From Candidatus Edwardsbacteria bacterium RifOxyA12_full_54_48 (GTDB lineage: Bacteria; Edwardsbacteria; AC1; EtOH8): DNA of 64,000 nt. Below are positions 1 to 64,000 of this stretch, piece after piece; positions within the stretch are counted from its first letter, which is position 1; the number at the start of each line of letters is the position of its first letter. The DNA lies in contig MFFN01000007.1 in the NCBI GenBank assembly GCA_001777915.1, positions 4,807 to 68,806 on the forward strand, in the 5' to 3' direction. The position numbers were made by a program, and so were the translations under genes. The notes under the pieces are model-generated. The model was given only the letters and a program-made list of their open reading frames with translations, searched no databases and was not told the DNA's origin.

Positions 1-118
1 CTGGCCTATCATATCGCCTTGCTCCGGGGCTGCAATGTGGACCAGCCAAGAAATCTGGCCAAGAGCGTGACCGTGGAATAGAATGGGTTTGATCTTATAG
101 AATTTAACATAATGGCAG

Positions 119-3013
119 GTGAACATGAAAACAGACAAGAAAGCCTATGGCCGGTATCTGGGAGAGGAGACCTCCGCCAGATTTTTTGCCGGGAAACTTT
201 CCCAAAACGAAAAGGAACAGACATTGCGCCAGCTGTCCGAATTGACCCGGGTCTTTTGGTCCTATCTGCCGGGCGCGGCATTCAGGAGGCATGCCCAAAA
301 GCTCCATAGCGGGGCCAAGGTGGAGCAGGCCCTGCTGCTGGCCGATGTCACCGGCTTCACGGCGCTGTCCGAGAGGCTGTCCCGCATCGGACGGGAGGGG
401 GCCGAGGAGGTTACCGGTATCATCAACAGCTATTTTGCCCCGCTGATAAAGATCGTTCACAACTACGGCGGAGATGTGGTCTACTTCGGCGGCGACGCTT
501 TCAGCGCCGGCTTCGAGTCGGTGGAGGGCGAGCCCTCGCCCAGCCATCTCCGGGCTCTGCAGGCTGCTTTTGAGATGCAGGAGCTGGTCAAGAATTTTAC
601 CGAGATCAAGACCTCGTCCGGGGCCTTCCCCATCAGCCTGCACCTGGCCCTGCATTTCGGTCCCACCGAGATATTCAGCGTGGGCCGGCGCGATCTGGAC
701 CTGGAATATTTCATGGCCGGGCGGGTCACCAACTATGCCTCCCAGCTGGAGGACCTATCCTCCGGGGCAGAACTATTGATCAGCCGGGAACTTTATGATA
801 AGGCCAAGACCAAGATAACCGCCGAACCCGCCCAGGGCAATACTTATAAACTTGTCAAAGTGAACGAAAAAGTTGGCCATCTGGAAGCGGCCGGCCGGGA
901 GGAGACAGAGGATATCGAGCGGTCCATCGAGCATCTGGAAGCGATCCGCCCTTATTTCTCAAGCTGGCTGACACAAAGGATCATGGCCGATCCCAAATCC
1001 GGAGGCGTTGCCGGGGAGCATCGCCGGGTGACCATGCTGTTCCTGAACGTCTGGGGGGTGGATTTCGACGATGATCAACATGCCATTTCCAAGGCCCAGA
1101 ATTATTTCTCGGTCCTGCAGGAGGTGGTGGAGAGATATGGCGGGCTGGTCAACAAGGTGGATTTCAGTTCCCTGGGCCACAAGGTGCTGATTTTATTCGG
1201 GGCCCATATCGCCCACGAGAACGACGAGGAACGCGCCCTGCTGTGCGCTCTGGAGATGCTGGGTCGCGAGGAGTTCGGTTATGGCGGGGTCAAGCAAAAA
1301 TTCGGGGTCAACAGCGGCTATGTCTTCGCCGGAACGGTCGGCTCGGCCCTGCGCCGGGAGTTCACCGTGATGGGCGACGAGGTCAACCTGGCGGCCCGCC
1401 TGATGTCATCGGCCGGGGAGCAGGAACTGCTGGCCACCGCCGCCATCCAGCGGAAGAACTCGGGAAAATTCGGATTCAAAAACCTGGGCGAGAGGGAGTT
1501 CAAGGGCAAGAAGCACCCCATCACCATATATCAGGTAAGTAAAAGGGATGAAACCGGCGAGGATGTCTTTGCCAAGTGGATGACGGAATCCAAGGCCATG
1601 GTGGGCCGCCAGAAGGAAAAGGAACTGTTGAACAGCGCCGTGGAAAAAGGCATCTCCGGGCAGGGCCAGATAATATCGGTGGTGGGCGAGGCCGGCATCG
1701 GAAAATCCAGGCTGTCCCGGGAGCTGATCCAAAACTGGGCCGAGCGGGGGTACTCTTTCTTTGTGGGCAACTGCCAGTCCTACGGCGCGGCCATCTCCTA
1801 CCTGCCCTGGGCCGATCTGCTGAAGAGCTATCTGGGGATAAAGGAGGCCGACCCCATGGAGGCCAAGACATCCCGGATCCACAAAATGCTGGAGATCATC
1901 GACCCGGCTCTCAAGGAGTGGTCCCCGATCATCGGCGAGGTGGTGGGGGTGCCCATGCCGGAGAGCGAGCTGACCAAGTCGCTGGACGCCAAGCTCAGAC
2001 AGCAGAGATTATTCGACCTGGTGCTGGATATCTTCAGCTGGGGGGCGGCCCAGGAGCCGTTGCTGCTGATAATCGAGGACCTGCACTGGGCCGATGGGGC
2101 CTCGTTGGGGCTGCTGAACTACGTGGCCCGCAATATCGGCGACAAGCCCATAGTGCTGTGCCTAGTCTACCGGCCCATCGAGGTCAAGCACGAATTCGCC
2201 GGCAAGGAATACCACAGCCAGATGACCCTCAAGGAGCTGAGCCGGGAGGAGAGCCTGGAACTGGTGAAGACCCTGCTGGATATCCAAGGGATGCCGCCGG
2301 AACTGGAGCAGTTGATCCTGAAAAAATCCCAGGGCAACCCCTTCTTCGTGGAAGAGGTGGTCAAATCTCTGATCGAACAGGAAGTGGTAGCCGAGAAGGA
2401 CGGCCAGTGGCGGGTGGTCGCGACCGATATTGCCAAGATCAACATTCCGGACACCGTTCAGGGGGTGATCATGAGCCGCATCGACCGCCTGCCGGCCGAG
2501 ACCCGGGAGGTGCTTCAGATCTCTTCAGTGATAGGTCGCGAGTTCGACCAACATATTTTGCAGGCGATATATCCCAAGAAGGTCGAGATAAATCCCCACC
2601 TCAAAAGCCTGAGAGGCCTGGACCTGGTGCTGTCGGAGCAGGAGGGCAGCTATTACTTCAAGCACATCATGACCCAGGAGGTGGCCTACGACAGCCTGCC
2701 GTTCAGCCGCCGGCGGGAACTGCACAACAACATCGGCGACCATATAGAGCTTTCCAATGAGGACAAGATAGAAGAGGCTCTGGAACTATTGTCGCACCAT
2801 TACTTCCATGCCCAGAACTGGGAGCCGGCCTTCTTCTATTCGGTGGAGGCCGGGGACAAAGCCAAGAAAGCCTACGCCAACCAGGAGGCCCTGGCCCATT
2901 ACGACCGGGCACTGGAGGTGTTCGACAAGATGGTGGAGGCCGGGATGCTGCCCGAACTGACCCGCCGCATCCAGGAGGAGTTGAAGCAGAAGGAAGCGGA
3001 GGTGGCCAAGTAG
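119..3013 (+). CDS. Adenylate/guanylate cyclase fused to a STAND-type P-loop NTPase (two class III cyclase homology domains, NTPase, helical C-terminus)
   Basis: 964-aa ORF. Cyclase-like segments 'LLADVTGFTALSERL' and 'VTMLFLNVWGVDFDD ... FAGTVGSALRREFTVMGDEVNLAARL'. Walker A 'VVGEAGIGKSRLSRE'. GTG start at 119; ATG at 125 is an alternative. Confidence 0.75.
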   Translation: MNMKTDKKAYGRYLGEETSARFFAGKLSQNEKEQTLRQLSELTRVFWSYLPGAAFRRHAQKLHSGAKVEQALLLADVTGFTALSERLSRIGREGAEEVTGIINSYFAPLIKIVHNYGGDVVYFGGDAFSAGFESVEGEPSPSHLRALQAAFEMQELVKNFTEIKTSSGAFPISLHLALHFGPTEIFSVGRRDLDLEYFMAGRVTNYASQLEDLSSGAELLISRELYDKAKTKITAEPAQGNTYKLVKVNEKVGHLEAAGREETEDIERSIEHLEAIRPYFSSWLTQRIMADPKSGGVAGEHRRVTMLFLNVWGVDFDDDQHAISKAQNYFSVLQEVVERYGGLVNKVDFSSLGHKVLILFGAHIAHENDEERALLCALEMLGREEFGYGGVKQKFGVNSGYVFAGTVGSALRREFTVMGDEVNLAARLMSSAGEQELLATAAIQRKNSGKFGFKNLGEREFKGKKHPITIYQVSKRDETGEDVFAKWMTESKAMVGRQKEKELLNSAVEKGISGQGQIISVVGEAGIGKSRLSRELIQNWAERGYSFFVGNCQSYGAAISYLPWADLLKSYLGIKEADPMEAKTSRIHKMLEIIDPALKEWSPIIGEVVGVPMPESELTKSLDAKLRQQRLFDLVLDIFSWGAAQEPLLLIIEDLHWADGASLGLLNYVARNIGDKPIVLCLVYRPIEVKHEFAGKEYHSQMTLKELSREESLELVKTLLDIQGMPPELEQLILKKSQGNPFFVEEVVKSLIEQEVVAEKDGQWRVVATDIAKINIPDTVQGVIMSRIDRLPAETREVLQISSVIGREFDQHILQAIYPKKVEINPHLKSLRGLDLVLSEQEGSYYFKHIMTQEVAYDSLPFSRRRELHNNIGDHIELSNEDKIEEALELLSHHYFHAQNWEPAFFYSVEAGDKAKKAYANQEALAHYDRALEVFDKMVEAGMLPELTRRIQEELKQKEAEVAK

Positions 3014-3153
3014 GGCAGGCAAAAATATCCATATCCCAGGGCCTCTGGTCTAGCGGCAGGCAAAAAACATTGGTGATGACAATTACTTTGGCCGAACGGA
3101 GGCCCGTTCCCTAATTCGGCGAACCTGGCAAATCAAATTATGGGGCATAACTA

Positions 3154-4236
3154 TTGAAGCAAAAAGCCATTCTGGTCGGCAGTGTGCTGGGTCGGGCTAG
3201 CGTCTTTGAGGAAGAGGAATCTTTAAAGGAGTTGGCCCGTCTGGCGGATACCGCCGGGGCCTCGGTGATAGACCACCTGGTGCAAAGGCGGGTCCGTCCC
3301 GACGCCACCTATTTCATCGGCAAGGGCAAGGTGGAGGAGTTGGCGCTGGCCGTGGCTGACAGCCGGGCTGATCTGGTGATATTCGATCACAGCCTGACCC
3401 CCAGCCAGGCCTCCAATATACAGGCCCAGCTGGATTGCCGGGTGGTGGACCGGGCGGAGCTGATCATGGATATTTTTGCCAGGCAGGCCAAAAGCGCCGA
3501 ATCCAAGATCCAGGTGGAACTGGCCCAGCTGCAATACCGCTTCTCCCGTTTGGTGGGGGCCGGACTGGAGATGACCGACCCCGGGGCCGGGATCGGGACC
3601 AGGGGGCCGGGAGAGAAACAGTTGGAGCTGGACCGGCGAAAGATCAGGCATAGGATAGCCCGGCTCAAGCAGGAGCTTAAAAAGATAGAACAGCAGAGGA
3701 GGACCCAGCGAAAATCCCGGGCCGGTGTTTTCAAGATATCCCTGGTGGGATACACCAATGCCGGCAAATCCACCCTGATGAATCTGCTGTCCCGGGCCGG
3801 GGTCAAAGTGGAGGACCGGCTGTTCGCCACTTTGGATGCCACCACCCGGGCGGTGGTGCTGGCCTCGGGGGAAAAATTCCTGCTGACCGATACGGTGGGC
3901 TTCATCCGGCGCCTGCCCCATCAGCTGGTGGCCTCGTTCAAGGCCACCCTGGAGGAGGTCAACCAGGCCGACCTGGTGCTGCAGGTGGTGGACAGCCCCC
4001 ATCCCCTCTATCTTAAAGAGATCGCCGCGGTGGAGGAGGTGTTAAAGGAGATCAAGGCCGACCGTCCGGAGTTGTTGGTGTTCAACAAGACGGATCTGCT
4101 GGACCCGGATACCCTGGACGGCCTGCGGAGGAATTATCCCGGCGCGGCGTTCCTTTCCGCCCTGACCGGCGAGGGCCGCCGGGAGCTGGAGGACATGATT
4201 CGGCAAAGAATGGAATCTCCGGGATGGGGGGAATAA
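3154..4236 (+). CDS. hflX: GTPase HflX
   Basis: 360 aa. G-domain motifs 'ISLVGYTNAGKSTLMNLL' (G1) and 'LLTDTVGFIRRLPHQLVASFKATLEEV', characteristic of HflX. TTG start. Confidence 0.85.
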   Translation: MKQKAILVGSVLGRASVFEEEESLKELARLADTAGASVIDHLVQRRVRPDATYFIGKGKVEELALAVADSRADLVIFDHSLTPSQASNIQAQLDCRVVDRAELIMDIFARQAKSAESKIQVELAQLQYRFSRLVGAGLEMTDPGAGIGTRGPGEKQLELDRRKIRHRIARLKQELKKIEQQRRTQRKSRAGVFKISLVGYTNAGKSTLMNLLSRAGVKVEDRLFATLDATTRAVVLASGEKFLLTDTVGFIRRLPHQLVASFKATLEEVNQADLVLQVVDSPHPLYLKEIAAVEEVLKEIKADRPELLVFNKTDLLDPDTLDGLRRNYPGAAFLSALTGEGRRELEDMIRQRMESPGWGE

Positions 4237-4278
4237 AGGTTGCCAGGGGCGGGTATATACAGATGAAGGTCTTTTAAG

Positions 4279-5508
4279 ATGAAGGCTGCCGGGTTCTTGG
4301 GTAATTATTTCAAACTGACCGGACGTTTCTCCCGGAATGCCAAGCTGTATCTGCTGGCCACCTTTCTGATATCCGTCGGTTTCTCTTTCTATGGGGTTCT
4401 GTTCAATCTCTATCTGACCGAGGGAGGGCTGCAGGAGGGGATCATCGGCAGCATCCTTTCGCTAAGCGGGTTGGCTCTGGTCATCACCGCCATTCCGGCC
4501 GGTATCCTCTCCGACCGGCTGGGCCGGAAAAAAGCTATGATCATCGGCACCCTGTCCGGGGCCCTGCTGTCGATCTTCCGGGCTCTGACCGTGAACGGCC
4601 CGGGCCTTCTGTCCCTGAGTTTTTTGGGAGGGGTCGCCTCGACGCTCTATGTTCTGTCCGCCGCTCCCTTTATGATGGAGAGCAGCCGCCCGGAGGAGCG
4701 GACCCATCTCTTCTCGGCCTCGTTTGCGGTAATGCTGGCGGCCGGGATTGCCGGCAACCTTTTGGCCGGAGGGCTTCCCGGCTGGGTTAGGAATGTTTTT
4801 GGCGGCAGTACTTTCACGGCTTATCGTTTTTCTCTGCTATTGGGCTCCGGCATATTCCTTACCGCCCTGTGGCCGCTATTTAAAATATCCCAGACCCCAA
4901 TAATCAACGATAAATCTGGTCTGATCAGCCTTAAGCGCCTGGGGCAAGGGTTCAGGGCCGCCGGCGGGTTCGTCTGGTGCAACTTCTGGATCGGGCTGGG
5001 GGCGGGGCTGGTGATACCGTTCTTCAACCTGTATTTTGCCAAAAGATTCGGAGCCTCCAGCAGCCAGATCGGCCTGTATTTTTCGGTGTCCCAGATATTC
5101 ACCCTGGCGGCGGTGCTGGTGGGTCCGGCCCTGGCCAAGCGTTTCGGCAAGGTAAGGACCGTGGTTGTCATGGAGCTGCTATCACTGCCGTTCCTGATAA
5201 GCCTGGGGGCGGAAAAAATTCTTTACATTGCGGTGCTGTCCTTCTGGATGAGGGCCAGCCTGATGCAGATGTCCTCGCCCATCTCCTCGGCTTTTATGAT
5301 GGAGATAGTCCCGGATGATGCCAGGGCTACGGTCAACAGCATAGCTACCATGGCCTGGAACCTGTCCTGGACCTTCTCCACCGCTTTCTCGGGATGGGCC
5401 ATGCAGCGCTATGGCTACGCCATGCCATATTATCTTACGGCCGGCTGTTATGCGGTCTCGGCGGTATCTTTCTACCTGCTGTACAATAAAAAAGAGCCGG
5501 GAAGATAG
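4279..5508 (+). CDS. MFS family transporter
   Basis: 409 aa, about 12 predicted hydrophobic helices, MFS-like loop 'GILSDRLGRKKAM' between the first helices. Confidence 0.7.
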   Translation: MKAAGFLGNYFKLTGRFSRNAKLYLLATFLISVGFSFYGVLFNLYLTEGGLQEGIIGSILSLSGLALVITAIPAGILSDRLGRKKAMIIGTLSGALLSIFRALTVNGPGLLSLSFLGGVASTLYVLSAAPFMMESSRPEERTHLFSASFAVMLAAGIAGNLLAGGLPGWVRNVFGGSTFTAYRFSLLLGSGIFLTALWPLFKISQTPIINDKSGLISLKRLGQGFRAAGGFVWCNFWIGLGAGLVIPFFNLYFAKRFGASSSQIGLYFSVSQIFTLAAVLVGPALAKRFGKVRTVVVMELLSLPFLISLGAEKILYIAVLSFWMRASLMQMSSPISSAFMMEIVPDDARATVNSIATMAWNLSWTFSTAFSGWAMQRYGYAMPYYLTAGCYAVSAVSFYLLYNKKEPGR

Positions 5509-5520
5509 CGCCTTGATAAA

Positions 5521-6408
5521 ATGATACGGAAAGGGATCATGGATAAACCAAGCCTAGCAATAATCGGAGTCGGCAAGCTGGGAAGCACTCTGGCATTGGC
5601 CCTGTGGCAAAAGGGTTATCGCCTAAGCGGCCTGTCCGACATCGATCCGGCCAGGGTGGAGGAAACGGCCCGGGCGGTAAACCCGGCCGTATCAGACAGC
5701 GATCCCTCGGCTGCGACCCGGGGGGCGGAGATCGTGATCCTGGCGGTTCCCGATGACAGCGTAAAGGCCGTCTCCGATCAGCTGGCCTCCCGGCAGGCCC
5801 TGACCAAGGGACAGATACTATGCCACTGTTCGGGCTTTCTGCCGTCATCAGCCCTGGTGGCCAACAAGATGCTGGGGGCCTCCATTGCTTCAATGCATCC
5901 CCTGGCCAGCTTTCCCAGATGCTTGAGCCCCTGGGATCGTTTCAAGGGCATCTATTTCGGGATCGAGGGAGACGCCCTGGCCTTGGCAGGATTGAGGCCC
6001 TTGATAGAATCGCTGGACTGTTCTCCGGTGGATATACTGCCGTCCCGAAAGAATCTGTATCATCTCTCCAGCGTGATGGCTTCGAACTATCTGGTGGCCC
6101 TGATGTATGCCGCGGGCCAGATGATGGAAACGACGGTGGCCGATAAGGGAAAAACCGAAGCCATGCTCCAGAGCCTGGCCAGGACGGTGATTGACAGCCT
6201 GGGTGAGAACGGGTTGGAAAATTCACTAAGCGGGCCCATCGAGCGGGGCGATGTCCAAACGGTGACCGGGCATCTGGAGGCCCTGAAAAAAGATTTTCCC
6301 CAGGGGGCGGAGTTATACAAGGTCCTGGGAAGGTCGCTGCTCCGGATATCAAAACAGCGAAATCCCCAGGGAAGGGAATGGGCCGGCTGGGAGAAATTGC
6401 TGGATTAG
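5521..6408 (+). CDS. Rossmann-fold NAD(P)-binding protein, DUF2520/ProC-like family
   Basis: 295 aa. N-terminal dinucleotide-binding motif 'LAIIGVGKLGSTLALAL'; C-terminal 'SGPIERGD' typical of DUF2520-type proteins. Confidence 0.55.
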   Translation: MIRKGIMDKPSLAIIGVGKLGSTLALALWQKGYRLSGLSDIDPARVEETARAVNPAVSDSDPSAATRGAEIVILAVPDDSVKAVSDQLASRQALTKGQILCHCSGFLPSSALVANKMLGASIASMHPLASFPRCLSPWDRFKGIYFGIEGDALALAGLRPLIESLDCSPVDILPSRKNLYHLSSVMASNYLVALMYAAGQMMETTVADKGKTEAMLQSLARTVIDSLGENGLENSLSGPIERGDVQTVTGHLEALKKDFPQGAELYKVLGRSLLRISKQRNPQGREWAGWEKLLD

Positions 6409-6441
6409 CCAAAGATTATTGAATATTTTTAAGATTTTCTC

Positions 6442-6470
6442 TTGACTTTACATATATATCAATTTATAAT
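6442..6470 (+). promoter_or_regulatory. Consensus sigma-70-type promoter (TTGACT, 17 bp, TATAAT) upstream of the pstS-like gene
   Basis: TTGACT at 6442-6447, 17-nt spacer, TATAAT at 6465-6470, about 20 nt upstream of the ATG at 6491. Confidence 0.6.
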
Positions 6471-6490
6471 TGACATTCTGGTTAATTAAA

Positions 6491-7432
6491 ATGAAATATT
6501 TTATAAAATCGTGGCCTTACCTCGGTTTGGCCTTGTTGTCGCTATTCGGCTGCGGCCCCCAACAAAGCAAATCCGATGAGACCCAGACCGCCGGAAGGAT
6601 AGTGGTCAAGGGGGAGGATCTGGCCATCAGAATGATCAGGCGCGAAGCCCAGTCTTTTATGGCCCTGTACCCCAAATCCAATATCGCGGTTGATGAAGGC
6701 GGCTCCAAGGCGGCGATTGCAGCTCTCAACGAAGGCCGGGCCAGGATCGCGGTGATGAACCGCCCCATAACCCGCACCGAGGATTCCATAATCAAAACCA
6801 ACGGCGGCCTGGCCAAAGAATACAAGATAGCCTACGACGGGCTGGCGGTGATTGTCAATTCCCAAAATAAGATACAGCGGCTGGATTTTGAACAATTATC
6901 GGGGATATTTTCCGGAAGGATCACCAGCTGGCGCCGGTTGGGCGGCAAGATAGAAAACCTGGTCCCGGTGATCCCCGGACCCAATATGGGCCATTACGAA
7001 TACTTTCAGCAGCTGGTCATGGACGGCGGGGGATATGCCGCCAAAACATATCCCTGCACCACCACCGCCCAGATAGTCGAGCTGGTAAAGAATCATTCCA
7101 GCGCCATAGGACTGGTCTCCATGAGCGCCCTTTACCGTGATTGGGACGTATGGCCGCCGGTCAAGGAAACCGGAATAAAAGCCCTGGAGATAGCCCAGGT
7201 CAAGGAAAGCGGGTTTTTTTATCCCAATCAGAAAACGGTCCATGAAGGGAACTATCCTTTAAGCCACCCCCTGTATATGTATGTCAATGATGTTCTGGAG
7301 CAGACCTATTCCCAGGGGATGTCCAGCCTGGCCCACGGATTCATCACCTATATTTCTTCGGCCGAGGGGCAGAAGATAGCGGCCCAGCAGGGCTATGTGC
7401 CGGCCACCATGCCGGTGACCATCAAGAAATGA
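6491..7432 (+). CDS. PstS-family phosphate ABC transporter substrate-binding protein (periplasmic binding protein fold)
   Basis: Signal-peptide/lipobox-like N-terminus 'LALLSLFGCGPQQ'; PBP-like segment 'GGSKAAIAALNEGRARIAVMNRPI'. ATG at 6491 preferred over the TTG at 6470, which overlaps the -10 box. Confidence 0.6.
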   Translation: MKYFIKSWPYLGLALLSLFGCGPQQSKSDETQTAGRIVVKGEDLAIRMIRREAQSFMALYPKSNIAVDEGGSKAAIAALNEGRARIAVMNRPITRTEDSIIKTNGGLAKEYKIAYDGLAVIVNSQNKIQRLDFEQLSGIFSGRITSWRRLGGKIENLVPVIPGPNMGHYEYFQQLVMDGGGYAAKTYPCTTTAQIVELVKNHSSAIGLVSMSALYRDWDVWPPVKETGIKALEIAQVKESGFFYPNQKTVHEGNYPLSHPLYMYVNDVLEQTYSQGMSSLAHGFITYISSAEGQKIAAQQGYVPATMPVTIKK

Positions 7433-7478
7433 TACTATGAAACGGCGGGTATTAAATTAGATACCGGAGGTGGTTAAA

Positions 7479-8153
7479 ATGCACAAGTCTTTTTTGAAAT
7501 ATATTTACGCAATTCTTTCGTTATTATTATTTGTAGAATATATTCCGGCGCAGAATATTGAAAGGGACGAAACAGCAAATGGCGATGATTTATATCAAGA
7601 TACAATAAATATAAAAAAAATAAATAGCAACCTGAATAGTGAACAATATTATTACCCCCCCATGAAACACTTAATGTTGGAAATGGGAGGTAGTACAGTT
7701 GTGGGTACCCTGGGCACGATGGCCATTGGTTCAATAATACACCCTACTGAAAATGCGAATACAAATGGAGAGATATCTGATATTTATCAGCCTTTTGATA
7801 TCCCCATCATATATTGCACGATTTCTTCAATAACAGTGTATGTGGTTGGCAGATCATTAAAAACCAGAGGTTCTCTTGTTTGGTCCGTCGGTATGGCAAA
7901 CGTAATACCTCTGGGGATAATGTCATACGGTTACATAAGTGGTAAACCAGAAGATTATCGGCCAGCTGTTTATGTTTCAAGTATATTTGCACCCTTAATG
8001 GCAACTGTTGCCTATAATATTACAGCTGTGCAACAAAGCAAGAAGGACTTGAAGCATTCGTGTAATTCTACAATAAACACTTGTATTGCATGGAAGTCAA
8101 ATGATATAACAAAGAAAGCTAACCCCTATATAATTATTCAATATAATTTTTAA
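7479..8153 (+). CDS. Hypothetical membrane protein (signal peptide plus about 4 TM segments), AT-rich ORFan
   Basis: GGAGG at 7466-7470, 8 nt upstream of the ATG. N-terminus 'MHKSFLKYIYAILSLLLFVEYIPAQNIE' resembles that of the next ORF. AT-rich codon usage unlike the flanking genes. Confidence 0.5.
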   Translation: MHKSFLKYIYAILSLLLFVEYIPAQNIERDETANGDDLYQDTINIKKINSNLNSEQYYYPPMKHLMLEMGGSTVVGTLGTMAIGSIIHPTENANTNGEISDIYQPFDIPIIYCTISSITVYVVGRSLKTRGSLVWSVGMANVIPLGIMSYGYISGKPEDYRPAVYVSSIFAPLMATVAYNITAVQQSKKDLKHSCNSTINTCIAWKSNDITKKANPYIIIQYNF

Positions 8154-8202
8154 TTAGGATGATAGTTGTGAAAATTAAAAACAAATACAGGGGGAAGAAA
8201 AA

Positions 8203-8562
8203 ATGTGCAAGCCAGTATTAAAATATATGTGCATAGTTCTTTCACTGATATTGTTTGCGGGCTATTTGCCTGCGCAGGTTATTGAAAAAAGTCAAGTTGA
8301 TAGTATTGCTGATGCGCAAGCAGGTTCTGTTAAAATTGATGGAATAAAACAAAGCGATAACACTGCTAAAATGGAAGCCGAAAATGATAGTACTGCCAAG
8401 GCAGATACTATTAGCCAAAAAATAAGCGATAAAGAAAAAGAAGAATTGCGCAAGGAAAAGAAAAAGGCTTTGATTGGGTTGGCAATAGTGGGTGGTATAA
8501 TAGTGACATTTTTATTTCTCGGATATGTGGCCAGCGAGTTGGGTAGTGATGGACCACGCTAA
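8203..8562 (+). CDS. Hypothetical secreted/anchored protein with Lys/Glu-rich middle and C-terminal TM segment, AT-rich ORFan
   Basis: 119 aa. N-terminus 'MCKPVLKYMCIVLSLILFAGYLPAQVIE' is paralogous to the 7479 ORF signal region. C-terminal hydrophobic 'LIGLAIVGGIIVTFLFLGYVA'. Confidence 0.5.
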   Translation: MCKPVLKYMCIVLSLILFAGYLPAQVIEKSQVDSIADAQAGSVKIDGIKQSDNTAKMEAENDSTAKADTISQKISDKEKEELRKEKKKALIGLAIVGGIIVTFLFLGYVASELGSDGPR

Positions 8563-8580
8563 ACGATCAACTGTAACAAG

Positions 8581-11500
8581 GTGATAATTATGTTTCTAAA
8601 GCAAATTTTCATAGCCCTGTTGTTAAGTGCATCAATTTGTTCAGCTGCAGATTCAGATGGTAATGGTGTGCCGGATGAAGTTGAACAGGCATTGGTTGAA
8701 AGGTTTAAACCTTGCGTAGTGCTTCCGTATAGCGATAGAGGTGTTGCCCCGGAGCCGGTTGATATAATGCATGTAAATAGTTATATAACCGGTTATAATA
8801 GCGTTAGGGAATATTATTATAAGGTGCCAAAATTATGGGTTTCGTTTTATGCATTAGCTGGTGGGGACTATTGTGGCACCCGTCCTTTATTTCGGGTCTA
8901 CCAACAATTATATATTGATTATTTAGCAACTTGGGATATGCCTATAACCTTTGCGACGGGTAAATTCTCGAACGTAACTTCGGAAACATACACTTATAGC
9001 GGCTATATACCCGATAGCGACTATAAAAATCAAAAATATGCCATAAGGCTACATGCCGATTATGGCGGTCCTGATAATGGTGGTGGTTATTATGACCAGC
9101 CGGGTGGTTGGTATGATGCATATTTAAACGGACGTACTGTTACCAGCGGCACAGCAAGTTTTACATGGGATAAAGGGTCCAACTATCCTGCAACAACATA
9201 CGCACATCTATTTGTAGAAAGTGGTGAAACAACGATCCAATATTACTTTTTTTACCCATTTAACGATGGCTGGAATAATCATGAGGGAGATTGGGAACAT
9301 ATTAACGTTGTTTTAACTGGCCAAGACCCCGCAACTGCACAAATAAAAAGAATCTATTATTATTTCCATGATCTTTGTACTATTAGCTGGCCAACAGGGA
9401 CAGAACCAAGCGGATACCAGAATTTTTATAATGTACTGGATGGTACACACCCTGTCGTCTTCGTCGGGGGTTCGCTTTCTGCAGCAGGTGGAGCAGGTGA
9501 GGGTAGCCATGGTTCTTATCCGACATTTGGAATTTGGCCCGACATAAAGTATTACCAAGATGAAGCTGTTACCACACATACCGATTATTCTAAATATATA
9601 CATTATAATAGTATTAATGCACAAATAATTAAAGGGCGTGAAGATTATGATTATAATGTAAACCCGGAGATGAGCTGGTTAGGCGCTAACATACGATGGG
9701 GGCATATATGTGTAGCCTCGCCTGGTGATTGGCAGCAGACGTTTGATGTTGGTCAACGTTCACCGAAAGGACCAGCTTGGCAAGAAACGTGGCGAAATAA
9801 TTATGCAGGCTATACTGCTTATTATGGCCCCCCCTACAGTGTGCCTTATTCATGGACCTGGCCAACCGATAACACAGCTCCAACGGTAGCAATAAATTAT
9901 CCCAGTTCTGGCAGCTATTTTATAAAAAGTCGCCAATATAGAATCCAATGGTACGCAACAGATAATATTGGCGGGACAAACGGTATAAAAAATTGCTTTT
10001 TGTATTATTCTATTGACGGCGGTTATAACTGGACGGCAATTTCCGGCGCTAATCCGATATTGAATTACAATTGGTTCAACTGGACAGTGCCGGATGTTGA
10101 ATCAAAAAATTGCAAAATTAAAGTAAGTGCTTATGATGCTATGGGCTATAGCGCTGAAACTATTAGCCCGACTTTTACCATAGGTTCAATTTTTGCTGTG
10201 CCGACAATTTCGGGTAGCGTCGTTTCTTCATCTTCAAAAGCCGAGTTGCCGGATGTTCGTCTTGCATCAAATGTTAACAAACCCTATGCCGACCAAGCTA
10301 AATATAAACCAAGGTATTGTGAATTTTTATGGGCAGGCCGTGTTTATAATAGTAGCATTATTGATTGCGGCACATATTATAGTGCAAATATATTAAATGA
10401 AGCAGTATCATTGCCAAGAACATATACGGCAAAATGGGTCTACAATATTTGGGAAGGCGGTGTTGTGGTTGGCATGGTAGAGGGGCCAATCTCGAGTTCA
10501 ATTACGGTATACCCACCCAATCCCAACGACCCAGTCGTTGCTGAAACCAACACTTCCGAGGCCACGGCCTATTCCAATGGCAAGAAAATAGTGGTGGATA
10601 ATGCCGGCAAAATACATTCTGTTTTTGCTATCAGTGACAGCGTGTATTATTCATCGTCCATAGATGATTGCGAAACTTGGTCAACCCCGACTGCCGTGGG
10701 TATTGGCAAACGCCCGGCCATAGAAATAACGGCCGCGAACATGCCCACTATTTGCTGGAATAACGGCAATCGCCTCTACAGCACAAAAAAGGCAAGCGGC
10801 GCATTTGAAGAACCGCAACTTATTTACACCGGCCCCGAGGGTTCGGAAATATCCTACCTTTCCTACGTTCTGGATCAAAACACCAATAATTCATATCTGG
10901 GCTGGGTAGACGAAGGCGCTACCGGTTCTTCGGTGTTGATCGCTACCTATAATCCCTCAACTTCTGCAAATCTATCTCCAACCCCAATTGATCAGGGCGG
11001 CGCCGACGCTTTCAAATCGCCGTCACTGGCCTTGGATAAAGCCGGAAACTTGAAGATTGCCTGGAGCCATTCCGGCAAGGTTTATTATAAAGACAACAGC
11101 GAATTTTTCGAGATGGGTGATAACGGCATTCACCCCATAGTTGACACTTATGGCGATAAAACCACGGTAGTGTGGCAAGAAGAAATAGCGCCAAATATTT
11201 ATCAAGTAGTTAAAAAGACCAAAGGATTAACGGGGTGGTCGGATAAAGAAATAATATCATACCCCGATTCCTTGAATGCCGACTTCCCGGTTGTGGCGGC
11301 TGCGGGGCAGTATGTATACAGTAAAAATGTAAATGGCAGCGATTATGATTTGATATGGAATGCAGAATATGATAACGGCTGGTCTATTCATACCCAAAAC
11401 CTTTCCGGCGCACAGGGTGGCATTTCCCGTTATCCGTCTATAGCTTTTAAACAGGGCTGGCCCAAGTCCAAGTTGTATGTGCTTTGGACCGAGGAAATGC

Positions 11501-12294
11501 CAGCAAAAGGCTCTAAGGCAATTGCCGCGCCATTAGTAAAAGCCTACCCAATGTCTGTTGATCCGGTGCCATGTTTCTATGTAGACTTGGGAACCGAAGA
11601 AGCGGGCAATTTTACTATCCAGAAAAAAGGCACGTTTTACTATGGATTGCATCCTGGTTTTACTGTAGATTATCACCCATCAATGCTTAAATATAATTTC
11701 CAAAATCTGGATAAAAACAAACGCTACAGAATTAAAGTTACATATTATCATGAATTTGATAAAGCCATTAAACAAACGCTATCAGTAGACAAAACCTTTA
11801 ATGCAAAATCCAATATTGAGCCCAAAACGGTTGTTACCGAAGAACATTGGATTCCCAATAGTTGTATAAAAGATGGGCAGATAGAGGTAACGATAGCCAA
11901 AATTATTGGTGAATATGCGGTTTGTTCGGTTATAGCTCTCTATGAATATGACCGGGATTGCGACGGTAAAACCTCCGAAGACATCGCCGAAAGCACCAGC
12001 AAGACAGTTAATGTATACAGCTATGAGCTGATGCAGAACTACCCCAACCCCAATACCGGCAAAACGGCCATCAAATATCAATTAGCCCAGCCGGGGAAAG
12101 TCAACCTGAAAATCTACAACACCTTGGGGCAAGTGGTAAAAACCTTGGTTTCGCAGGAACAGCAACCAGGATATTATAATGTAGCCTGGGGTGGTAGAGA
12201 TAATACCGGCAAAACAACAGCCAATGGTGTGTATTTCTACAGATTAGAAGCTGGCGATTTTAAAGCCACCAAGAAGATGGTAGTGATCAGGTAA
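8581..12294 (+). CDS. Very large secreted protein with BNR/Asp-box-like repeats and a T9SS (Por) C-terminal sorting domain
   Basis: 1237 aa with signal peptide. Asp-box-like 'YSIDGGYNWTAI' and 'SSSIDDCETWS'. N-terminal 'NHEGDWEHINVV' segment of uncertain family. C-terminal ~85 aa 'NYPNPNTGKTAIKYQL...KIYNTLGQVVKTL...GVYFYRLEAGDFKATKKMVVIR' matches the T9SS CTD pattern. AT-rich 5' half. Confidence 0.7.
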   Translation: MIIMFLKQIFIALLLSASICSAADSDGNGVPDEVEQALVERFKPCVVLPYSDRGVAPEPVDIMHVNSYITGYNSVREYYYKVPKLWVSFYALAGGDYCGTRPLFRVYQQLYIDYLATWDMPITFATGKFSNVTSETYTYSGYIPDSDYKNQKYAIRLHADYGGPDNGGGYYDQPGGWYDAYLNGRTVTSGTASFTWDKGSNYPATTYAHLFVESGETTIQYYFFYPFNDGWNNHEGDWEHINVVLTGQDPATAQIKRIYYYFHDLCTISWPTGTEPSGYQNFYNVLDGTHPVVFVGGSLSAAGGAGEGSHGSYPTFGIWPDIKYYQDEAVTTHTDYSKYIHYNSINAQIIKGREDYDYNVNPEMSWLGANIRWGHICVASPGDWQQTFDVGQRSPKGPAWQETWRNNYAGYTAYYGPPYSVPYSWTWPTDNTAPTVAINYPSSGSYFIKSRQYRIQWYATDNIGGTNGIKNCFLYYSIDGGYNWTAISGANPILNYNWFNWTVPDVESKNCKIKVSAYDAMGYSAETISPTFTIGSIFAVPTISGSVVSSSSKAELPDVRLASNVNKPYADQAKYKPRYCEFLWAGRVYNSSIIDCGTYYSANILNEAVSLPRTYTAKWVYNIWEGGVVVGMVEGPISSSITVYPPNPNDPVVAETNTSEATAYSNGKKIVVDNAGKIHSVFAISDSVYYSSSIDDCETWSTPTAVGIGKRPAIEITAANMPTICWNNGNRLYSTKKASGAFEEPQLIYTGPEGSEISYLSYVLDQNTNNSYLGWVDEGATGSSVLIATYNPSTSANLSPTPIDQGGADAFKSPSLALDKAGNLKIAWSHSGKVYYKDNSEFFEMGDNGIHPIVDTYGDKTTVVWQEEIAPNIYQVVKKTKGLTGWSDKEIISYPDSLNADFPVVAAAGQYVYSKNVNGSDYDLIWNAEYDNGWSIHTQNLSGAQGGISRYPSIAFKQGWPKSKLYVLWTEEMPAKGSKAIAAPLVKAYPMSVDPVPCFYVDLGTEEAGNFTIQKKGTFYYGLHPGFTVDYHPSMLKYNFQNLDKNKRYRIKVTYYHEFDKAIKQTLSVDKTFNAKSNIEPKTVVTEEHWIPNSCIKDGQIEVTIAKIIGEYAVCSVIALYEYDRDCDGKTSEDIAESTSKTVNVYSYELMQNYPNPNTGKTAIKYQLAQPGKVNLKIYNTLGQVVKTLVSQEQQPGYYNVAWGGRDNTGKTTANGVYFYRLEAGDFKATKKMVVIR

Positions 12295-12343
12295 ATAATT
12301 CCCAACAGCCACATTTTTAATTATGTAATGAGGAAATTCTGAT

Positions 12344-13846
12344 ATGAAGTTATTGAAGATCACCGATTTTGTTCTGATAGCTTTGGTGCTGTGCCTAATC
12401 GGCTGCGCCACCACCTCCCAGGCGGGAAAGCCCAAGGCTGAGGATCTCCTGAAGCAGGGAATCACTGCAGACGATCAGGGCGATTTCGACCAGGCCATCG
12501 ACCTATACCGTCAGGCCATCCAGCGGAAATTCAAGCTCAAAGAAGCCCACTACCGCCTGGGACAGATCTATGTCGAACGGAAGATGTTCGATGAGGCCAT
12601 CGCCGAGTTCAAAACGGCCCGGGATCTGAAATACCCCCAGGCGGTGACCGAGCTGGCCGTTACCTACCATAAGGCCGGGAAGCTGGACGAGGCCGAGGCC
12701 CTGATCAAGGAACTGCTGGTCAAGAAGCCCAATGACGTGGACCTCAAATACCGGCTGGGCAAGGTTTATCTGGACAAGGGGCAGCTGAACGAGGCCGGGG
12801 AGGTCTTCCGCCAGGTGCTGCAGATGGATCCCAACAATGCCAGCGCTCATAACGGTCTGGCCAACCTCTATTTCCGCCAGCGAAACTACAACCAGGCCAT
12901 GGCCGAGTATCTGCTGGCCATCAAACTCAACCCCGATTTCACCGACGTCAATCTGGACCTGGGCAGCGCCTACTTTCAGAGCGGCAAATATGCCGAGGCC
13001 TCCAGATATTTTAAAAAATACACCGAGCTGTCGCCCAAGGACGCCGCCGGCCACTATATGCTGGCCAAGGCTTATCAGATGCAGAAGGACACCGCCCTGA
13101 TCCAGCCGGCCATCATCGAGGCCCAAAAGGTCACCAAGATGGACCCTGAGAACGACGGAGTCTGGTATCTTCTGGGATCTTTGCAGTATGAGGTCAAGAA
13201 TTATATTGAATCGGCCCGGTCCTTCAGTAAATCACTGGAGCTGTCGCCGGGGGATCCCACCCGCTGGTACGAGGCCGCCAGGGTCTATATCCGGGCCGGC
13301 AGCGCTTATTCGGCCAACAAGGATACCGCAAATTCCAAGCTGATGTTCGATGCGGCGATCAACGCCTACCAAAAAAGGATGGAGTTGGACCCCTCCAAGG
13401 TGGAGGACACCTATTACGATATGGGCAATGCTTATTACTATGCCGGATATTATGATGAGGCCATACAGTGGTACCTGAAACGAATCGAAAAGAACCCGGC
13501 AACTGCTTTTGGCGCTTTGATGAACATGGGCTACAGCTATTCATTGAAGGGTCAGGCCAGCAAGGCTTCCAAGGCCGAGGTCCGGGTCATTTACGAAAAG
13601 GCCATCAACGCCTTCCTGCAGGCCAGGGCCCTGAAGATGGGAAATAATACCAAACCCGTCAAAGAGGCCATTCCGGCCATGGAAGCCCTGTCCCAGCATT
13701 ATCTGTATATTTTCAACAAATTTAACGAGAAGGCCTTTAAAAACAAGGCTTCGGCCGAAGCCAATGCCATTCTAAAGATAGATCCGGCCAATAAAATCGC
13801 CAAGGAGGTTCTGGCCGCCCTTAAACCCAAGGTGGAGGTCTGGTAG
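12344..13846 (+). CDS. TPR-repeat lipoprotein
   Basis: 500 aa. Lipobox 'LCLIGCATT'. Multiple TPR-like repeats (e.g. 'AHYRLGQIYVERKMFDEAIAEFKTA', 'AHNGLANLYFRQRNYNQAMAEYLLAIKLNP'). Confidence 0.7.
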   Translation: MKLLKITDFVLIALVLCLIGCATTSQAGKPKAEDLLKQGITADDQGDFDQAIDLYRQAIQRKFKLKEAHYRLGQIYVERKMFDEAIAEFKTARDLKYPQAVTELAVTYHKAGKLDEAEALIKELLVKKPNDVDLKYRLGKVYLDKGQLNEAGEVFRQVLQMDPNNASAHNGLANLYFRQRNYNQAMAEYLLAIKLNPDFTDVNLDLGSAYFQSGKYAEASRYFKKYTELSPKDAAGHYMLAKAYQMQKDTALIQPAIIEAQKVTKMDPENDGVWYLLGSLQYEVKNYIESARSFSKSLELSPGDPTRWYEAARVYIRAGSAYSANKDTANSKLMFDAAINAYQKRMELDPSKVEDTYYDMGNAYYYAGYYDEAIQWYLKRIEKNPATAFGALMNMGYSYSLKGQASKASKAEVRVIYEKAINAFLQARALKMGNNTKPVKEAIPAMEALSQHYLYIFNKFNEKAFKNKASAEANAILKIDPANKIAKEVLAALKPKVEVW

Positions 13847-13968
13847 ATATAGCGGCCTTAATATTTATTACGGCTTTGAATATTAGGAAACGGGTAAATT
13901 CAATTAACCGGCTCTCAATTTTGAGAAGCCCAATAAAAACCAAAAAGCACAGGAGGTAGTTTAAAACA

Positions 13969-14790
13969 ATGTTGAACGGACTGATGAATGCTCCGATGAT
14001 CGTCAAAATTTTGATCATGGGAGTCGTCCCGGCTATCGTAGCCGCTGGGTTGGGCATCGCCCTGGCCCGCACCAAGAAGATCGGATTGGTGACCCTGATA
14101 CTTTACGTCATCGGGCTGGCAGTATCATTTGTGATCTATAAGACCCTTCCGGAGTATATACAGGCCGGAGGCCCGGTGGTGATCATCCTGGTATTCCTGC
14201 TGGTGCTGTTGTTCACCTATATCATCGAGCGCAGCCTGACCATCGGCCGGGCCCGCGGTGCCAAGAACCTGACGGTCTTCATGGAGGAATTCCGGGAACT
14301 GCTGAGGGCCGGCAACGTCACCGGGGCCATCGCCGCCTGCAACGCCCAAAGAGGCTCCACCGCCAACGTTCTGAGGGCCGGACTGGAGAAATATCTGGCC
14401 CTGCAGAATGAGAACCTCACGCCCGACAAGAAAAGCGCCGAGTTGCTCCGGGCCATCGAAGAGGCCAACATGCTGGAGACCCCGCTGTTGGAGCGCAACC
14501 TGATAATGCTGACCACCATCGCCTCCATCGGGACCATGGTGGGCCTGCTGGGCACCACCCTCGGCATGATCCGCGCCTTCCAGGCCATGGCCCATGCCGG
14601 CGCCCCGGATGCCTCCGAGCTGGCCCGCGGCATCTCCGAGGCCCTGATCAACACCGCCGGCGGGTTGTTCAACGGCATCGGCGGCATCGTGGCCAACAAC
14701 TATTTCATGAACAAGGTCTCCCTGTTCCAGTTCGGCACCGACGAGGCCATTTACGAGATGCAGCAACTTTTGACGATAGGAGAAAAATAA
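13969..14790 (+). CDS. exbB: MotA/TolQ/ExbB proton-channel family protein
   Basis: 273 aa. Signature 'LTTIASIGTMVGLLGTTLGMIRAFQAM ... EALINTAGGLFNGIGGIVANNYF'. Confidence 0.8.
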   Translation: MLNGLMNAPMIVKILIMGVVPAIVAAGLGIALARTKKIGLVTLILYVIGLAVSFVIYKTLPEYIQAGGPVVIILVFLLVLLFTYIIERSLTIGRARGAKNLTVFMEEFRELLRAGNVTGAIAACNAQRGSTANVLRAGLEKYLALQNENLTPDKKSAELLRAIEEANMLETPLLERNLIMLTTIASIGTMVGLLGTTLGMIRAFQAMAHAGAPDASELARGISEALINTAGGLFNGIGGIVANNYFMNKVSLFQFGTDEAIYEMQQLLTIGEK

Positions 14791-14791
14791 G

Positions 14792-15565
14792 ATGTCAGCA
14801 AAGATGAAACGTCGGGCCAGGATCGTCCTGGATATGACCCCGATGGTTGACATCGCCTTTCTGCTGGTCATCTTCTTCATGTCCACCTATCATGCCCGTC
14901 CCCCGGTGACGGTGGAGGTCATGCTGCCAGATTCGCGTTCGCCCCTAAAGGTTCCCGAGGCCAATGTCATGGTCATCAACGTGCTGGCTCCGGAGAAGGC
15001 CGCGGCCCTGGCCGACAGCGTCGGGCCGACCAACCTGCTGGCCCTGATCGCCAATATCAAGGAGGCTACGGCCGATCCCAATGTGACCGTGGCGGCTCTG
15101 AGGGGCATGGGCGGGACCTTGCTGCCATCGGCTTCGGAGGATCTGCTCAAGGAGATCGCCTCCGCTCCCGGCAAACCCCTGACCAGGGGCCGGGCGGCCG
15201 AATTGGCCATTCGCGAGGTGCAGAGGAAGGATAATTTCATCAACCAGTGGGCCAGACAGGAGATAGCTTCTTTGACTCCGGAGCAGTATACCGCCCGGGT
15301 TGACAGCATGATGATATGGTATGCCACCGGCAAGGACGCGGCTCAGCCGCTGCTGTTGGGAAATGTCGCCATGACGGTGGTCGAGGAGCGCATGCGCAAC
15401 CCCAAACTGATGATGGTCCTGATGGTGGACAAGAATTGCCTGTCGGGAAAGATGCTTGACCTGACCAGCATCCTGCAGAAAAAAGACGTCAACATGTTAA
15501 GGTTTTCCCTGGTGACCAACCTTAAAGCGGATGCCAAACCGATGTTTGGCGAAGAAGGGAGGTGA
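14792..15565 (+). CDS. exbD: ExbD/TolR biopolymer transport protein (elongated, 257 aa)
   Basis: N-terminal 'RARIVLDMTPMVDIAFLLVIFFM' ExbD/TolR anchor signature, followed by a long periplasmic extension. Confidence 0.7.
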   Translation: MSAKMKRRARIVLDMTPMVDIAFLLVIFFMSTYHARPPVTVEVMLPDSRSPLKVPEANVMVINVLAPEKAAALADSVGPTNLLALIANIKEATADPNVTVAALRGMGGTLLPSASEDLLKEIASAPGKPLTRGRAAELAIREVQRKDNFINQWARQEIASLTPEQYTARVDSMMIWYATGKDAAQPLLLGNVAMTVVEERMRNPKLMMVLMVDKNCLSGKMLDLTSILQKKDVNMLRFSLVTNLKADAKPMFGEEGR

Positions 15566-15569
15566 TGGC

Positions 15570-16268
15570 ATGGGCGCAGTAGATATGGGGCCCCAAGAAA
15601 GCGGCAAGAAAAAAGGCGGATTACGCAAACGCAAAGGCCGGCCCAATATAGTCCTGGACATGACCCCGATGGTGGACATCGGCTTCCTGCTGGTGATATT
15701 CTTCATGACCACCACCCGGTTCAAGGAACCCCAGGCCATCGAGATAACCCTGCCGCCGGAGACTGCGAAAGAGGAAAGCATGGACGTGGCTCAATCCAAT
15801 GTGCTTTCGGTGAATATCATGAAGGACGGCACCATTTTGCAGAATATCGGTTTTGATGTTCCGGCCTTGGTGGCGGTGGAATCGCTGGATTCCCTGATGC
15901 TGAACAGCAAACTGGCCAATATCAAGAAGATGCCGGCCCACATCGACGGCCGCACCCAGGTCTATTACGAATCGGGCCCGGATTTCCTGGACAAGTACGG
16001 CAAATTCATGGCCGATAACAAGGGTAAAAGGATACCCCGGGAGATCCGCGACAGCCTGGATATGGTCCGGGACGAGAAGATCTGCCGCCTGACGGTGCTG
16101 GTGCAGGTGAATCGGGAGAGCAGCTACGACAAGGTGGTGGCGGTGATGGATGCCATCCAGCAGAACCAGATCGCCCGTTTTGCCATCGTGGAGCAGACCG
16201 AGGATCATCTGAAGGCCATCGAGGAAGCCAAGAAAAAGGCCGCCGCAACCGCGAAAGGGGGAAAGTAG
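15570..16268 (+). CDS. exbD: ExbD/TolR biopolymer transport protein (second paralog)
   Basis: 'NIVLDMTPMVDIGFLLVIFFM'. ATG at 15570 with GGGAGG 8 nt upstream is preferred over the overlapping upstream start in the ORF track. Confidence 0.7.
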   Translation: MGAVDMGPQESGKKKGGLRKRKGRPNIVLDMTPMVDIGFLLVIFFMTTTRFKEPQAIEITLPPETAKEESMDVAQSNVLSVNIMKDGTILQNIGFDVPALVAVESLDSLMLNSKLANIKKMPAHIDGRTQVYYESGPDFLDKYGKFMADNKGKRIPREIRDSLDMVRDEKICRLTVLVQVNRESSYDKVVAVMDAIQQNQIARFAIVEQTEDHLKAIEEAKKKAAATAKGGK

Positions 16269-16271
16269 AAC

Positions 16272-17087
16272 ATGAACAGTAACATCAATATCTTCTTTCC
16301 GGTGGCCGGCACTTTGGTAGGGCTGATCCTAGCCTGGTTGGTGTTAACCGTCCAGTCCCGGGAATACTCATCCCTGGGTTTTGGTGTCAAACAATCCAAG
16401 GTATTGATCCCCCTGCACCTCAAAAAGGGCATGCTGATATCGCTGTCCTTTATGCTGTTGCTGGTGCTGGGAGGGCTCTCTTATTTTGCGGTCAATGCAT
16501 ATATAGAGGCCCACCGGCCGATACCGGAGGCCCCGATGGTCAGGATCACCTACAGCCAGCTGGGCGCGCCGCCCTCTTTAAGCAGTTCCACCGTGGAGCA
16601 GGTGCAGGTGGCATCGGCCGCGGTGGCCGCAGCCCCCACCATGGGCGTTCCCAAACCGGTGGCCGACGACAAGGCGGTGGACGAAGCCGCCTATACCCAG
16701 TCCGAACTGGGAGCCATGTCGGCCGGTATGGCCACTAGCGAAGGAGCATCCGGCGCCAGCAATCTGCAGGTGGAGGACGTGATCCCCGATCAGGCGGCAT
16801 ATGTGGCAGTGGACAGGGCCCCCGAGATTGTGAAGGCCGGCAAAGCGGAATATCCGGATATCGTCAAAAAAGCCGGCATCGAAGGAAAGGTATACCTGCA
16901 GCTTCTGATCGATTTCGACGGGCACGTCAAAATGGCCGTGGTGGCCAAAAGCTCCGGAAACGTGTCGTTGGACGAAGCGGCCGTGGAAGCCGGGAAACAA
17001 TGTATCTTCACTCCGGCCGTGGCCCCGGGCGGCAAACCGGTCCGGGTCTGGGTGATGTGGCCGGTTACCTTTAAGATCAACCAGTAA
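16272..17087 (+). CDS. tonB: TonB-family energy transducer (C-terminal TonB domain)
   Basis: N-terminal TM helix, Ala/Pro-rich linker, C-terminal 'YPDIVKKAGIEGKVYLQLLIDFDGHV ... GKPVRVWVMWPVTFKI', typical of the TonB C-terminal domain. Confidence 0.7.
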   Translation: MNSNINIFFPVAGTLVGLILAWLVLTVQSREYSSLGFGVKQSKVLIPLHLKKGMLISLSFMLLLVLGGLSYFAVNAYIEAHRPIPEAPMVRITYSQLGAPPSLSSSTVEQVQVASAAVAAAPTMGVPKPVADDKAVDEAAYTQSELGAMSAGMATSEGASGASNLQVEDVIPDQAAYVAVDRAPEIVKAGKAEYPDIVKKAGIEGKVYLQLLIDFDGHVKMAVVAKSSGNVSLDEAAVEAGKQCIFTPAVAPGGKPVRVWVMWPVTFKINQ

Positions 17088-17104
17088 ATACCAGTTTACC
17101 ATAT

Positions 17105-17134
17105 TGCCCCGAACTGAAATTTTGGTTCGGGGCA
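17105..17134 (+). terminator. Stem-loop terminator candidate after tonB
   Basis: Inverted repeat 'tgccccgaac' ... 'gttcggggca'. Confidence 0.4.
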
Positions 17135-17158
17135 TCTTAATATTAAACGGAGGATATT

Positions 17159-17788
17159 ATGAAAAAAATATTGACCATCATGGTAGGTCTTTCGCTGGCA
17201 GCTTTCATCTCCTGCAAAAAGGAGGAGATGGAAAGCCTGCAGAGCCAAGTTCCGGCTGAATCCCAGGCCCAGCCCGACGTCAAGAGGATCATGGAGAAAT
17301 CGGTGGTGGTTCTGGATACCGATTTCGGCCAGATAGAGATAGAGCTGTTTCCCAAGGACGCCCCCCAGACCGTTCTGAATTTCGTCAGCAAGACTTTGGC
17401 CCGGTCGTTCGACGGGACCACCTTCCACCGGCTGGTCCCCGGTTTTGTGATCCAGGGCGGAGATCCCTTATCAAAGGACGGCGATCCCAATAACGACGGC
17501 TATGGCGGGGAGCAGATGTCGGCCGAGCCGCGCCAGAAGTCCAACCTTCGCGGAACCATCTCCATGGCTTCCTCCTCGCGGGTCCAGCCGATAGACTCCC
17601 AGTCCGACGCCCAGTTTTTCATCAATCTGGACGACCAATGCGCCCGGCTGGACCAGATGGGCTTCATCCCCTTCGGCAAGGTGGTCAAGGGCCTGGAGGT
17701 GGTGGATCTCATCGCCAAACAGCCCCGCGATATGCGGGACCGTCCCACCAAGAATATCACCATCAAGAGCATCAGCATAAAACAATAG
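17159..17788 (+). CDS. Peptidyl-prolyl cis-trans isomerase, cyclophilin type (lipoprotein)
   Basis: 'FHRLVPGFVIQGGDPLSKDG' cyclophilin signature; lipobox 'AAFISCKK'. Confidence 0.85.
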   Translation: MKKILTIMVGLSLAAFISCKKEEMESLQSQVPAESQAQPDVKRIMEKSVVVLDTDFGQIEIELFPKDAPQTVLNFVSKTLARSFDGTTFHRLVPGFVIQGGDPLSKDGDPNNDGYGGEQMSAEPRQKSNLRGTISMASSSRVQPIDSQSDAQFFINLDDQCARLDQMGFIPFGKVVKGLEVVDLIAKQPRDMRDRPTKNITIKSISIKQ

Positions 17789-17797
17789 TTGGATCTA

Positions 17798-17840
17798 AAA
17801 GAACGGGGGCCGAGCCAAAAGCTCGAGCCCCCGTTCTTTA
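17798..17840. terminator. Bidirectional stem-loop terminator between the convergent PPIase and sigma-54 activator genes
   Basis: 'aaagaacgggggccgagc-caaaa-gctcgagcccccgttcttt', a near-perfect 15-16 bp GC-rich stem with A/T flanks. Confidence 0.6.
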
Positions 17841-19499
17841 TTGATCTTTGCCGTCTGGCTTATTTTCGCCGGGCGGTTTCATTTTATAACGTCCTATCAG
17901 CCGATATACCTGCTGGCGGGTGATGCCCAACTGCCTGGCTGAAGAGGTGATATCCCACCGGTTGGCTGCCAGGGCCTGGGAAAGATGCTGTCTTTCCAGT
18001 TTCCTTTTAGCCTCCTTCAGGTTGCCGGGTTCCGTTTCTGCCTGGGGAGAGGCCAGCAATCCCAAATGGTCCGGCTCGATCAGCCGGTCGTCACACATGA
18101 TCACCGCCCGCTCGATCTTGTGCTCCAGCTCCCGAATGTTTCCCGGCCACTGATATCCCATAAGAGAGAATTTGGCTTCAGGGCTGAAGCGGGCTGCTTC
18201 TTTTTTATGTTTGAGGGAGAATTTTTTCAGAGAGGATTCGGCCAGCAGTAAAATATCGCTGCCCCGGTCCCTTAGGGGGGGGAGCTCCAGGGTGATGATG
18301 TTAAGCCGATAGTAGAGATCCTTGCGGAATATTCCCTTGGCTACCTCCTGCTCCAGGTCGTGGTTGGTGGCGGCAATGATCCGGACATCCACCCGGATCT
18401 GCTCCCGGCCCCCCAGGTGCTCGATCACCCCCTCCTGGATGGCCCGTAGCAGCTTGATCTGCAGGGGCAGGGCCATCTCCCCGATCTCATCCAGAAAAAC
18501 GGTTCCGCCGTTGGCCATCTCAAATTTCCCCATCTTGCGGGCAAAGGCTCCGGTAAAGGCCCCCTTCTCATAGCCGAACAATTCCGATTCCAGAAGATTT
18601 TCCGGAATGGAGCCGCAGTCGATAACGATGAAGGGTTTTTCCTTGCGCTGGCTTAAGTCATGGATCTCCCTGGCCACCAGGGTCTTTCCGGTGCCCGACT
18701 CCCCCAACAGCAGCAGATTGACCTCGGAGCCGGCCACCCGCCGGATGATGGAGAAGACACCATCCATGGCCGGGCACTGCCCCAGCAGGTCGCTCCGACC
18801 GTCCAACAGTTGCTGCAGGGACAGGTTTTCCCTCTCCAGCCGCAGCCGCTTCTCCTCCTCCAGGGTTTTGATGCCCTCCACCAGCCGGGCATTTTCTATG
18901 GATATGGCCGCCTGGGCGGCCAGGGCGGCCAGCAGGTCCAGATCGTGATGGCTGAAGGTCTCCTGGATCCGCTGGCTGTCCACATAGATGACGCCTATGG
19001 CTTTGCGTTGCTGGGCCTGCCCGGCTAACAGGGGAACGCACATCGATGAACGGAGCTGGAGGTCGGCCACCGAGGCGGCCTGGTTGAACTCCGGATCCTG
19101 GCTGATGTCCTTAAGCCACAGGGGCTGTCCGGTGGTGATGACCTTTTCGGTTATGGTGCGGCTGAAGCGAAGGTCGTCCTTGTCCCAGGCCTGGTTGGGG
19201 CCGGCCCGGGTGACCGTAATGTTCAATTTCCCGCTCTGGTCATACAGCATCAAAAAGCCCCGCGAGGCCCCGGTCAGCTCCATCACCGAATCCATGATGG
19301 TGTCCAGCAGCTGGTCCTGGTTCAACACCCGGCTGATCTTGCGGGAGACCTCCAACAACAGGCTCAGGGCGGCTGCATCCTGTCCCAGACTGCCGGTCCG
19401 GCCCTGCATCTCCTCCAGGGCCTGGGCCGCGGCAGCCAGGTCCAGCTCGGCTTCGGCCACCAAATTTTCGACATTATTGATTCTGCGATTATCCTGCAA
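17838..19499 (-). CDS. Sigma-54-dependent transcriptional activator (GAF sensor domain, AAA+ sigma-54 interaction domain, Fis-type HTH)
   Basis: '[18 protein letters not shown]' (Walker A), 'GAFTGA' motif, C-terminal '[19 protein letters not shown]' HTH. Overlaps the upstream kinase gene by 11 nt. Confidence 0.85.
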
Positions 19500-22400
19500 T
19501 GGACAGTACCTCCTGCTTCAGACGCTTGATCTCCTTGAACAGCCTGCGCCGGACAGGGGATAGGACATAGGCGGTCTTGAGGTCCGGCTGGCTGATGTTG
19601 GCCAGGGCCTGTTTTATCAGCTGCAGGGCCTTTTGGTAGTTCTCCAGGGCCGGGCGGTATCTCTTCTGCCTGGCCCAGTAGCGGGCGATGGCCGACAGGA
19701 TGGGCCAGGTGGTTTCGGCGATGTTGACCCGCCCGGCGATCTCCAGTGCCCACTCTAGGTATTTTAGGCCCTCCAGCCCCTTCAGCTCCAGCAGCTCCCC
19801 CTTCAGCAGCATCGCCTCGGCTGCCAGCTGCTGTTCCTCCACCCGCTGGGCCAGGCTTAGCGATTTATCGGCCAGGGCGGAGGATTCCTCCAACTGGCCC
19901 AGCTCCCGATGCAGGTCGGCCAGGTTCTTTAAAATGTAAGCCTCGCCGGCCTTGATGTCCAGTTCGGAGAATATCTCCCGGGCCTTGCTCAGGTCATCCT
20001 TGGCCTTTGCCCACTGATGGCGCATATGGGCAATCCGGCCCGACAGATTGACCGCCCGGCCGGTCTCCAGCCGACCCAACTCCCGGGCCAGGTCCAGCGA
20101 TTTCTGGCAGAAGAGATCGGCGTCCTTTAAACTGCCCAGCGATAGGTAGAACTCGGCCTTGCGGATGAAGGCATCCTGCATCACATCCCGGGCCCCGATG
20201 TTGACCGCCAGCTGGATGGCTCGGTTGTAGTTCCAGAGGGCCTGGTCCCACTCTCCCCGGGCTTTGTGTATCAGTCCTATGTTTATCAGAGAGACGGCGG
20301 TCTCGAAGCTGGCTCCAATGCGCTCCATGGTCTGCAGGCACTTGCCGTGGTAATCCAGGGCCTTCTCCCAGTCGTATAGGTGGCGGTAGATCAGGGCCAG
20401 GTTGTTGTAGGAACGGGCCAATCCGCTGATATCGCCTATCTTTTCCCTGATGGCAAAGCTCTTCTGGTGGCATTCGGCCGAGCGGTCCCAGTCGTACATC
20501 CTGTAATATACCAAACCCAGATTGTTGTAGCTGGCGGCAATACCGTAGAGGCTGCCCTCCCGCTCCTTGATTGCCAGGCTTTGTCTATGGGCCGAGAGGG
20601 CCTGGCCCCACTCGGCCAGATGCCAGTAGGCCTGCCCCAGGGTGTTGTACAGCCCGGCCTCCACTGCTCCCCGTCCCCCCTCGGGGAGTATCTTCAACGC
20701 ATCAAGGCAGGTCCGTTCCGCGGTGCGGTATTCCCCCCGGCTTAGGCAGGTGACGGCCATGGCTCCCATCAGGCGGGCGGTGGCCTCCGGGTTGTTGCCG
20801 GCAACGGCCAGGCCCTGTCGGAAATACTCCATAGAGTCATCGTAGTTCCCCAGTCTCTCTTGGCAGCGTCCCAGCTTGTAGAACAGGTCGGGCGAGGGCC
20901 CTCTCTGTTCGAATAACTCCCGGGCCAGCTTGAGGGCCCGAGAATACTCTCCGGAGAGGTAGTAGAGCTTTTGCAGCCTCTCCATGGATGCCGCATCGTT
21001 GGGGCCCTGAGTCAGGGCCTTCTCGAAATGGAAGATGGCCTGGCCCTTGGAATACTCGAACAGGGTCTCCCCGGCCCTAAGATGGTATTCTCTAGACTTC
21101 TTCGGGCGGCCAGCCATCTCCCAGTGCCGGGCCAGGGAAGATAGGTCCTGCAAAGAGCTCCGGCCTTCCTGCTCCATCATTTCGGCGGCCCGCCGGTGAA
21201 GGGTTTTGGCGGCCTGGGGAGAAAGCGATTGATACACCATCTTGGCTATGGCCGAGTGATTAAGACCGTATAGCTGGCGGCCATCCGGACCATGGATTGC
21301 GGCCAGCAGGCTCCGGTTGATGAGGTCTGTCAGATCCAGGGAGACTTGGGGTGTTGCCGCGCCTGACAAGGCGGCAATTTCATCCAGGGACGACGGCCGT
21401 TCCATCACCGACATGGCCTGGACCATTGCCAGTTGGGAGGCGCTCAGGTTGTTCAGCTTGGACTCCATGGCTTTGGAGAGGCTGCCGGGCAGGTTGATCC
21501 TCTCCAGATCGCGGATGGCCGGCTGCCACTGCCCCCGGCGCTTGACCACCAGCCCCTGGTCCAGCAGTTGCTGCACCGATTCCTCTATCAGCAGGGGATT
21601 GCCCTCGGCCTGGGCGGCTATTCTGTCCAGCAACGGCCGGTAGCTTTGAATTCCGGGGAGGACATTGGCCAGAAGCTCGGCGGCCTCACCCTGCCCCAGC
21701 CTCTTGAGGAAGATCTGCTCCGCCAGGTTCTCGACGGTCAGGCTTTCGATGGCCTGGAGCAGATGATGGCCGGGGGGAAGGTCATCGCTGCGGGAGCTGC
21801 CCACCAGCAGTACCCTATATTTAGGGACATTGCGTACCAGGTAACAAATCGCCTCCAGGCTTTCCCGGTCGATCCATTGAATGCTCTCCAGGAGCAGGGC
21901 GGCAGCGGCGGAGGGCGAAGATTCCAAGGTTCGGATGATGAACTGGGAGATGGCATCCAGCCGGCGCAGGTGTTTCTCACCGGCCGGCAGCAGTGGGGCG
22001 GGTGGCAGGTCACGGATCTCGGGGAGAGCGGCCAGGGCCGGACAGATCTCGGCCAGCAGGGGCCCGTATTCGGTTAAGGCCTGGTGGCAGCAGCCCTGGG
22101 CCAGTGGCAGCAGCTGCCGGATGATCTGGAGAATTATGTCAAAAGCTGCGCTTTGTTCCTCATAACAGCGGGCCCATATCACCTGGCATTCGGAGATCTG
22201 GGCCTGGAGGGCGAATTCGTTTAGCAGCTTGGTCCGGCCGATGCCGGTCTCCCCCGAGACAAAAAGGCAGCCGCCCTGTCCCCCCACTGCGTTGTTCAGG
22301 GCCTGGCGGAGCTCACTCAGCTCCTTGTCCCTGCCCACCATCTTGCTTTTGAAGATGAAGCTGGTTCTGCCCGTCACCGCCCGCCCGGGCTGTGCCCCCG

Positions 22401-23187
22401 CTAGCAATGATAACTGTTCCGACACCTCGCCGGCCGATAAGGGGCGCAGGGCGGGGTCCTTGTTCAACAGCCGGAGGATCAGGGAATCTATGGGTTTGGG
22501 GAGCGAGCGGTTGAAAGACGAGGGGAGAGGAGGCGGCTGGGATAGGTGCTTGCGGGCCAGTTCCTTGGCACCACTGGACTCGAAGGGGAGGCGTCCGGCG
22601 AACATCTGGAACATCAGGACACCTAGAGAGTAAAGGTCGGACCGTCCGTCGGCGGCCTGCCCGGCTATCACCTCGGGGGATATGTAGGCCGGGGTGCCGG
22701 TTCTGCGCGAAGTCGCGTTGGCGGCATAGCTGGCCTGCCCGAAGTCAAGCAGTTTTACCGATCCGTTCCCGTCGGTAAGTATATTGCTGGGCTTGACGTC
22801 CAGGTGGATTATCCTGCGGCTGTGTATATACTCCAGGGCATCGCACAGCTGGGCCGTCAGCAGGCATCGTTCCTCGATGGCCAGCCCCTGGCAGGCTGCC
22901 AGGATGTCCGGCCCCGGGATGAATTCCATCACCAGACAACAGTTGCCCTGGTATGACTCATAGCTGTAGACCCGGGCTAGGTTGGGATGGGCCAACTCGG
23001 ACAGGACCTGAAACTCATGGCTGGCGGCATTTATATCTACCAGATTGCCGGGAAATATTTTGACGGCATATATTTTATCATCAGTCAGGTCCTTTGCCTT
23101 GTAGACCTGACTGAAGGATCCCTGCCCCAACAGCTCCAGGGTCAGATACTTATTGGCGATGATATGTCCCGAAGGCAATATATTCAT
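19489..23187 (-). CDS. Ser/Thr protein kinase fused to a STAND-type P-loop NTPase and TPR repeats
   Basis: Kinase motifs 'LGQGSFSQVYKAKD' and 'HRRIIHLDVKPSNIL'; Walker A 'FVSGETGIGRTKLL'; multiple C-terminal TPR-like repeats. ATG at 23187 ('MNILPSG') preferred over the TTG at 23244. Confidence 0.8.
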   Translation of the reverse strand: MNILPSGHIIANKYLTLELLGQGSFSQVYKAKDLTDDKIYAVKIFPGNLVDINAASHEFQVLSELAHPNLARVYSYESYQGNCCLVMEFIPGPDILAACQGLAIEERCLLTAQLCDALEYIHSRRIIHLDVKPSNILTDGNGSVKLLDFGQASYAANATSRRTGTPAYISPEVIAGQAADGRSDLYSLGVLMFQMFAGRLPFESSGAKELARKHLSQPPPLPSSFNRSLPKPIDSLILRLLNKDPALRPLSAGEVSEQLSLLAGAQPGRAVTGRTSFIFKSKMVGRDKELSELRQALNNAVGGQGGCLFVSGETGIGRTKLLNEFALQAQISECQVIWARCYEEQSAAFDIILQIIRQLLPLAQGCCHQALTEYGPLLAEICPALAALPEIRDLPPAPLLPAGEKHLRRLDAISQFIIRTLESSPSAAAALLLESIQWIDRESLEAICYLVRNVPKYRVLLVGSSRSDDLPPGHHLLQAIESLTVENLAEQIFLKRLGQGEAAELLANVLPGIQSYRPLLDRIAAQAEGNPLLIEESVQQLLDQGLVVKRRGQWQPAIRDLERINLPGSLSKAMESKLNNLSASQLAMVQAMSVMERPSSLDEIAALSGAATPQVSLDLTDLINRSLLAAIHGPDGRQLYGLNHSAIAKMVYQSLSPQAAKTLHRRAAEMMEQEGRSSLQDLSSLARHWEMAGRPKKSREYHLRAGETLFEYSKGQAIFHFEKALTQGPNDAASMERLQKLYYLSGEYSRALKLARELFEQRGPSPDLFYKLGRCQERLGNYDDSMEYFRQGLAVAGNNPEATARLMGAMAVTCLSRGEYRTAERTCLDALKILPEGGRGAVEAGLYNTLGQAYWHLAEWGQALSAHRQSLAIKEREGSLYGIAASYNNLGLVYYRMYDWDRSAECHQKSFAIREKIGDISGLARSYNNLALIYRHLYDWEKALDYHGKCLQTMERIGASFETAVSLINIGLIHKARGEWDQALWNYNRAIQLAVNIGARDVMQDAFIRKAEFYLSLGSLKDADLFCQKSLDLARELGRLETGRAVNLSGRIAHMRHQWAKAKDDLSKAREIFSELDIKAGEAYILKNLADLHRELGQLEESSALADKSLSLAQRVEEQQLAAEAMLLKGELLELKGLEGLKYLEWALEIAGRVNIAETTWPILSAIARYWARQKRYRPALENYQKALQLIKQALANISQPDLKTAYVLSPVRRRLFKEIKRLKQEVLSIAG

Positions 23188-23605
23188 TGTAACAAAAAGA
23201 TACGATTCGATTTTCAGTTTATCATAAAAACTTGGCAAATGCAATAATTATTTTAAGTAAACTTTACTATTTCAGTTTTATCGAATTTGTTTTCATTTTA
23301 AATTTAAAATATCAATACCAAGTAATTTATATGCGTAACAAAATGATGCATATAAATTATTGTTAATACATTGTAATACAATAAAATAGAATTATACTTT
23401 GATTGAAATCCAAATTGTACGATATCATTAATATGAAAAATGAAACAAAATGATACATATTATGGTGGCGACAGAATCAATCGTCAATATATCATAATAT
23501 TCAAGCTATTGTTATATAATAAGTTAAAAAAGTAAAATTAATTCTGGTATGAAAAATGCTTATATTCTGACATAACAATAATAACATCAAAAAGGGGTAG
23601 TACAA

Positions 23606-26600
23606 ATGAAAAAGGTAGGTTTACTGGTAGCGGCCGTCATTATTCTGGCCGGATTGGCATCAGCCCAGACCACCATCTTCTCAGACAACATGACCGGCTT
23701 CCCCACGGGTTGGACGCTTTCGCCCACCACCGGTGGCTGGACCAAGACCTCCACCAAGTATTACAGTTCATCCTACAGCGCCATGTGCGACAATGTCAGT
23801 CCTTACGGGGCCAACCAGAACAATTATATAACCAAAACGGTCAGCCTATCGGGATATAGCAACGTCGCCCTGAAATTCTACATCTGGCAGTACAGCGAGA
23901 GCGGCTACGACTATATCCGGGTGCAGTACCTGGTGGGCAGCACCTGGACCACCGCCTGGCAGAGGGCCGGCAGCTATCAGTCTTGGGCCCAGCAGTCGGT
24001 CAGCATTCCCAACACCGCCACCCAGGTCCGATTTTATTTCAACTCCGACGGCAGCGTCCAGAACACCGGGGTGTACATCGATGACGTGGTCCTTACCGGG
24101 ACAGCGGCCACCGTTACCCAGAATGATGCCGGGACTGGCACCGATGCCGGCAACACCATAGCCACCGCTACCACGGTAAATCCGGGTTCGTGGACCGGCT
24201 GTTATTTGGATGCCACTGATCGAAACGACTATTACAAGTTTAACGTTACCGCGGGCCAGGTAATCAAACTAAAAGTAACCCCGCCCTCAACGGCCGACTA
24301 CGACCTCTATCTGCATAACACATCGCAGACCCAGGTTGGCGCCAGCACCCAGGGAACCGGCTTGGTTGACTCCATTGTCTACACCGCCACCACTACCGGC
24401 TACTGGTATTGCCGGGCCTACGAATACAGCGGCACCGGCAACTACTCATTGCTGATCTCGGTGAGCGGCGGGACCACCCCGACAACGATTCTGGCGATCA
24501 ACACGACCTCGTGGGCGCCGGTGGCGGCGGGCGGGACCAGCTCGGCAGTCAGCGTGACCAACAGCGGCACGAGCGGCAGCGTGATCGCCTACACGGTGTC
24601 CGACAACGCCACTTGGCTGACCACCTCGGCCGCCAGCGGCAATACCCCGGGCAGCTTCACCATGACGGCCTCGGCCAACACCGGTGCGGCGCGAAGCGCC
24701 ACGGTCACTGTGGCCGCGACCGGCCAGACCTCCAAGACCATCACCGTCAACCAGGCGGCAGCCAGCACCGGCGGAGCTGAATGGACCGTCATGATCTACC
24801 TGAACGCCGACAACAACCTGGAGACCGACGGGATCAACGATTTTCTGGAGATGGCCGCCGCCTCATACAGTTCGGGCAAGATCAACGTCATCGTTCAGAT
24901 GGACCGGGCCTCGGGCTACGCCACCACCTATGAGAATTGGACCGGCTGCAAGCGTTTCAAGATCGCCAGCGGGATGACCCCCACTGCGGCCTACCAGATA
25001 TCGGACCTGGGCGAGGTGGACATGGGCAGTCCCACCACCCTGGTCAACTTTGCCACCTGGGCCATCCAGAACTACCCGGCCAACCGCTATTCCCTGGTTA
25101 TGTGGGATCACGGCGACGGCTGGTACAAGACCGATGCCAGCCCCATCAAGGGCTTCTCCAACGACGACTCTCACGGTTCGGTGATCGGCATAGCCAACGG
25201 CGAATTCGCCAGCGCCATGGCCCAGATCAAGACCGCCCTGGGCCGGAACCTGGACCATATCGGCTGGGATGCCTGCCTGATGGGCATGTGGGAGGTGCTG
25301 GACATATCCCGCAATTACGCCAACGTGGCCAACGTCTCCGAGGAGACCGAGGGGGCCGCCGGCTGGTATTACACCACCTGGCTGAACGTCATGAACACCA
25401 CCCCCACCACCAGCGCCATTGACATGGGCAAAGCCATCATCAACGGCACCACTCAATCGACCCTGTCGGTGGTGGACCTGACCCTGATCTCCAATCTGAC
25501 CACCAAGGTCAACACCCTGGCCACCGAGCTGATGGCGACCCGGGGGGCCGGCCTGGGCGCCAGCATCAGCACGGCGCTTAACAATACCCTCAAGTTCTCC
25601 ACCAGCTATTTTTCATATCACATAGATCTGTCCGACTTCGCCGCCAAGGTCAAGGCCGCCATCACCACCCGGCCCACCCTGACCACCGCCTGCGACAACG
25701 TCATCAGCGCGGTGACCTCGGCGGTCAAACTGTACAAGAACTCCTCCACCTACGCCAATGCCCGGGGCATCGCGGTCTATCACTGCAAGATCGACGGCTC
25801 CAATTACGATACCGCCTACAACAGCCTGCCCATCGCCTCCAGCACGGTGTGGGATGAGTACATCAAGGGCGGCTCCAGCGGCGGAACCACCGCAAATTAC
25901 ACCAAGAGCACCGCCACCTACAGCTGGGATGCCTCGGCCACCACGGCCACCGGCCTGACCGGGGACGACCAGAGCGTCAGCAAGTCCATCGGTTTTGCCT
26001 TCAACTTCTACGGCACCAGCTATACCACCGTCAACATCTGTTCCAACGGGTTCCTCAATTTCGGCACCAGCTCCACCGCCTACACTCCGGCCGCCATCCC
26101 CAACACTGCGGCCCCCAACGCCCTGATCGCCGGCTTGTGGAGGGACCTTAACGTATCGGGCGGCGGAACCATCACCTACTACTCTTCGGCCACCAAATTC
26201 GTGGTGTCATTCAACGCCGTCAAGAACTACTCCAACACCAGCCTGCAAACCTTCCAGATGATCCTGACCCCCGACGGCAAGATCAAGATCCAGTGGGGTG
26301 GCATCACCACCGAGACCTATGCTTCGGGGGTGGAGAACCAGGGCGGCACGCTGGGCGTGGCGGCCACCGCCGCGGCCAATTCGGCGGCGCTGTTCACCCC
26401 GCCGGCGGCCTGGAGCAGCCCGATCAATGAGAATGAATTGGAGACCAGGCTCAATCCGCAGGGGATGCCGCTATCCAACCAGCTGTTCCAGAACGCCCCC
26501 AATCCGGTCAGATATAAAACCCTGATCGCCTTCCAATTGGAGAAGCCGGGCGCTGTTTCCCTGAAGATCTACAATCTCAACGGACAGCTGGTCAGAACCC

Positions 26601-26749
26601 TGGCCTCGGGGCAGCATAATTCCGGATATCATCAGGCCATGTGGGACGCCAAGGATGATGCCGGAAGGAAGGTGGCTGACGGAGTATATATCTATAAGCT
26701 GGCCTGCGGCGAGTTCAACCACGCCAAAAAAATGGTGCTGGTCAAATAA
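23606..26749 (+). CDS. Secreted clostripain-like (peptidase C11-type) cysteine peptidase with pre-peptidase domain and T9SS C-terminal sorting domain
   Basis: 1047 aa with signal peptide. 'EWTVMIYLNADNNLE', 'LVMWDHGDGWY' (putative catalytic His) and 'IGWDACLMGMWE' (putative catalytic Cys) resemble C11-family signatures. C-terminal 'NAPNPVRYKTLIAFQL...KIYNLNGQLVRTL...GVYIYKLACGEFNHAKKMVLVK' T9SS CTD. Confidence 0.7.
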   Translation: MKKVGLLVAAVIILAGLASAQTTIFSDNMTGFPTGWTLSPTTGGWTKTSTKYYSSSYSAMCDNVSPYGANQNNYITKTVSLSGYSNVALKFYIWQYSESGYDYIRVQYLVGSTWTTAWQRAGSYQSWAQQSVSIPNTATQVRFYFNSDGSVQNTGVYIDDVVLTGTAATVTQNDAGTGTDAGNTIATATTVNPGSWTGCYLDATDRNDYYKFNVTAGQVIKLKVTPPSTADYDLYLHNTSQTQVGASTQGTGLVDSIVYTATTTGYWYCRAYEYSGTGNYSLLISVSGGTTPTTILAINTTSWAPVAAGGTSSAVSVTNSGTSGSVIAYTVSDNATWLTTSAASGNTPGSFTMTASANTGAARSATVTVAATGQTSKTITVNQAAASTGGAEWTVMIYLNADNNLETDGINDFLEMAAASYSSGKINVIVQMDRASGYATTYENWTGCKRFKIASGMTPTAAYQISDLGEVDMGSPTTLVNFATWAIQNYPANRYSLVMWDHGDGWYKTDASPIKGFSNDDSHGSVIGIANGEFASAMAQIKTALGRNLDHIGWDACLMGMWEVLDISRNYANVANVSEETEGAAGWYYTTWLNVMNTTPTTSAIDMGKAIINGTTQSTLSVVDLTLISNLTTKVNTLATELMATRGAGLGASISTALNNTLKFSTSYFSYHIDLSDFAAKVKAAITTRPTLTTACDNVISAVTSAVKLYKNSSTYANARGIAVYHCKIDGSNYDTAYNSLPIASSTVWDEYIKGGSSGGTTANYTKSTATYSWDASATTATGLTGDDQSVSKSIGFAFNFYGTSYTTVNICSNGFLNFGTSSTAYTPAAIPNTAAPNALIAGLWRDLNVSGGGTITYYSSATKFVVSFNAVKNYSNTSLQTFQMILTPDGKIKIQWGGITTETYASGVENQGGTLGVAATAAANSAALFTPPAAWSSPINENELETRLNPQGMPLSNQLFQNAPNPVRYKTLIAFQLEKPGAVSLKIYNLNGQLVRTLASGQHNSGYHQAMWDAKDDAGRKVADGVYIYKLACGEFNHAKKMVLVK

Positions 26750-26773
26750 AATAACCTCCTGAAGTTAAGAACA

Positions 26774-26803
26774 AAAGGGCCGTTAGTTGCGGCCCTTTTT
26801 AAT
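26774..26803 (+). terminator. Rho-independent terminator
   Basis: 'aaaagggccg-ttagtt-gcggccctttttaatttt'. Confidence 0.65.
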
Positions 26804-26873
26804 TTTCCCAAGTTTGACCCGGAAATTTCAACTTTCGCTTTATTAAAATTAATTTCTATGCTATAATTTCCTT

Positions 26874-28052
26874 ATGAGAATACTTCACATAGTCACCGCT
26901 TTCCCCCGGGACGAAAAGGACATCATCACCCCCTGGCTGATAGAGATGCTGCGGCATTACCCGGCGCACGGCCTGGAGGCGGAGATATTCACTTCGTCCT
27001 ACCAGGGCCTGGGCGAACAGATGGTCCACGGGCTGCCGGTGCACCGCTTCCGTTATTTCTTCAAACGCTGGGAGAACCTGACCCACGAGGAGACCACCCC
27101 GGACCGCATGAAAAGATCCCTGCTGTACAAGATCATGCCGGCTTTCTACATCATTGGCGGAATGATCGGGATCGTTAAACTGTTAAGAAAAAGCCAATAC
27201 GATGCGGTCCATGTCCACTGGCCGCTGCCGCATGCCGTGTTCGGCTGGGCGGCCAAAACATTCTTCGGACTGCCGGTGGTCACCACCTTCTACGGGGTGG
27301 AGCTGCGCTGGGTGAAGCGCTCCATGCCTCTGCTGAAAGGTTTTCTGGCCTGGTCGGCCCGGATGTCGGATAAAGTTGTGGCCATCTCCAACTATACCGC
27401 CGGCGAGGTCAGGGAGCTGGCCGATGTGCCGGTGGAGGTGATCCCCTATACCATCAGCCTGCCGGAGAACCAGGAATTTTCACAGCCTCCGGCCGGTCCC
27501 AAGATCATCCTTTCGGTCAGCAGATTGGTGGAACGCAAGGGCATCATCTATCTGATAGACGCCCTTAAATATCTGCCGCAGGAATTGGAGGTCCATCTGG
27601 CCATCATCGGCGACGGCCCGGAGAGGGAACGTTTGAAGGAGAGGGCCCTGTCACAGAATCTGGGGCGAAAGATAAGCCTGCCCGGCTGGGTCAGCGAGGC
27701 GGAACTGGAGAGCGCCTACCGCAATGCTTCGGTGTTCGTTCTGCCGGCCATCATAGATTCCAAGGGCGATACCGAGGGTCTGGGGGTGGTCATCCTGGAG
27801 GCCATGAATTACAAGGTGCCGGCCATCGGCAGCGATCTGGGCGGGATCACTGACATTATAATAGATGAAGAAACAGGTTTGTTAGTGCCGGAGAAGGATC
27901 CCCAGGCTCTGGCCAGGGCAATTACCAGGATATTGACAGATGAGGACCTAAGAACTAAAGTTGTCGAGGGAGCCTATCAACATTTAAAGCGTAACTTTAG
28001 TTGGGATAACATATTAGAGAAATGGGTGAGAATCTATAAAGGTCTTGAGTAG
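26874..28052 (+). CDS. Glycosyltransferase family 4 (GT-B fold, group 1)
   Basis: 'LEAMNYKVPAIGSDLGGITDIIIDEETGLLVPEKD' (E-x7-E-type motif region); 'LAIIGDGPERERL'. Confidence 0.8.
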   Translation: MRILHIVTAFPRDEKDIITPWLIEMLRHYPAHGLEAEIFTSSYQGLGEQMVHGLPVHRFRYFFKRWENLTHEETTPDRMKRSLLYKIMPAFYIIGGMIGIVKLLRKSQYDAVHVHWPLPHAVFGWAAKTFFGLPVVTTFYGVELRWVKRSMPLLKGFLAWSARMSDKVVAISNYTAGEVRELADVPVEVIPYTISLPENQEFSQPPAGPKIILSVSRLVERKGIIYLIDALKYLPQELEVHLAIIGDGPERERLKERALSQNLGRKISLPGWVSEAELESAYRNASVFVLPAIIDSKGDTEGLGVVILEAMNYKVPAIGSDLGGITDIIIDEETGLLVPEKDPQALARAITRILTDEDLRTKVVEGAYQHLKRNFSWDNILEKWVRIYKGLE

Positions 28053-28083
28053 CTGTTTGTTAAAAACAGGTATAAAATTCACT

Positions 28084-28112
28084 AAAAACGACAGTTTTTT
28101 ACTGTCGTTTTT
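28084..28112 (+). terminator. Rho-independent terminator after the GT4 gene
   Basis: 'aaaaacgacagt-tttttt-actgtcgttttt' followed by a T-tract. Confidence 0.7.
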
Positions 28113-28214
28113 ATATTATTGTCATACAATATGTTATAAATCTGTTTATGCAAAAGGGATACCAAAAAGAATAAAAAAAGTCATTAAATATCACCTCCAG
28201 GGCTGATTTTAGGC

Positions 28215-28243
28215 TTGACATCAGGCCATATATGGTGCATAAT
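28215..28243 (+). promoter_or_regulatory. Sigma-70-type promoter of the nrd operon, with a candidate NrdR-box-like palindrome in the spacer
   Basis: TTGACA at 28215-28220, 17-nt spacer, CATAAT at 28238-28243. Spacer contains the palindrome 'CCATATATGG' at 28226-28235. Confidence 0.55.
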
Positions 28244-28275
28244 TACCCCCTTGCCACAAAATAAAGGGGTACGTC

Positions 28276-28749
28276 ATGAAATGTCCAGCCTGTTCTTTCC
28301 CCAAGGACAAGGTGATCGACTCCCGCTTATGTAAGGATGGCCAGGCCATTCGCCGCCGCAGGGAATGCCTGCAGTGCCATCGCCGTTACACCACCTACGA
28401 GTACATAGAATCAGCCCTGATGGTCGTAAAAAAGGACGGCCGGCGGGAGGCTTTTGACCACCAGAAGCTTATTTCCGGCATCCGCCGGGCGGTGGAGAAG
28501 AGGCCCATCAGCATCGACGCCCTGGAGAGGATGGTTGAGACCATCGAGAACGAACTCCAGGCGGGGGGTCATAACGAGGTACCGGCCGACGTCATCGGGG
28601 AACATGTGATGAAGCATCTCCAGGAGCTGGACGGGGTGGCCTACGTGCGTTTTGCCTCGGTCTACCGTTCCTTCCGCGAGGTGTCCGAATTCGCCGATGC
28701 GGCCAAGTCATTCGCCGAAAAAACCCAGCAAAAAAATATAAAAAAGTGA
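28276..28749 (+). CDS. nrdR: Transcriptional repressor NrdR
   Basis: N-terminal Zn-ribbon 'MKCPACSFPKDKVIDSR ... RRRRECLQCHRRYTTYE' followed by an ATP-cone. Confidence 0.9.
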   Translation: MKCPACSFPKDKVIDSRLCKDGQAIRRRRECLQCHRRYTTYEYIESALMVVKKDGRREAFDHQKLISGIRRAVEKRPISIDALERMVETIENELQAGGHNEVPADVIGEHVMKHLQELDGVAYVRFASVYRSFREVSEFADAAKSFAEKTQQKNIKK

Positions 28750-28756
28750 GGGAGCA

Positions 28757-31186
28757 ATGCCAGATAAAAACCGTGAGCTACTAGCCAGCCCGTCCACCCC
28801 CGAAACCCAGGAGCCTCCCCGCTTTTTATTTGCCGGAGAGAAGATCAAAGACCTGCACAGCTCTCTGGCCAACAAGATGTTCCATTTGGTCCAGAAGCGC
28901 AACGGCAATATAGTCAATTTCGACAAACGCAAGATCACCGAGGCCATCTTCAAGGCCGCCCAGGCGGTGGGCGGCACGGACAGCAGCGTCTCCGGGAACC
29001 TGGCCGACGAGGTGGTGCTCTTTTTGTATTCCTCCAAGGGCGATCATCTGCCCAACGTGGAACAGGTTCAGGATGCCGTGGAAAAAATCCTGATAGAACG
29101 CGGCCATGCCAAGACCGCCAAGGCCTATATTCTTTACCGCGACCAGCGGTCCAAGATCCGCCAGCAGAAGATCGTTGCCAGGCCCGATTCGGCAGAAGCC
29201 GGAAAGGAACAGGACGCCACCGATCTGGCGCTGTTCGTCCGGGTGTCGGACGACAACATCGTCCAGTGGGACCGGGAGAGGATCATCAGCGCCCTTAAAA
29301 AGGAGGCCGGGGTGGCCGAGGATATAGCCCACAAGATCGCCCGGGAGGTGGAGGACCAGATCATCAGCGCCAAGGTCAAGCGCCTGACCTCGTCCCTGGT
29401 CCGGGAACTGGTGGATGCCAAACTGGTGGAGCATGGCCTGGAGGAGGCCCGCAAGAAGCACTCCCGGCTGGGGCTTCCCCTGTTCGACGTGGAGAAGATC
29501 CTGACCGACCGCAACCGGGAGAACGCCAACATCCCCCACAATCCCGAGGCCACCAACATGTCGCTGGCCGAGACCATCAACAAGCAGTATGCCCTGGCCA
29601 AGGTCTTCTCCCAGGAGGTGGCCGATGCCCACTCCCGGGGCGATATTCACCTGCACGACCTGGGATTCATCAACCGGCCCTACTGTTCCGGGCAGAGCCT
29701 GGAATATGTCAAAAAATTCGGCCTGTCCCTGCCCAATGCCCTGTCCATCGCCAAGCCTGCCCGGCATGCCGACACCCTGCTGGCCCACATGGTAAAGTTC
29801 TCGGCCGCCCTGCAGGGGCATTTTGCCGGGGCCATCGGCTGGGATGCCGTCAATGTCTTCTTCGCCCCGTATCTGGTGGGCATGTCCGACCGCGACATGC
29901 AGCAGCTGGCCCAGATGATGATCTTTGAATACAGCCAGCAGTCGGTGGCCCGGGGCGGCCAGGCCATCTTCTCCGACCTGAACATCTACTGGGAGACCCC
30001 AAAGCATTTCGAGAACGTCCCGGCCATAGGCCCGGGCGGCGAGTATACCGGAAAGAAATACGGCGATTATCTAAAGGAGTCCCAGCGCTTCGCCTGGGCC
30101 CTGTTCGATGTCTACAAGGGGGGAGACGGCACCGGGCGTCCCTTCTTCTTTCCCAAGCCCCAGGTCCACATCACCGAAAAATTCTACCTGACGCCCGGCC
30201 ATCTGGATTTCCTCAACCATATCTCCCAGGTGGCGGCCGAGAAGGGCAACACCTATTTCGTGTTCGACCGGGGCGAGACCGCCAAGATATCCGAATGCTG
30301 CCGGCTGGCCTTCAAGCTGGAGGAGTCCGATCTGCAGGACGCCCACTTCCCCTGGAAGATGAGATATTCCGCCCTGCAGAACATCACTTTGAACCTGCCG
30401 CGCATCGCCTACCTGGCCAAGGGCGACACCAGCGCCCTGTTCAAAAAGATGGATGACTTCCTGCACCTCTCCGCCAAGGGCCACATTCAAAAGCGCAAGT
30501 TCATCGAAAAGCTGATGTCCCTGAAAGACCAGGGTCCGCTGGCACTGCTGGCCATGGAGAAGGACGGGGAGTCCTATCTGCGCCTGCCCCGGGTGTCGTT
30601 CCTTATAGGCATGCTGGGCCTGAACGAGATGGTCCAGATCCACACCGGCCAGGAGATGCACCAATCAACCGAGGCCTTCAAGTTCGGGTTGAAGGTCATC
30701 GCCTACCTGCATCTAAAGACCAAGGAGCTGGCCAAGGAATACAACATGAAGTTCGTACTGGAGCAGACCCCGGCCGAGAGCACCGCCTTCCGCTTTGCCA
30801 AGCTGGACCTGGAGCAATTCCCCAAGGAGGCCGAGAAGGTGGTCAAGGGCAACCTCAAGGATAATTCGGTCTATTACACCAACTCCACCTATCTGAACGT
30901 CTCTCATGCGGTCAACCCCATCGACCGGGTCAAGCAGGAGGGCAAGTTCCACGACATGATCGAGGCCGGGGCCCTGACCCATATCTGGATCGCCGATTCC
31001 CATCCTTCCCCGGAATCCATCGCCAATTTTGTCACCAAGACCTTCCGCCACACCCGCAATGCCCAGATCGCCTTCTCGCCGGAGTTCACCACCTGCAACG
31101 TCTGCAGCAAGGTCTACCGGGGCCTGATGGACGAGTGCCCGCACTGCAGCGGGAAGAGGGTCAGCGGGATTGAACGGATAAAGTAG
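28757..31186 (+). CDS. nrdD: Anaerobic ribonucleoside-triphosphate reductase large ORF (class III NrdD-like): ATP-cone(s), catalytic domain and Zn-ribbon, but no glycyl-radical motif
   Basis: 809 aa. ATP-cone 'VNFDKRKITEAIFKA'; 'NITLNLPRIAYLAKGD' reminiscent of NrdD; C-terminal Zn-ribbon 'TTCNVCSKVYRGLMDECPHCSG', then stop after 'KRVSGIERIK' with no R-x-x-G-Y motif. Operon context nrdR upstream, nrdG downstream. Confidence 0.7.
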   Translation: MPDKNRELLASPSTPETQEPPRFLFAGEKIKDLHSSLANKMFHLVQKRNGNIVNFDKRKITEAIFKAAQAVGGTDSSVSGNLADEVVLFLYSSKGDHLPNVEQVQDAVEKILIERGHAKTAKAYILYRDQRSKIRQQKIVARPDSAEAGKEQDATDLALFVRVSDDNIVQWDRERIISALKKEAGVAEDIAHKIAREVEDQIISAKVKRLTSSLVRELVDAKLVEHGLEEARKKHSRLGLPLFDVEKILTDRNRENANIPHNPEATNMSLAETINKQYALAKVFSQEVADAHSRGDIHLHDLGFINRPYCSGQSLEYVKKFGLSLPNALSIAKPARHADTLLAHMVKFSAALQGHFAGAIGWDAVNVFFAPYLVGMSDRDMQQLAQMMIFEYSQQSVARGGQAIFSDLNIYWETPKHFENVPAIGPGGEYTGKKYGDYLKESQRFAWALFDVYKGGDGTGRPFFFPKPQVHITEKFYLTPGHLDFLNHISQVAAEKGNTYFVFDRGETAKISECCRLAFKLEESDLQDAHFPWKMRYSALQNITLNLPRIAYLAKGDTSALFKKMDDFLHLSAKGHIQKRKFIEKLMSLKDQGPLALLAMEKDGESYLRLPRVSFLIGMLGLNEMVQIHTGQEMHQSTEAFKFGLKVIAYLHLKTKELAKEYNMKFVLEQTPAESTAFRFAKLDLEQFPKEAEKVVKGNLKDNSVYYTNSTYLNVSHAVNPIDRVKQEGKFHDMIEAGALTHIWIADSHPSPESIANFVTKTFRHTRNAQIAFSPEFTTCNVCSKVYRGLMDECPHCSGKRVSGIERIK

Positions 31187-31209
31187 GTCCGGCAGAAGTA
31201 TTCAGTATA

Positions 31210-31293
31210 CAGGAGACAGTATACTGTAGGGGCGAAGTCTCTTCGCCCCGGGCCTAATCCAGATAATAGTGCGAAGTCCCTTCGCCCGGACCC
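31210..31293 (+). repeat. Direct repeat copy A (~80 bp, twin hairpins) flanking the CreD-like gene
   Basis: 'caggagacagta...ggggcgaagtctcttcgccccgggcctaatccagataatagtgcgaagtcccttcgcccggaccc'; contains hairpins GGGGCGAAG/CTTCGCCCC and GCGAAG/CTTCGC. Confidence 0.7.
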
Positions 31294-31321
31294 AAATGAT
31301 GCAGTTCAGCAAGGAGTGATC

Positions 31322-32575
31322 ATGGCCAAAAAGATAGCCGCCATCGTCTTCGTTTTCTTCTGCACCGCCATGGCCTGGGTGATCCTGGGCGGGGTGACGG
31401 TGGACCGCACCAACTCCCAGGACAGCAAGCTCAAGCGGGCGGTGGGCCAGCTGTGGGGCACCACCCAGCGCCAGAGCGCGCCGCTGGTGTTCTACCAGGT
31501 CAGGCAGGAGCAGAAGGTGGTCAAGGCCACCGAGGGGGGCAGGACCGTCACCGAGACCAGGACCAGCCTGTCCGATTACTACCTGAACCTGGAATCCAGC
31601 GACATCAGGGCCGACCTGAGGCTGACCCACCGCAAAAAGGGCCTGCTGTGGTATTCCACCTATCAGGTGGATTTCGACGGCACCTACGGTTTGATCAACA
31701 GCACCTCGGATGAACGCCAGATCTGCTTCCAGTATTCCTTCCCCTCCCGGGACGGCATCTACGACGATTTCGCCATCTCGGTCAACGGCCTGCCGGAGAA
31801 GGAGCTGGTGCCCACCGACGGCAAGATCTGCAAATGGATCCGGCTGAAGCCCGGCCAGACCGCCCAGGTGCGGGTGGCCTACCACTCCCAGGGGCTGGAC
31901 CAGTGGTGGTACGTCTTCGGGGACAATATCTCGCAGATCCGCAATTTTAAGCTGGCCATGACCACCGATTTCGGGCGGATAGATTTCCCGGAGAACGCCA
32001 TCTCGCCCACCGCCAAGCATGCCCTGAGTAATATCGGAGGGACCAAGAAGGGCGGGGGATGGGAGCTAATCTGGCAGTACACCAACCTGATCTCCGGGAT
32101 CCAGATCGGCATGGATATGCCCAAGAAAATAAACCCCGGTCCCTTCGTCAGCAAGATCAGCTTCTTCGCGCCGGTGTCTTTATTCCTGTTCTTCTTCCTG
32201 GTGTTCATCATCACCGCCCTGCGCGGCATAAAACTGCACCCCATGCATTACTTCTTCCTGGCGGCGTCGTTCTTTGCCTTCCACCTGCTGATGGCCTACC
32301 TGGCGGACCACGCCGACATCTACCTGGCGTTCTTCATCAGCGCGGCGGTGTCGGTGTTCCTGGCGGTGTCCTATATGCGGATCGTGGCCGGGGCCCGCTT
32401 TGCCCTGGTGGAGACGGCCCTGGCCCAGCTGGTTTACCTGGTGTTCTTTTCCTACGCCTTCTTCTGGGAGGGATACACCGGGCTGGCCATCACCATCTGC
32501 TGTATTGCCACGCTGTTCGTGGTGATGCAGTTCACGGCCAGGATAGATTGGGATAAGCAGTTTTCGGGGAAATGA
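31322..32575 (+). CDS. CreD-like inner membrane protein (N-terminal TM, large periplasmic domain, C-terminal multi-TM region)
   Basis: Topology and length resemble CreD-family envelope proteins. AAGGAG 5 nt upstream of the ATG at 31322. Family assignment is by architecture only. Confidence 0.45.
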   Translation: MAKKIAAIVFVFFCTAMAWVILGGVTVDRTNSQDSKLKRAVGQLWGTTQRQSAPLVFYQVRQEQKVVKATEGGRTVTETRTSLSDYYLNLESSDIRADLRLTHRKKGLLWYSTYQVDFDGTYGLINSTSDERQICFQYSFPSRDGIYDDFAISVNGLPEKELVPTDGKICKWIRLKPGQTAQVRVAYHSQGLDQWWYVFGDNISQIRNFKLAMTTDFGRIDFPENAISPTAKHALSNIGGTKKGGGWELIWQYTNLISGIQIGMDMPKKINPGPFVSKISFFAPVSLFLFFFLVFIITALRGIKLHPMHYFFLAASFFAFHLLMAYLADHADIYLAFFISAAVSVFLAVSYMRIVAGARFALVETALAQLVYLVFFSYAFFWEGYTGLAITICCIATLFVVMQFTARIDWDKQFSGK

Positions 32576-32608
32576 GGGGCAAGTAGGCGGGTATGGGTAT
32601 TCAGGAGA

Positions 32609-32684
32609 CAGGAGACAGTAGGGGCGAAGTCTCTTCGCTCTGGGCCTAATCAAGAAGATAGTGATGAAGGGCCTTCGCCCGACC
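32609..32684 (+). repeat. Direct repeat copy B (~76 bp) flanking the CreD-like gene
   Basis: 'caggagacagtaggggcgaagtctcttcgctctgggcctaatcaagaagatagtgatgaagggccttcgcccgacccc'; by eye roughly 85-90% identical to copy A apart from a 6-nt indel. Confidence 0.7.
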
Positions 32685-32850
32685 CCTCCCTGGCCCTCCC
32701 CGCAGCGGAGAGGGAATGGACATTGCGAAGAGGCGAGTTAATGTAAGAAAAAGCCAAGCGTTTAATGCTGTGAGTGTACTGAAATGAATTTTACTAAAGG
32801 TGCGTATTCAAATAACTATTACTAAGATTGTAGAAAAAATAGGGGGTTTT

Positions 32851-33093
32851 ATGGAAATTGTGAGAAAAGCACCTGCAGCCTTGAATCTTTTATGGAAAGA
32901 AGGTTTTTTTAAGAAGGATAAAAGTATAGCTGAAGTAGAAACTGTGTTGCACGAGAAAGGTTATAATTTTGGTTCTGCCACACGTAAGGCACTAGAGCGT
33001 ACAAAGTTTCTTATGCAAAAAGGTGAAAGGGGTAATAGGAGGTTCATACAGAAGCACCCATATGTGGAGATAAAAAATGAAAAACACAAGTAA
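32851..33093 (+). CDS. Hypothetical small basic protein (AT-rich island, paralog 1)
   Basis: ATG at 32851 with AGGGGG 5-10 nt upstream. Shares a 'KEGFFKKDKSIAEVETVLHEKGY...RKALER' region with the next ORF. Confidence 0.45.
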   Translation: MEIVRKAPAALNLLWKEGFFKKDKSIAEVETVLHEKGYNFGSATRKALERTKFLMQKGERGNRRFIQKHPYVEIKNEKHK

Positions 33094-33400
33094 GGATTTA
33101 TTGAAAGTATTAGTAGATCACGAAAAACGTATATCGAGGTTAGAAAGTTCGGGCGCAAAAATTAAACCACCAAGAGTAAAGAAAAATATCTCTCTGCCAG
33201 ATCATATTCTTGCATTAAGAGACAAGGGTTTCTTTGCCAAACCTAAAACAGTAGAAGATACACAGAATAGGTTATCAGATTTCTATTCATGTGATAAGAA
33301 CCGTGTAGCAGTGGCACTATTAAGGTTATCTACCAAAAAGCAATTACGAAGAACTTCAACAAAGAAAAACGATAAAAATAATATTGCGTTTACATGGTGA
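33077..33400 (+). CDS. Hypothetical small basic protein (AT-rich island, paralog 2)
   Basis: 107 aa. 'DKGFFAKPKTVEDTQNRLSDFY...RVAVALLRL' aligns with the previous ORF. Lys-rich C-terminus. Confidence 0.45.
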   Translation: MKNTSKDLLKVLVDHEKRISRLESSGAKIKPPRVKKNISLPDHILALRDKGFFAKPKTVEDTQNRLSDFYSCDKNRVAVALLRLSTKKQLRRTSTKKNDKNNIAFTW

Positions 33401-34182
33401 GCAACATGAATAAACCCGATATAATAAAAAAAATAAAACTTATACAAATTAAAAAGAATACAATCCAGTATTATATTATACAATTATTAATTAAGGGAAT
33501 ACTAAACGACATAGTTGATTCGGCGGGTTTGGCTCATCTTATTAATGAAGAGTATCAAAGGAAGATTAAACCCTCAGATATTGTGGCATGCATTAAGCCC
33601 ATTGTTAGTAACGATATATTACGTAGTCTTATTATCAAAAAGGGTAAACGGTCATATAGGTATTGGTATCCAGCTTGGATAGCAAAGGATGTCGCTATTT
33701 CTAGGGTCAATAAAACAAAAGAAAAGGTATTGTTTATTACTGGACATGAAGCATGGTCAGACCAAAATAAAAGATTAAAAAGTATTTTCGATATTTTGGA
33801 AGGCGAAATAGATATCATCGATCCTTATTATGGATATAATACCCTGCATGCGCTATCATTATTTGGGAAAACAAGAAAGGTCCGTTTTCTAACTTGCAAT
33901 ACTGGTAATAGTGAAAAACGAGATATTACAAATTTTAATTTGCAGTTTGCAAGATTTAAAAAAGAATTTCGTAATATATTATTCAAACAATTTGCGTTAC
34001 CTGAAATACACGATAGGTATATTTTGTCTAAAAATGCAATTGTTATCATCGGTCATGGGATAAAAGATATTGGCAACAAAGAGTCCTTTGTCATTTATCT
34101 AGAGAAAGAATTGGTTTCCAAAATATTGCCAACACTGCGAAAACTATTCAATCTTAAATGGAGCAATTCAATAAATATATAA
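33394..34182 (+). CDS. Hypothetical protein (AT-rich island) with a C-terminal segment resembling a degenerate PLD-like (H-x-K-type) motif
   Basis: 262 aa. 'IHDRYILSKNAIVIIGHGIKDIG' resembles the PLD/Nuc 'HxK(x)4D(x)6G' signature but with Arg in place of Lys. No confident family assignment. Confidence 0.4.
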   Translation: MVSNMNKPDIIKKIKLIQIKKNTIQYYIIQLLIKGILNDIVDSAGLAHLINEEYQRKIKPSDIVACIKPIVSNDILRSLIIKKGKRSYRYWYPAWIAKDVAISRVNKTKEKVLFITGHEAWSDQNKRLKSIFDILEGEIDIIDPYYGYNTLHALSLFGKTRKVRFLTCNTGNSEKRDITNFNLQFARFKKEFRNILFKQFALPEIHDRYILSKNAIVIIGHGIKDIGNKESFVIYLEKELVSKILPTLRKLFNLKWSNSINI

Positions 34183-34313
34183 TAAAGTGCTATGTGGTTG
34201 TAGGCATTGTAGTTGCGATAGTTAGTATTTAATAAATTGTCTTCGTTTTTTTTTCTGCACCACGGGCTTGGATCATCTTGAGTGGGTGGTAAACAACTCT
34301 TGGCAATAAGTAA

Positions 34314-34333
34314 GGACACGGCATGCCGTGTCC
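34314..34333 (+). promoter_or_regulatory. Perfect 20-bp palindrome upstream of the glycyl-radical ORF (candidate operator or stem-loop)
   Basis: 'GGACACGGCATGCCGTGTCC'; arms 'acaC...Gtgt' resemble the outer positions of NrdR-box palindromes; lies about 45 nt upstream of the ATG at 34376. Confidence 0.45.
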
Positions 34334-34375
34334 CAACAGATAGATAAAATCAAAATAATATAAACGGAGGTCATC

Positions 34376-34663
34376 ATGGAACTGCAGGAACTGAAGGACA
34401 AACTGAGCGCCGAGAAGCACATCTACGACTTCACCGAAGAGGGCGGGGACGTCATCATCCGCAACAAGAAGCACGGGGTCAAGATCCGCTGCAGCGCCGA
34501 GGCCGTCGCCAAGCACGACTGGGCCACCATCAAGTCCCAGACCGTGGGCGGCCGGGACGTCAACCACATCACCCGGGTCACCGGCTATTTCACCATCGTG
34601 GAGGGCTGGAACAAGGGCAAGCTGGGCGAGCTCAAGGACCGCTACCACTCCCAGATCGCCTGA
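34376..34663 (+). CDS. Standalone glycyl-radical domain protein with NrdD-type C-terminal motif
   Basis: 95 aa. 'ITRVTGYFTIVEGWNKGKLGELKDR' matches the class III RNR C-terminal glycyl-radical region (E. coli NrdD 'RVCGYLGSPDARPFNAGKQEEVKRR' as recalled from memory). Own RBS (GGAGG) and ATG. Confidence 0.6.
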   Translation: MELQELKDKLSAEKHIYDFTEEGGDVIIRNKKHGVKIRCSAEAVAKHDWATIKSQTVGGRDVNHITRVTGYFTIVEGWNKGKLGELKDRYHSQIA

Positions 34664-34799
34664 TAGGGTTCGTCATTCCCTTGGAAGCTTGTCCTCGCGA
34701 AAGCGGGGAAGGGGATCCGGGGATATCAGAGTGGATTCCAGCCTTGCGCTGGAATGACTATCCTATAATAATTAAATCTACAAGGATAAGGCATATACT

Positions 34800-35075
34800 A
34801 TGGAACTGAAAGTTTTCGGCCGGCCCACCTGCCAGGTCTGCAAGCAGGCCATGGAAAAGATCAACTATTTCCTGGACAAGTGGGAATTCCAGGGCAAGGT
34901 GCCGCTCACCTATTTCGACATGGACACGGTGGACGGCCTGGCCGAGGGTGCCTTTTACGAGGTGTCGGACATCCCCACCGTGGTCCTGCTGAACAACCAG
35001 GACGAGATGGACCGCTGGGTCAAGCGGCCCCCGCTGTCCAAGGAACTGAAGCCTTACCTGGATCCGGCGGTTTAA
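34800..35075 (+). CDS. Thioredoxin/glutaredoxin-like small redoxin (NrdH-like context)
   Basis: 91 aa. Single CxxC 'GRPTCQVCKQA' near the N-terminus; thioredoxin-fold length; lies between the glycyl-radical ORF and nrdG. Confidence 0.55.
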   Translation: MELKVFGRPTCQVCKQAMEKINYFLDKWEFQGKVPLTYFDMDTVDGLAEGAFYEVSDIPTVVLLNNQDEMDRWVKRPPLSKELKPYLDPAV

Positions 35076-35259
35076 TCGTCTTTTAAAGCTTTTTGCCATC
35101 AAGACACCAAGGCACTAAACAGAATTTACCCTTTAATTAGGAATTTTAATAATCTTTGTGTCTTTGTGCCTTTGTGGTTAAGGGTATCTGTTCTTTAATA
35201 CCCTGATTAGCCTACAGTGTGGATATTGGGGTTTCTATGACATCACAATTGTAATTATC

Positions 35260-35958
35260 ATGGAAATAAAAGGCTTCATCGAAACATCGCTGATCGACTG
35301 GGACGGAAAGATCGTCTCGGTCCTTTTTCTTCCCGGCTGCAACTTCCGCTGTCCGTTCTGCCACAATCATGTTTTGGTCAAGCACCCGGAGCAGATCGCC
35401 GACGTCCCCTGGAAACGCATAGAAACGTTTTTAAAGGGCAAGAAGGGCTGGATAGACGGGGTGGTGATCACCGGGGGTGAGCCCACCATCCACCAGGATC
35501 TGATGCCCCTGCTGACGAAACTGAAGGAAATGGGCCTGCCGGCCAAATTAGACACCAACGGCAGCAACCCGGCCCTGTTAAGGGAGATAATAGACCTGGG
35601 CCTGGTAAAATTCATCGCCATGGACATCAAGGCCTCTTTCGACGGATCCTATGACCGGGCCTGCGGGGTTGCCGTAAACAAAGAGAATATCAGGGAAAGC
35701 ATCGGCCTGATCATGTCCTCCGGCCTGGAGTATGAGTTCCGCACCACCATTGTTCCGCAATATCACGATCTGGATTCGGTTGAAAATATGGCAAAAGAGA
35801 TAAAAGGGGCAAAAAAGTGGGTTTTACAGCAGTTTGTCCAAACCAATGCCGACGACGAGGGGCTACGTAGTCTGCCGCCATATGATGAGGAATACCTGGA
35901 GGAGATGAAAAAGAGGGCGAAAGGATTGGTGGAAAGGGTGGTTTTAAGGGGAATATAA
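35260..35958 (+). CDS. nrdG: Anaerobic ribonucleotide reductase activating protein-like radical SAM enzyme
   Basis: 232 aa. Radical-SAM cluster motif 'PGCNFRCPFCHN'; 'GVVITGGEPT'. Confidence 0.75.
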   Translation: MEIKGFIETSLIDWDGKIVSVLFLPGCNFRCPFCHNHVLVKHPEQIADVPWKRIETFLKGKKGWIDGVVITGGEPTIHQDLMPLLTKLKEMGLPAKLDTNGSNPALLREIIDLGLVKFIAMDIKASFDGSYDRACGVAVNKENIRESIGLIMSSGLEYEFRTTIVPQYHDLDSVENMAKEIKGAKKWVLQQFVQTNADDEGLRSLPPYDEEYLEEMKKRAKGLVERVVLRGI

Positions 35959-35982
35959 GCAATAATATCATATATAATGAAT

Positions 35983-36010
35983 AAACGCCCCGGCAGGAGC
36001 CGGGGCGTTT
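35983..36010. terminator. Bidirectional terminator between nrdG and the convergent lipoprotein gene
   Basis: 'aaacgccccggc-agga-gccggggcgttt' flanked by A/T runs. Confidence 0.65.
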
Positions 36011-36023
36011 ATTGTTTTGAAGA

Positions 36024-36425
36024 TCAATACCAGATCTTTGGGGTGGTTACGGTGAAGGTCTTATTGTAACCGTAGGCATCGGTCCCGGTAAAAGTGACCT
36101 GAACCGAGGCGCCTGCCCCCATGGCCGGATAAGTGGGGGTGAAGGTATATGAATAGACGCCGCCGCCCGGAACATAACCGGCGATATTATAGCTTTCAAC
36201 GATCGGGGTTGTTCCGACTGTATCAGTAAAGGTGGTGGTCCGCTTGTTAAGGACGGCATCAACGTAATTCATGTTCTCAAAAGACACGGTTAATATCCCG
36301 CCGCCGCCCGGAGGGTCAACATCGGTGATTATCAATTCCGGCGCCGGGGTCACAGAACTGCAACCCACAATGGTCAGCAGGGCTATGAAAATCAGGGAAA
36401 TTAACTTTTTCATGGTAACCTCCAA
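36024..36425 (-). CDS. Hypothetical small lipoprotein
   Basis: 133 aa. Lipobox 'LTIVGCSS'; Thr/Gly-rich beta-like sequence. Confidence 0.5.
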   Translation of the reverse strand: MEVTMKKLISLIFIALLTIVGCSSVTPAPELIITDVDPPGGGGILTVSFENMNYVDAVLNKRTTTFTDTVGTTPIVESYNIAGYVPGGGVYSYTFTPTYPAMGAGASVQVTFTGTDAYGYNKTFTVTTPKIWY

Positions 36426-36543
36426 AATATTTTGGTTTGTTGAATTATCCCTTTAAGTGTCCCTATCAATTGGATAGTATAGTGTAACTTAGTGATTATG
36501 TCAAGAGAAAAAATAAAAAAAAATAAAAAAATAAAAAAAGTTC

Positions 36544-36572
36544 TTGACAAATATGGACAAAATGAATAAAAT
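36544..36572 (+). promoter_or_regulatory. Sigma-70-type promoter (TTGACA, 17 bp, TAAAAT) preceded by an A-tract, upstream of the HTH gene and pil operon
   Basis: TTGACA at 36544-36549, 17-nt spacer, TAAAAT at 36567-36572. A-rich tract 'gagaaaaaataaaaaaaaataaaaaaataaaaaaag' at 36505-36540 is UP-element-like. Confidence 0.55.
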
Positions 36573-36638
36573 GTCTAAAGGTAGCTTTGTCTATAGTTAT
36601 ATATACTTACCGATACTTCATTCTTGAGCGAGGTAAAT

Positions 36639-36833
36639 ATGCCTGTATCCCCAAAAGAAATAGATTCCGGGAAATTATACACCGTCTCGGAGACTGCCAA
36701 GATCCTGGCGGTCACCGACCAGACGGTGCGCAAACATTTGGGCGTAAAAAATCTCCCGGGCAAAAAGGTCGGCCGGCGATGGCTGGTCAAGGGAAGCGAG
36801 ATCCAGAAATTTATTGGCGAATTGGGCTGGTAG
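36639..36833 (+). CDS. Excisionase/MerR-like helix-turn-helix DNA-binding protein
   Basis: 64 aa from the ATG at 36639. 'LYTVSETAKILAVTDQTVRKHL...GRRWLV' HTH pattern. Confidence 0.55.
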   Translation: MPVSPKEIDSGKLYTVSETAKILAVTDQTVRKHLGVKNLPGKKVGRRWLVKGSEIQKFIGELGW

Positions 36834-36892
36834 ATCGGTCTGATGAAAAATCAATTGGTTGATAATAACCGATAAAGTGAGGTAACCTCAAA

Positions 36893-37942
36893 ATGCTTTT
36901 TGGAAAAAAACCAGCCACCATAGGTTTGGACATAGGCAGCAGCCAGATAAAGATCGTCGAGATCCAGAAGACCGGCAAGGGGCTGTCGCTGGTCAATTAC
37001 GGGATCGCTCCGCTGCTGCCGGAGGCCATCGTCGAGGGCGAGATCATGGACCGGACCCTGGTGATAGACACCATCAGGACCCTTTTGGAGACCAGGCAGA
37101 TAAAAAGCAATAATGTGATAACTGCCGTCTCCGGCCGGGGCGTCATCGTCAAGCGGATCAATATGGACAAGATGAAGGAGCAGGAGGCCCGGGAGAGGAT
37201 CAAGTGGGAGGCCGAACAGCATGTGCCGTTCGAGATCTCCGATGTGGTGCTGGATTTCCAGATCATCAACCCCGATTCGGGCAACAACCAGATGGAAGTG
37301 CTGCTGGTGGCGGCCAGGAACGAGACGGTGAACGTCCATCTGGACCTGCTGTCCGGGGCCGGCTTGAACCCGATCCTGCTGGATTACGGGGCCTTTGCCG
37401 TGCAGAATGCCTTCGAGGCCAGTTACGAAATGCCGGCCGACGAGATCATAGCCCTGGTCAATATCGGGGCCGATAACACCAACATCAATTTTGTCAAGAA
37501 CGGCGTGCCCTATTTCACCCGGGACCTCCCCATGGCCAGCAACTCCTGCCTGCAACTGATGCAGAAGAACCTGGGGATCTCCTACGAGCAGGCCTCCGAG
37601 TTGATCAAGGGCGAGACGGTGTCCGACGTCAGCCAGGAATCGGCGGCCTCGGTGTTCCAGTCCTTCTCCGACGATTTTGCCTCCTCCATAGAGCGAACCC
37701 TCTCCTTCCTGGCCATGTCCGGCGGGGGAGAGAGGATGAGCCGGATATATATGTCGGGCGGCGGGGCCCTGATCCCGTCACTTCAGGATCATCTTAAGGA
37801 GAGGTTCGGGATCCCGGTGGAGATCATAAACCCGTTACAAAAGATCAGCTATGATCCGGGCCTGTTCGGAGCCGTAGCCAGCGAAAAGGTTTCCCCCATC
37901 TTGACCCTGGCCATCGGCCTGGGGCTTAGGGAGGTAAAATAA
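36893..37942 (+). CDS. pilM: Type IV pilus assembly ATPase-like protein PilM
   Basis: 'IGLDIGSSQIKIVEI' actin-like N-terminus; 349 aa. Confidence 0.85.
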   Translation: MLFGKKPATIGLDIGSSQIKIVEIQKTGKGLSLVNYGIAPLLPEAIVEGEIMDRTLVIDTIRTLLETRQIKSNNVITAVSGRGVIVKRINMDKMKEQEARERIKWEAEQHVPFEISDVVLDFQIINPDSGNNQMEVLLVAARNETVNVHLDLLSGAGLNPILLDYGAFAVQNAFEASYEMPADEIIALVNIGADNTNINFVKNGVPYFTRDLPMASNSCLQLMQKNLGISYEQASELIKGETVSDVSQESAASVFQSFSDDFASSIERTLSFLAMSGGGERMSRIYMSGGGALIPSLQDHLKERFGIPVEIINPLQKISYDPGLFGAVASEKVSPILTLAIGLGLREVK

Positions 37943-38592
37943 TGATACAGATTAATTTAATCCGGGATCGCAAGGTAGAGAGAGTGGCCGGTGCCAAACC
38001 GGCCGGAGCCGGACGCAGCTTTTCATTACCCAAGCTTCCTTTCAATGTCGGCATCTTGGCCAGCGTTCTGGGGGTGGTCATTGTGCTGGTGGTCATGGTT
38101 TTGACCATGATCTCGCAGAAGGCCAAGATAGCCAACCTGGAATCCAAGATCAAGGGTTATAATGAAGAACTTGCAAAGCTGGCCGGTCCCAAGCGGCTGG
38201 TGGATGATTATCTTAAAAAGCAGGCCGAGGTGAACACCAAGCTTAACGAAATAGCCTCCATCGACAAAACCCGGTTCTATACCGTCACTTTGTTGGATCA
38301 ATTGAGCCAGGCCCTGCCGGATTATCTCTGGCTTACCAGCATGAAGGATGACAAGGATTTGATCTCCATGGAAGGAATGACCTTCTCCAACCTTATCGTG
38401 GCTGATTTCATGGACCGCCTCAAGGGTTCGGGATATTTTTCAAATGTTGAATTAACCCAAACCACCAAAGCCACCAGCGAGGGGCGCGATCTGGTGAAAT
38501 TCTCCATCACTTCAAGATACACCGAGAACCCGAGCAAACCCGTCAGCCCTGGGGAAACGACTGGCCAAACAGCCGGAAAGGGGTCAAAATGA
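37942..38592 (+). CDS. pilN: Type IV pilus assembly protein PilN
   Basis: 'MIQINLI' N-terminus, single TM helix, coiled-coil; adjacent to pilM. Confidence 0.75.
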   Translation: MIQINLIRDRKVERVAGAKPAGAGRSFSLPKLPFNVGILASVLGVVIVLVVMVLTMISQKAKIANLESKIKGYNEELAKLAGPKRLVDDYLKKQAEVNTKLNEIASIDKTRFYTVTLLDQLSQALPDYLWLTSMKDDKDLISMEGMTFSNLIVADFMDRLKGSGYFSNVELTQTTKATSEGRDLVKFSITSRYTENPSKPVSPGETTGQTAGKGSK

Positions 38593-39188
38593 GCCTAGAT
38601 ATCAAAGATCCCAAGATACAAATAACCATCGGCTTGATACTCTTCGGGCTGATTCTAGCCGGGTTATTCTTCAAGTTCAGCTATCAGCCTTCTCAAAAAA
38701 GAATTCAAGGGCTTTCTGTCGAGGAGGCCAAGCAGCGTCAGGAGCTTGAGCAGGTCCGGGCCGCCGTGGCCAGGCTCCCCGAATTGGAGGAGCAGTACAA
38801 GGCCCTGGAGAAAAAATGGGGAAAGGCTCAGGAGTTGCTGCCCACCGATAGCGAAATTCCCAGCCTGCTTAAAAAGATCACCAATGCCGGGATCGAATCA
38901 GGGGTAAGGTTCCTGGTTTTCAAGCCGGGGAAACTGGCCTCAGCCACCCAGCTTTCAGCGGCCATCCCGGTCACCATGTCGGTAATCGGCAATTTTGATC
39001 AGATAACCACCTTTATGGCCAAGCTGGGTAATTTGTCAAGAATTATAATTTCGTCAAATATAAAAATCAATCCTAATAATGATCCGATACGTACCATTAA
39101 AGCCGATTTCACGGCCAATGCTTACGTATTCAAATCAGGAGGAGATCAAGCCAGTGCAAAAGCTAAAACTTCTCGCAAACCCAGGTAG
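38589..39188 (+). CDS. pilO: Type IV pilus assembly protein PilO
   Basis: Single N-terminal TM helix plus coiled-coil; operon position between pilN and pilP. Confidence 0.65.
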   Translation: MSLDIKDPKIQITIGLILFGLILAGLFFKFSYQPSQKRIQGLSVEEAKQRQELEQVRAAVARLPELEEQYKALEKKWGKAQELLPTDSEIPSLLKKITNAGIESGVRFLVFKPGKLASATQLSAAIPVTMSVIGNFDQITTFMAKLGNLSRIIISSNIKINPNNDPIRTIKADFTANAYVFKSGGDQASAKAKTSRKPR

Positions 39189-39636
39189 CCTTTTAATTAT
39201 CGTTTTGGCCCTGGCGTCTGTCGGCTATGCCGCAGACCCTCCAGCGGCTACCGGGACGATAGACCTGAAGGCGGCCGGTGAGGATACTCTTTTTAGAGCC
39301 CAGAACTATGTTTATGAACCAGCCGGACGAAGGGATCCTTTTAAATCCCTGGTCCAGAAAAAGGGCGAGGGTTCGGGGGTTACGGATGTCAGCACTCTGG
39401 ATGTGAGCAACATGACCCTCACCGGCATCATCTGGGGGCCTTCGGGAAGACTGGCTTTGATTAATGACACACAAGGCGTAGGTTATATAATCAAACCCGG
39501 GGACCAGGTGATCGGCGGAAAGGTTTTTGCCATAACCGACTCTTCGGTGGTCTTCGAACAGGGCGATCCAGGAAGCACGGTAAAGTTTGTTGTTCCGTTA
39601 ACTGAAAGTAAAAGCAAAGGGAGCAAAAGAAAATGA
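39154..39636 (+). CDS. pilP: Type IV pilus assembly lipoprotein PilP (start uncertain)
   Basis: GTG at 39154 with AGGAGGA 10 nt upstream; signal peptide 'LLIIVLALASVGYA'; operon position before pilQ. Confidence 0.5.
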   Translation: MQKLKLLANPGSLLIIVLALASVGYAADPPAATGTIDLKAAGEDTLFRAQNYVYEPAGRRDPFKSLVQKKGEGSGVTDVSTLDVSNMTLTGIIWGPSGRLALINDTQGVGYIIKPGDQVIGGKVFAITDSSVVFEQGDPGSTVKFVVPLTESKSKGSKRK

Positions 39637-41585
39637 GCTATCATAGAAGCAACAAAATGCTGCCGTTGGCCGTTGCGGCTCTGCTGTCAGTATTTTCCCT
39701 GGCCAATGCAGCCAAAGTGCTGGATATTGCGGTCAAGAAATCCGAAGGGGTCACCCAGGTGGTGATCACCGGGGACGATATCCTTGATTCCAAGGATTTC
39801 ACCCTCAGCAATCCCGACCGGCTGGTGGTTGACATCAAGGGAGCCAGCATTGCCTTCGGCAATAAGACCATGACCGTCAACAAGGGCGGCATCACCACCA
39901 TCAGCACCAGCCAGTTCGACCGGGAGGGAGGGATCGCCAGGATCGTGATAGAGATGGGCATAAAGCCCAACTATCTGCTGATGACCGAAGAGAATGACAT
40001 CATTGTTGCCCTGACCACCAAAGACACCTCTCCCTTTGCCGAATGGAAGGCTAGCGCCGCTCCATCAGAGATGGCTGCAACGACTGCCCCCCAGACCATG
40101 GTGCCGCCCAGCATGCCGGCTCCGCCGCCTCCGATGGTTGAGGAAACACCCGCCGCTCCGGTGGTGCCGGTGACCTCCACGCCGGCTCCCTCAACGCCCA
40201 CTCTGGTGATGGAAGAACAGCCGGCGGCCCCGGTGGTGCCGATGACTTCTACGCCGTCCGCACCCAGCACCCCTCCTCCGGTTATAGAGGAAGTGCCGGC
40301 TGCTCCGATCTACGCGGCAGCGCCCACCCCTCCGGAGAAAATGGCCCTTCCTGCAACGCCGATTCAGCCCAAGGCCGCCTATGTCGAACCGCAAAAGCCA
40401 AGATACCGTTCGGCCTCCTCCGGCGGCTTGTCGGGCGGCAGGTCTGTCTCCATGGAATTGGAGAATGCTGACGTTATAACTGTTTTAAGGGCCATGGCCG
40501 AATACAGCGGCAAAAACCTGATCGTGGGCAACGATGTCAAGGGTTCGGTCAGCATGAGGCTGCATAACGTTCCCTGGGCCCGGGCCTTTGAGGAGATAGT
40601 CAAGGCTGCGGGGTTGGTGGTCGAGGAATCGGGCGGCATCATCAGGGTAATGAGCCCCAAACAGGCTACCGAAAACATGCGAATGAGAGAGCAGGGGCAG
40701 GAACTGGTCACTGTGGTATATCCCATAGAGTTTGCGGTAGCAAATGAGATCACCGGGTCCTTAAACAAGATCCTAAGCTCCCGGGGTTCCATCCAGGTTG
40801 ACAAGCGCACCAATTCTCTGGTGATCAACGAAGTGTCCTTCAAGCAGACCGAGATAGCCGAACTGATCAGATTGTTGGATACTGCCACCCAGCAGGTGGA
40901 GATCATGGCCCGGATCGTGGATGTGGATATGGACGTGACCAAGGATCTGGGGATCAACTGGAACGTCTCCAATATCGCCAGCTATGATGCCAATGCCGAG
41001 TTGCAGAACGCCAGCGTTCCCCAGCTACTGCCGGCTGGCACCAGGCCATCGATGACAGTGGGGACCATCCGCTCCTTCGCCCAGATATCGGCCACCCTGT
41101 CGGTACTGGAGGCCAAGCGCAAAGCCAACACCATCTCCAATCCCCGGATCACCACGGTCAATAATAAAGAGGCCAAGATAGTGGGCGGTAAGAAGATACC
41201 GATCTCCCTAAGGGACGAAAGCGGCAACACCGTCACCCAGATGTACACCATCGGCATGGTGCTGACCACCACCCCCCATATCAATTCCTCGGAAAATGTG
41301 ACCCTGGATGTCAAGACCGAGATCAGCGACCTGGATCCCACGGCCACCATCTTGGGCGGTGTGGTGATACTGACCAACGAGGCCAGCACCCAGATAGTGC
41401 TGAACGACGGGGAGACGGCAGTGATCGGCGGATTGTTGCAGACCAAGGCCGGCAAATCCCAGAGCGGCATTCCCATTCTGATGGATATCCCGTTCATCGG
41501 CGCCCTGTTCAGATCTACCACCACCTCAACCGCCAAGCGTGAGATCCTGATATTCCTGACGCCCCATATTATAAAATCAAAATAA
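39633..41585 (+). CDS. pilQ: Type IV pilus secretin PilQ (AMIN-like N-terminus, Pro-rich linker, secretin domain)
   Basis: C-terminal secretin signature 'GETAVIGGLLQTKAGKSQSGIPILMDIPFIGALF...REILIFLTPHII'. Confidence 0.85.
   Translation: MSYHRSNKMLPLAVAALLSVFSLANAAKVLDIAVKKSEGVTQVVITGDDILDSKDFTLSNPDRLVVDIKGASIAFGNKTMTVNKGGITTISTSQFDREGGIARIVIEMGIKPNYLLMTEENDIIVALTTKDTSPFAEWKASAAPSEMAATTAPQTMVPPSMPAPPPPMVEETPAAPVVPVTSTPAPSTPTLVMEEQPAAPVVPMTSTPSAPSTPPPVIEEVPAAPIYAAAPTPPEKMALPATPIQPKAAYVEPQKPRYRSASSGGLSGGRSVSMELENADVITVLRAMAEYSGKNLIVGNDVKGSVSMRLHNVPWARAFEEIVKAAGLVVEESGGIIRVMSPKQATENMRMREQGQELVTVVYPIEFAVANEITGSLNKILSSRGSIQVDKRTNSLVINEVSFKQTEIAELIRLLDTATQQVEIMARIVDVDMDVTKDLGINWNVSNIASYDANAELQNASVPQLLPAGTRPSMTVGTIRSFAQISATLSVLEAKRKANTISNPRITTVNNKEAKIVGGKKIPISLRDESGNTVTQMYTIGMVLTTTPHINSSENVTLDVKTEISDLDPTATILGGVVILTNEASTQIVLNDGETAVIGGLLQTKAGKSQSGIPILMDIPFIGALFRSTTTSTAKREILIFLTPHIIKSK
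40132..40310 (+). repeat. Tandem ~75-bp repeats encoding the Pro/Ala/Thr-rich linker of PilQ
   Basis: Units translate to 'MVEETPAAPVVPVTSTPAPSTPTLV' / 'MEEQPAAPVVPMTSTPSAPSTPPPV' / 'IEEVPAAPI'. Confidence 0.7.
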
Positions 41586-41599
41586 CAGCCCAGAGCCTA

Positions 41600-41637
41600 A
41601 AAAAGAATCGTCCCGAACTGCTTCGGGACGATTCTTT
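41600..41637. terminator. Bidirectional terminator between pilQ and rpsT
   Basis: Perfect 17-bp stem 'aaaagaatcgtcccgaa-ctg-cttcgggacgattctttt'. Confidence 0.7.
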
Positions 41638-41655
41638 TATGAAATATAGATATGT

Positions 41656-41931
41656 TTATTCGGGCTGCTTTTTATTTACGGTCTTGGCCAAACGCGATTT
41701 CTGGCGGGCGGCGGTTCTTTTATGGATGGTGCCTTTCTTGGCGGCCAGATCTATCTCTGAATAGGCCGTTGACAGCAATTCGGGGGTTTTTCCCTCAACC
41801 TTGAATTTCTTGACCACCTTGCGCATCTTGGATTTTACGGCCGAGTTGCTTTTTCTGCGGGCCAAAGCCTGGCGGGCTCTTTTTGTAACCGAACTTTTTT
41901 TCTTCTTAACCACCTTTTTGATCTCTGCCAC
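41656..41931 (-). CDS. rpsT: 30S ribosomal protein S20
   Basis: 91 aa, basic. 'KSAVKRARQALARR'-like N-terminus ('SVTKRARQALARRKSNSAVKSKMRK'). Confidence 0.9.
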   Translation of the reverse strand: MAEIKKVVKKKKSSVTKRARQALARRKSNSAVKSKMRKVVKKFKVEGKTPELLSTAYSEIDLAAKKGTIHKRTAARQKSRLAKTVNKKQPE

Positions 41932-42066
41932 TTTAATTCCTCCAAATTTTATATGTTGTTGATAATTTTATGCTTTACAAACATATAAAAATATCATATC
42001 ATTCATATAAAAGTCAAGCATTATATTTAAAATACAACCGGAAGCGAAAATTAAAGGACATGCTTA

Positions 42067-42780
42067 ATGGATAGAAATGAAGCCAAAAGGGTGATTGAGG
42101 CCCTGCTATTCGCCACCGATACGCCGATAGCTCCGTCAAAATTAAAGTCCCTGCTGGGGGAGTTGGACCAAAAAATACTTCGGCAGCTGATGACCGAGCT
42201 TAAGGTTGAATACGAGCGCGACGGCCATAGCTTTTCCCTGGTGGAGGTGGCCGGCGGATTTCAGATATATACCCGCCCGGAATACGCCAAATGGGTTCAG
42301 GAACTTTTCCGGGGCAAAAGGGCCTCCCGGCTGACGGCGGCGGCTCTGGAGACGCTGGCCATCATAGCCTACAAACAACCCATTATCAGGGGGGATATAG
42401 AGGCTATCCGCGGGGTCAATGTCGACGGGGTGATGTCCACCCTGGCCGAGCGCAATTTGGTGGCGGTGGTGGGCCGTGACGAGCGTCCCGGGAAGCCGAT
42501 ATTGTACGGCACCACCCCGGAGTTCCTGCGGTATTTCGGCCTGGCCACCCTCTCGGACCTGCCAAAAATAGAGGAATTGGAAGAATATCTGAAGGAAAAA
42601 GAAGAGGAGCGGGAAAAGATAGATCAGGAGATAGACGCCGAACTGAGGAAGGACCAGATCCCGAACCACGGGGTGCAGGAGGAAGTGGCCTTCGATAAGA
42701 CGGAAGGGGGTCAGGAGCCGGTGCCGGATGAACCCATCCAGCAGGATACTATTCCCGGCCCGGCCGACCCCGTTGAATAG
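42067..42780 (+). CDS. scpB: Segregation and condensation protein B
   Basis: 'IEALLFATDTPIAPSKLKSLL' and winged-helix repeats; acidic C-terminus. Confidence 0.85.
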   Translation: MDRNEAKRVIEALLFATDTPIAPSKLKSLLGELDQKILRQLMTELKVEYERDGHSFSLVEVAGGFQIYTRPEYAKWVQELFRGKRASRLTAAALETLAIIAYKQPIIRGDIEAIRGVNVDGVMSTLAERNLVAVVGRDERPGKPILYGTTPEFLRYFGLATLSDLPKIEELEEYLKEKEEEREKIDQEIDAELRKDQIPNHGVQEEVAFDKTEGGQEPVPDEPIQQDTIPGPADPVE

Positions 42781-42805
42781 CTGCCCAAGGGGGCTAGATC
42801 ACCAG

Positions 42806-43612
42806 TTAGGTCCGTTTGTCGAGGATAGCCAGTTTCTTTAGTTTTGACGGGGAGCCCTCTTCCACGGCGCAGTCCAAATCATGAATGCGGAATTTTTCCC
42901 CGGGCAGGGGTATCCGTTGCAGTTTTTCCAGAATATATCCCGCTAGCGTATGGGCCTGGCTTTCCATGTTTAGTTTGAACAACTCCTGAAATTTGTCCAA
43001 AGGGATACCGGCGTCCACCAGGTAATGGCCATTCTCCATCAGCCGGTATTGTCGGAGCTCCACATTATACTCGTCATAAAGCTCCCCGACTATTTGTTCC
43101 ACCAGGTCCTCGGTGGTTATCATCCCCGACGGGATGCCGTACTCATCTATGGTGATGGCGATCGAGATATTGCGTTTTTGGAATTCCGACAGGGCCTGGG
43201 CCACTTTCATAGTCTGGGGAAAATAATTGGGCAGACGAATGAATTCCACGGCCCTTATATTTTTGGCCGAACGATGCCAGAAACGCAACAACTCTTTTAC
43301 GTGTATGATCCCGATGATATTATCCTGATCGGTGTCATATACCGGAAGGCGCGAGAAACCCCATTGTAAAAACGCGTCCACGATCTGGCCCATGGTGGCC
43401 GAGGCTTCCAGGCACACCATCTGCGATTTTGGTATCATGATAGAGGATATCGGGGTATCGGCCAGGTTCAGTATCCTCCGCATCATGGACCCCTCCTCCT
43501 TGGAGAGGACCTGATGCTGCATGGCGCGGGTCAGCAGGGCCTGCAGTTGATGGTGGGACAGCTCCGGCTGGCGCTTGAAATATTTATGTATGATCTTTAG
43601 AATATCAGACAT
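42806..43612 (-). CDS. CBS-pair protein with CorC/HlyC transporter-associated C-terminal domain
   Basis: Two CBS-like segments; 'TTEDLVEQIVGELYDE' typical of the CorC/HlyC family. Confidence 0.75.
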   Translation of the reverse strand: MSDILKIIHKYFKRQPELSHHQLQALLTRAMQHQVLSKEEGSMMRRILNLADTPISSIMIPKSQMVCLEASATMGQIVDAFLQWGFSRLPVYDTDQDNIIGIIHVKELLRFWHRSAKNIRAVEFIRLPNYFPQTMKVAQALSEFQKRNISIAITIDEYGIPSGMITTEDLVEQIVGELYDEYNVELRQYRLMENGHYLVDAGIPLDKFQELFKLNMESQAHTLAGYILEKLQRIPLPGEKFRIHDLDCAVEEGSPSKLKKLAILDKRT

Positions 43613-44261
43613 CTTGGTCCAGGGAGGTTAGTATTTTCAGCCCCTGAGGCGAGACCATGCCCCCCGAAACTATTAATTTTATGGCTTCCTCCACGGTAAG
43701 GCTTACCCGGAACAGCCGCTTCAGGGGAACGACCATCACCCGGCCTCCGGTGGGATTGGGGGTGTTGGGCAGGTAAACCGAGTAACCCTTTTGATCCTGC
43801 TGCATATCCCACAGGACCTCCGAGGTGAGAAAGCCCAAGGCATAGGTGCCGGGGCGGGGGTACTCCACCGCCACCACTTCACGGAAGGCATATTTGTTGG
43901 TGAAGAAATTATCGGTGAACTGCCGGGTGGTGCCGTAGATTATTCTGACCAGGGGGATCCTGGTCAGAATATTCTCCCAGAACCTCAATAGGCGCCTTCC
44001 CAGCAGGTGCGAGGCCAGCAGGCCCACCAGGTAGATCAGGCCGACCAATAAAATAAAACCGATGCCCCAGCGGGCGATCTGGGGAAGGGTCTGGAGATAG
44101 GGGATGTAGATCAGCAGTTCGCCGAACAACCGCCCGCTCCATTTGAACAGCTGCCAGCAGAGATAGGCGGTCAGCCCCACCGGCAGTATGGCCACCAGGC
44201 CGGCCAGGAAGTTGTTCTTGAAACGGCCCTGGGCCGTTTTGGGCGGTGATAAAATATCCAT
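43605..44261 (-). CDS. DUF502-family membrane protein
   Basis: 'FLAGLVAILPVGLTAYLCWQLF' N-terminal membrane anchor pattern typical of DUF502 proteins. Confidence 0.6.
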   Translation of the reverse strand: MDILSPPKTAQGRFKNNFLAGLVAILPVGLTAYLCWQLFKWSGRLFGELLIYIPYLQTLPQIARWGIGFILLVGLIYLVGLLASHLLGRRLLRFWENILTRIPLVRIIYGTTRQFTDNFFTNKYAFREVVAVEYPRPGTYALGFLTSEVLWDMQQDQKGYSVYLPNTPNPTGGRVMVVPLKRLFRVSLTVEEAIKLIVSGGMVSPQGLKILTSLDQDV

Positions 44262-44304
44262 ATCTCAAAAATATCATAAAAAATCAATAAGGTCAAGAAA
44301 TATT

Positions 44305-46170
44305 ATGCGTCTTTATCTGCGGTTGTTGAGCTACCTGGGGCCCTACAAAAAACAGTTCGCCCTGTCCATTGTCTGCATGATGTTCCTGGCCCTGTTCTCG
44401 GGGGCTTCGCTGGGGGTGATCGCCCCGTTCATGAAGGTGCTGTTCCTCCAGCCGGAGCAGGCCGCCCAGCAGACGGCAAAGATAGGCTTTCCCTCGGGCT
44501 TTAGCGGTTCATTGGAGCAGATCAAGAACTGGTTCCTGTGGTGGCTGACCAGCGGGGGCCGGATCTCCGGGATAGCCAAGCTGTGCTGGATAATACTGGC
44601 GGTGTTCTTTGTCAAGAACCTGTTCAACTACCTGCAGCGCCTGCTGACGGTGCATATCGAGCAGCACATCACCATGGACATCCGCAACCAGATGTACGGC
44701 CACCTCCAGCAGCTGTCGCTGGGCTATTTCCAGCGCAACAAGGTGGGGCAGGTGGTCTCCCGGCTGACCAACGACGTCAACATGGTGCGGGGAGCCATCA
44801 CCGAGGGGTCGCTGTCCATCGTCAGGCAGTCTCTCCAGGTGCTGGTCTATCTGGCCATCGTGATTATCGCGGCCTGGAAACTGTCGCTGATCGCCATGCT
44901 GGTGCTGCCCGGCTGCCTGCTGCTGATCACCCTCATCGGACGGCGCCTGAGGAAAAGGGGCCGGCAGCTGCAGGAGAGGATAGCCGACCTGACCGCGGTG
45001 GTGACCGAGACCATCGCCGGGATCCGCCTGGTGAAGACCTTTGCCGCCGAGGAATACGAGAAGCAGAAATTCACCAGATACAACCGGGATTATTACCGGA
45101 CTATCTTCCGTTTCGAGACCATGTCCGCCCTGTCCTCTCCCCTGACCGAATATCTGGGGGCGGCGGTGGGGGTGCTGATCATCTGGGTGGCCAAGGATTA
45201 CATCGCCGGAGCCGACGCCCTCAGTCCCGAAAGGTTCTTCGTGTTCCTGGCGGCGGCCTTCTCCATGATCCAGCCGCTCAACGGGCTGGCCAGCGTCAAC
45301 TCCACGGTGCAGCAGGGCCTGGCGGCCTCGGAGAGGATCTTCGGCCTGCTGGACCAGGCCCCGGAGGTCATCGATCAGCCCGGAGCCGCCGTGGTGGATG
45401 AATTCCGCCAATCCATAAAATTCAGGCAGATGGATTTTGCCTACAGCCCCCATCCGGCCATCGCCCCGGAAACAGCCGGGCAGTCCCCGGAGCTGGTCCT
45501 CAGGGGCATCGACCTGGAGATCATGCGGGGGGAGATGCTGGCCCTGGTGGGGCCGTCGGGGGCCGGCAAATCCACCCTGGTGGATCTGATCCCGCGGTTC
45601 TACGATCCGGTCAAAGGGGCGATCTACCTGGATGGAAAGAATCTGCGGGAGCTGGACTCGAAATCGCTGCGCCAGCTGATGGGCATCGTGGGCCAGGAGA
45701 CCATTCTGTTCCACGACACCATATTCAACAATATCGCCTACGGCAAGCGGGATGCCACCCAGCAGCAGGTGGAGGAGGCCGCCAAGGCCGCCAACGCCCA
45801 TGAATTTGTATCCCAGATGCCGGAGGGCTACCAGACCGTCATCGGGGAGCGGGGGGTCAGGCTCTCGGGCGGGGAACGCCAGCGGATATCCATCGCCCGG
45901 GCCATCCTGAAGAACCCGCCCATCCTGATATTCGACGAGGCCACCTCGGCCCTGGACGCCCATTCGGAGGTGCTGGTGCAGCAGGCCATCGACCGTCTGA
46001 TGTCCAACCGCACCGCCATAGTGATAGCCCACCGGCTGTCCACCGTCCAGCGGGCCGACCGGATAGTGGTGCTGGACCAGGGGCGGATCATGGAGATGGG
46101 GAAACACCAGAAATTGCTGGAAAAACGGGGCCTGTACTGGAAACTTTACAATATCCAATTCAACAAATAG
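44305..46170 (+). CDS. ABC transporter permease/ATP-binding protein, MsbA-like exporter
   Basis: Six TM helices, then an ABC domain with 'GPSGAGKSTL' (Walker A), 'LSGGERQRISIARAIL' (signature) and 'ILIFDEATSALD' (Walker B). ATG at 44305 chosen to avoid overlap with the convergent gene. Confidence 0.85.
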   Translation: MRLYLRLLSYLGPYKKQFALSIVCMMFLALFSGASLGVIAPFMKVLFLQPEQAAQQTAKIGFPSGFSGSLEQIKNWFLWWLTSGGRISGIAKLCWIILAVFFVKNLFNYLQRLLTVHIEQHITMDIRNQMYGHLQQLSLGYFQRNKVGQVVSRLTNDVNMVRGAITEGSLSIVRQSLQVLVYLAIVIIAAWKLSLIAMLVLPGCLLLITLIGRRLRKRGRQLQERIADLTAVVTETIAGIRLVKTFAAEEYEKQKFTRYNRDYYRTIFRFETMSALSSPLTEYLGAAVGVLIIWVAKDYIAGADALSPERFFVFLAAAFSMIQPLNGLASVNSTVQQGLAASERIFGLLDQAPEVIDQPGAAVVDEFRQSIKFRQMDFAYSPHPAIAPETAGQSPELVLRGIDLEIMRGEMLALVGPSGAGKSTLVDLIPRFYDPVKGAIYLDGKNLRELDSKSLRQLMGIVGQETILFHDTIFNNIAYGKRDATQQQVEEAAKAANAHEFVSQMPEGYQTVIGERGVRLSGGERQRISIARAILKNPPILIFDEATSALDAHSEVLVQQAIDRLMSNRTAIVIAHRLSTVQRADRIVVLDQGRIMEMGKHQKLLEKRGLYWKLYNIQFNK

Positions 46171-46189
46171 GAGGCCAGCCAATAGCGAT

Positions 46190-47296
46190 ATGAGGCTGCC
46201 GGCAGTGGAGAAATATTTTAAGGCCGCCCTGCTTAAGGCCCTGGGGCTGCTGCTGCCTGACCGGCGTCACCAAGCCCGGGAGGTGGACCTTTCCCTGATC
46301 AGGCGGGTGATAGTGATCCGCCAGCATGACCAGCTGGGGGACCTGCTGCTTTCCACCCCGGCCTTCCGGGCCCTCCGGCAGGCCCTGCCCCAGGCCCAGA
46401 TCACCGTGGTGGCCCGGCAGTACACCTATCGGGTGCTGGAGCACAATCCCGACATCGATCGGATCCTGGTCTTTCCGGAAAAATTATATCAGGCCACCCC
46501 GGCCAAGCTGTGGAGGCTGTGGCAGGGCCTGAGGCAGGGTTGCGACCTGGCGGTGGTGCTCAACACCATCTCCCATTCTCTGTCCAGCGATATTTTGGCC
46601 CGTCTTACCGGGGCCAGATATATTTTGGGCTCGGCCGAAAACCCCTTCCCGGGGGCCCGGCCAAATTTGTTTTACAACCTGCTGGCTCCCGGCTTTGGGG
46701 AGCGGGTTCACGAGACCCGCCGCAACCTGAGGATCCTGGAATACCTGAACATCAGAACCAAAGATATGGGAGAGAGCTGTGCCCTATCGCCCCAGGAGGA
46801 GGAACAGGGCCGGGACATCCTTTACAAGAATCACATCATGCCGGAGCGGACGGTGGGCATCCATCTGGGGGCCTATAATGTCTGCAACCGCTGGCCTTAT
46901 CAGAACTACGCCGCCCTGGCCGACTGGCTGGTCAAGGATTTCGGGTTTCAGGTGGCGGTCTTCTGGGGGCCGGGGGAGGATGAGCTGGGGGAGAGGTTCC
47001 TGGGGCTGGTGAAGGGCGATGTCAAGGTACTGTCCGGGCTGGACATCCGCCAGCTGGCCTCGGTGATGAAACCGCTGAGGCTGATGGTCTGCAACGACAC
47101 CGGGGTGATGCACCTTTCCGCGGCGCTGGGCACCCCCACCTTCGCCATCTTCGGGCGCAGCGAGCCGGAGTTCTGGCGGCCCTTGAACAGGAATTTCTAC
47201 GGGGTCCGGGGGCTGGACAAAACCTGCGCTTCGGCCGAGCTGGAGGTGGTCCAGTCGGGCATAAAAAGGATGCTGTCCCGCAGGGATCTCTTCTAA
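46190..47296 (+). CDS. Glycosyltransferase family 9 (heptosyltransferase-like)
   Basis: 'RVIVIRQHDQLGDLLLSTPAFRALR' N-terminal GT9 signature; 'CNDTGVMHLSAALGTPTFAIFG'. Confidence 0.8.
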   Translation: MRLPAVEKYFKAALLKALGLLLPDRRHQAREVDLSLIRRVIVIRQHDQLGDLLLSTPAFRALRQALPQAQITVVARQYTYRVLEHNPDIDRILVFPEKLYQATPAKLWRLWQGLRQGCDLAVVLNTISHSLSSDILARLTGARYILGSAENPFPGARPNLFYNLLAPGFGERVHETRRNLRILEYLNIRTKDMGESCALSPQEEEQGRDILYKNHIMPERTVGIHLGAYNVCNRWPYQNYAALADWLVKDFGFQVAVFWGPGEDELGERFLGLVKGDVKVLSGLDIRQLASVMKPLRLMVCNDTGVMHLSAALGTPTFAIFGRSEPEFWRPLNRNFYGVRGLDKTCASAELEVVQSGIKRMLSRRDLF

Positions 47297-47314
47297 ATTG
47301 AACAGATACAAACG

Positions 47315-47340
47315 AAAAGGGCCGGAAAACCGGCCCTTTT
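47315..47340. terminator. Bidirectional terminator
   Basis: 'aaaagggccgg-aaaa-ccggccctttt'. Confidence 0.7.
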
Positions 47341-47341
47341 G

Positions 47342-48442
47342 TCATTTCAGCATTACCATTCTCTTCAAGTCAACCGTCCCCTCCTTAACCGAGAGCCGGT
47401 AAAAATATATTCCCGGCGGGAGCAGCCTGCCTGCCTGATCGGTGCCGTTCCATTCCACTCTGTGACTGCCCGAAGCGTTTTCATTCAGATCAATGGTCCT
47501 GACAGCCTGCCCCAGCAGGTTGAAGATCTCGATCCGGGCCCGGCCCGGCGAAGCCAGGGAATAACTTATGGCGGTCTTATCCTTAAAGGGGTTAGGGTTG
47601 TTCTGGTACAATCTGTTTCTACCGGCCATGGTAAGCGGAGGCTCGCCCTCTGCTCCCAAGGCCGGGAAATAGGCCCGGCGGATAAGGGTGCTGTCCAGGA
47701 CGTAGGGATTGACCTTGCCCTGCTGGTAGGCGGCGATCTTCTTGGTGCGAGCTATCTCCCGGGCATCGGCCGGATCGCTGACATGCCAGGCATACAAAAT
47801 ATCCCGCTGGCCGGTCCACCAGGAATCACTGGTGTCGCCCAGCTGCCAGAAGGTCAGGATGTAATACATAGCCCGGGCGGTGTTGCCCTTCTGAATTTCC
47901 CGGGTCTCAAACCTGACATTGGTTAAAAGCTCCGCATACTGATCAATAACAGAAGATGGAATGGTCGTGGTAATTACATTATTGCGATACCATTTATTTG
48001 TCTGGTTATCAGGAATATCTCCAAAAGGAAGAGTTCCCCGGTCCCCGTTCACCTGGACCTCGGTGGGAAACAGGTGGTGCAGGTCGGAGACGGCGGTGCT
48101 GGACGACAGCATACTTTGGGGCCAGGTATGCTCGCAGTTGATGTCATGATCATAGGCCCAGGTGCTGGGATCCTGGCCGGGATCCATATATATCTTATAT
48201 CCGCTGTAGACGCACTCCAGGCTGTCGTTTAGCTTATCTATCTCCCCATACATAACATCCCTACCAGCATCGTAGCCCAGATTGGCGGTGGATTTATATG
48301 ACGAGATCAACGAATTCCGCAGGGTGGCGCCGGTCTGCCCGGGGAAAATGGTGGAGTCCGGCGGGACGGTCCCGGCGGAAACAGATCCGGCCGAAAATAG
48401 TTGCGCCGAAATCAGCAACAGGGAGATCTTAAAATATTTCAT
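47342..48442 (-). CDS. Secreted endonuclease I family nuclease with T9SS C-terminal sorting domain
   Basis: 'NCEHTWPQS', 'DLHHLFPTEVQVNGDRGT' and 'KVNPYV' match endonuclease I (EndA/Vvn) signatures ('EWEHVVPAW', 'DMHNLQPSVGEVNGDRGN', 'GNHNPYV' as recalled). C-terminal 'NNPNPFKDKTAISYSL...EIFNLLGQAVRTI...GIYFYRLSVKEGTVDLKRMVMLK' CTD. Signal peptide. Confidence 0.8.
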   Translation of the reverse strand: MKYFKISLLLISAQLFSAGSVSAGTVPPDSTIFPGQTGATLRNSLISSYKSTANLGYDAGRDVMYGEIDKLNDSLECVYSGYKIYMDPGQDPSTWAYDHDINCEHTWPQSMLSSSTAVSDLHHLFPTEVQVNGDRGTLPFGDIPDNQTNKWYRNNVITTTIPSSVIDQYAELLTNVRFETREIQKGNTARAMYYILTFWQLGDTSDSWWTGQRDILYAWHVSDPADAREIARTKKIAAYQQGKVNPYVLDSTLIRRAYFPALGAEGEPPLTMAGRNRLYQNNPNPFKDKTAISYSLASPGRARIEIFNLLGQAVRTIDLNENASGSHRVEWNGTDQAGRLLPPGIYFYRLSVKEGTVDLKRMVMLK

Positions 48443-48538
48443 GTCCATTCCTTTGATCATCAACCCAATTATCCCCCCGGAACGTCAAAAAGTCAAGCCC
48501 TTTGCAATCGCCGGGTATTTTATGGTAAACTTAAGGCC

Positions 48539-50479
48539 ATGATCCAGCTTTCCAACATAAACGTGTCCTTTGGCGACAAGGCCCTGTTCAAGAACCTGGG
48601 ATGGAATATCGGCCTTAACGAGAGGATCGCCCTGGTCGGCCCCAACGGGGCCGGCAAGACCACCCTGTTCAAGGTGGCCCTGGGGCTGATGGTTCCCACC
48701 CAGGGGCAGCGGTCCTGTTCCAACGGCATGCGCACCGGATATCTGCCCCAGGAGGAAGTGGTGCTGGCCGGCCGGTCCGTTCTGGAGGAGGCGATGTCGG
48801 TCTTTGCCGACCAGCGTTCCATCCAGGAGGAGATAGACCAGCTCTCCAGTCTGATGTCCACCATGGATCAGGATGATCCCGAACTGGCCCCGGTGGTGGA
48901 ACGCTACGGCGAACTGCATCATATGTTCGAAGGCTTCGACGGCTACCTGCTGGAGACCCGGGCCCGATCGGTGCTGCAGGGGCTGGGGTTCTCCCCGGCC
49001 GACCTGGATCAGCCGGTGGAGAATTTCTCCGGCGGCTGGCAGATGCGCCTGGCCCTGGCCAAGCTTTTATTGGAGGAGCCCTCCTACCTGTTCCTGGACG
49101 AGCCCACCAACCATCTGGACATCGAGTCCATGGACTTCCTGGAGGGCTATTTGAAAGGCTTCAGGGGCTCGATGGTGGTGATCTCGCACGACCGCTATTT
49201 CATCGACCGGACCATAAAAAAGATATACGAGCTGGACCTGGGGCGCTTTTCGCTCTATCACACCAATTATTCCGGCTACCTGGAGGAAAAGGAGAAGCGC
49301 CGGGAACTGCTGGTCAAGCAGAAGGAGGAGCAGGCCAAGGAGATCGAGCATATCCGGGAGTTCATCGCCCGCTGGAGGGGCAACTTCATCAAGCGGGCCA
49401 TGGTCCACAGCCGGGAGAAGATGCTGGAGCGCCTGCTGGCGGAGCGGATAGAGATACCCCAGAGCCGGCGCAGCTTCCGGCTGGGGCTGCCGGAGGCGCC
49501 ACACTGCGGGCGGCGGATGCTGGAGCTGTCCCACGTCACCAAAGGCTACGGCGACAAGGTGGTGCTCAAGGACATCGATTTCCTGGTGGAGAAGGGCCAC
49601 AAGATAGGCCTGTTGGGGGTCAACGGGGCGGGCAAGACCACCCTGCTGAAGATGATGGCCGGGGTGGAGGAGGTGACCTCCGGGGAGAAGACGCTTTATC
49701 CCAACGTCAGCCTGGCTTATTTCGCCCAGCACACCGCCGAGATGCTGGACCCCGCCAAGACGGTGATGGAGCAGGTGGAGTCGGTGATCCCCACCGAGAC
49801 CCCCGGCCGGGTGCGGACCATCCTGGGCGCATTTCTGTTTTCCGGGGATGATGTCTTCAAGCCGGTCAAAGTGCTGTCCGGCGGGGAGAAGTCCCGGCTG
49901 GCCCTGTGCTGCACTTTGCTGCTGCCGGCCAATCTGCTGATCATGGACGAGCCCACCAATCATCTGGACCTCAAGGGCAAGGAGGTACTGGAGCAGGCCT
50001 TAAAAGAGTTCAAGGGGACGGTGGTGCTGGTGACCCACGACCGCTATATCATCGACCAGGTGGTGGACACCATCGTCGAGGTGGCCGACCAGGCGCTAAA
50101 GATCTATCCCGGCAACTATTCCGAATATCTGTATAAAAAGGAGCTGGACCGCCAGTCCTCCCAGGCAGCCAGCAATGCCCCCAGATCCGAACCGGCCAGC
50201 GAGGAAAAGTCGGACTGGGAGGAGGCCAAACGGCGCAAGGCCCGGGAGGCGGCCGAGGAGCGCAAGCGGCTAAGGCTGATCTCCGAGCTGGAGCACCGCA
50301 TCGCAACACTGGAGGCCCGGCAGAGGCAGTTGGAGTCGCCCTCCGGCGGCCTGGCCGATCCCGAGGTCTACCGGAACGGCGATCGGATGAAGGGGCTGAT
50401 GAACCAGTTCGACTCCAACAAGCAGGAGCTGCAGCGGCTGCTGGACCGCTGGGAACATTATCATGCGAAAGGCGAATAG
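48539..50479 (+). CDS. ABC-F family ATPase (two tandem ABC domains, no TM domain)
   Basis: Two Walker A motifs ('GPNGAGKTTL', 'GVNGAGKTTL') and two signature motifs ('FSGGWQMRLALA', 'LSGGEKSRLAL'); coiled-coil C-terminus. Confidence 0.85.
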   Translation: MIQLSNINVSFGDKALFKNLGWNIGLNERIALVGPNGAGKTTLFKVALGLMVPTQGQRSCSNGMRTGYLPQEEVVLAGRSVLEEAMSVFADQRSIQEEIDQLSSLMSTMDQDDPELAPVVERYGELHHMFEGFDGYLLETRARSVLQGLGFSPADLDQPVENFSGGWQMRLALAKLLLEEPSYLFLDEPTNHLDIESMDFLEGYLKGFRGSMVVISHDRYFIDRTIKKIYELDLGRFSLYHTNYSGYLEEKEKRRELLVKQKEEQAKEIEHIREFIARWRGNFIKRAMVHSREKMLERLLAERIEIPQSRRSFRLGLPEAPHCGRRMLELSHVTKGYGDKVVLKDIDFLVEKGHKIGLLGVNGAGKTTLLKMMAGVEEVTSGEKTLYPNVSLAYFAQHTAEMLDPAKTVMEQVESVIPTETPGRVRTILGAFLFSGDDVFKPVKVLSGGEKSRLALCCTLLLPANLLIMDEPTNHLDLKGKEVLEQALKEFKGTVVLVTHDRYIIDQVVDTIVEVADQALKIYPGNYSEYLYKKELDRQSSQAASNAPRSEPASEEKSDWEEAKRRKAREAAEERKRLRLISELEHRIATLEARQRQLESPSGGLADPEVYRNGDRMKGLMNQFDSNKQELQRLLDRWEHYHAKGE

Positions 50480-52054
50480 ATGAAGAATTCCATCACTGTT
50501 ATCATCAACGCCGATATATACACCATGAAGGGGCGGCAGAGGGCCAAAGCCCTGGCCTGCGATGCCGGGGGCGGAACGATCCTGGATGTGGGCGGGAACA
50601 GCCAGATACTGGGCAGATACAAGGCCCTGAAGCCCGAGGTCATCGACCTGAAGGGGAAGGTGGTCCTGCCGGGCTTCACCGACTGCCACACCCATTTCTG
50701 CAATTACTGCCTGCTGGCCTCCCGGCCGGACCTGGACGGCATCCGGTTCATCAAGGAATGCCTGCAGGCGGTGGCCAGGTATGTCACCGGGAAAGCGCCC
50801 GGCCAGTGGGTCTTGGGCGGGGGCTGGAACAAGAACCTCTGGAGCGACGGCCGTCTGCCGGCAGCCCAGGACCTGGACACGGTGTCCATCAACAATCCGG
50901 TGATGCTGTGGAGCAAGGACTGGCACACCATCTGGCTGAACTCGGCGGCCATGGTGGCGCTGGACATCCACTCCCAGACCCCGGAGGTCCCCGGCGGAAC
51001 AATCGAGCGCGACGCCAGGGGCAGGCCCAGCGGCATCCTGCGGGAGGAAGCGGCCAATCACTACTATCGCCTGGCTCCCAAGGCATCGATCGAGGAATAT
51101 TCCCAGGCCGTGATCCAGGGCCAGAAGAGATTCGCCCAAATGGGCCTGAGCGGGTTCCATACCATGGAGGGGGTGGAGGAATTCAATGTTCTGCAGTCTT
51201 TGTCGATCCAGAACAAATTATTCTTAAGAGGAACGCTTTACCATAACATCAAGGCCCTGGACGGGCTGGCCTCGGCCGGGATAAAAAGCGGTTTCGGCGG
51301 TCGGAATTTGAAGATCGGAGGGGTAAAACTCTTTGTCGACGGGTCGCTGGGCTCCCAGACGGCATTGATGCTGGAGCCATACCGCAACAGCGCCTCATTG
51401 GGCATGAACACCATGCCGCCCGGGGAACTGCTGGCCCTGATAAGCCGGGCCTCGCAGAACGGCCTGGCCTGCGCCATTCATGCCATCGGCGATGCCGCCA
51501 ACCGCCTGGCGCTGGATACTTTTCAGAAGGCCAAGGATCTCAATAAAGATCTGCGGCACCGGATAGAGCACTGCCAACTGGTCCATCCCGAAGATATTGC
51601 CAGGTTCAAGGAGCTGGGCATCATCGCCTCGGTGCAGCCCATCCATTGCCCGTCCGACCTGGACATCATCGAAAAATACTGGGGAGAGCGGGGGGCCTAT
51701 GCTTACCCGTTCGGCGATCTGTCCAGGAAAAAGGCCAGGGTGGTCTTCGGCTCGGATTGTCCCATCGAAACGCCGGATCCGTTCCGGGCCATTCAGGCGG
51801 CCGTCGCCCGGCAGAGGATCCCGCCGGACCGTCCGCCGTTCCATCCGGAGCAGAAGATGTCGGTCTGGAACTGCATCAAGGCCTATACTGCCGATGCCGC
51901 CTATGCCTCGGGGGATGAGGGCTGGAAGGGGACTTTGGAGCCCGGCAAGGCGGCGGACTTTATCTGCCTTTCGGAGGATATTTTCCAGGCAAACCCGGAG
52001 GAGATACATAAGATAAAGGTGGAGAGGACATTCATCGGCGGGAGAGAGATTTAA
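50480..52054 (+). CDS. Amidohydrolase-family metal-dependent hydrolase
   Basis: 'VLPGFTDCHTHF' metal-binding motif; 'HAIGDAA'; 524 aa. Confidence 0.8.
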   Translation: MKNSITVIINADIYTMKGRQRAKALACDAGGGTILDVGGNSQILGRYKALKPEVIDLKGKVVLPGFTDCHTHFCNYCLLASRPDLDGIRFIKECLQAVARYVTGKAPGQWVLGGGWNKNLWSDGRLPAAQDLDTVSINNPVMLWSKDWHTIWLNSAAMVALDIHSQTPEVPGGTIERDARGRPSGILREEAANHYYRLAPKASIEEYSQAVIQGQKRFAQMGLSGFHTMEGVEEFNVLQSLSIQNKLFLRGTLYHNIKALDGLASAGIKSGFGGRNLKIGGVKLFVDGSLGSQTALMLEPYRNSASLGMNTMPPGELLALISRASQNGLACAIHAIGDAANRLALDTFQKAKDLNKDLRHRIEHCQLVHPEDIARFKELGIIASVQPIHCPSDLDIIEKYWGERGAYAYPFGDLSRKKARVVFGSDCPIETPDPFRAIQAAVARQRIPPDRPPFHPEQKMSVWNCIKAYTADAAYASGDEGWKGTLEPGKAADFICLSEDIFQANPEEIHKIKVERTFIGGREI

Positions 52055-52076
52055 AATATTAATTATTGGGGGTTAT

Positions 52077-52688
52077 ATGAGAAATACAATAATATTCGTA
52101 ATCATCGCAACAATATTTTATTCGTGCGATAAAATAGAAGAAAATAATAATACAAAAGTGGATATTAAAAGGAATACGCAAACTATACAAGATTCAACAA
52201 TATATTGTGCTTTAAAATACAATCTTGAAATTTTTACAATGGCACACAGTACATCAAATAATATTGATTCTATTATAAAGTATTATGAATTAAATGAAAA
52301 TAATAAAATTGAAAGCAAAGCAAAGTCATTTCCGGAAACGCAAGAAGATGAACATCTTTTAAATACATTCATTGGTATAATTATGAAAGGGAAATTAAAT
52401 GTTACATATATAATAAAAATGACGCTGATTAATAAAAACAATGCTGAACTAGGGGAGGTGTTTATTGATGTTCTTGCAAAACATTGGCAAAACCCAGAGA
52501 AAGATTTCATTAAGGCCGTTATCAGCTTGCCAGATTCAGAGTGTGCAAGAATTATTTATAGCACAATTCCGGAAGAGCCAAAAGAAGTAAAAGAAATTAT
52601 AAAAAAGGTAGATAAATTATCGGAAATAAAAAATCTAAAAGGCTATGATTTATTAAAGAAAATATTAATTGAATTAGCTAATAGATAA
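52077..52688 (+). CDS. Hypothetical lipoprotein (AT-rich ORFan)
   Basis: 203 aa. Lipobox 'IFYSCDK'; Lys/Asn/Ile-rich; strongly AT-rich relative to neighbours. Confidence 0.5.
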   Translation: MRNTIIFVIIATIFYSCDKIEENNNTKVDIKRNTQTIQDSTIYCALKYNLEIFTMAHSTSNNIDSIIKYYELNENNKIESKAKSFPETQEDEHLLNTFIGIIMKGKLNVTYIIKMTLINKNNAELGEVFIDVLAKHWQNPEKDFIKAVISLPDSECARIIYSTIPEEPKEVKEIIKKVDKLSEIKNLKGYDLLKKILIELANR

Positions 52689-52800
52689 TATATTACCCCG
52701 GCGACGGCTGATCCGCAGCATCCTTGGCCACGGCCTGCAATTCCTTCCTGCATTTTATATTCACTTTGCTCATCAACGCCAATCAGCACTTTATGTGGGT

Positions 52801-53645
52801 GTCGCATTAGCTCTGCTGCTGAATAAAGAAGGCCGTTAGGAATTTGGCATTGTCTGAGCAAAGCGAGTTTGTCAAATTTAGGCCTTCGGTCTTAAGGCTT
52901 CCGGGCAGAGGTATAGCGACAGGTTCTCTTTGCCACTTTCTCTTCAAAGAGAAAGTGGGGAACCATGGACCCTCTTACTTTTCTGCAGGCCAGAAAAGTA
53001 ACAAAAGAACCTTGTCCGCCCGGCAATTTCCGGCAGGAATGATACTCACGGACTAAATTCCTTGACCGGGGCGGGGAGATAAGCTCTGCAATGAATTTTT
53101 CACGCCCGTTTTGCTGGGGCAAAATTGCCGAAGGCGGGGAACCGAGTACCTAGGTCGCATCAGCTCTGCTGCTGACGAGCTTTTGACCTCATCCTTCCCT
53201 CTCCTAATGCTTTATGAGAGGGGTAGGGGAGAGGTGCGGGACAAAAAAGAAAAAGAACAGCATAATTCCCCAAAACGTGCCTTACTTTCTCTTGTGACCA
53301 AGAGAAAGTAACAAAGAGAAGTCTTGCCCGCCCGACAATTTCCGGCAGGAATGATATCCCCGGGCTAAATTCCTTGACCAGGGCTGGGTGCTATGCTCTG
53401 CAATGAATTTTCACGCCCGCTCCCGCCATAGCAAAATTGCCGAAGGCGGGGGAACGGGTAATGTCCGGTCGCATTAGCTCTGCTGCTGAATAAAGAAGGC
53501 ACTTAGGAATTTGGCATTGTTTGAGCGAAGCGAGTTTGTCAAATTTAGGCCGACGTCATAGGACTGCCAAGCAGAGGTTTAGCGACGAGCTGTTGACCTC
53601 ACCCTTCCCTCTCCTAATGCTTTAGGAGAGGGGCAGGGGAGAGGT
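52801..53645. repeat. Mosaic array of nested ~60-150 bp direct repeats (non-coding)
   Basis: R1 'gtcgcattagctctgctgctgaataaagaagg...gtttgtcaaatttaggcc' at 52801-52884 and 53469-53552; R3 (~150 bp, 'ccgcccggcaatttccggcaggaatgata...gcaaaattgccgaaggcgggg') at 53003-53153 and 53318-53468; R2 ('...gacctcatccttccctctcctaatgctttatgagaggggtaggggagaggtg') at 53154-53237 and 53583-53645; common 22-nt head 'gtcgcatYagctctgctgctga' three times. Confidence 0.8.
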
Positions 53646-53766
53646 GTTATAAGAGAAAGCGGAGGCTGGTTTTGAAAGAAAATAACAAAGGGACGATCAA
53701 ATGATCGTCCCTTAAATATTCCTGGCGCCCGCTCAAGGCGGACTACTGCCCAGCGAGAAGTCAAAC

Positions 53767-53842
<76 letters not shown>

Positions 53843-53984
53843 ACAAAGTGCGGTAATGATAACATATCGATAGAGGGTTAGTCAATATCTTTAATGCCCG
53901 CAATGCGGCAGATCCTGGCTTGACATGCCGCGCCGGGGTTGTTATAATCATATGAAATTTAATGAATAACATTGATATCCAGAT

Positions 53985-55073
53985 ATGAAAAAGAACATTT
54001 TAATTTCGGCTTTCCTTGCCGGGCTTGTCTCCCTGGCCCTGGCCGGCTCATTCGGGAAACAGCCCAAACCAGCCATCCAGAAAGGCCCCTACCTGTCCTG
54101 GGACGACGATCTCCGGACCACCATGACCGTCAGCTGGGAGACCAATACTCCTGTTCCCGGGAAACTGGCCTACGGACCCCGGGGTAAAATGAACTACATC
54201 CTGCGGGACGACCAAGCCGGGACCCTGCACCACTTGAGGATAAAAGATCTCAAGCCCGACACCCGCTACTATTACCAGTTGCTGAACCTGTCGGCCCCGG
54301 TCTGCAGTTTTAAGACCGCACCCCGGGAGATGCGGGATTTCAAATTCGTCATCTACGGCGACACCCGGACCTTTCCGGAGCAGCACAAAAAGGTGATCGC
54401 GGCCATAACCCAATACAACCCGGAGTTCCTGATCCACACCGGGGATTACATCCAGGACGGGCGGGTATGGGGCATGTGGCAGGAGTTCTTCGACGCCAGC
54501 CGGCCGTTCTCCTCCTTTATCCCTCTGATGACGGTGATCGGCAACCACGAACGGACCTGCGACAACTATGTGAAGCTGTTCGCCCTGCCCGGCAATGAAA
54601 GGTGGTATGCCTTCGATTATCTGAATGTTCACTTCATCATATTGAACAACGAAGAAAACTACCAGAAAGATTCCCAGCAATACCGGTGGTTCGAGGCCGA
54701 GATAAAACGATCCCGGCCGCTCTATAAATGGCTGTTCGTCCTCCAGCACCGCCAGACCTACTCCTCTGGCAAGCGGGGCAGCGACCAGGATATCCTGGAG
54801 AACCTGGAGCCGCTGTTCAGGAAATACCGGCCGGATGTGGTGTTCTGCGGGCACGAGCATTTTTACGAAAGGCAGCGGCGGGGCGGCGTCAACTATATCA
54901 TCACCGGCGGGGGCGGGGCCCCGCTGTACGACGTCAATCCAGGGGATTCCACCTTCCATGCCGAATCCAGCCTGCACTACTGCCAGGTCGAGGTCAGCGA
55001 CAGCGCCGCCAAGGTGCGGATGGTCCGGGTGGACGGCAGTTCGCCGGACAGTTTGGTGCTGAAGGCCAGATAG
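53985..55073 (+). CDS. Metallophosphoesterase (purple acid phosphatase-like) with N-terminal fibronectin-like domain
   Basis: 'FVIYGDTRT', 'IHTGDYIQDG', 'VIGNHE', 'CGHEHFYER' calcineurin-like phosphoesterase motifs; signal peptide. Confidence 0.8.
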   Translation: MKKNILISAFLAGLVSLALAGSFGKQPKPAIQKGPYLSWDDDLRTTMTVSWETNTPVPGKLAYGPRGKMNYILRDDQAGTLHHLRIKDLKPDTRYYYQLLNLSAPVCSFKTAPREMRDFKFVIYGDTRTFPEQHKKVIAAITQYNPEFLIHTGDYIQDGRVWGMWQEFFDASRPFSSFIPLMTVIGNHERTCDNYVKLFALPGNERWYAFDYLNVHFIILNNEENYQKDSQQYRWFEAEIKRSRPLYKWLFVLQHRQTYSSGKRGSDQDILENLEPLFRKYRPDVVFCGHEHFYERQRRGGVNYIITGGGGAPLYDVNPGDSTFHAESSLHYCQVEVSDSAAKVRMVRVDGSSPDSLVLKAR

Positions 55074-55240
55074 TGAAACAGGGTATTGCAAATGACTCAA
55101 GAAAAACCTGATTCCCAGGTAAATAGAATCGGACTGATAGCTGAATTTTGCTCAAATGCCAGCCGCGGTCAAGTATTTGTCTATTGATAGGGGCTTGTTA
55201 ATGTCGAAAAATATCGCTGTTCAAATCTGAAACGGAGAAT

Positions 55241-55819
55241 TTGATGAGAACATTTATTTCAATTATACTCTTATCGGCAGGGCTGCTTATCACGGCCACC
55301 TCTGCCGCCGGGGTGCTTAACTTCAAGCTAAAACCGCTGGAGGGGAAAAAGAAGGTCGAGCTGGCCAGGGTGCTGGAAACCGGCCCGGCCCTGATAGCCT
55401 TCTGGGCCACCTGGTGTCACCCCTGCCAGGAGGAGCTGATCCACATCCAAAAGCTTTACCAGATGTACGCCGACAGCGGGATGTCATTCTACGCCGTCTC
55501 CATCGACGACGCCAAGACCGCCGGCAGGGTCAAGGCGGTGGCCAAAGGGAAGCGGTTCACCCTGCCGATACTGCTGGACCCCGAGCAGGAGGCGATGAGG
55601 TCCTTCAGCCTGATCAACGTTCCCGGGGTCTATATCCTGGGCCGGGACGGGAAGCTGCTTTATCAGCATACCGGCTATAAGCCGGGAGACGAGGCGGCCT
55701 TGGAGGAGAACGTCAGGACGATCCTCAAACTCGCTCCGGGACCGACCGCTCCGGCCGCCGGTGATTCGACAGCCTGCGGGGTGGATTCTTCCTGCTGCCC
55801 GGTCAAGGAGGAAAAATGA
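55241..55819 (+). CDS. TlpA-like thiol:disulfide oxidoreductase (thioredoxin fold, secreted)
   Basis: 'ALIAFWATWCHPCQEEL' CxxC motif; signal peptide; Cys-rich C-terminal tail 'DSTACGVDSSCCPV'. Confidence 0.75.
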   Translation: MMRTFISIILLSAGLLITATSAAGVLNFKLKPLEGKKKVELARVLETGPALIAFWATWCHPCQEELIHIQKLYQMYADSGMSFYAVSIDDAKTAGRVKAVAKGKRFTLPILLDPEQEAMRSFSLINVPGVYILGRDGKLLYQHTGYKPGDEAALEENVRTILKLAPGPTAPAAGDSTACGVDSSCCPVKEEK

Positions 55820-57888
55820 GATTTAAAAAGGCCCTGGCGACGGTGGTGCTGCCCATCTGCTTGGCGTTGTCCCTGACCAGTTGCGGCAAGAAACTTCCCA
55901 CCGCGGTGATTTCAGACCAGGGGTATCCCCGCACAGTGCTGGTGGAGCTATTCACCTCCGAATTCTGCACCAACTGCCCGACGGCCGATCGGGCCGCCGA
56001 ACGCCTGGCCGCCGAGATGGGTGATTCCCTATGTCTGGTCGAAATGCATCCCAATAATTTCCTGTCGCTGGGTGACAGCCTGGGGACTGCGGCGGCCGAC
56101 ACCCTGGCCGGTGACTACCAATCCGGCCTATCGGTGACAGGACTTCCCTTCTTCTCCTGCGACGGGCTGGAGAATATGCTGGGAACCTCGGTCGACGACG
56201 AGGCCACCTATCAAAGCTACCGCCAGCTGGCGGATATCCGCAAGATCATCAAAAGCCCATTGAAACTGAACCTCGCCGCCCAGCTGGACCAGGATGCCAT
56301 AATCTACTCCGCCCAGATAACCGCCGGCGGTTCTGTGCCGCAAAACGGCGATCTGGGGCTGGTCCTGCTGGTGGTGGAGGATTCGGTCAGCGCCTACGGC
56401 AAGGTGTTCCGTTATGTGGCGCGTTCGCTGGCCCCCAATACTGAAGGCGACCGGCTAGATATTCTGCCGGCATCGACAGTTTCCCGAGCGGGCAGCATCA
56501 TAAAGAATTCCGGGTGGCTGCCCTGGCGGCTGTCCCTTATTGCTTACGTACGCAACAATGACACCAGGGAGATCGTCCAGGCGGCCAGGGTCCGCATCTA
56601 TGCCGCCACCACCGCCCCGGCAGCGCCCGCCTTGAATCTGCCGGTTGATGATGCGGTAAATCTGGCCCTGAGCCCGACCCTGAGCTGGCTGGCCAGCAGC
56701 GGCGCGGCCAGCTACACCCTGCAGTACGACACCGACAGCCTGTTCGGCGGGGCGGTATCCCAGAGCGGACTGACCGGGACCAGCCTGCAGATAAAAGGCC
56801 TCGGTAACGCCACCACCTATTACTGGCGGGTAAACGCCAGCAACAATGCCGGAGTATCCGGGTGGTCGGCGATCCGTTGCTTTACCACCACCGCCACTGC
56901 TTTGCCGGTTAAGCCGGTTCTGAATGCGCCGGCGAACGGCGACACCGGCGTCAGCAAAAGTCCCACTTTGATCTGGACTGCCAGCAGCGGGGCTTCAAAC
57001 TACGGACTGCAGGTGGCTACCAACAATTCTTTCCATCCCGCCAGCATGATCTATTCCCAATCAGGACTGACCGGCACCGGCCAGTCGATCCTGGGGCTTG
57101 ATCCCGGGATCGACTATTACTGGCGGGTCAATGCCTCCAATATCGCCGGGACATCAGCCTGGTCGGAGACCTGGTCCTTCACCACCACTACCAATCCGGC
57201 CCCCGAACCTCCGGTCTTGGTCTGGCCGGCCAACGGCGAGCTGAACTCCGGCACCAGTCCGGCGCTAAGCTGGAGTTCCAGCTACGGGGCCTACAGCTAT
57301 GCCCTGCAGGTCTCGCCCAGCAGCGACTTTCGGAGCCTGGTATACTATCAAAGCGGATTGCCCGATACCAGCCGCTCCGTTGCCGGCCTTGACTCCCTGA
57401 CCACCTATCACTGGAGAGCCAACGCCTCCAACGTTTACGGAGCCTCCGGCTGGTCCGATGCCTGGACCTTCACCGATGCCAGGGGGTACGGCTTCTCCCG
57501 GCTGATCTCGCCGGACTCGGCCACCAGGCTGCCGGACACCATCATCAGCTACAGCCTGTCCGACCCGGAAACCCCGGAGCTGGGGTTCCATATCTATCTT
57601 GCCAATCTCTCTTCCAAGATGAACATCTATGCCCAGGCCCCCACTTCGCTGAACTCCGATCCCCTTTTGTTCTGGGGATTCCTATGCACCGAAACCGGCT
57701 GCCAGGGGCCCAACGGGATCGCCACTGCAGTATTCAATGCCGGGACCACCCAGCACTGGACGGTGCATTTTAACTTCAACACCTTGCCGCCTCCGGAAGG
57801 ACTGCATTCCTTGATATTAAAGTTATGGGCCGCCGACAATCCGTCGCATATCATGACCCGTCGGCTGTATCTGGAGGTGCTGCCGTGA
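55816..57888 (+). CDS. Lipoprotein with N-terminal CxxC (thioredoxin-like) region and three fibronectin type III-like repeats
   Basis: Lipobox 'LTSCGKK'; 'ELFTSEFCTNCP'; three ~85-aa repeats each ending 'YYWRVNASN..G.SGWS' (e.g. 'TTYYWRVNASNNAGVSGWS', 'IDYYWRVNASNIAGTSAWS', 'TTYHWRANASNVYGASGWS'). Confidence 0.55.
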   Translation: MRFKKALATVVLPICLALSLTSCGKKLPTAVISDQGYPRTVLVELFTSEFCTNCPTADRAAERLAAEMGDSLCLVEMHPNNFLSLGDSLGTAAADTLAGDYQSGLSVTGLPFFSCDGLENMLGTSVDDEATYQSYRQLADIRKIIKSPLKLNLAAQLDQDAIIYSAQITAGGSVPQNGDLGLVLLVVEDSVSAYGKVFRYVARSLAPNTEGDRLDILPASTVSRAGSIIKNSGWLPWRLSLIAYVRNNDTREIVQAARVRIYAATTAPAAPALNLPVDDAVNLALSPTLSWLASSGAASYTLQYDTDSLFGGAVSQSGLTGTSLQIKGLGNATTYYWRVNASNNAGVSGWSAIRCFTTTATALPVKPVLNAPANGDTGVSKSPTLIWTASSGASNYGLQVATNNSFHPASMIYSQSGLTGTGQSILGLDPGIDYYWRVNASNIAGTSAWSETWSFTTTTNPAPEPPVLVWPANGELNSGTSPALSWSSSYGAYSYALQVSPSSDFRSLVYYQSGLPDTSRSVAGLDSLTTYHWRANASNVYGASGWSDAWTFTDARGYGFSRLISPDSATRLPDTIISYSLSDPETPELGFHIYLANLSSKMNIYAQAPTSLNSDPLLFWGFLCTETGCQGPNGIATAVFNAGTTQHWTVHFNFNTLPPPEGLHSLILKLWAADNPSHIMTRRLYLEVLP

Positions 57889-59399
57889 GATATTTTGTTT
57901 TAACTGTTTGTCTTATGGCCTTGGCCGGCGAAGCCGCGGCCTGGGACCTTTCCGGCGGCAACCAGGCGGCCATCTGGGTCTCCCAGGCCGATACCGACAG
58001 CCTCTACAATGTGCTGCATTACCGGGAAGGGTGCGACCTGCGGCTGTCCGGCGATCTCAAGGATCACATCAAGCTTGACGCCGGGCTGAAGTTTTTATAC
58101 GACCAGGAGCGCTGGGACGACCAGCCGGTGTTCTCCGGGATCTCCCGGCGGTATCTTCAGCTGAAGACCGAAAATCTATCGGCCAGGGCCGGGACCTATT
58201 ACGCCACTTTGGGGCGGGGCCTGGTGCTGAACTGCGTCAACCAGCAGGCGGCCAAGGTCGACCGGTATCTGGACGGCGGCCTGGCCTCGGCTTCCTGGGA
58301 AGACCTGGGCGATGCCCGGCTGCTGTTCGGCCGGATCATGGAAAACACCGTGGAGCTGGACACGGCCAAGACCTATTTCGGGACCGAGATAAAGCTGACC
58401 AGGTTATCTTCAGCAACAGTAGGATTGGCCTATCTGAGGTCAAATGCTGCCGGGCCGGCTTTGGACCCTTCCTTCGGCAAGCCGGCCGACGAGCAATACA
58501 GCGGAAGCCTGGGCGGAACGCTCGGCCCGGTGGACCTTTACGGGGAGTACGCCGGCCGGCGCACCTACGGGCGGCTGTCCCCTTCGGCCGGCTGGGTGGG
58601 GATAGAGGATGTCAACGGCCACGCCTTTTACGGCAGCCTGACGGCCGCCTATGCCGGGCTGGGAGCAATGATGGATTTTAAAAAATATCGGGACTTCGAC
58701 GCCGCCATAAATGCGCCGCCGCCCTGCAACCGGGAGGGCCGGCTATTGAACAACGGGCAGGACGAGTATGGCTTTCAAACCGACCTGACGGCCACCCCCT
58801 GGGCTTGGCTGGAATTGCACGGTAATGCATCCTGGGCAAGGACCAGGGACCAGAGGGAGGATATAATGTCAATTGAAGGCCTGTCGTATTCCGGCAGCCA
58901 AAAATGGCAGGATGTTTTTGTGGAGGGCCGGTGGGAGGTCCGGGAGAACCTTCTCCTCAATGCCGAGGGACGGCTGAGACGGGAGGACAACCTGCAGCCC
59001 GATATCATCAGAAAAAAATATATGGGGGCCTCGGCCGGGATGGTATGGAAATACCATGGCTTCCGTACCCTGTCGGTCAAAGCCGGAGGCAACCGCTACA
59101 GGAATATCTATGATATGAGAAGGCTTTATTATGACGAGGTCCTGGCCGAGCTGGGCTGGGTTCCTTTTGCCTGGCTGAATGTCTTTGCCAATGCCGATCT
59201 GGCCGACAAGCCCGTTGCCGAGTACGACGGCAAGAAAAGCTGGGGCGAGGCCGGATGCGCCATAGATTTCGACCAGGGCCGCCAGCAGCTGAAAGTATCG
59301 GCCGGCCGGACCAAGGGCGGATTGGTCTGCTCCGGCGGGTTCTGCCGGTGGGAGCCGGCCTTTAAGGGATTCAAGGCCGCTTGGGAATGGAGTTTCTGA
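57885..59399 (+). CDS. Putative outer-membrane beta-barrel protein
   Basis: GTG at 57885 overlapping the upstream stop; signal peptide 'VLTVCLMALAGEAAA'; alternating amphipathic strands; C-terminal aromatic residue ('...AAWEWSF'). Confidence 0.45.
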   Translation: MRYFVLTVCLMALAGEAAAWDLSGGNQAAIWVSQADTDSLYNVLHYREGCDLRLSGDLKDHIKLDAGLKFLYDQERWDDQPVFSGISRRYLQLKTENLSARAGTYYATLGRGLVLNCVNQQAAKVDRYLDGGLASASWEDLGDARLLFGRIMENTVELDTAKTYFGTEIKLTRLSSATVGLAYLRSNAAGPALDPSFGKPADEQYSGSLGGTLGPVDLYGEYAGRRTYGRLSPSAGWVGIEDVNGHAFYGSLTAAYAGLGAMMDFKKYRDFDAAINAPPPCNREGRLLNNGQDEYGFQTDLTATPWAWLELHGNASWARTRDQREDIMSIEGLSYSGSQKWQDVFVEGRWEVRENLLLNAEGRLRREDNLQPDIIRKKYMGASAGMVWKYHGFRTLSVKAGGNRYRNIYDMRRLYYDEVLAELGWVPFAWLNVFANADLADKPVAEYDGKKSWGEAGCAIDFDQGRQQLKVSAGRTKGGLVCSGGFCRWEPAFKGFKAAWEWSF

Positions 59400-59436
59400 G
59401 GGAAATTTAGCAGGTAAAATCGCGAAATAGTCATAG

Positions 59437-59466
59437 CCAAAGGCCCGGTTTTAACCGGGCCTTTGG
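59437..59466 (+). terminator. Rho-independent terminator
   Basis: 'ccaaaggcccggtt-ttaa-ccgggcctttgg' followed by 'cttt'. Confidence 0.7.
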
Positions 59467-59505
59467 CTTTCCCTTCGAACCATTTTTGCTAGGCTCCTTC
59501 TTTTC

Positions 59506-59534
59506 TTGACAACCCAAGGGCCCGCTGATATAAT
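59506..59534 (+). promoter_or_regulatory. Consensus sigma-70-type promoter (TTGACA, 17 bp, TATAAT) upstream of the UbiA-family gene
   Basis: TTGACA at 59506-59511, 17-nt spacer, TATAAT at 59529-59534. Confidence 0.6.
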
Positions 59535-59576
59535 CCTACTATCAGTTTCCGATCAATTGTTTTACAGTTTAAATCT

Positions 59577-60515
59577 ATGGATCGCAAAAATCCGCATCTT
59601 TTGGACTATCTGTTCGTTCTGAGGCCCATCCTGCTGGTCCCGGCCTGGACCATGCTGTTGGTGGGCTATTTTCGGGCGCAGGGACATCTTGCTGTTTCCT
59701 TGAAGCTGCCCGGGGAATTCTGGCTGGCCATGCTGATATATAGTGGTCTGATGGGGGCGGTCTATATAATCAATCAGATATTCGACGTGGAGACCGACCG
59801 GCTCAACAAAAAACTATTCCTGGTGGCCGAGGGCTATGTCAATAAAACGGCCATCATCATAGAATCCATAATCCTTTTCCTGACAGCCATATTCATCGGC
59901 TTCTGGAAATTCTCCATTTTGTTCGGGGTCATTATTACGCTCTCCGGTATTTTGGGACTACTGTATTCAGTGCCGCCCTTCAAGTTCAAGGCAAAACCTT
60001 TCCTGGACATGCTGGCCAACGGCCTGGGGTACGGCCTGCTGGCATTTGCCGCCGGCTGGCTATCGGCCGGTCGTGACAATGCCAATCTGTGGTTGTTCTC
60101 CATGCCATATGTGCTGGCGGTCTCCGCAGTTTACCTGAACACCACCATTCCGGATCATAACTCGGATAAGGCCACCGGCAACATCACCACCGGGGTCTTT
60201 ATAGGGATAAAAGTCACCCGCTGGCTGGCCCTGGCCCTGATGCTGGGCAGCCTGTTGCTGTCGATCCACTTTAAAGACCATCTCTGCCTGGCGGCTTCAG
60301 GCGCGGCCCTGCCGCTGTTCGTGATGGCCGTGATATCGGGCAATATGAAATGGACCATGCTGTCCTACCAGGCCGGCTCGCTTATGCTGGTGGTTCTTTC
60401 CGGCATGCTGTTCCCGATATATATTCCGATACTGATAGCCACCTTTCTGGCCCTCAAGTTCTATCACAAATGGCGGTTCGGAATGGATTATCCCAAGTTT
60501 GCCGATAGGGCATAA
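59577..60515 (+). CDS. UbiA-family prenyltransferase (integral membrane)
   Basis: 'NQIFDVETDRLN' (NDxxDxxxD-type motif); about 8 TM helices. Confidence 0.7.
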   Translation: MDRKNPHLLDYLFVLRPILLVPAWTMLLVGYFRAQGHLAVSLKLPGEFWLAMLIYSGLMGAVYIINQIFDVETDRLNKKLFLVAEGYVNKTAIIIESIILFLTAIFIGFWKFSILFGVIITLSGILGLLYSVPPFKFKAKPFLDMLANGLGYGLLAFAAGWLSAGRDNANLWLFSMPYVLAVSAVYLNTTIPDHNSDKATGNITTGVFIGIKVTRWLALALMLGSLLLSIHFKDHLCLAASGAALPLFVMAVISGNMKWTMLSYQAGSLMLVVLSGMLFPIYIPILIATFLALKFYHKWRFGMDYPKFADRA

Positions 60516-60664
60516 TTGCACACGGATGACACTGATCGTGGGATATTTCCACGGATATTTTACCCATGTTTCTTTGGGTTATGAATTATATACACCTGTT
60601 CCTGATGCTGAATCTTTTATGGCTGAGTGTTTGCAGCGCCCAGCCGGAAAAGGAGGGACAAGCT

Positions 60665-62092
60665 ATGAATATAAGAAGGTCCATCATTGCCGGAAGCTGG
60701 TATCCGGGAGAAGCCGATAAGCTATCGGCTCAGATAAATAAATATCTTGATGCGGCAAAGAAGGCCGAAAGCGATGGCGTGTTGACGGGCATCATCGTCC
60801 CCCATGCCGGGTACCTGTACTCCGGACCGACCGCGGCCTATGCCTACAAGAACATCAATCCTGAAAACATCTCCACCGTTATCATGGTGGGTCCCAGCCA
60901 CAGCGCCTATTTTGAGGGGACGGCGGTCTATGGCTTCGGTGCCTGGGAGACGCCGCTGGGTAAGACCGAGATCGACTCCAAGTTGGCCGAAGAGATAATT
61001 TCCCAGGACCAGAAATACATCAATGACAACCCCGGGGCCCATGCCAAAGAACATTCACTGGAGATACAGCTCCCGTTCCTGCAGTCCGTGATGCACTCTG
61101 GATTTAAGATAGTGCCGATAATGCTCTACGATCAGTCACTGGCCTCCTGCGATCGCCTGGCTCAGACCATAGCCGGGGCGGTCAAGGGACGGGACGATGT
61201 CCTGCTGCTGGCCTCCAGCGACCTGTCGCACTACCATTCCCAGGCCGAGGCGAAAAGGCTGGATAAATTGGTGATGGATGCCGTGGGTAAATTTGATCCC
61301 GAAAAATTAGCCGGTGACCTGGCCTTTGAAAAATGCGAGGCCTGCGGAGGCGGTCCGATGGTGACGGTGATGCTGGCCTGCCGCTATCTGGGGGCGGACA
61401 GGTCCGTGGTCTATGACTACCGGACCTCCGGCGATGTGACCGGGGACAAGGGCCAGGTGGTGGGATATCTGGCAGCGGGGCTCTATAATACAAAAAACAA
61501 AAAAGAAAAAATCAAAAAACAAATAATAGAAGACGATAAATTAACACTGGAGGAGAAAAGAGAACTTTTCCGGATAGCGCACCAGTCGATCGAGGCTGAG
61601 GTCAGAGGACTGCCCAAGCCGAAGTTCACACCGCTGACCCCCAGGCTGGCCGAACTACGGGGCGTCTTCGTCACCCTGAAGGAAAGCGGCAATCTGCGGG
61701 GCTGCATCGGATATATAGAGGGCATAAGGCCGCTGTACCAGGCGGTGGCGGAGATGGCGGTGGCGGCGGCCACCGGGGACCCCCGTTTCCCTCCGGTGAC
61801 AACAAGAGAATTACCGGAATTGGAGTATGAGATATCGGTATTGACCCCCAAGAGGCAGATAGATTCGCCGGAAGAGTTCATTGTGGGCAGGCATGGTATA
61901 ATAGTCCAGCGGGGCGGGCGCTCCGGGGTGTTTTTGCCGCAGGTGGCGGCCGAGGAAGGATGGACCCGCGAGGAAACGTTGTCGTATTTATGCCTGCACA
62001 AAGCCGGCCTGCCGGCCGGGGCCTGGAAGGATAAGGAGACGAAATTGTTCGTGTTCGAGGCCGAGGTGATAGAAGGAAAGGATATAAAATGA
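60665..62092 (+). CDS. Fusion protein: MEMO1-like domain (AmmeMemoRadiSam protein B-like) plus AMMECR1 domain (protein A-like)
   Basis: N-terminal 'GIIVPHAGYLYSG' (Memo family); C-terminal 'LRGCIGYIEG' and 'GRHGIIVQRGGRSGVFLPQVA' (AMMECR1). Lys-rich linker 'KNKKEKIKKQIIEDDK'. ATG at 60665 with GGAGGG upstream. Confidence 0.75.
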   Translation: MNIRRSIIAGSWYPGEADKLSAQINKYLDAAKKAESDGVLTGIIVPHAGYLYSGPTAAYAYKNINPENISTVIMVGPSHSAYFEGTAVYGFGAWETPLGKTEIDSKLAEEIISQDQKYINDNPGAHAKEHSLEIQLPFLQSVMHSGFKIVPIMLYDQSLASCDRLAQTIAGAVKGRDDVLLLASSDLSHYHSQAEAKRLDKLVMDAVGKFDPEKLAGDLAFEKCEACGGGPMVTVMLACRYLGADRSVVYDYRTSGDVTGDKGQVVGYLAAGLYNTKNKKEKIKKQIIEDDKLTLEEKRELFRIAHQSIEAEVRGLPKPKFTPLTPRLAELRGVFVTLKESGNLRGCIGYIEGIRPLYQAVAEMAVAAATGDPRFPPVTTRELPELEYEISVLTPKRQIDSPEEFIVGRHGIIVQRGGRSGVFLPQVAAEEGWTREETLSYLCLHKAGLPAGAWKDKETKLFVFEAEVIEGKDIK

Positions 62093-63048
62093 AAAAAACA
62101 CCATACAGGGTAATTTTTGTCTTAACTTTGATTTGCAGTTTTAACGCTGTTGCCAACGATACGCATATGGGTAGTGTTGGCGGAAATATTTATCCCAGTA
62201 AGAGTAATTCCATCCAAATGGTAAAAGAAAGAATAAATGCAGTAATGTATCATGACAGTTTTACTGTTAGCTGTAAGTTTTGGTTTTATAACCTTGAAAA
62301 ACCCGAATATATTAACGTGGGGTTCCCAGATGCGGTAAATAATAGTGATAGTCCGGCGGCAGATACTTTGCGCAATTTTAAAGTCATTATTAATGGTAAG
62401 CCTGAAGAGATTACACGAGTAAAACAGATTTCAACCGGTTATAACCACGAAACACTCACGAACACGGAGTATTGGTTTACTTGGAAAATGCATTTCCCGT
62501 CAAAAGAGACAGTGTTTGTTGAAAATTATTATACTGGTAGCTACAGCCATAACGCCGGTGGTTTATATTTTGTTAGTTATATAATCGGAACCGGTAGCAC
62601 TTGGCAGGGTTCGATAAAAGATGGGCGAGTCGTTTTCAATCACTCAAATTTGGCAACTAATTATTTTATAAATGATACTTTCCCAGGATATACAAATATT
62701 AAACCCGCATATTATCAAGATAGCGTTGTATATGCTTTTACTAAATATAGACCAAAGGAAAGTGAAATATTGATCGTAGAACTTTATCCGTATTGGGCTA
62801 ACTCAAATATATACGAATTTAAAAAGTATTTAGAGAAAAATAATTATACAAAAAAAGAATTACGTTTAATTCGCAATGAAATATTCGCAAGGCGTGGGTA
62901 TGTTTTTAACGATAAAAGTTTAAATAAATATTTTACCAGTAAAAAATGGTACAAACCAAATAATAATTTCAAAGCATCCATGTTGAATGAGTATGAACAA
63001 AACATGATAAATTATTTATCTCAATTAGAAAAAGAAGCCAATATATAA
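62089..63048 (+). CDS. Secreted YARHG-domain protein (AT-rich gene)
   Basis: Signal peptide; C-terminal 'LRLIRNEIFARRGYVFNDKSLNKYFTSKKWYKP' matches the YARHG domain pattern. Confidence 0.6.
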   Translation: MKKTPYRVIFVLTLICSFNAVANDTHMGSVGGNIYPSKSNSIQMVKERINAVMYHDSFTVSCKFWFYNLEKPEYINVGFPDAVNNSDSPAADTLRNFKVIINGKPEEITRVKQISTGYNHETLTNTEYWFTWKMHFPSKETVFVENYYTGSYSHNAGGLYFVSYIIGTGSTWQGSIKDGRVVFNHSNLATNYFINDTFPGYTNIKPAYYQDSVVYAFTKYRPKESEILIVELYPYWANSNIYEFKKYLEKNNYTKKELRLIRNEIFARRGYVFNDKSLNKYFTSKKWYKPNNNFKASMLNEYEQNMINYLSQLEKEANI

Positions 63049-63057
63049 CATTTAATT

Positions 63058-63372
63058 ATGCGACAAAAACAGATCATCGAAGAAATGGCCCTGCTGGCCG
63101 AAAAACTGGGCCTCAACATCAAATTCGACGAATTCGACGGGCGAGGCGGCTGGTGCCGGGTCAAGGACAGCCAGCGGATAATCATCAACAAACGGCTGGG
63201 GCCGCAGGAGCAGATTAGAATATTGTCCCAGATCCTGGCCGGTTATCAGATCGAGGAGCAGTCCATGGCCCCCAAGGTCCGCCAGCTCATCGAGGAGGCC
63301 CGGGAGGAGCTGCAGCCGGCCTTGGATATCTCGGATAAAACTTCTTCAGTCGATACCAAACCGGAGAAATAG
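63058..63372 (+). CDS. Hypothetical protein
   Basis: 104-aa ORF in host-like GC context; no recognisable motif. Confidence 0.4.
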   Translation: MRQKQIIEEMALLAEKLGLNIKFDEFDGRGGWCRVKDSQRIIINKRLGPQEQIRILSQILAGYQIEEQSMAPKVRQLIEEAREELQPALDISDKTSSVDTKPEK

Positions 63373-63375
63373 GGC

Positions 63376-63906
63376 ATGGACCAGACCACGATCAATTTAA
63401 TCAATTGCCGGGAGTGCCAAAAGACGGTCAGCCCCAACGCCCGGAGCTGCCCCCACTGCGGGGCGCCCCAGCCGGCCAACCAAACCTGGAACGGGTGGGG
63501 GTTCGACTGGAGGTCCAAAACCTCCTACTACGGCTGGCCTCTGGTCCACATCTCGGTGGGCAAGGACCGCCACGGCAAGCTTCGGGTGGCCAGGGGCTGG
63601 ATCGCCATCGGGCAGTTCGGCATCGGCCTGATCACCATCGCCCAGTTCGGGGTGGGAATCCTTTTCGGTCTGGGACAGTTCATCTTCGGCATAACGGCGG
63701 TGGCCCAGTTCGCCATCGGCCTGCTGTTCGGGCTGGGACAGTTCGCCACCGGTTACGTGGCCATCGGCCAGATGGCCCTGGGATACTATGCCTATGCCCA
63801 GATCGGCCTGGCCAAATATCTCTGGACAAAAAATTGCCAGGACCCCGAAGCGATCAGGTTCTTTCTGGACCTTAAAGGACGGGCCCTGGCGTTAATCGGA
63901 AAATAA
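63376..63906 (+). CDS. Zinc-ribbon protein with six tandem 11-residue hydrophobic 'G-Q-F-x-x-G' repeats
   Basis: 'CRECQKTVSPNARSCPHCGAP' zinc ribbon; repeats 'IAIGQFGIGLIT / IAQFGVGILFG / LGQFIFGITAV / AQFAIGLLFG / LGQFATGYVAI / GQMALGYYAYA'. Confidence 0.5.
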   Translation: MDQTTINLINCRECQKTVSPNARSCPHCGAPQPANQTWNGWGFDWRSKTSYYGWPLVHISVGKDRHGKLRVARGWIAIGQFGIGLITIAQFGVGILFGLGQFIFGITAVAQFAIGLLFGLGQFATGYVAIGQMALGYYAYAQIGLAKYLWTKNCQDPEAIRFFLDLKGRALALIGK

Positions 63907-63925
63907 CAAGATCGGAGGATGAGTA

Positions 63926-64000
63926 TGGCTATCACCGGAAAATCGCTGGCGGTTTATATCATAGCCGGAGTATTGATATTCTTCGGAATATTGTTCCTGA
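63926..64000 (+). CDS. Partial CDS (5' end only) of a membrane protein, truncated by the window edge
   Basis: ATG at 63926 with GGAGGA 6 nt upstream; hydrophobic N-terminus 'MAITGKSLAVYIIAGVLIFFGILFL'. Confidence 0.35.

Follow-up and report, generated by a model that had tools for sequence, protein, structure and literature searches.

An AT-rich island in the window, by which we mean the whole 64,000-nucleotide stretch of DNA analyzed, is a foreign insertion in the genome of a groundwater bacterium, Candidatus Edwardsbacteria. The island lies at 7479–12294 and comprises three genes on the same strand: orf1, orf2, and a gene for a protein of 1234 aa that ends in a type A T9SS tail. We interpret it as a horizontally acquired, recombining cassette that would encode a giant surface or secreted NLP-like effector, a substrate of the type IX secretion system (T9SS), together with cognate membrane partners, and we give this whole account a probability of about 0.5. 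We are confident of its structural and evolutionary parts, namely the insertion, the fold, the two alleles, their strict pairing with the small genes, and the breakpoint. The features of the island and its junctions are as follows.

7433..7478, + strand: left junction and spacer, which arrived with the island and holds the orf1 ribosome-binding site GGAGGT
7479..8153, + strand: orf1, 224 aa, with a leader ending in YIPA before Q, a polar stretch, four hydrophobic segments, and a conserved C-terminus ending in YIIIQYNF
7479..7565, + strand: leader module of orf1, shared with orf2 (16/31 residues identical to the orf2 leader)
8203..8562, + strand: orf2, 119 aa, with a leader ending in YLPA before Q, a polar acidic stretch, an invariant ELRKEKKKALIGL juxtamembrane helix, and a C-terminal TM
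8590..12294, + strand: T9SS cargo protein, 1234 aa (ORF list, public gene call, and Pfam and NCBIfam C-terminal matches)
8590..8649, + strand: Sec signal peptide of the large protein, a hydrophobic leader read from the sequence, ending in SICSA before ADSDGNG
8650..9924, + strand: predicted NLP/Vps62-superfamily N-domain, type A, residues ~21–445, with QYYFFYPFND...HEGDWEH at 217–237
9925..10240, + strand: second domain, residues ~446–549, with SIDGGYNW at 474 as its Asp-box; N-domain and second domain move together, and the breakpoint lies at the end of the latter
10241..12039, + strand: 3′ body, residues ~551–1150, with the Asp-box SIDDCETW at 690 and then a beta-rich region; its similarity follows the lineage of the host
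12040..12294, + strand: type A T9SS C-terminal sorting domain (Pfam and NCBIfam)
12295..12343, + strand: right junction, whose spacer is the whole original PBP–TPR spacer and matches the empty-site spacer of locus L013

The GC contents of orf1, orf2, and the large gene were 0.35, 0.38, and 0.43, respectively, against 0.57–0.58 in the flanks, and their GC3 values were 0.316, 0.317, and 0.393 against 0.746 ± 0.087 in 43 host genes (z-scores of −5.0, −4.9, and −4.1). The 100-nt GC content fell from 0.57 to 0.30 at 7433, the insertion point being immediately 3′ of the PBP stop codon, and rose from 0.34 to 0.61 near 12395. A preliminary description of this DNA had reported a markedly AT-rich block with sharp boundaries, and these data bear it out. 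It had also asked whether all secreted-protein genes might be similarly AT-rich; the other T9SS-tailed gene in the window has a GC3 of 0.82. In seven related Edwardsbacteria/UBP2 species (L012–L018), the PBP and TPR genes adjoin without an island, and some of these species have flanking proteins that are 86–94% identical. In another lineage (L004–L007), homologous cassettes with a GC content of 34–40%, against 62–63% in their flanks, lie between nuoA-like and nuoB-like genes inside a hydrogenase-type operon. Because of the seven empty PBP–TPR sites and the different site in the other lineage, we conclude that the cassette is foreign and inserted, in agreement with the earlier suggestion that the block was acquired.

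It is very improbable that the locus is instead native and vertically inherited, its AT-richness reflecting selection on these genes (through silencing, amino-acid composition, or the tuning of expression). The cassette is AT-rich in all hosts examined, and its proteins are rich in F, Y, M, I, N, and K, as a native origin would allow. The ORF list and a repeat check of the island likewise revealed no integrase or transposase ORFs and no terminal repeats, a short AAAT[AG]A-type motif being the sole recurrence at its junctions, nor did any mobility gene or any match to a phage or plasmid account for the transfer. However, GC3, on which amino-acid content has little bearing, was 0.32–0.39 in the cassette against 0.75, the normal GC of the other T9SS cargo gene argues in the same direction, and neither the empty sites between such similar flanking proteins nor the different site in another lineage fits vertical inheritance.

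The preliminary description had further proposed acquisition as a unit. This is contradicted by a mosaic structure, in which the parts of the large gene have incongruent relatives and a sibling strain lacks orf2. Sliding identity revealed that the relatives of the large protein switch near residue 550. The 3′ body was 75–98% identical to that of L010 but only 60–92% identical to that of L004, and the nucleotide identity between the window and L010 was 32–70% up to approximately 10200. Together, orf2 and residues 1–549 form a module with different relatives than residues 550–1234, and the GC3 of the 3′ body (mostly 0.45–0.55) is above that of the 5′ module.

This 5′ module, consisting of the small gene, the N-domain, and the second domain, comes in two types, A and B. 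Identity was 60–73% within type A (window, L004/L030, and L028/L029) and 66–81% within type B (L007, L008, and L010), against 35–39% between the types. Directly upstream of each of these type A N-domains lies orf2, and directly upstream of each type B N-domain lies orf1, a pairing observed in only three independent lineages per type. Both types were found in near-identical genomes at both insertion sites (two species). The sibling L010 carries orf1 and type B without orf2; its flanking proteins are 99–100% identical to those of the window, its orf1 75%, and its large protein 66%. Between L004 and L007, the flanking proteins are mostly 94–100% identical and the large protein 66%. The pairing, in which an unrelated small membrane protein goes with each allele, recurs among near-identical genomes in two species and at two insertion sites and is open to direct testing. 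As for the co-occurrence of the three genes across genomes, which the preliminary description had raised, every type A module had orf2 and every type B module had orf1 in front of it, but orf1, orf2, and type A occurred together only in the window. Because this combination is confined to the window, orf1 looks like an orphan or leftover partner of a type B module. Rearrangement is still under way: two tandem orf2 copies are present in L004/L030, and L004 also carries an N-domain fragment. In L031, a decayed orf2 is followed by a type B fragment; this locus could be an assembly chimera. Across the wider N-domain family, small membrane ORFs were not enriched upstream (11 of 61 loci against 4 of 40 controls, p = 0.39).

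The near-identical paralogous N-termini previously noted in the two small proteins proved to be truly homologous leaders (16 of 31 residues identical, 88-nt DNA alignment, tblastn E = 6e-7 against the six-frame window), and they were the only leader copies found in the window by this search. The homology stops right after the Q-x-I-E codons, beyond which the two proteins are unrelated. Their descriptions as a 4-TM protein and a Lys/Glu-rich anchored protein also held: a leader and four TM helices appear to be present in orf1, although its AF2 model was poor and unreliable (pLDDT 41), and the sequence of orf2 shows a leader followed by a polar stretch, then a Lys/Glu-rich helix, and finally a TM at the C-terminus. 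Neither protein matched any known family among Pfam and NCBIfam profiles, and each family was small, with only five clusters found for orf2 and only five among 5.8 billion proteins for orf1. The left spacer and an ATGC(A/G)CA start are common to the window orf1, the L010 orf1, and the L031 orf2, that is, the PBP-site spacer and start codon run into orf1 in the window and L010 and into orf2 in L031. The shared leader coincides with a recombination junction, and a common 5′ recombination handle accounts for it better than simple gene duplication does. Near-identical signal peptides on unrelated neighbors can thus signal a recombination junction and not duplication, which calls for caution in annotation.

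In a different history, along the lines of the preliminary description, a single event brought in the whole foreign block, and the small genes are diverged paralogs from tandem duplication. We consider this unlikely. The empty sites in relatives, the sharp compositional steps, and the leader homology are all compatible with such an event, and tandem duplication of orf2 does occur in L004; yet orf1 and orf2 share only the leader and each has its own orthologs elsewhere, the sibling strain combines the lack of orf2 with a different N-domain, residues 1–549 and 550–1234 have incongruent histories, and the 5′ part of the large gene does not match its 3′ part in GC3.

The function of the N-terminal region of the giant protein had been regarded as unknown, and structure prediction now provides an NLP fold. 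The AF2 model of the N-domain was of moderate quality (pLDDT 72). In a Foldseek search with this model, the top 15 matches were all NLPs at E ≤ 1e-3, the next matches had E > 0.3, and the NLP beta-sandwich was the only significant structural match. According to the model, the N-domain has the fold of NLP cytolysins. At the sequence level, the window protein did not match NPP1 (PF05630) even at E ≤ 5, falling short of the gathering threshold, and a profile search of PDB sequences with the N-domain found nothing. Twelve of 23 N-domain family members matched NPP1 weakly (best E = 0.0024, sub-threshold), and one of the 23 matched Vps62 (PF06101; E = 1.5e-4, likewise sub-threshold), a model that the window protein did not match. 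The FYPFND...HEGDWEH motif was invariant or nearly so across the family, with H231, D234, W235, and E236 invariant and D226 nearly so; the heptapeptide NHEGDWE would correspond to GHRHDWE of NLPs, judging from the motif. The N-domain HEGDWEH parallels both the NLP cation-pocket motif GHRHDWE and the Vps62 motif HVGDWEH (PMC13159263).

The predicted N-domain thus resembles NLP/NPP1 cytolysins (PF05630; 3GNZ, 3ST1, and 9WSC) in its beta-sandwich fold, in the parallel H-x-x-D-W-E-H motif, and in secretion. NLP cytolysins, however, are single-domain proteins of ~210 aa from plant pathogens, whereas the N-domain here spans ~425 aa and forms the front part of a multidomain T9SS cargo of 1234 aa from an uncultured aquifer bacterium, with paired small membrane-protein genes. 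The closest motif likeness is to Vps62/DUF946 (HEGDWEH here against HVGDWEH), although only one of the 23 members showed a weak match and the domain here is a bacterial and archaeal secreted one. Vps62 has been described from eukaryotes and connected with vacuolar targeting. The N-domain family comprises ~3,500 representative clusters of secreted proteins of uncultured bacteria and archaea, in which the domain is elsewhere fused to beta-helix, FG-GAP, dockerin, and Peptidase_C11 domains. This family, which has no Pfam model, would gain a fold, a testable activity, and a link to NLP cytolysins and to the unexplained Vps62 domain.

The working end of the effector would be this NLP/Vps62-superfamily domain, which, by analogy with NLP cytolysins, probably binds a cation and, on a target membrane, the head-group of a glycolipid or glycan. 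The 5′ module alleles A (orf2) and B (orf1) would be swapped by homologous recombination between the shared 5′ handle, which consists of the spacer and the leader-coding stretch, and the 3′ body that is conserved in the large gene, and the window would represent orf2 and type A plus an orf1 remaining from a type B arrangement. Each small protein may be the cognate envelope partner of its N-domain type, most likely shielding or escorting the folded membrane-active domain through the periplasm. We infer the membrane-binding or toxic activity and the partner role, and the protective role of the small proteins is put forward tentatively.

Many true NLPs are non-cytotoxic. Possibly, though we are inclined to doubt it, the large protein is a T9SS-displayed surface adhesin or antigen (e.g., receptor- or glycan-binding) whose 5′ module varies because common types are selected against by phages, predators, or partner cells; the small proteins would then be type-matched assembly or anchoring factors and not protective. 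Two long-lived alleles in near-identical genomes would be expected in this case, the domains fused to the N-domain elsewhere are adhesin-like or enzyme-like, and some NLP-fold proteins among the Foldseek matches are non-toxic, such as HaNLP3 (6qbe). Moreover, a second AT-rich T9SS cargo gene in L004/L007, without an NLP-like domain, is equally variable (52% identity), which suggests that variability may be general to the exposed T9SS cargo of this group. Display alone nevertheless leaves unexplained why each N-domain type has its own unrelated small membrane protein, and the strict conservation of the acidic cation-pocket motif in both types and across the family argues for a conserved biochemical activity over mere antigenic display.

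As a putative effector with cognate partners, the cassette shares with polymorphic toxin–immunity systems (CDI, Rhs, and similar ones) a conserved delivery body, a swappable end domain, an adjacent small gene tightly linked to each type, a retained orphan partner gene, variation in near-identical strains, and recombination at conserved junctions. Specifically, the variable end domain was strictly linked to its cognate small gene on a conserved body in 3 + 3 lineages, with the breakpoint at ~550. In known polymorphic toxin systems, the C-terminal domain varies and the immunity gene lies downstream. Here, by contrast, it is the N-terminal domain that varies, the partner gene lies upstream and encodes an exported membrane protein, and the alleles seen number only two. 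Another parallel is offered by SprB–SprF and PorP-like partners, in which a small envelope-protein gene adjoins and is specific for a giant T9SS cargo. PorP/SprF proteins are beta-barrels, and SprF/PorP-like partners serve type B C-terminal domains. The cargo here ends in a type A domain, and no PorP/SprF model was matched by orf1 or orf2.

Should the small proteins prove to be immunity or escort factors, their arrangement would depart from that of known polymorphic toxins and would raise the question of how a membrane-damaging T9SS cargo is kept harmless through the periplasm. We speculate that the cassette may represent a previously undescribed polymorphic effector system, a T9SS toxin with a swappable N-terminal NLP-fold warhead, each version of which would be neutralized in the producer's periplasm by an exported membrane-anchored immunity protein encoded just upstream, with two alleles kept by frequency-dependent selection and exchanged between species via the conserved leader-coding handle. 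Such a system would move the NLP fold from plant pathology to microbe–microbe or microbe–protist conflict in the subsurface.

The large ORF likely starts at ATG 8590, which is preceded by an AAGGTG Shine-Dalgarno sequence and is also the start in public gene calls; its homologs align from the DxDGNG motif on. The T9SS CTD attributed to the giant protein in the preliminary description was confirmed at residues 1154–1235, where Pfam FlgD_ig (PF13860; E = 1.8e-10, 41.1 bits) and Por_Secre_tail (PF18962; E = 4.8e-7, 30.4 bits) exceeded their cut-offs (27 for each), and by the NCBIfam type A sorting-domain model TIGR04183 (41 bits against a cut-off of 23). The second domain is, to judge by its sequence pattern, probably Ig-like and the 3′ body probably beta-propeller-like, with weak BNR and BNR_2 matches in the latter. 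The Asp-box-like repeats reported earlier amounted to two clear motifs (474 and 690), but only two, and the Pfam BNR matches were sub-threshold. In its Sec leader and a C-terminal sorting domain passing curated cut-offs, the protein resembles Bacteroidota T9SS type A cargo (TIGR04183), although the host phylum is Edwardsbacteria/UBP2 and not Bacteroidota. The literature searched held no account of T9SS cargo with an NLP-type functional domain. The host genome likely encodes T9SS machinery (PorU/V, SprA, and GldK-N), since the window contains a second T9SS-tailed protein. This second protein, encoded at 23606–26749, carries a Peptidase_C11 domain, and its gene has a GC3 of 0.82.

The window lies on contig DOUF01000030.1 of MAG GCA_003520765.1, and one source assigns the orf1 protein to a Candidatus Edwardsbacteria bacterium of the Rifle aquifer. 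The AT-rich island between the PBP gene and the TPR gene consists of three genes on one strand, which occupy 7479–12294 in the ORF list. The preliminary description of two small proteins followed by a giant T9SS-tailed protein was correct, with the following gene products:

orf1: 224 aa, same strand as orf2 and the large gene
orf2: 119 aa, same strand as orf1 and the large gene
large protein: 1234 aa from the ATG at 8590, a start with a good ribosome-binding site that is also that of the public gene call

The C-terminus of the large protein was a type A T9SS sorting domain scoring above curated cut-offs; beyond this domain, searches of the protein and its pieces against Pfam, NCBIfam, and PDB sequences returned just sub-threshold BNR matches. 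GC content was 0.35–0.43 in the island and 0.57–0.58 in the flanks, with steps in 100-nt windows from 0.57 to 0.30 at 7433 and from 0.34 to 0.61 near 12395. The GC3 of the island genes (0.32–0.39) was 4–5 SD lower than that of 43 host genes (0.746 ± 0.087), which bore out the AT-richness with sharp edges reported before. This composition is not common to all secreted-protein genes, as the other T9SS-tailed protein of the window (23606–26749, Peptidase_C11) had a GC3 of 0.82. The cassette has a 5' module, composed of the small gene, the NLP-like front domain (N-domain), and the next domain; the part of the large gene that belongs to it had a GC3 of 0.27–0.40, below most of the 3' body (0.45–0.55). 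Scanning of the island predicted promoters at chance level and no terminators. The orf1 and orf2 families were tiny: a search of 5.8 billion proteins gave five clusters for each. From its sequence, the ...YIIIQYNF end of orf1 might be taken as a candidate mark of an outer-membrane β-barrel, but the structural model, which was poor (pLDDT 41), favors helices instead.

Scanning species-representative genomes with the TPR protein yielded seven other Edwardsbacteria/UBP2 genomes (L012–L018). The TPR gene directly followed the PBP gene in all seven, with a spacer of about 40–55 nt (195 nt in L014), and at this site none of them showed any sign of the two small genes or the large one. The PBP and TPR proteins of two of these genomes, L013 and L012, were 86–94% identical to those of the window. 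These empty sites in relatives demonstrated that the island is a foreign insertion. The right-hand spacer (12295–12343) corresponded to the complete empty-site spacer, which puts the insertion point directly behind the PBP stop codon. In another lineage, the large protein has full-length homologues, P0001 (71%) and P0002 (58%), encoded inside a complex-I-like/group-4 hydrogenase operon and flanked by nuoA-like and nuoB-like genes; the cassette there had 34–40% GC in surroundings of 62–63% GC.

No integrase or transposase was found, and no convincing terminal direct or inverted repeats were present at its edges. Carriage on known phages or plasmids was rejected, as tblastn gave no match. The sole recurring junction feature was an AAAT[AG]A(T) motif that overlapped stop codons at both cassette junctions, at these sites:

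window: 7425–7440 and 12290–12300
L004 (cassette of the other lineage): 8845–8855 and 13680–13690
L007 (cassette of the other lineage): 9265–9275 and 13740–13750

At the hydrogenase site, the AAAT[AG]A-type motif formed an 8–11-nt direct repeat (AAATAGAT / TAAAATAGATT). The motif may represent a target-site duplication or microhomology, or it may be fortuitous.

Three sibling genomes (L009–L011) carried the same locus with flanking proteins 99–100% identical to those of the window; orf1 was 75% and the large protein 66% identical, and orf2 was absent. Comparison with one sibling, L010, resolved this divergence by region.

Window versus L010, nucleotide identity by region
up to 6700, upstream genes: about 100%
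6700–7400, 3' half of the PBP gene: 83–96%
7400–8100, orf1: 77–89%
8150–8600, orf2: absent from L010
8600–10200, N-domain and next domain: 32–70%
10200–12300, remainder of the large gene: 73–98%
12300–13800, TPR gene: 96–100%

A second divergent patch (13800–14200; TPR–ExbB spacer and 5' end of exbB) showed 60–78% nucleotide identity within surroundings of 95–100%.

The N-domains fell into type A (window, L004/L030, and L028/L029; 60–73% identical among themselves) and type B (L007, L008, and L010; 66–81%), with 35–39% identity between types. Sliding comparison placed a breakpoint near residue 550 of the large protein: upstream of it, the window paired with L004 and L010 with L007, whereas past it the window paired with L010 (75–98%) and L004 with L007 (85–100%). 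The flanks of L004 and L007 were 90–99.7% identical in DNA, and most of their proteins were 94–100% identical. Since L004 and L007 are close kin, as are the window and L010, both alleles coexist in two species and at two insertion sites. These comparisons demonstrated two alleles and a breakpoint, and the island is a mosaic rather than a single unit. Thus, the proposed acquisition as a unit held with respect to foreign origin and failed with respect to unity; overall, the original observation was confirmed and its interpretation partly supported.

The small genes followed the alleles. An orf2 homologue lay directly upstream of every type A domain (window, L004 with two tandem copies, L030, and L028/L029), and an orf1 homologue directly upstream of every type B domain (L007, L008, and L010), demonstrating that the small genes are allele-specific. 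The combination of orf1, orf2, and type A occurred in the window only. Because the siblings are arranged as PBP–orf1–type B, the most parsimonious explanation is displacement of a type B module by an orf2 plus type A module, with orf1 stranded as an orphan. Rearrangement appears to be still under way: L004 contained a 45-aa N-domain fragment between its two orf2 copies, and L031, at the PBP site, contained a decayed orf2 with a type B fragment behind it, on a short contig that could be chimeric. Across 80 distant family loci, small-gene pairing was not significant (11/61 versus 4/40 controls, p = 0.39), and the upstream genes had no homology to orf1 or orf2. In the low-GC context of L008, a 160-aa gene (3401–3883, 29% GC) immediately preceded the orf1 homologue and encodes a leader-bearing product with a ...YHFSK end that resembles a small outer-membrane β-barrel. 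Tricorn/PD40-type genes flanked the cassette in L008 and L028.

The paralogous N-termini of orf1 and orf2 noted earlier were verified, with 16 of 31 leader residues identical (tblastn E = 6e-7) and a DNA alignment of 88 nt; past the leader, the two were unrelated. No further copies of the leader were found elsewhere in the window, and orf1 orthologues at other sites had leaders less alike. The PBP-site spacer and ATGC(A/G)CA start ran into orf1 both in the window and in L010, whereas in L031 they ran into orf2; the leader homology ended just past the Q-x-I-E codons. These features demonstrated a leader junction and, taken together, indicate that the leader-coding stretch behaves as a shared 5' handle. 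In module exchange, this stretch would provide 5' homology, and the large gene's conserved 3' body would provide the second handle. The leaders of orf1, orf2, and type B large proteins all ended in A↓Q, and those of type A large proteins in A↓A or A↓T. The A↓Q ends were located as follows:

window: 7545–7560 and 8269–8284
L010: 10692–10760
L007: 10001–10070

A↓Q is the "Q-rule" cleavage pattern, reported to be Bacteroidetes-specific and not FCB-wide (PMC5837995). Leaders with this pattern may indicate that the donor was Bacteroidota-like.

The preliminary description gave the function of the N-terminal region of the giant as unknown. Its fold has now been found, as the AF2 model of residues 1–487 (pLDDT 72, most of the core 80–93; pTM 0.77) matched only NLP cytolysins; the top 15 Foldseek hits were NLP structures without exception, and E-values then jumped to above 0.3. 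The large protein thus combines an NLP fold with a T9SS tail. Among relatives of the N-domain, 12 of 23 matched NPP1 weakly and one matched Vps62, all below threshold, and a QY-FFYPFND...HEGDWEH motif was invariant or nearly so across the family. Exhaustive profile search retrieved 3,491 representative clusters at E ≤ 1e-3, a number that fell to 282 at E ≤ 1e-30. The family includes at least one archaeal member, and its varied partner domains include β-helix, FG-GAP, dockerin, Peptidase_C11, and T9SS tails. Pfam has no model for this family, and a search of the literature for NLPs in connection with T9SS returned nothing relevant.

NLPs bind plant sphingolipid head-groups and form transient small pores (PMC8916740). 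By analogy, the N-domain would bind a cation together with a head-group carried by a target membrane or glycan, and the small proteins would be cognate envelope partners of the N-domain types. T9SS cargo folds in the periplasm prior to export. Because of this folding site and the harm that an NLP-like domain could do to the membranes of its producer, we favor protection or escort in the periplasm as the probable role of the partners. The layout resembles that of polymorphic effector systems, but its polarity in the island is opposite. The island brings together elements of known kinds: an NLP-superfamily domain, T9SS cargo, and an effector-like layout of reversed polarity. A serious rival to this effector-like function is that diversifying selection acts on the large protein as an adhesin or antigen; this rival gains support from a second T9SS cargo of L004 and L007, which has no NLP-like domain and is equally variable.

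This second cargo (L004 1–4141, L007 324–4556; 1410–1456 aa, 42–43% GC), rejected as an NLP-like carrier, is likewise encoded in the hydrogenase-type operon, where an antiporter-like subunit gene flanks it on either side and it overlaps the start of the next gene. It was 52% identical between L004 and L007, with flanking proteins mostly 94–100% identical. Carriage of AT-rich, hypervariable genes for T9SS cargo within conserved operons may be widespread in this group. Further features of the window were as follows:

22500–23600: AT-rich, apparently non-coding stretch of ~1 kb that takes in the beginning of a minus-strand Ser/Thr-kinase/TPR gene with the sequence preceding it, as well as the sequence that precedes the Peptidase_C11 T9SS cargo gene
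32800–34182: second AT-rich islet of three small same-strand genes (97, 107, and 262 aa; GC3 0.27–0.31) without Pfam matches, flanked by a CreD-like gene and anaerobic ribonucleotide-reductase-associated genes
52077–52688: gene of highest AT content in the window (GC 0.265, GC3 0.216); its 203-aa product has no Pfam match and begins with a lipoprotein-like leader (...FYSC)
62089–63048: gene of GC 0.32 for a secreted DUF4424 and YARHG-domain protein, its start overlapping the stop of an upstream gene of normal GC
36893–41585: pilM/N/O/P/Q-like row, judged by gene order, sizes, and sequence appearance, downstream of and unrelated to the island

Follow-up and report, generated by a model that had tools for sequence, protein, structure and literature searches.

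A 64-kb stretch of a 673-kb contig from Candidatus Edwardsbacteria (here the window) contains a gene whose upstream DNA is strikingly AT-rich and whose product had been proposed, in an earlier note on this DNA, to be a clostripain-like (C11) peptidase carrying a type IX secretion system (T9SS) C-terminal domain (CTD). The locus raises the question of what this protein is, by which route it might leave the cell, and what role its AT-rich upstream region plays. An identical protein, labelled hypothetical, is already on deposit for Candidatus Edwardsbacteria RIFOXYD12_FULL_50_11, and close homologs are automatically annotated as clostripain-related or T9SS sorting-domain proteins. The explanation that we favour, and consider probable on balance, is that the gene encodes a secreted, T9SS-tailed C11 zymogen transcribed from a sigma-54 promoter that is activated by the enhancer-binding protein (EBP) of a divergent operon. 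The features of the locus are collected in the table.

Features of the C11 locus, in window coordinates (a dot in the strand column marks features listed without strand)
Feature	Position	Strand	Remarks
Sigma-54 EBP, second operon gene	17838..19499	-	Pfam domains and GAFTGA
Ser/Thr kinase, AAA_16 (STAND-like) and TPR	19489..23187	-	likely ATG 23187; mechanical ORF to TTG 23244
Divergent AT-rich intergenic region	23188..23605	.	GC about 0.21; contains regulatory elements
Palindrome site 3, TGTAACAAAAAGATACG	23188..23204	.	leave-one-out PWM 15.6 bits; abuts kinase ATG
Palindrome site 2, CGTAACAAAATGATGCA	23334..23350	.	PWM 12.6 bits; 107 bp from site 1
Palindrome site 1, TGAAACAAAATGATACA	23441..23457	.	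candidate upstream activator sequence; 104 bp upstream of -24 element
Sigma-54-type -24/-12 element, TGGTATGAAAAATGCTT	23545..23561	+	61 nt before ATG
Shine-Dalgarno-like AAGGGG	23592..23597	+	8 nt before ATG; read from sequence
Gene for secreted C11 peptidase precursor (predicted), 1047 aa	23606..26749	+	
Putative signal peptide, residues 1-20	23606..23665	+	MKKVGLLVAAVIILAGLASA followed by QTT; read from sequence
Domain 1, MAM-like beta-sandwich, residues 21-167	23666..24106	+	sub-cutoff Pfam, confident model
PPC (pre-peptidase C-terminal) domain, residues 185-287	24158..24466	+	Pfam
BACON domain, residues 296-383	24491..24754	+	Pfam 41.7 bits, cutoff 25
C11 catalytic domain, residues 391-755	24776..25870	+	PF03415, conservation, model
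Catalytic residues His502, Asp555, Cys557	25109-25111, 25268-25270, 25274-25276	+	
Putative autoactivation loop, K508-TDASPI-K515	25127..25150	+	low pLDDT and alignment
Domain 5, NIDO-like beta-sandwich, residues 766-931	25901..26398	+	
T9SS type-A C-terminal sorting domain, residues 958-1047	26477..26746	+	ends ...GVYIYKL...KKMVLVK
Intrinsic terminator	26773..26809	+	11-bp stem, 6 GC pairs, then T run; 24 nt past stop

The C11 domain and its accessory domains

The open reading frame opens with an ATG and appears in the ORF list of the window with exactly the coordinates and strand reported earlier, and both motifs proposed to hold a His/Cys dyad are present (WDHGDGW at residues 500-506 and DACLMG at 555-560). 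The family call, for which a profile search had been suggested as the check, held: residues 398-718 matched Pfam PF03415 (Peptidase_C11) with 121.8 bits against a curated cutoff of 25.8 (E 6.1e-35). Since the NCBIfam clostripain equivalog TIGR02806 fails (59 bits, cutoff 550), the protein is a member of the C11 family and not a clostripain ortholog. Among 44 homologs, reaching down to 23% identity, His502, Gly503 and Cys557 are invariant, leaving no substitution at either residue of the proposed dyad; Asp555 and the ADNNL motif reach 90% conservation or more. A phmmer alignment with clostripain (PDB 9cip, 7.7e-13) set the His of MWDHGDG on that of MANHGGG and the Cys of WDACLMG on that of FDACLMG, placing His502 and Cys557 at clostripain His176 and Cys231, with the His (H-G) of the dyad ahead of its Cys (A-C). 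Asp555 stands two residues ahead of the Cys, as do PmC11 Asp177 and clostripain Asp229, a position that sets basic P1 specificity in C11 enzymes (PMC4850288); an Asp555 in the S1 pocket would imply cleavage after Arg or Lys.

The AF2 model of the 1047-residue protein (pLDDT 81.5) agrees with this assignment. Its best seven PDB matches in Foldseek were all C11 structures (of clostripain, thetapain, iotapain and the P. distasonis C11 zymogen). Their target TM-scores were 0.63-0.73 and their E-values 3e-17 to 2e-13, and the modelled catalytic domain has a caspase-like alpha/beta/alpha fold with the C-terminal helical subdomain of C11. PorU (6za2) was among the fold matches only by way of shared beta domains. 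A homolog search restricted to the C11 domain returned proteins of candidate phyla and of Muirbacterium, none of them named from Bacteroidota.

Six residues after the catalytic His the model becomes disordered (pLDDT below 50 at residues 508-514). In the phmmer alignment K515 is paired with clostripain Arg190, which corresponds to PmC11 Lys147 (PMC4850288), and the orthologs keep K508 and a Lys or Arg at 515 on either side of a variable linker. The enzyme may thus activate itself by a cut within the loop K508-K515, which would be the homolog of the clostripain linker and of the PmC11 Lys147 site. These features make a convincing case for a C11 protease that is intact and ordinary for its family, and the enzyme is probably active. 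Nothing specific speaks for the opposite reading, a non-catalytic pseudo-peptidase acting only as a binding scaffold, which is raised solely by the presence of four accessory domains of binding type; given the invariant catalytic residues and the basic residues retained around the loop, we regard it as very improbable indeed.

The predicted layout of the precursor is a Sec signal peptide, a MAM-like domain, PPC, BACON, the C11 catalytic domain, a NIDO-like domain and a type-A T9SS CTD. The putative signal peptide has the features of a Sec signal on direct reading, and a helix is modelled within it at residues 2-18. Domain 1 scored below the Pfam cutoffs for both MAM (21.9 bits) and InhA-like_MAM (21.8 bits); the model is confident there, and its fold matches include enteropeptidase and an Eph ectodomain. 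The pre-peptidase-like domain that had been read from the sequence was recovered as Pfam PPC when the region was scanned alone (29.5 bits, cutoff 25.9), and the ColG collagen-binding domain 5iku was among its fold matches. In the favoured explanation the beta-sandwich accessory domains would tether the enzyme to polymeric substrates.

The C-terminal tail and the proposed export route

The proposed T9SS CTD was likewise found, as a match of residues 965-1044 to TIGR04183 above its cutoff (34.2 bits against 23). The tail is modelled as the last, separately folded beta-sandwich of the protein, with strands between residues 964 and 1045 at a pLDDT of about 90, following a linker (residues 938-954) with pLDDT below 50. 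The C-terminal 92 residues also resemble the ends of two other proteins of the window, those of ORF 8581-12294 (47% identity) and of ORF 47342-48463 on the minus strand (42% identity), the latter carrying Pfam Endonuclease_1. By this similarity three CTD-bearing genes lie within 64 kb, as had been noted; the description of the giant 1237-residue product of ORF 8581-12294 as BNR-like was not borne out, as Pfam found only its CTD.

The same tail scores higher with Pfam FlgD_ig (PF13860, 41.4 bits, cutoff 27) than with Por_Secre_tail (PF18962, 21.6 bits, under its cutoff of 27), so that it could instead be an Ig-like surface or adhesion module of FlgD_ig type, on a protein that is exported by another route or remains periplasmic or associated with the outer membrane. 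Consistent with this, the Pfam matches of the 31 window ORFs scanned include no T9SS machinery gene (SprA/Sov, PorK/L/M/N, PorU or PorV), none turned up in the other DNA analysed, and a full-text literature search returned no paper tying Edwardsbacteria to type IX secretion, nor one tying clostripain or C11 peptidases to T9SS cargo. Against it stand the TIGR04183 match, the position of the domain, which a disordered linker sets off at the very end of the protein, and its G-x-Y ... K-x-x-x-K ending, which is typical of type-A CTDs. The tail moreover recurs on the two unrelated hydrolase- or cargo-like proteins of the window and at the end of many different peptidases of the lineage, and close homologs bear the NCBI name 'T9SS type A sorting domain-containing protein'. 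We therefore consider the Ig-like alternative improbable, and it is from the tail that we infer T9SS cargo status. The T9SS and rpoN machineries are assumed, because neither was seen in the window or in the other DNA analysed. The precursor would then be exported by Sec into the periplasm, where a type IX secretion system would recognise its CTD, and the protein would end up either released or attached to the cell surface.

The AT-rich spacer and the divergent operon

The earlier note described an extremely AT-rich leader of about 360 bp. The gap up to the mechanical end of the divergent ORF (23245-23605) is indeed 361 bp long with a GC content of 0.21, and reaches 418 bp if the kinase begins at ATG 23187, the equivalent of which gene callers select in orthologous loci. 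The flanking genes have a GC content of about 0.60. Among intergenic spacers longer than 100 bp in the window this one is the longest and the most AT-rich; as the other promoter-bearing spacers are likewise AT-rich (GC 0.23-0.35), such spacers appear to be a habit of the genome, with the C11 spacer as its extreme case.

Comparison of orthologous loci separates this background from a few conserved elements. Between orthologs blastn aligns only the promoter-proximal part, and the spacer is almost unconserved except for a -24/-12 element, 17-bp palindromes and a ribosome-binding site, all three of which were found in 8/8 loci. In an alignment of the orthologous loci (mean identity 58%), an AAAGG block occupies the Shine-Dalgarno position and the invariant columns are T, G, G, A, T ... 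T, G, C of the -24/-12 element. The core of this element, TGGTATGAAAAATGC at 23545-23559, has its GG (23546-47) and GC (23558-59) doublets 10 nt apart in a TGG...TGC context, as in sigma-54 promoters. In all eight Edwardsbacteria/UBP2 loci TGG[T/C]AT-N5-[A/T][A/T]TGC precedes the start codon of the first gene by 60-73 nt, and the strict pattern, expected 0.001-0.005 times per 300 bp from shuffled sequences, occurs once per locus. In most loci its flanks (TGGTAT and ATGC) differ from the TGGCAC and TTGC of canonical sites. The element of locus L007, TGGCATACTAATTGCT, is near the canonical sigma-54 consensus. Only one further strict match lies in the window (28149-28164, minus strand), so sigma-54 is not general for the CTD-bearing cargo genes.

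From the position of the -24/-12 element, transcription likely starts about 35 nt before the ATG, and most of the AT-rich stretch would therefore be divergent promoter and enhancer DNA. The AT-richness described earlier thus stands, whereas a transcribed 5' leader probably does not. A riboswitch or sRNA leader was considered and rejected, since a permissive Rfam search of 23000-23800 gave no match and the predicted 5' UTR is unstructured (z +1.55). Small ORFs in the spacer are of low complexity, 25-44 aa long and unconserved, and none is credible. The C11 gene is monocistronic, with its own terminator.

The 17-bp palindromes, TGTAWCA-N3-TGWTACA, lie at about -165, -272 and -418. Site 1 forms a conserved block in the alignment and is placed 104-113 bp upstream of the -24 element across all loci, within the range of about 80-150 bp at which enhancer-like inverted repeats are found; the position of site 2 (-270 to -307) is kept in 7 loci, and that of site 3 (-411 to -491) in the window and in L001, L003, L004, L006 and L008. 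Two to four palindromes occur per locus, with offsets that are conserved, where dinucleotide shuffles give 0.003-0.03, and 3/4 position weight matrix (PWM) matches of the entire window fall within the 418-bp spacer. In L007 and L008 a second gene, for a clan-CD-like lipoprotein, carries the same palindrome and -24/-12 pair. The three WOR-3 homologs L011, L012 and L020 have neither element at their loci, L020 having a truncated EBP-like gene just upstream, without a recognisable promoter.

The divergent operon supplies a candidate activator. Its EBP has Sigma54_activat (AAA+, 5.9e-69), GAF (2.4e-21) and HTH_8 (1.9e-08) domains and the GAFTGA motif (as EKGAFTGA), and its gene overlaps by 11 nt that of the kinase (Pkinase 3.1e-50, AAA_16 8.1e-21, TPR_12 7.6e-43). 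Synteny points to the EBP as the cognate activator of the C11 gene, the operon being divergent from it in 7 loci.

These observations have to be weighed against the possibility that the spacer is an ordinary divergent promoter region used by a housekeeping sigma factor, the motifs being sites of another regulator or relics of ancestry and the EBP being unrelated. AT-rich spacers are general in the window, several orthologs have a TATAAT-like run after the GC, and locus L005 retains the promoter and palindrome motifs in the absence of an adjacent kinase/EBP operon. Shared ancestry does account in part for the conserved motifs, and no rpoN was detected in a six-frame RpoN-box search of the window and the other DNA analysed. 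There are also 14 sigma-70-like hexamer pairs in 23100-27000 against 3.0 expected, an enrichment that is uninformative with a background of mostly GC-rich coding DNA. On the other side, the invariant columns coincide in 8/8 loci exactly with the sigma-54 GG and GC at their 10-nt spacing, in surroundings that cannot be aligned, and a reading as TTGGTA followed by TATAAT would put the two hexamers only about 12 nt apart, closer than a promoter of sigma-70 type allows. The placing of the palindromes, about 104-113 bp ahead of the element and with 105-107 bp between two copies, suits an enhancer, and to our knowledge EBPs with GAFTGA function solely with sigma-54. A housekeeping promoter thus seems unlikely to us, if still a serious alternative.

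We favour sigma-54-dependent control, with the C11 gene most likely transcribed from the -24 GG and -12 GC at 23546-23559. The GAF-domain EBP, encoded together with the STAND-type Ser/Thr kinase, would bind the palindromes and activate this promoter, and the AT-rich DNA may lend flexibility for looping.

Reading the protein in this way changes little beyond correcting a 'hypothetical protein' label: it adds one probably active C11 peptidase, unusually rich in accessory domains, to the proteases of an uncultured groundwater phylum, and supports the view that Edwardsbacteria degrade extracellular protein with T9SS-type cargo. More is gained from the regulatory reading, which offers a concrete promoter and enhancer map (the -24/-12 element, three palindromes, a candidate activator and a candidate kinase) for a lineage without genetics, and suggests that a signalling kinase and sigma-54 gate the secretion of a potentially self-damaging protease. 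More tentatively, and with somewhat less than even confidence, we suggest that Edwardsbacteria possess a conserved three-part switch of STAND-type Ser/Thr kinase, GAF EBP and sigma-54/TGT-N11-ACA promoter, dedicated to turning on secreted clan-CD proteases. It may act on the T9SS-tailed C11 enzyme and in some genomes also on a caspase-like lipoprotein that has its own copy of this promoter. If true, sigma-54 would here control a regulon of proteases that supplies a type IX secretion system outside Bacteroidota. The motif pair is usable for finding further regulon members in Edwardsbacteria genomes; a metagenome scan for palindrome plus promoter gave 85 loci, only one of them (L064) a C11 ortholog, and so revealed no such regulon.

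Comparison with known systems

Clostripain of Hathewaya histolytica, the founder of MEROPS C11, is the best structural match of the model, at about 19-20% identity in the structural alignment, and has in common with it the Pfam family, the His-Gly ... Asp-Ala-Cys residues and the S1 Asp. The nonapeptide excised from clostripain, Arg181...Arg190, has basic residues at both ends, as does the loop described here (PMC4850288). In contrast, clostripain is a secreted Gram-positive enzyme that lacks the T9SS tail and the MAM, PPC, BACON and NIDO modules. The C11 peptidases of gut Bacteroidales, namely PmC11 (3uws/4yec), thetapain and iotapain (6n9j, 6nag), the P. distasonis zymogen (6mzo) and fragipain (5dyn), have the same caspase-like fold (target TM-scores 0.58-0.73), and enzymes of this type are freed from autoinhibition when they are cut at a Lys that follows the catalytic His (PMC4850288). 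They are single-domain proteins of about 350-400 aa with no T9SS tail, whereas the protein described here has 1047 aa and five extra domains.

The earlier note drew a parallel with gingipains, with a different catalytic family. Gingipains (C25) are multi-domain clan-CD cysteine proteases with adhesin or Ig-like modules and a cleavable C-terminal sorting domain, and together with other T9SS proteases of Bacteroidota they follow the same overall logic as the present protein, for which the secretion machinery is assumed. The present protein differs from gingipains in being C11 and not C25, in belonging to another phylum and in having no haemagglutinin or adhesin domains.

On the regulatory side the closest likeness is to NifA/NtrC-type systems, in which GAF-AAA+-HTH activators act at TGT-N10-ACA-like palindromes 80-150 bp upstream of GG-N10-GC. 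The locus has an activator with GAF, Sigma54_activat, HTH_8 and GAFTGA, TGT-N11-ACA palindromes about 100 bp upstream of the -24/-12 element, and an activator operon divergent from its putative target. Unlike in NifA/NtrC systems, that putative target is a secreted protease and not a set of nitrogen-metabolism genes, and the activator gene is paired with a STAND-type Ser/Thr kinase and not with a histidine kinase.

Identity and catalytic domain of the C11 protein

The ORF described in the earlier note was present in the ORF listing of the window with an ATG start and a length of 1047 aa, and both proposed His/Cys motifs were read directly from its residues. The protein was 100% identical to 'MAG: hypothetical protein A2509_07710 [Candidatus Edwardsbacteria bacterium RIFOXYD12_FULL_50_1...]', from an organism assigned to candidate phylum Edwardsiibacteriota. 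Full-length homologs at 69–89% identity came from Edwardsbacteria, UBP2 and TA06 MAGs, and WOR-3 homologs were about 50% identical. Several homologs carry the automatic names 'clostripain-related cysteine peptidase', 'T9SS type A sorting domain-containing protein' or 'pre-peptidase C-terminal domain-containing protein'; since homologs of the same architecture are already so named in public databases, the C11 protein belongs to a known kind, for which it is ordinary. In the literature library searched there was no paper on a C11 T9SS cargo and none on secretion in Edwardsbacteria.

By all sequence and predicted-fold criteria the protein is a member of the C11 family, as had been proposed. The HMM assignment was clear, with Pfam Peptidase_C11 matching residues 398–718 at 121.8 bits against a cutoff of 25.8 (E 6e-35), and phmmer against PDB sequences returned clostripain 9cip (7.7e-13), thetapain 6n9j, the P. 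distasonis C11 zymogen 6mzo and PmC11. When aligned with clostripain, the His of MWDHGDG paired with that of MANHGGG and the Cys of WDACLMG with that of FDACLMG. H502, G503 and C557 were invariant in an alignment of 44 homologs with identities down to 23%, leaving the proposed catalytic His and Cys without substitution, and D555 and the ADNNL motif were at least 90% conserved. The best seven Foldseek matches in the PDB were all C11 structures (9cip, 6n9j, 6nag and 6mzo; E 3e-17 to 2e-13, target TM-scores 0.63–0.73), and the PPC-fold collagen-binding domain of ColG ranked after them. The clostripain equivalog model TIGR02806 scored 59 bits against a cutoff of 550, which rules out a clostripain ortholog.

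Residues 508–514, between the catalytic His and Cys, were the sole low-confidence stretch within the catalytic domain of an AlphaFold2 model (built on the 44-homolog alignment, mean pLDDT 81.5), and K515 aligned with clostripain Arg190. In clostripain this Arg marks the second of the cuts that release the nonapeptide, and its aligned counterpart in PmC11 is Lys147, where that enzyme processes itself (PMC4850288). The residues WYK...(K/R)GFSNDD were kept in orthologs, with an acidic linker between them that varies from 6 to 9 residues. From the low-confidence loop, the K515/Arg190 pairing and these kept residues we infer a zymogen that would activate itself by cutting after K515 and possibly also K508. 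In S1, the preference for a basic P1 residue depends mainly on the Asp two residues before the Cys (PMC4850288), so the active enzyme would be expected to cleave after Arg or Lys.

Domain layout and predicted secretion

The model gave clear domain limits (see table), and the pre-peptidase-like domain suggested from the sequence corresponds to a PPC domain scoring above its cutoff. The N-terminal sequence (...LASA/QTT) looks like a Sec signal peptide. At the other end, the claimed T9SS CTD was borne out by TIGR04183 (34.2 bits against a cutoff of 23), and Pfam FlgD_ig also matched (41.4 against 27); Por_Secre_tail, at 21.6 bits, was below its cutoff of 27. Two further window proteins, the 1237-aa product of a low-GC gene and an Endonuclease_1 protein, end in tails 47% and 42% identical to that of the C11 protein, respectively, confirming the count of three CTD-bearing genes in 64 kb. 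A Pfam scan of 31 window ORFs turned up no T9SS component, so T9SS cargo is what we infer, on good grounds, from the sequence of the C11 protein.

Features of the window and of the C11 protein (positions in nt, or in residues where stated)
Feature	Position	Remarks
C11 gene	23606-26749 (+)	
Catalytic His502	25109-25111	in LVMWDHGDGWYK
Asp555	25268-25270	in HIGWDACLMGMW
Cys557	25274-25276	in HIGWDACLMGMW
Signal peptide	residues 1-19	helix in model
Domain 1, MAM-like	residues 21-167	Pfam MAM 21.9, InhA-like_MAM 21.8 bits, both below cutoff
Domain 2, PPC	residues 185-287	29.5 bits vs 25.9, scanned alone
Domain 3, BACON	residues 296-383	41.7 bits vs 25
Catalytic domain, C11	residues 391 to about 755	
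Domain 5, NIDO-like beta-sandwich	residues 766-931	
Linker, disordered	residues 938-954	
C-terminal domain, beta-sandwich	residues 958-1047	
Further CTD-bearing ORF	8581-12294	
Endonuclease_1 gene, CTD-bearing	47342-48463 (-)	
EBP gene	17838-19499 (-)	GAF-Sigma54_activat-HTH_8
Kinase gene	19489-23187 (-)	Pkinase-AAA_16-TPR; kinase domain at about residues 15-250 from the ATG at 23187 (35-269 in the ORF read from 23244)
AT-rich spacer, simple gene model	23245-23605	361 bp, GC 0.21
Palindrome site 1	23441-23457	
Palindrome site 2	23334-23350	
Palindrome site 3	23188-23204	
-24/-12 element	23545-23561	
Intrinsic terminator	~26773-26799	strong
Other AT-rich promoter-bearing spacer	36426-36586	GC 0.24
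Other AT-rich promoter-bearing spacer	41932-42066	GC 0.23
Other AT-rich promoter-bearing spacer	28053-28275	GC 0.32
Second sigma-54-like match	28149-28164 (-)	
Low-GC genes	7470-12294, 32800-34182, 52077-52688, 62089-63048	GC 0.26-0.43 vs about 0.58 in neighbours
Cyclase gene	119-3013	
Type IV pilus cluster	36893-41585	PilM 36893-37942; AMIN-secretin PilQ-like protein 39633-41585

The accessory modules of residues 1–390 are 68–85% identical to those of other hydrolases of the lineage, whose catalytic domains are unrelated, and the tails only 30–48% (homologs P0027–P0040 and P0046); as module identity lies so far above tail identity, the sequences point to recent module exchange, or domain shuffling, among cargo genes. 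The MAM-like and PPC domains (residues 1–285) are common to MBL-fold hydrolases, PPC and BACON (residues 161–390) to M14 and M4 peptidases, and PPC alone to M6 InhA-like peptidases, in which the BACON/PPC order is swapped. In L001, a relative with an 80%-identical C11 gene, two extra genes (9285–14450) separate the C11 and GT4 genes. The product of one is 1089 aa long and has a FlgD_ig-type tail; that of the other is 631 aa long, and its end likewise matches the CTD. A VTT-domain gene takes their place in L003. The low-GC window genes, which include that for the 1237-aa CTD-bearing protein (GC 0.43), three ORFs without a Pfam match and the gene for a YARHG/DUF4424 protein (62089–63048), may have been acquired horizontally, judging by composition. 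The window also carries a type IV pilus cluster.

The AT-rich region upstream of the C11 gene

Between about 23200 and 23600, on the 5′ side of the C11 gene, GC is 0.19–0.24, down from about 0.60. The spacer of the simple gene model is the longest and most AT-rich among window spacers of more than 100 bp; as other promoter-bearing spacers are AT-rich too, AT-richness is a habit of the genome, carried furthest in this spacer. From the start called in orthologous contigs, the most likely start of the divergent kinase gene is the ATG at 23187, which would make the spacer 418 bp. There was no Rfam match in the AT-rich region, no credible small ORF in the spacer and no predicted structure in the 5′ UTR. 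A terminator 24 nt 3′ of the stop codon indicates that the C11 gene is monocistronic. The AT-rich stretch of about 360 bp reported in the earlier note stands, and what was there called a leader is better read as a candidate conserved sigma-54 promoter and enhancer region.

An alignment of the 215 bp 5′ of the start codon from seven loci (mean identity 58%) contained only three conserved blocks: a 17-bp palindrome, TGGYAT-N5-WTGC and the ribosome-binding site. In the second, only T, G, G, A, T ... T, G, C are invariant, and the block has the GG-N10-GC spacing of sigma-54 promoters. This -24/-12 element lies 60–73 nt 5′ of the start codon in the window, L001 and L003–L007; that of L007 reads TGGCATACTAATTGCT, which we take to be close to the canonical sigma-54 consensus. 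Counting L008, where an inserted 285-aa gene precedes the C11 gene and the element stands before the inserted gene, the element occurs in 8/8 loci. Strict matches numbered one per locus in each 300-bp upstream region, against 0.001–0.005 in dinucleotide shuffles. With a transcription start some 12 nt past the GC, a true leader of just 35 nt or so would remain.

On this sequence evidence the C11 gene is probably sigma-54-dependent. Several points limit this reading: TGGTAT and ATGC, which flank the element, are weaker than TGGCAC and TTGC, a search of the window and the other locus DNA yielded no rpoN, L005 keeps the motifs without an adjacent kinase/EBP operon, and the WOR-3 homolog loci have neither the element nor the palindrome. 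The main rival is that the region holds promoters for a housekeeping sigma factor and that the regulator is unrelated. Set against this rival are the invariant columns and the rarity of the element in shuffled sequence. A second strict sigma-54-like match occurs in the window, in the spacer that separates nrdR from the GT4 glycosyltransferase gene. It reads TGGTATCC(C/A)TTTTGCA and points from nrdR towards the GT4 3′ end; it is conserved in three loci (the window, L008 10199 and L004 13567) and so is probably not due to chance.

The palindrome, TGTAWCA-N3-TGWTACA, recurs at conserved offsets of about -165 to -186, -270 to -307 and -411 to -491, the last abutting the kinase ATG. A leave-one-locus-out PWM found 2–4 per locus, against 0.003–0.03 in shuffles, and across the 64 kb just four matches scored 9 bits or more, three of them in the 418-bp spacer (sites 1–3). 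In every locus 104–113 bp separate site 1 from the -24 element downstream of it, and the distance between sites 1 and 2 is 105–107 bp in most loci but 121 bp in L005. Palindromes, GG-N10-GC and an adjoining candidate activator gene are laid out as in textbook examples of enhancer-dependent sigma-54 promoters. The EBP, which has a GAFTGA motif, is encoded by a gene overlapping the kinase gene by 11 nt, and the order PPIase, EBP(-), kinase(-), AT-rich spacer, C11(+) is kept in the window, L001/L002, L003, L004, L006 (partial), L008 and L064. By synteny, then, the EBP encoded next door would bind the palindromes and activate the C11 promoter, and the AT-rich DNA could plausibly serve looping.

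Window 17647–19408 and L001 1–1762, covering the EBP gene and the PPIase gene end, share 95.9% DNA and 97.7% protein identity, against about 72% DNA and 47% protein identity for the kinase gene and 80% for the C11 gene, a mosaic that points to recombination or very uneven constraint. Like the kinase, the adenylate/guanylate cyclase of the window, fused to AAA_16, is STAND-like. In L020 (WOR-3) a 306-aa EBP-like AAA+ gene without a sensory domain (1845–2765; 35% identity to the window EBP) is followed on the same strand by an 811-aa C11 homolog (2986–5421), and the 220-bp spacer before the latter (14–18% GC) has no recognisable GG-N10-GC element or palindrome.

A gene for a caspase-like lipoprotein (284–285 aa, lipobox ...AAGCS, motifs CYSGHGSKG and FAFDACQIG), absent from the window, lies directly upstream of the C11 gene in L007 (294–1148), L008 (5121–5978) and L005 (about 4196–4963). 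It has its own palindrome and -24/-12 pair in L007 (139/214) and L008 (4945/5049), which suggests a small protease regulon. A metagenome scan for the combined pattern returned 85 loci (L035–L119), mostly from other organisms and some on redundant contigs, against a rough chance expectation of 10–20. The gene families that recurred 20–100 nt downstream of these matches were prepilin-type pilins, Hsp20-like proteins, a 284–305-aa sigma-70-family factor, an HdrC-like 4Fe-4S protein, ClpB and a tryptophanase-like protein.

Relation to known proteases

The solved C11 enzymes of gut Bacteroidales are single-domain proteins of about 350–400 aa, compared with which the C11 protein has five accessory domains and a T9SS tail in addition. 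We agree with the parallel previously drawn to gingipain-type T9SS proteases: the likeness is functional, but C11 is a different clan-CD family.

Follow-up and report, generated by a model that had tools for sequence, protein, structure and literature searches.

A strain-specific three-gene island with a predicted HDR-type PLD effector in the ribonucleotide-reductase locus of an Edwardsbacteria genome

The 64,000-nucleotide stretch of Candidatus Edwardsbacteria bacterium RifOxyA12_full_54_48 DNA analyzed here (hereinafter, the window) contains an anaerobic ribonucleotide-reductase locus that is interrupted by an AT-rich insert of 1.7 kb carrying a three-gene operon, A-B-C. The question raised by this arrangement is whether the three genes contribute to nucleotide metabolism, as their position might indicate, or represent an unrelated system. 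The combined evidence favors the second answer: A-B-C appears to be a hitherto undescribed system that is related to candidate anti-phage systems and has no part in nucleotide metabolism. The features of the locus are as follows.

28757-31186, plus strand (the same as the island genes): NrdD
31316-32575: CreD-like membrane protein, directly before the island
32576-34309, no strand assigned: strain-variable segment (the island proper), from the CreD-like stop codon to the resumed similarity upstream of the nrdD-C ORF
32597-32686, plus strand: repeat containing a hairpin, at the island's left edge; the first copy lies at 31205-31293
32851-33093, plus strand: gene A, 80 aa, predicted stand-alone 'A-type' small winged-helix protein
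33077-33400, plus strand: gene B, 107 aa, 'B-type' protein
33394-34182, plus strand: gene C, 262 aa, putative effector
34313-34334, no strand assigned: perfect, GC-rich hairpin GGACACGGCATGCCGTGTCC on the island's right side, start of the conserved nrdD-C leader
34376-34663: separate 95-aa ORF (nrdD-C) with the NrdD glycyl-radical motif (Pfam NRDD positions 530-560)

The three ORFs and their location between two halves of the ribonucleotide-reductase locus were correctly recognized in the initial annotation: NrdD lies before the island, and the glycyl-radical ORF after it is followed by a glutaredoxin-like gene and then by an NrdG-type activase. Genes A, B and C, all on the plus strand, overlap stop to start by 17 nt (A/B) and 7 nt (B/C), and no further defence gene is found in the island, which holds these three alone. 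The abrupt drop in base composition reported at about 32700, and the subsequent recovery, are real as well, with GC at 0.32 in the stretch of about 32.7-34.3 kb, down from about 0.58. When measured per 300 nt, GC is 0.58-0.61 at 32200-32650, 0.29-0.37 at 32800-34300 and 0.56-0.62 by 34300-34750; the island has a GC of 0.32-0.33 versus 0.546 for the rest of the window, where the kilobase 33001-34000 is the one with the lowest value (0.318). Alignments with two close relatives, L016 and L017, show that both breakpoints are sharp: similarity ends directly after the CreD stop codon and resumes at GTAAGGACACGGCATGCCGTGTCCCAACAGATA, near the conserved hairpin at 34313-34334. This hairpin is kept in both relatives, which are free of the island, and scored as terminator-like on the minus strand; in a scan for promoters and terminators, the signal was no higher than the shuffled expectation. 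On the left side, the repeat copies at 31205-31293 and 32597-32686 flank the CreD-like gene. The repeat families D1 and D2 span 67 nt at 87% identity, plus 21-nt sub-repeats, and the core GGCGAAGTCTCTTCGC is present in only these two places in the window (chance expectation, 0.48 matches). No integrase, nearby tRNA (the sole tRNA of the window is at 53767-53842) or flanking direct repeat was detected around the island; the 14-nt repeat pair D14, considered as an insertion signature, was treated as a chance occurrence.

The products of genes A and B belong to a single uncharacterised family of small winged-helix proteins that share a GFFxKPK motif. Their paralogy, surmised at the outset from a shared core, had to be established with an independent profile because pairwise BLASTP aligns A and B in a different register and without significance (E = 0.29). 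A GFF-domain HMM was trained exclusively on small proteins from other loci, where they are encoded upstream of a C homologue, and none of the window proteins was included. It recovered both B (E = 2.2e-9) and A (E = 4.8e-8) and matched no other among the 643 ORFs of the window. A three-helix bundle followed by a beta-hairpin wing is predicted for A (via the shared domain profile), for B and for the N-terminus of C. Protein A, which has no match in the Pfam search and whose ATG is preceded, 5 nt upstream, by GGGGG, contains the motif APxALxLLWKEGFFKK...GYNFGSATRKALER..FL...G.RGNRRFIQKHPY. Protein B, a divergent member of the family (21-32% identity), starts with a long helix (DHEKRIxxLE) that is followed by a basic, disordered linker and then by the winged-helix domain (GFFAKPK...). 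In the C-family loci closest to this one, an A-type HMM identifies stand-alone orthologues of 85-100 aa, encoded immediately before the B-type gene (e.g., L031 at E = 3e-26 and L026 at E = 3e-24). Protein A also resembles the N-terminal part of a 224-aa protein encoded in L103 (39% identity, E = 5e-13), but the possibility that A is a truncated remnant of such a protein was rejected because the closest relatives, as a rule, carry A-type genes that stand alone. The similarity between the small-protein domain and the N-terminus of C was too weak (hhalign probability 30%) to consider the two as paralogues.

Protein C, a putative nuclease, has a winged helix at the N-terminus (about residues 1-105), followed by a phospholipase D (PLD) domain of the MIT_C/HDR type (about 108-262) that shows the expected alpha/beta fold. 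Two motifs stand out in the latter.

33820-33834, plus strand: DPYYG motif of C (D143 to G147); the Asp immediately follows strand 2 of the PLD domain
34009-34086, plus strand: presumed catalytic core of C, the HDRY(I)...GHGIKDIGNKES block from H206 to S231

The C-terminal motif noticed originally (IHDRYILS...GHGIKDIG) is genuine and is the most conserved part of the family. Across the family, DPYYG, HDRY and GHGIKDIGNKES are all invariant or nearly so: D143 and G147 are present in each of the 39 family members, H206, D207, R208, Y209, I210, G220, G222 and D225 are likewise invariant, and at least 90% of the members share H221, I223, K224, G227, K229, E230 and S231. The canonical 'HKD' motif, HxK(x)4D(x)6G(S/G)xN, is not found in this family, where it is replaced by H206-D-R208-Y-I-x-x-[D/K]-x(6)-G220-H-G, with Arg in place of Lys; in the C protein of the window, the second Asp of the HKD motif is also substituted by Lys. 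The HDR triad is the signature of the MIT_C-like subgroup of PLD domains, which is characterized by a conserved Asp/Glu after beta2 and HDR before strand 5 (PMC12065111). Both features are present in C, in the model of which strand 139-142 immediately precedes D143 and HDR is positioned just before strand 209-211. The original description of the C-terminus as a PLD-like H-x-K motif with Arg for Lys was thus right in substance, but the motif is not 'degenerate' given that HDR is a subgroup signature.

Standard domain databases are nearly silent on these proteins. Searches of Pfam, NCBIfam and PHROGs with A, B and C produced nothing significant, in agreement with the first impression that no family could be assigned; for C, this impression does not extend to the PADLOC profile PDC-S05 (E = 1.1e-11, residues 107-248). 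No Pfam model matches the C protein of the window at E <= 1, and the Pfam MIT_C family (PF16565) is below detection there, with weak matches in 22 of the 39 relatives (best E = 1.9e-4); PLDc_2 matches six of the 39, the window protein not being among them. Hits to ApyI (E = 0.038), VPA1262_N (E = 0.008) and two PHROGs (E of about 0.04-0.06) were rejected as lying far under the curated cut-offs. When PDB sequences were searched with profiles, built either from the full-length alignment or from just the PLD domain, there was no meaningful match and none to the MITD1 chains; xylanase and AgrA matches around 'DRY/DRF' were judged to be due to chance. The eukaryotic MIT_C domain of MITD1 is known as a membrane-binding, non-catalytic module, and therefore the conserved HDR residues of C are not by themselves proof of catalysis.

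Among known and candidate defence proteins, PDC-S05 is one of those closest to C. Both PDC-S05 profiles match all 39 relatives of C (E from 1e-8 to 1.5e-16), and the C-terminal 130 or so positions of both correspond to the PLD domain of C and these relatives, which implies that PDC-S05 and C have a common effector domain. The similarity is not full-length: for the C protein of the window and seven relatives, it covers the C-terminal 40% of the profiles (30-53 bits), that is, from about position 156-181 to about 267-302 of 285/306. Profile positions 1 to about 160 remain unmatched, and because the match ends at the domain boundary, the N-termini are considered to be different. The validated PDC-S05 protein is reported to contain a RhuM domain, and one representative of PDC-S05 gave E. 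coli protection from infection by T7, T5 and T4 (Nat Commun 2026, PMC12881386 / bioRxiv 10.1101/2024.09.26.614923); in C, a winged helix, and no RhuM, occupies the N-terminus. Furthermore, PDC-S05 is a single-gene candidate, whereas C is accompanied by one to three small winged-helix partner genes.

The same domain type is combined with other partners elsewhere. HDR-type PLD domains are present in Menshen NsnC (PB-PLD1) and at the C-termini of BrxL, and C shares with them the Asp after strand 2 and the His-Asp-Arg before strand 5, in the geometry described for this subgroup (PMC12065111). The MITD1-like PLD domains of Druantia DruE are reported to cut single-stranded DNA; the equivalent Asp-Arg-Tyr residues, a triplet that is also found in C, line the nuclease site and are required for defence, which is lost in the Asp and Arg mutants (bioRxiv 10.64898/2026.05.13.724313). 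The domain is joined to a helicase in DruE, to an AAA+/Lon domain in BrxL, to a MIT domain in MITD1 (PDB 4A5Z, 2YMB) and to an inactive PIN domain in NsnC, which functions with the ParB-type NsnA and with NsnB; in C, the partner is a winged helix, and the neighbors are small winged-helix proteins. The island lacks the combination of NsnC (with the inactive-PIN N-terminus), NsnA and NsnB that defines Menshen, and the NsnC profile, which detects 12 of the 39 relatives by the PLD domain alone, does not recognize the window protein. The DISARM protein DrmC matches five of the 39 relatives (E >= 1.6e-4), and LmuA of Lamassu aligns with 40 residues of C at E = 0.043, a match that was rejected; no DrmA/B or LmuB is encoded in the island. 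Compared with PLD-family nucleases (Nuc, NucT, Zucchini, BfiI, NgoAVII and SauUSI), C similarly has one PLD domain per chain, which implies a dimeric active site, and, as in BfiI and NgoAVII, the (in C, putative) catalytic domain is joined to a separate DNA-binding domain; nevertheless, identity to these enzymes is only 8-14%, HxK(x)4D is replaced by H-D-R-Y-I(x2)[D/x], and C has no helicase domain such as that of SauUSI.

The C family is sparse and unnamed, comprising 240 representative clusters at E <= 1e-30 among 1.84 billion (roughly 700 at E <= 1e-10), and C is not a housekeeping protein. The 91 loci with C homologues come from unrelated metagenomic contexts in several phyla; 73 of these encode, directly upstream and on the same strand, one to three ORFs that match the small-protein HMM, and nine of the remaining 18 have less than 400 nt of upstream sequence. 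This arrangement, with the small winged-helix genes ahead of C, is conserved across phyla. The exact A-B-C order recurs in four loci (L025, L029, L033 and L034), and an extended U-A-B-C order is seen in another four (L024, L026, L030 and L036). A-B-C is a member of a widespread, undescribed family of two- to four-gene modules. The hosts include Edwardsbacteria relatives, Thermodesulfovibrionia, Chloroflexi, Patescibacteria, Omnitrophota and Spirochaetia, as well as one archaeal-looking contig, and in 34 of 39 loci, the GC of the module is lower than that of the flanks. The effector position appears to be variable: L103 and L104 encode small genes followed, without a PLD protein, by the 224-aa protein that combines an A-type N-terminus with a different C-terminal domain, and HDR-PLD domains with further kinds of N-terminus occur as well (e.g., fusions to pentapeptide-repeat-like and Cys-rich ones). 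In BFVD structures, only distant poxvirus F13-type PLDs were found.

The neighborhoods of these modules resemble defence islands. In L103, the small genes are located within a type I restriction-modification operon adjoining AbiEii, and L014 adjoins TIR-WD40, SLATT_1 and TPR-S genes; resolvases, ResIII and TPR-S likewise belong to the neighbors of C homologues. By raw tally, N6_N4_Mtase is the commonest Pfam family among the neighbors, and DNA-methyltransferase families are matched by 10 of 146 ORFs that were examined in about 30 loci; in a separate motif scan, (D/N/S)PP(Y/F/W)-type ORFs were found in 11 of 36 loci. The frequent proximity of methyltransferases is reminiscent of PLD-family restriction enzymes, from which the island differs in having no cognate methyltransferase. 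A methyltransferase as a constant fourth gene of the module was rejected, given its variable distance and strand elsewhere and its absence from the window.

From the PDC-S05 domain match, the swapping of effector domains and the defence-island-type neighborhoods, which all back the early suggestion of a defence-like or toxin-antitoxin-like role, we infer a defence function for A-B-C. The module is probably a mobile defence or conflict system directed against invading DNA (phages or other mobile elements), with a DNA-targeted nuclease as the effector. C would dimerize through its PLD domain to form a single active site, as is established for nucleases with one such domain (e.g., Nuc, BfiI and Zucchini), and would cleave nucleic acid that is brought by its own winged helix or by the small proteins. 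A and B, presumably translationally coupled with C, would be the DNA-binding partners, with the long N-terminal helix of B providing an oligomerization surface; they might either restrain the nuclease until infection, as an antitoxin or sensor, or steer C to foreign DNA. More tentatively, A-B-C may represent an undescribed multi-component immune family in which an array of small U/A/B winged-helix proteins, acting as sensors or adaptors that license the nuclease, is combined with interchangeable winged-helix-fused effectors: an HDR-type PLD nuclease in this case and a different C-terminal domain in the L103/L104 variant associated with the type I restriction-modification operon.

The layout of the island, with small, predicted DNA-binding protein genes just upstream of, and overlapping, a larger enzyme-like gene, is also that of type II toxin-antitoxin systems. 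Along these lines, C would be a nuclease toxin and A and/or B would be autoregulating DNA-binding antitoxins of an addiction module with no dedicated anti-phage role, maintained by post-segregational killing or drifting along on mobile DNA; the patchy distribution and AT-richness of the module and the lack of an obligatory partner, such as a methyltransferase, are compatible with this scenario. It is nonetheless unlikely given that classical type II systems have one antitoxin, whereas here one to three paralogous winged-helix genes are conserved, that no carriage was detected in IMG/VR contigs, PLSDB plasmids or GenBank phages, although addiction modules are common on plasmids and phages, and that this type of effector domain is so far known from defence systems (NsnC, BrxL, DruE and PDC-S05). 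The two interpretations are compatible because many defence systems are toxin-antitoxin-like.

The presence of predicted winged helices in all three proteins could alternatively indicate a non-catalytic DNA-binding or regulatory set, in which C would resemble the archaeal winged-helix regulators TrmB/TrmBL2, with the PLD-like domain serving for ligand binding or dimerization as in MITD1, and A and B would assist in the regulation, for instance, of what was once a mobile element. This appears quite improbable: C has no profile match to TrmB/TrmBL2, with identity to TrmB at 11-12% and no hits of the Pfam TrmB models, and, unlike these regulators, it retains catalytic-type residues in an accessory, foreign context. 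About fifteen polar residues are invariant or nearly so at the PLD catalytic-motif positions, the same residues are needed for the nuclease-dependent defence by DruE (bioRxiv 10.64898/2026.05.13.724313), and the neighborhoods are rich in restriction-modification genes rather than being regulated metabolic operons.

If A-B-C is a working defence system, it would be a compact addition of about 1.3 kb that combines several small paralogous DNA-binding proteins with one nuclease; its components are all unnamed and without a Pfam family, and they occur in poorly studied lineages (candidate phyla, Patescibacteria and archaea). According to recent papers, the MIT_C/HDR domain is the catalytic heart of Druantia DruE and is suspected to be so in BrxL, Menshen NsnC and human MITD1. 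A-B-C is the simplest known context of this domain, which makes the 262-aa C protein an easy test case for its chemistry and, if it is catalytically active, a minimal, tractable model for MIT_C-domain enzymology.

A functional role in the ribonucleotide-reductase locus, for instance, as regulators or accessory factors of the split NrdD/NrdG, is suggested by position only (same strand, between nrdD and the glycyl-radical ORF) and is effectively refuted by the absence of A-B-C from relatives that retain the same split nrd locus (L016 and L017, with 97% identical NrdD, and L020 and L021, with about 80% identity), by the foreign composition, and by the occurrence of C homologues in dozens of unrelated contexts, never adjoining nrd genes; despite their location, A, B and C should not be annotated as nucleotide metabolism genes. 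The same absences indicate that the genes are not part of the core genome and, together with the deviant composition and the presence of the module in unrelated lineages, mark the island as a strain-specific operon that was acquired, as originally suspected, by horizontal transfer. In L017, exactly the same insertion point is occupied by an AT-rich gene encoding a TIR_2-domain protein (E = 4.6e-9). With the PLD module here, the TIR gene in this sister strain and no cargo in a third strain, the comparison identifies the gap within this lineage's nrd locus as an integration hotspot where immune cargo is swapped between strains.

The AT-rich island inside the nrd locus of this Edwardsbacteria genome encodes three genes, A, B and C, that probably constitute a defence or conflict module with a nuclease effector. 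The drop in base composition is as abrupt as the initial annotation had it: in 300-nt windows, GC content is 0.58-0.61 until ~32650, 0.29-0.37 at 32800-34300 and again 0.56-0.62 by 34450. At 1-kb resolution, no stretch of the 64-kb window is poorer in GC than 33001-34000 (0.318), and A, B and C together have a GC content of 0.323 vs 0.546 for the remaining window. All three ORFs are found at the positions originally assigned to them, and the island indeed lies inside the ribonucleotide reductase locus, with NrdD upstream and, downstream, an ORF carrying the NrdD glycyl-radical segment (nrdD-C ORF) and the activase. Genes A and B overlap by 17 nt and B and C by 7 nt, so that they form one tightly coupled operon. 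The features of the locus are the following.

28757-31186: NrdD, 809 aa
31205-31293 and 32597-32686: hairpin element, two copies flanking the CreD-like gene
31316-32575: CreD-like membrane protein, directly preceding the island
32851-33093, + strand: gene A, 80 aa
33077-33400, + strand: gene B, 107 aa
33394-34182, + strand: gene C, 262 aa
34313-34334: conserved hairpin upstream of the nrdD-C ORF
34376-34663: nrdD-C ORF, 95 aa, with the glycyl-radical motif of NrdD (E = 2e-6 to positions 530-560 of Pfam NRDD)
after the nrdD-C ORF: glutaredoxin/thioredoxin-like ORF and radical-SAM activase

The paralogy proposed for A and B is not recovered by pairwise BLASTP (E = 0.29, in a different register) but is supported by an HMM derived from ten proteins encoded upstream of C homologs on unrelated contigs, with the window's own proteins excluded. 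This HMM matches both B (E = 2.2e-9) and A (E = 4.8e-8), with no further match among the 643 six-frame ORFs of the window; therefore, the two proteins belong to one domain family. The common core of the upstream genes is I..L...GFF..PK.L..I...L...G..Y..T.LS..L..LVR...L.R.K....W.YV, and the 'GFF-K-x-K' core recognized initially is a hallmark of this family. Within it, A and B represent separate subtypes, each conserved in its own right. B-type proteins (~111-116 aa) have an N-terminal helix 'DHEKRIxxLE', and the window B is divergent among them (21-32% identity). A-type proteins are stand-alone, 85-100 aa long, and contain the motif 'KTAPDALkiLW...GyNF..A.rkAL.R..FL..GkRG..yIQKyPy'. In the closest relatives, A-type genes are located directly 5' of the B-type gene (e.g., locus L031, E = 3e-26), so A is a normal component, and this arrangement rules out A being a truncation. 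The small proteins have neither a Pfam family nor a source-given name; a search retrieved 229 clusters, every one labelled hypothetical.

The association of the small genes with C recurs elsewhere. The HMMs for C and for the small proteins were run on ten contexts from exact-protein look-up and 80 metagenomic loci. Among the 91 loci with a C homolog, 73 carry between one and three small-protein ORFs immediately upstream of C, on the same strand; none is found downstream of C in the loci scanned. Of the 18 loci that lack a small-protein match, nine have < 400 nt of upstream sequence. In the subfamily nearest the window (~40% full-length identity), the gene order is U-A-B-C (L024, L026, L030 and L036), where U, which is optional, has ~120-130 aa and begins with a short beta-rich segment, or A-B-C as in the window (L025, L029, L033 and L034). 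More distant C relatives have a single partner of 130 aa (L011 and L012) or 268 aa (L014). A plain toxin-antitoxin element appears unlikely as a reading of these operons.

C is a member of a sparse, unnamed family that is spread over many phyla and gave no hit in IMG/VR, PLSDB or GenBank phages. A word-index search yields 55 clusters of homologs. When 1.84 billion representatives are searched exhaustively with a profile, 240 proteins match at E <= 1e-30, a number that rises to 699 at 1e-10 and to 2397 at 1e-3. In the family alignment, the C-terminal half is highly conserved and the N-terminal half is variable; D143, G147, H206, D207, R208, Y209, I210, G220, G222 and D225 are invariant, and H221, I223, K224, G227, K229, E230 and S231 are kept in at least 90% of the family. 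The AF2 model of C (pLDDT 88.8) consists of two domains, of which the C-terminal one has the phospholipase D (PLD) fold; winged helices (wHTH) are modelled in B and the N-terminus of C and indicated by profile in A. In the alignment and the model, D143 directly follows the second strand, and the His-Asp-Arg (HDR) motif, H206-D207-R208, directly precedes the fifth. A 2025 comparative study (PMC12065111) describes the same geometry in the MIT_C domain, in many BrxL C-termini and in 'PB-PLD1' of Menshen NsnC. According to a 2026 preprint (bioRxiv 10.64898/2026.05.13.724313), Druantia DruE contains MITD1-like PLD domains with an Asp...Asp-Arg-Tyr pocket on which both the cleavage of ssDNA and the defence against phages depend. 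Because its placement fits these domains and the DruE pocket, the HDR motif marks a PLD subgroup of its own and is not a case of motif decay: the H-x-K reading with Arg for Lys stands, and the epithet 'degenerate' does not. The HDR-type pocket is fully conserved on the modelled PLD fold of C; a non-catalytic DNA-binding set, similar to TrmB/MITD1, is quite improbable.

No Pfam model matches A, B or C, so the original statement that no family could be assigned holds for Pfam; it fails for PADLOC, where C (E = 1.1e-11 and 1.6e-8), like each of the 39 relatives tested, is recognized by both profiles of the single-gene phage-defence candidate PDC-S05. Of these relatives, 22 match MIT_C (weakly, best E = 1.9e-4), six PLDc_2, 12 the Menshen NsnC profile and five the DISARM DrmC profile. 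The PDC-S05 match is confined to the last ~40% of the profile in every case, so the two have the effector domain in common and differ at the N-terminus. E. coli is protected from T7, T5 and T4 by one representative of PDC-S05, with a reported RhuM domain (PMC12881386); no trace of RhuM is detectable in C or its 39 relatives. Accordingly, C is a relative, not a member, of PDC-S05, and its effector domain is of an already known type common to a PADLOC candidate. The literature searched contains no description of the small-protein families, the wHTH-PLD architecture or the multi-gene operon, and only the Menshen paper in it refers to the MIT_C/HDR domain in connection with defence.

The effector itself can be exchanged. 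In L103 (4657-7975, Patescibacteria) and L104 (4657-7536, source label Spirochaetia), C is replaced by two other proteins: two or three small wHTH genes are followed by a gene for a protein of 160-168 aa, which combines a B-like helix and a winged helix resembling the C N-terminus, and then by one for a 224-aa protein, the first 72 residues of which are A-type (39% identical to A, E = 5e-13) and the C-terminal domain of which is different (motif ...FLGDTSAHN...). The L103 block lies within a type I R-M operon (HsdR, HsdM ... HsdS), where hsdM and hsdS flank it, with AbiEii adjoining. The HDR-PLD domain is also found fused to quite different N-termini (P0180, P0195, P0177 and P0166, assigned by eye), which suggests a promiscuous effector domain. 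Many immune systems pair conserved small partners with interchangeable effector domains. By eye, the N-terminal portions include pentapeptide-repeat-like segments (P0180 and P0195), a Cys-rich CxxCxGxG zinc-ribbon-like segment (P0177) and a longer unrelated region (P0166). The 224-aa gene is followed in L103 by genes of 149 and 192 aa, the former weakly matching HEPN_Cthe2314 (E = 0.0015), and in L104 by two different genes (169 and 164 aa).

N6_N4_Mtase (7 ORFs) is the most frequent Pfam family among 146 ORFs located <= 3.2 kb from the module in ~30 non-redundant loci; there are also two D12-class and one C5 DNA methyltransferases, resolvases/recombinases, ResIII and TPR-S. By motif scan, 11 of 36 loci have (D/N/S)PP(Y/F/W)-type ORFs <= 3 kb away, but neither the distance nor the strand is constant, so methyltransferases are co-located but are not fixed components. 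Since DNA methyltransferases are rare in general, their co-location is probably far above background. In L038 (6473-7324), a DPPY/FxGxG DNA methyltransferase begins 17 nt after the C homolog on the same strand, and hence some C-family members may now be part of a restriction-modification-like unit. The L014 module (Chloroflexi) adjoins TIR-WD40, SLATT_1 and TPR-S genes. Module GC minus flank GC has a median of -0.05 and is negative in 34 of 39 loci.

In line with the accessory character proposed initially, A-B-C is not uniformly present in related genomes, being absent from both 97% relatives (L016 and the sister strain L017) and from L020 and L021. NrdD places the organism near Candidatus Edwardsbacteria / UBP2.

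Content of the interval between nrdD and nrdD-C
Window (NrdD, query): CreD-like gene, then A-B-C
L016 (NrdD 97%): CreD-like gene, followed by its 3' end and the spacer in tandem copies
L017 (NrdD 97%): CreD-like gene, then TIR_2 protein (13878-14645, 255 aa, Pfam E = 4.6e-9)
L020 (NrdD ~80%): no CreD-like gene, no A/B/C match; ORFs ~1.5 kb apart
L021 (NrdD ~80%): nothing; ORFs 286 nt apart

Similarity to both 97% relatives stops at the CreD stop codon and restarts at the conserved hairpin. The L017 TIR_2 gene is AT-rich (GC 0.33-0.39), with an insertion point identical to that of window segment 32576-34309. Given such differing cargo at a sharp junction in 97% relatives, the creD/nrdD-C junction is a hyper-variable, cargo-swapping hotspot whose immune-type cargo differs between strains, and a role of A-B-C in the nrd locus is extremely improbable. 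No tRNA, integrase or flanking direct repeat accounts for the island; the hairpin element around the CreD-like gene is the sole repeat of note. The CreD-like gene itself also looks like an insertion because L020 and L021 lack it downstream of nrdD. The two elements flanking it are 67-90 nt long and 87% identical, with a perfect hairpin GGGGCGAAG-TCT-CTTCGCCCC, and have no further copy within the window. In L016 (13750-14130), the last 60 nt of creD and the spacer are tandemly repeated in three copies.

PLD domains of Nuc, BfiI and Zucchini dimerise to form one active site. By analogy, C would dimerise via its PLD domain into a single active site that would hydrolyse phosphodiester bonds of DNA, with the winged helices delivering or restricting the substrate. 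A and B could be either inhibitors of C until a phage cue or specificity/sensor subunits, and the B helix might provide an oligomerisation surface. As a candidate immune module, with its function inferred, A-B-C is genuine and well supported, and C offers a convenient, minimal system in which to study MIT_C-type PLD chemistry.

The class III ribonucleotide reductase of this locus is naturally split (28757-31186 and 34376-34663). The 809-aa NrdD stops just past its Cys4 zinc ribbon (...CPHCSGKRVSGIERIK), and the glycyl-radical motif (RVTGY...) resides 3.2 kb downstream on an ORF of its own (95 aa), which is extended at the N-terminus by 60 aa. In L022 (NrdD 66% identical), the NrdD and glycyl-radical matches are contiguous, apparently in one fused gene. 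Such a stand-alone 'spare part' that supplies NrdD with its glycyl-radical motif may merit attention of its own. Further AT-rich patches (GC 0.30-0.45) in this ~58% GC genome are 7470-12294, 52077-52688, 62089-63048, 36400-36700 and 28000-28300, and may be further acquired accessory genes. One patch encodes two small membrane/secreted proteins and a 1237-aa secreted protein, the last ~80 aa of which resemble the C-terminus of a 1047-aa protease-like protein (23606-26749); another contains a 203-aa lipoprotein-like ORF, and a third codes for a protein of 319 aa whose C-terminus (...FARRGYVF...) is YARHG-like.
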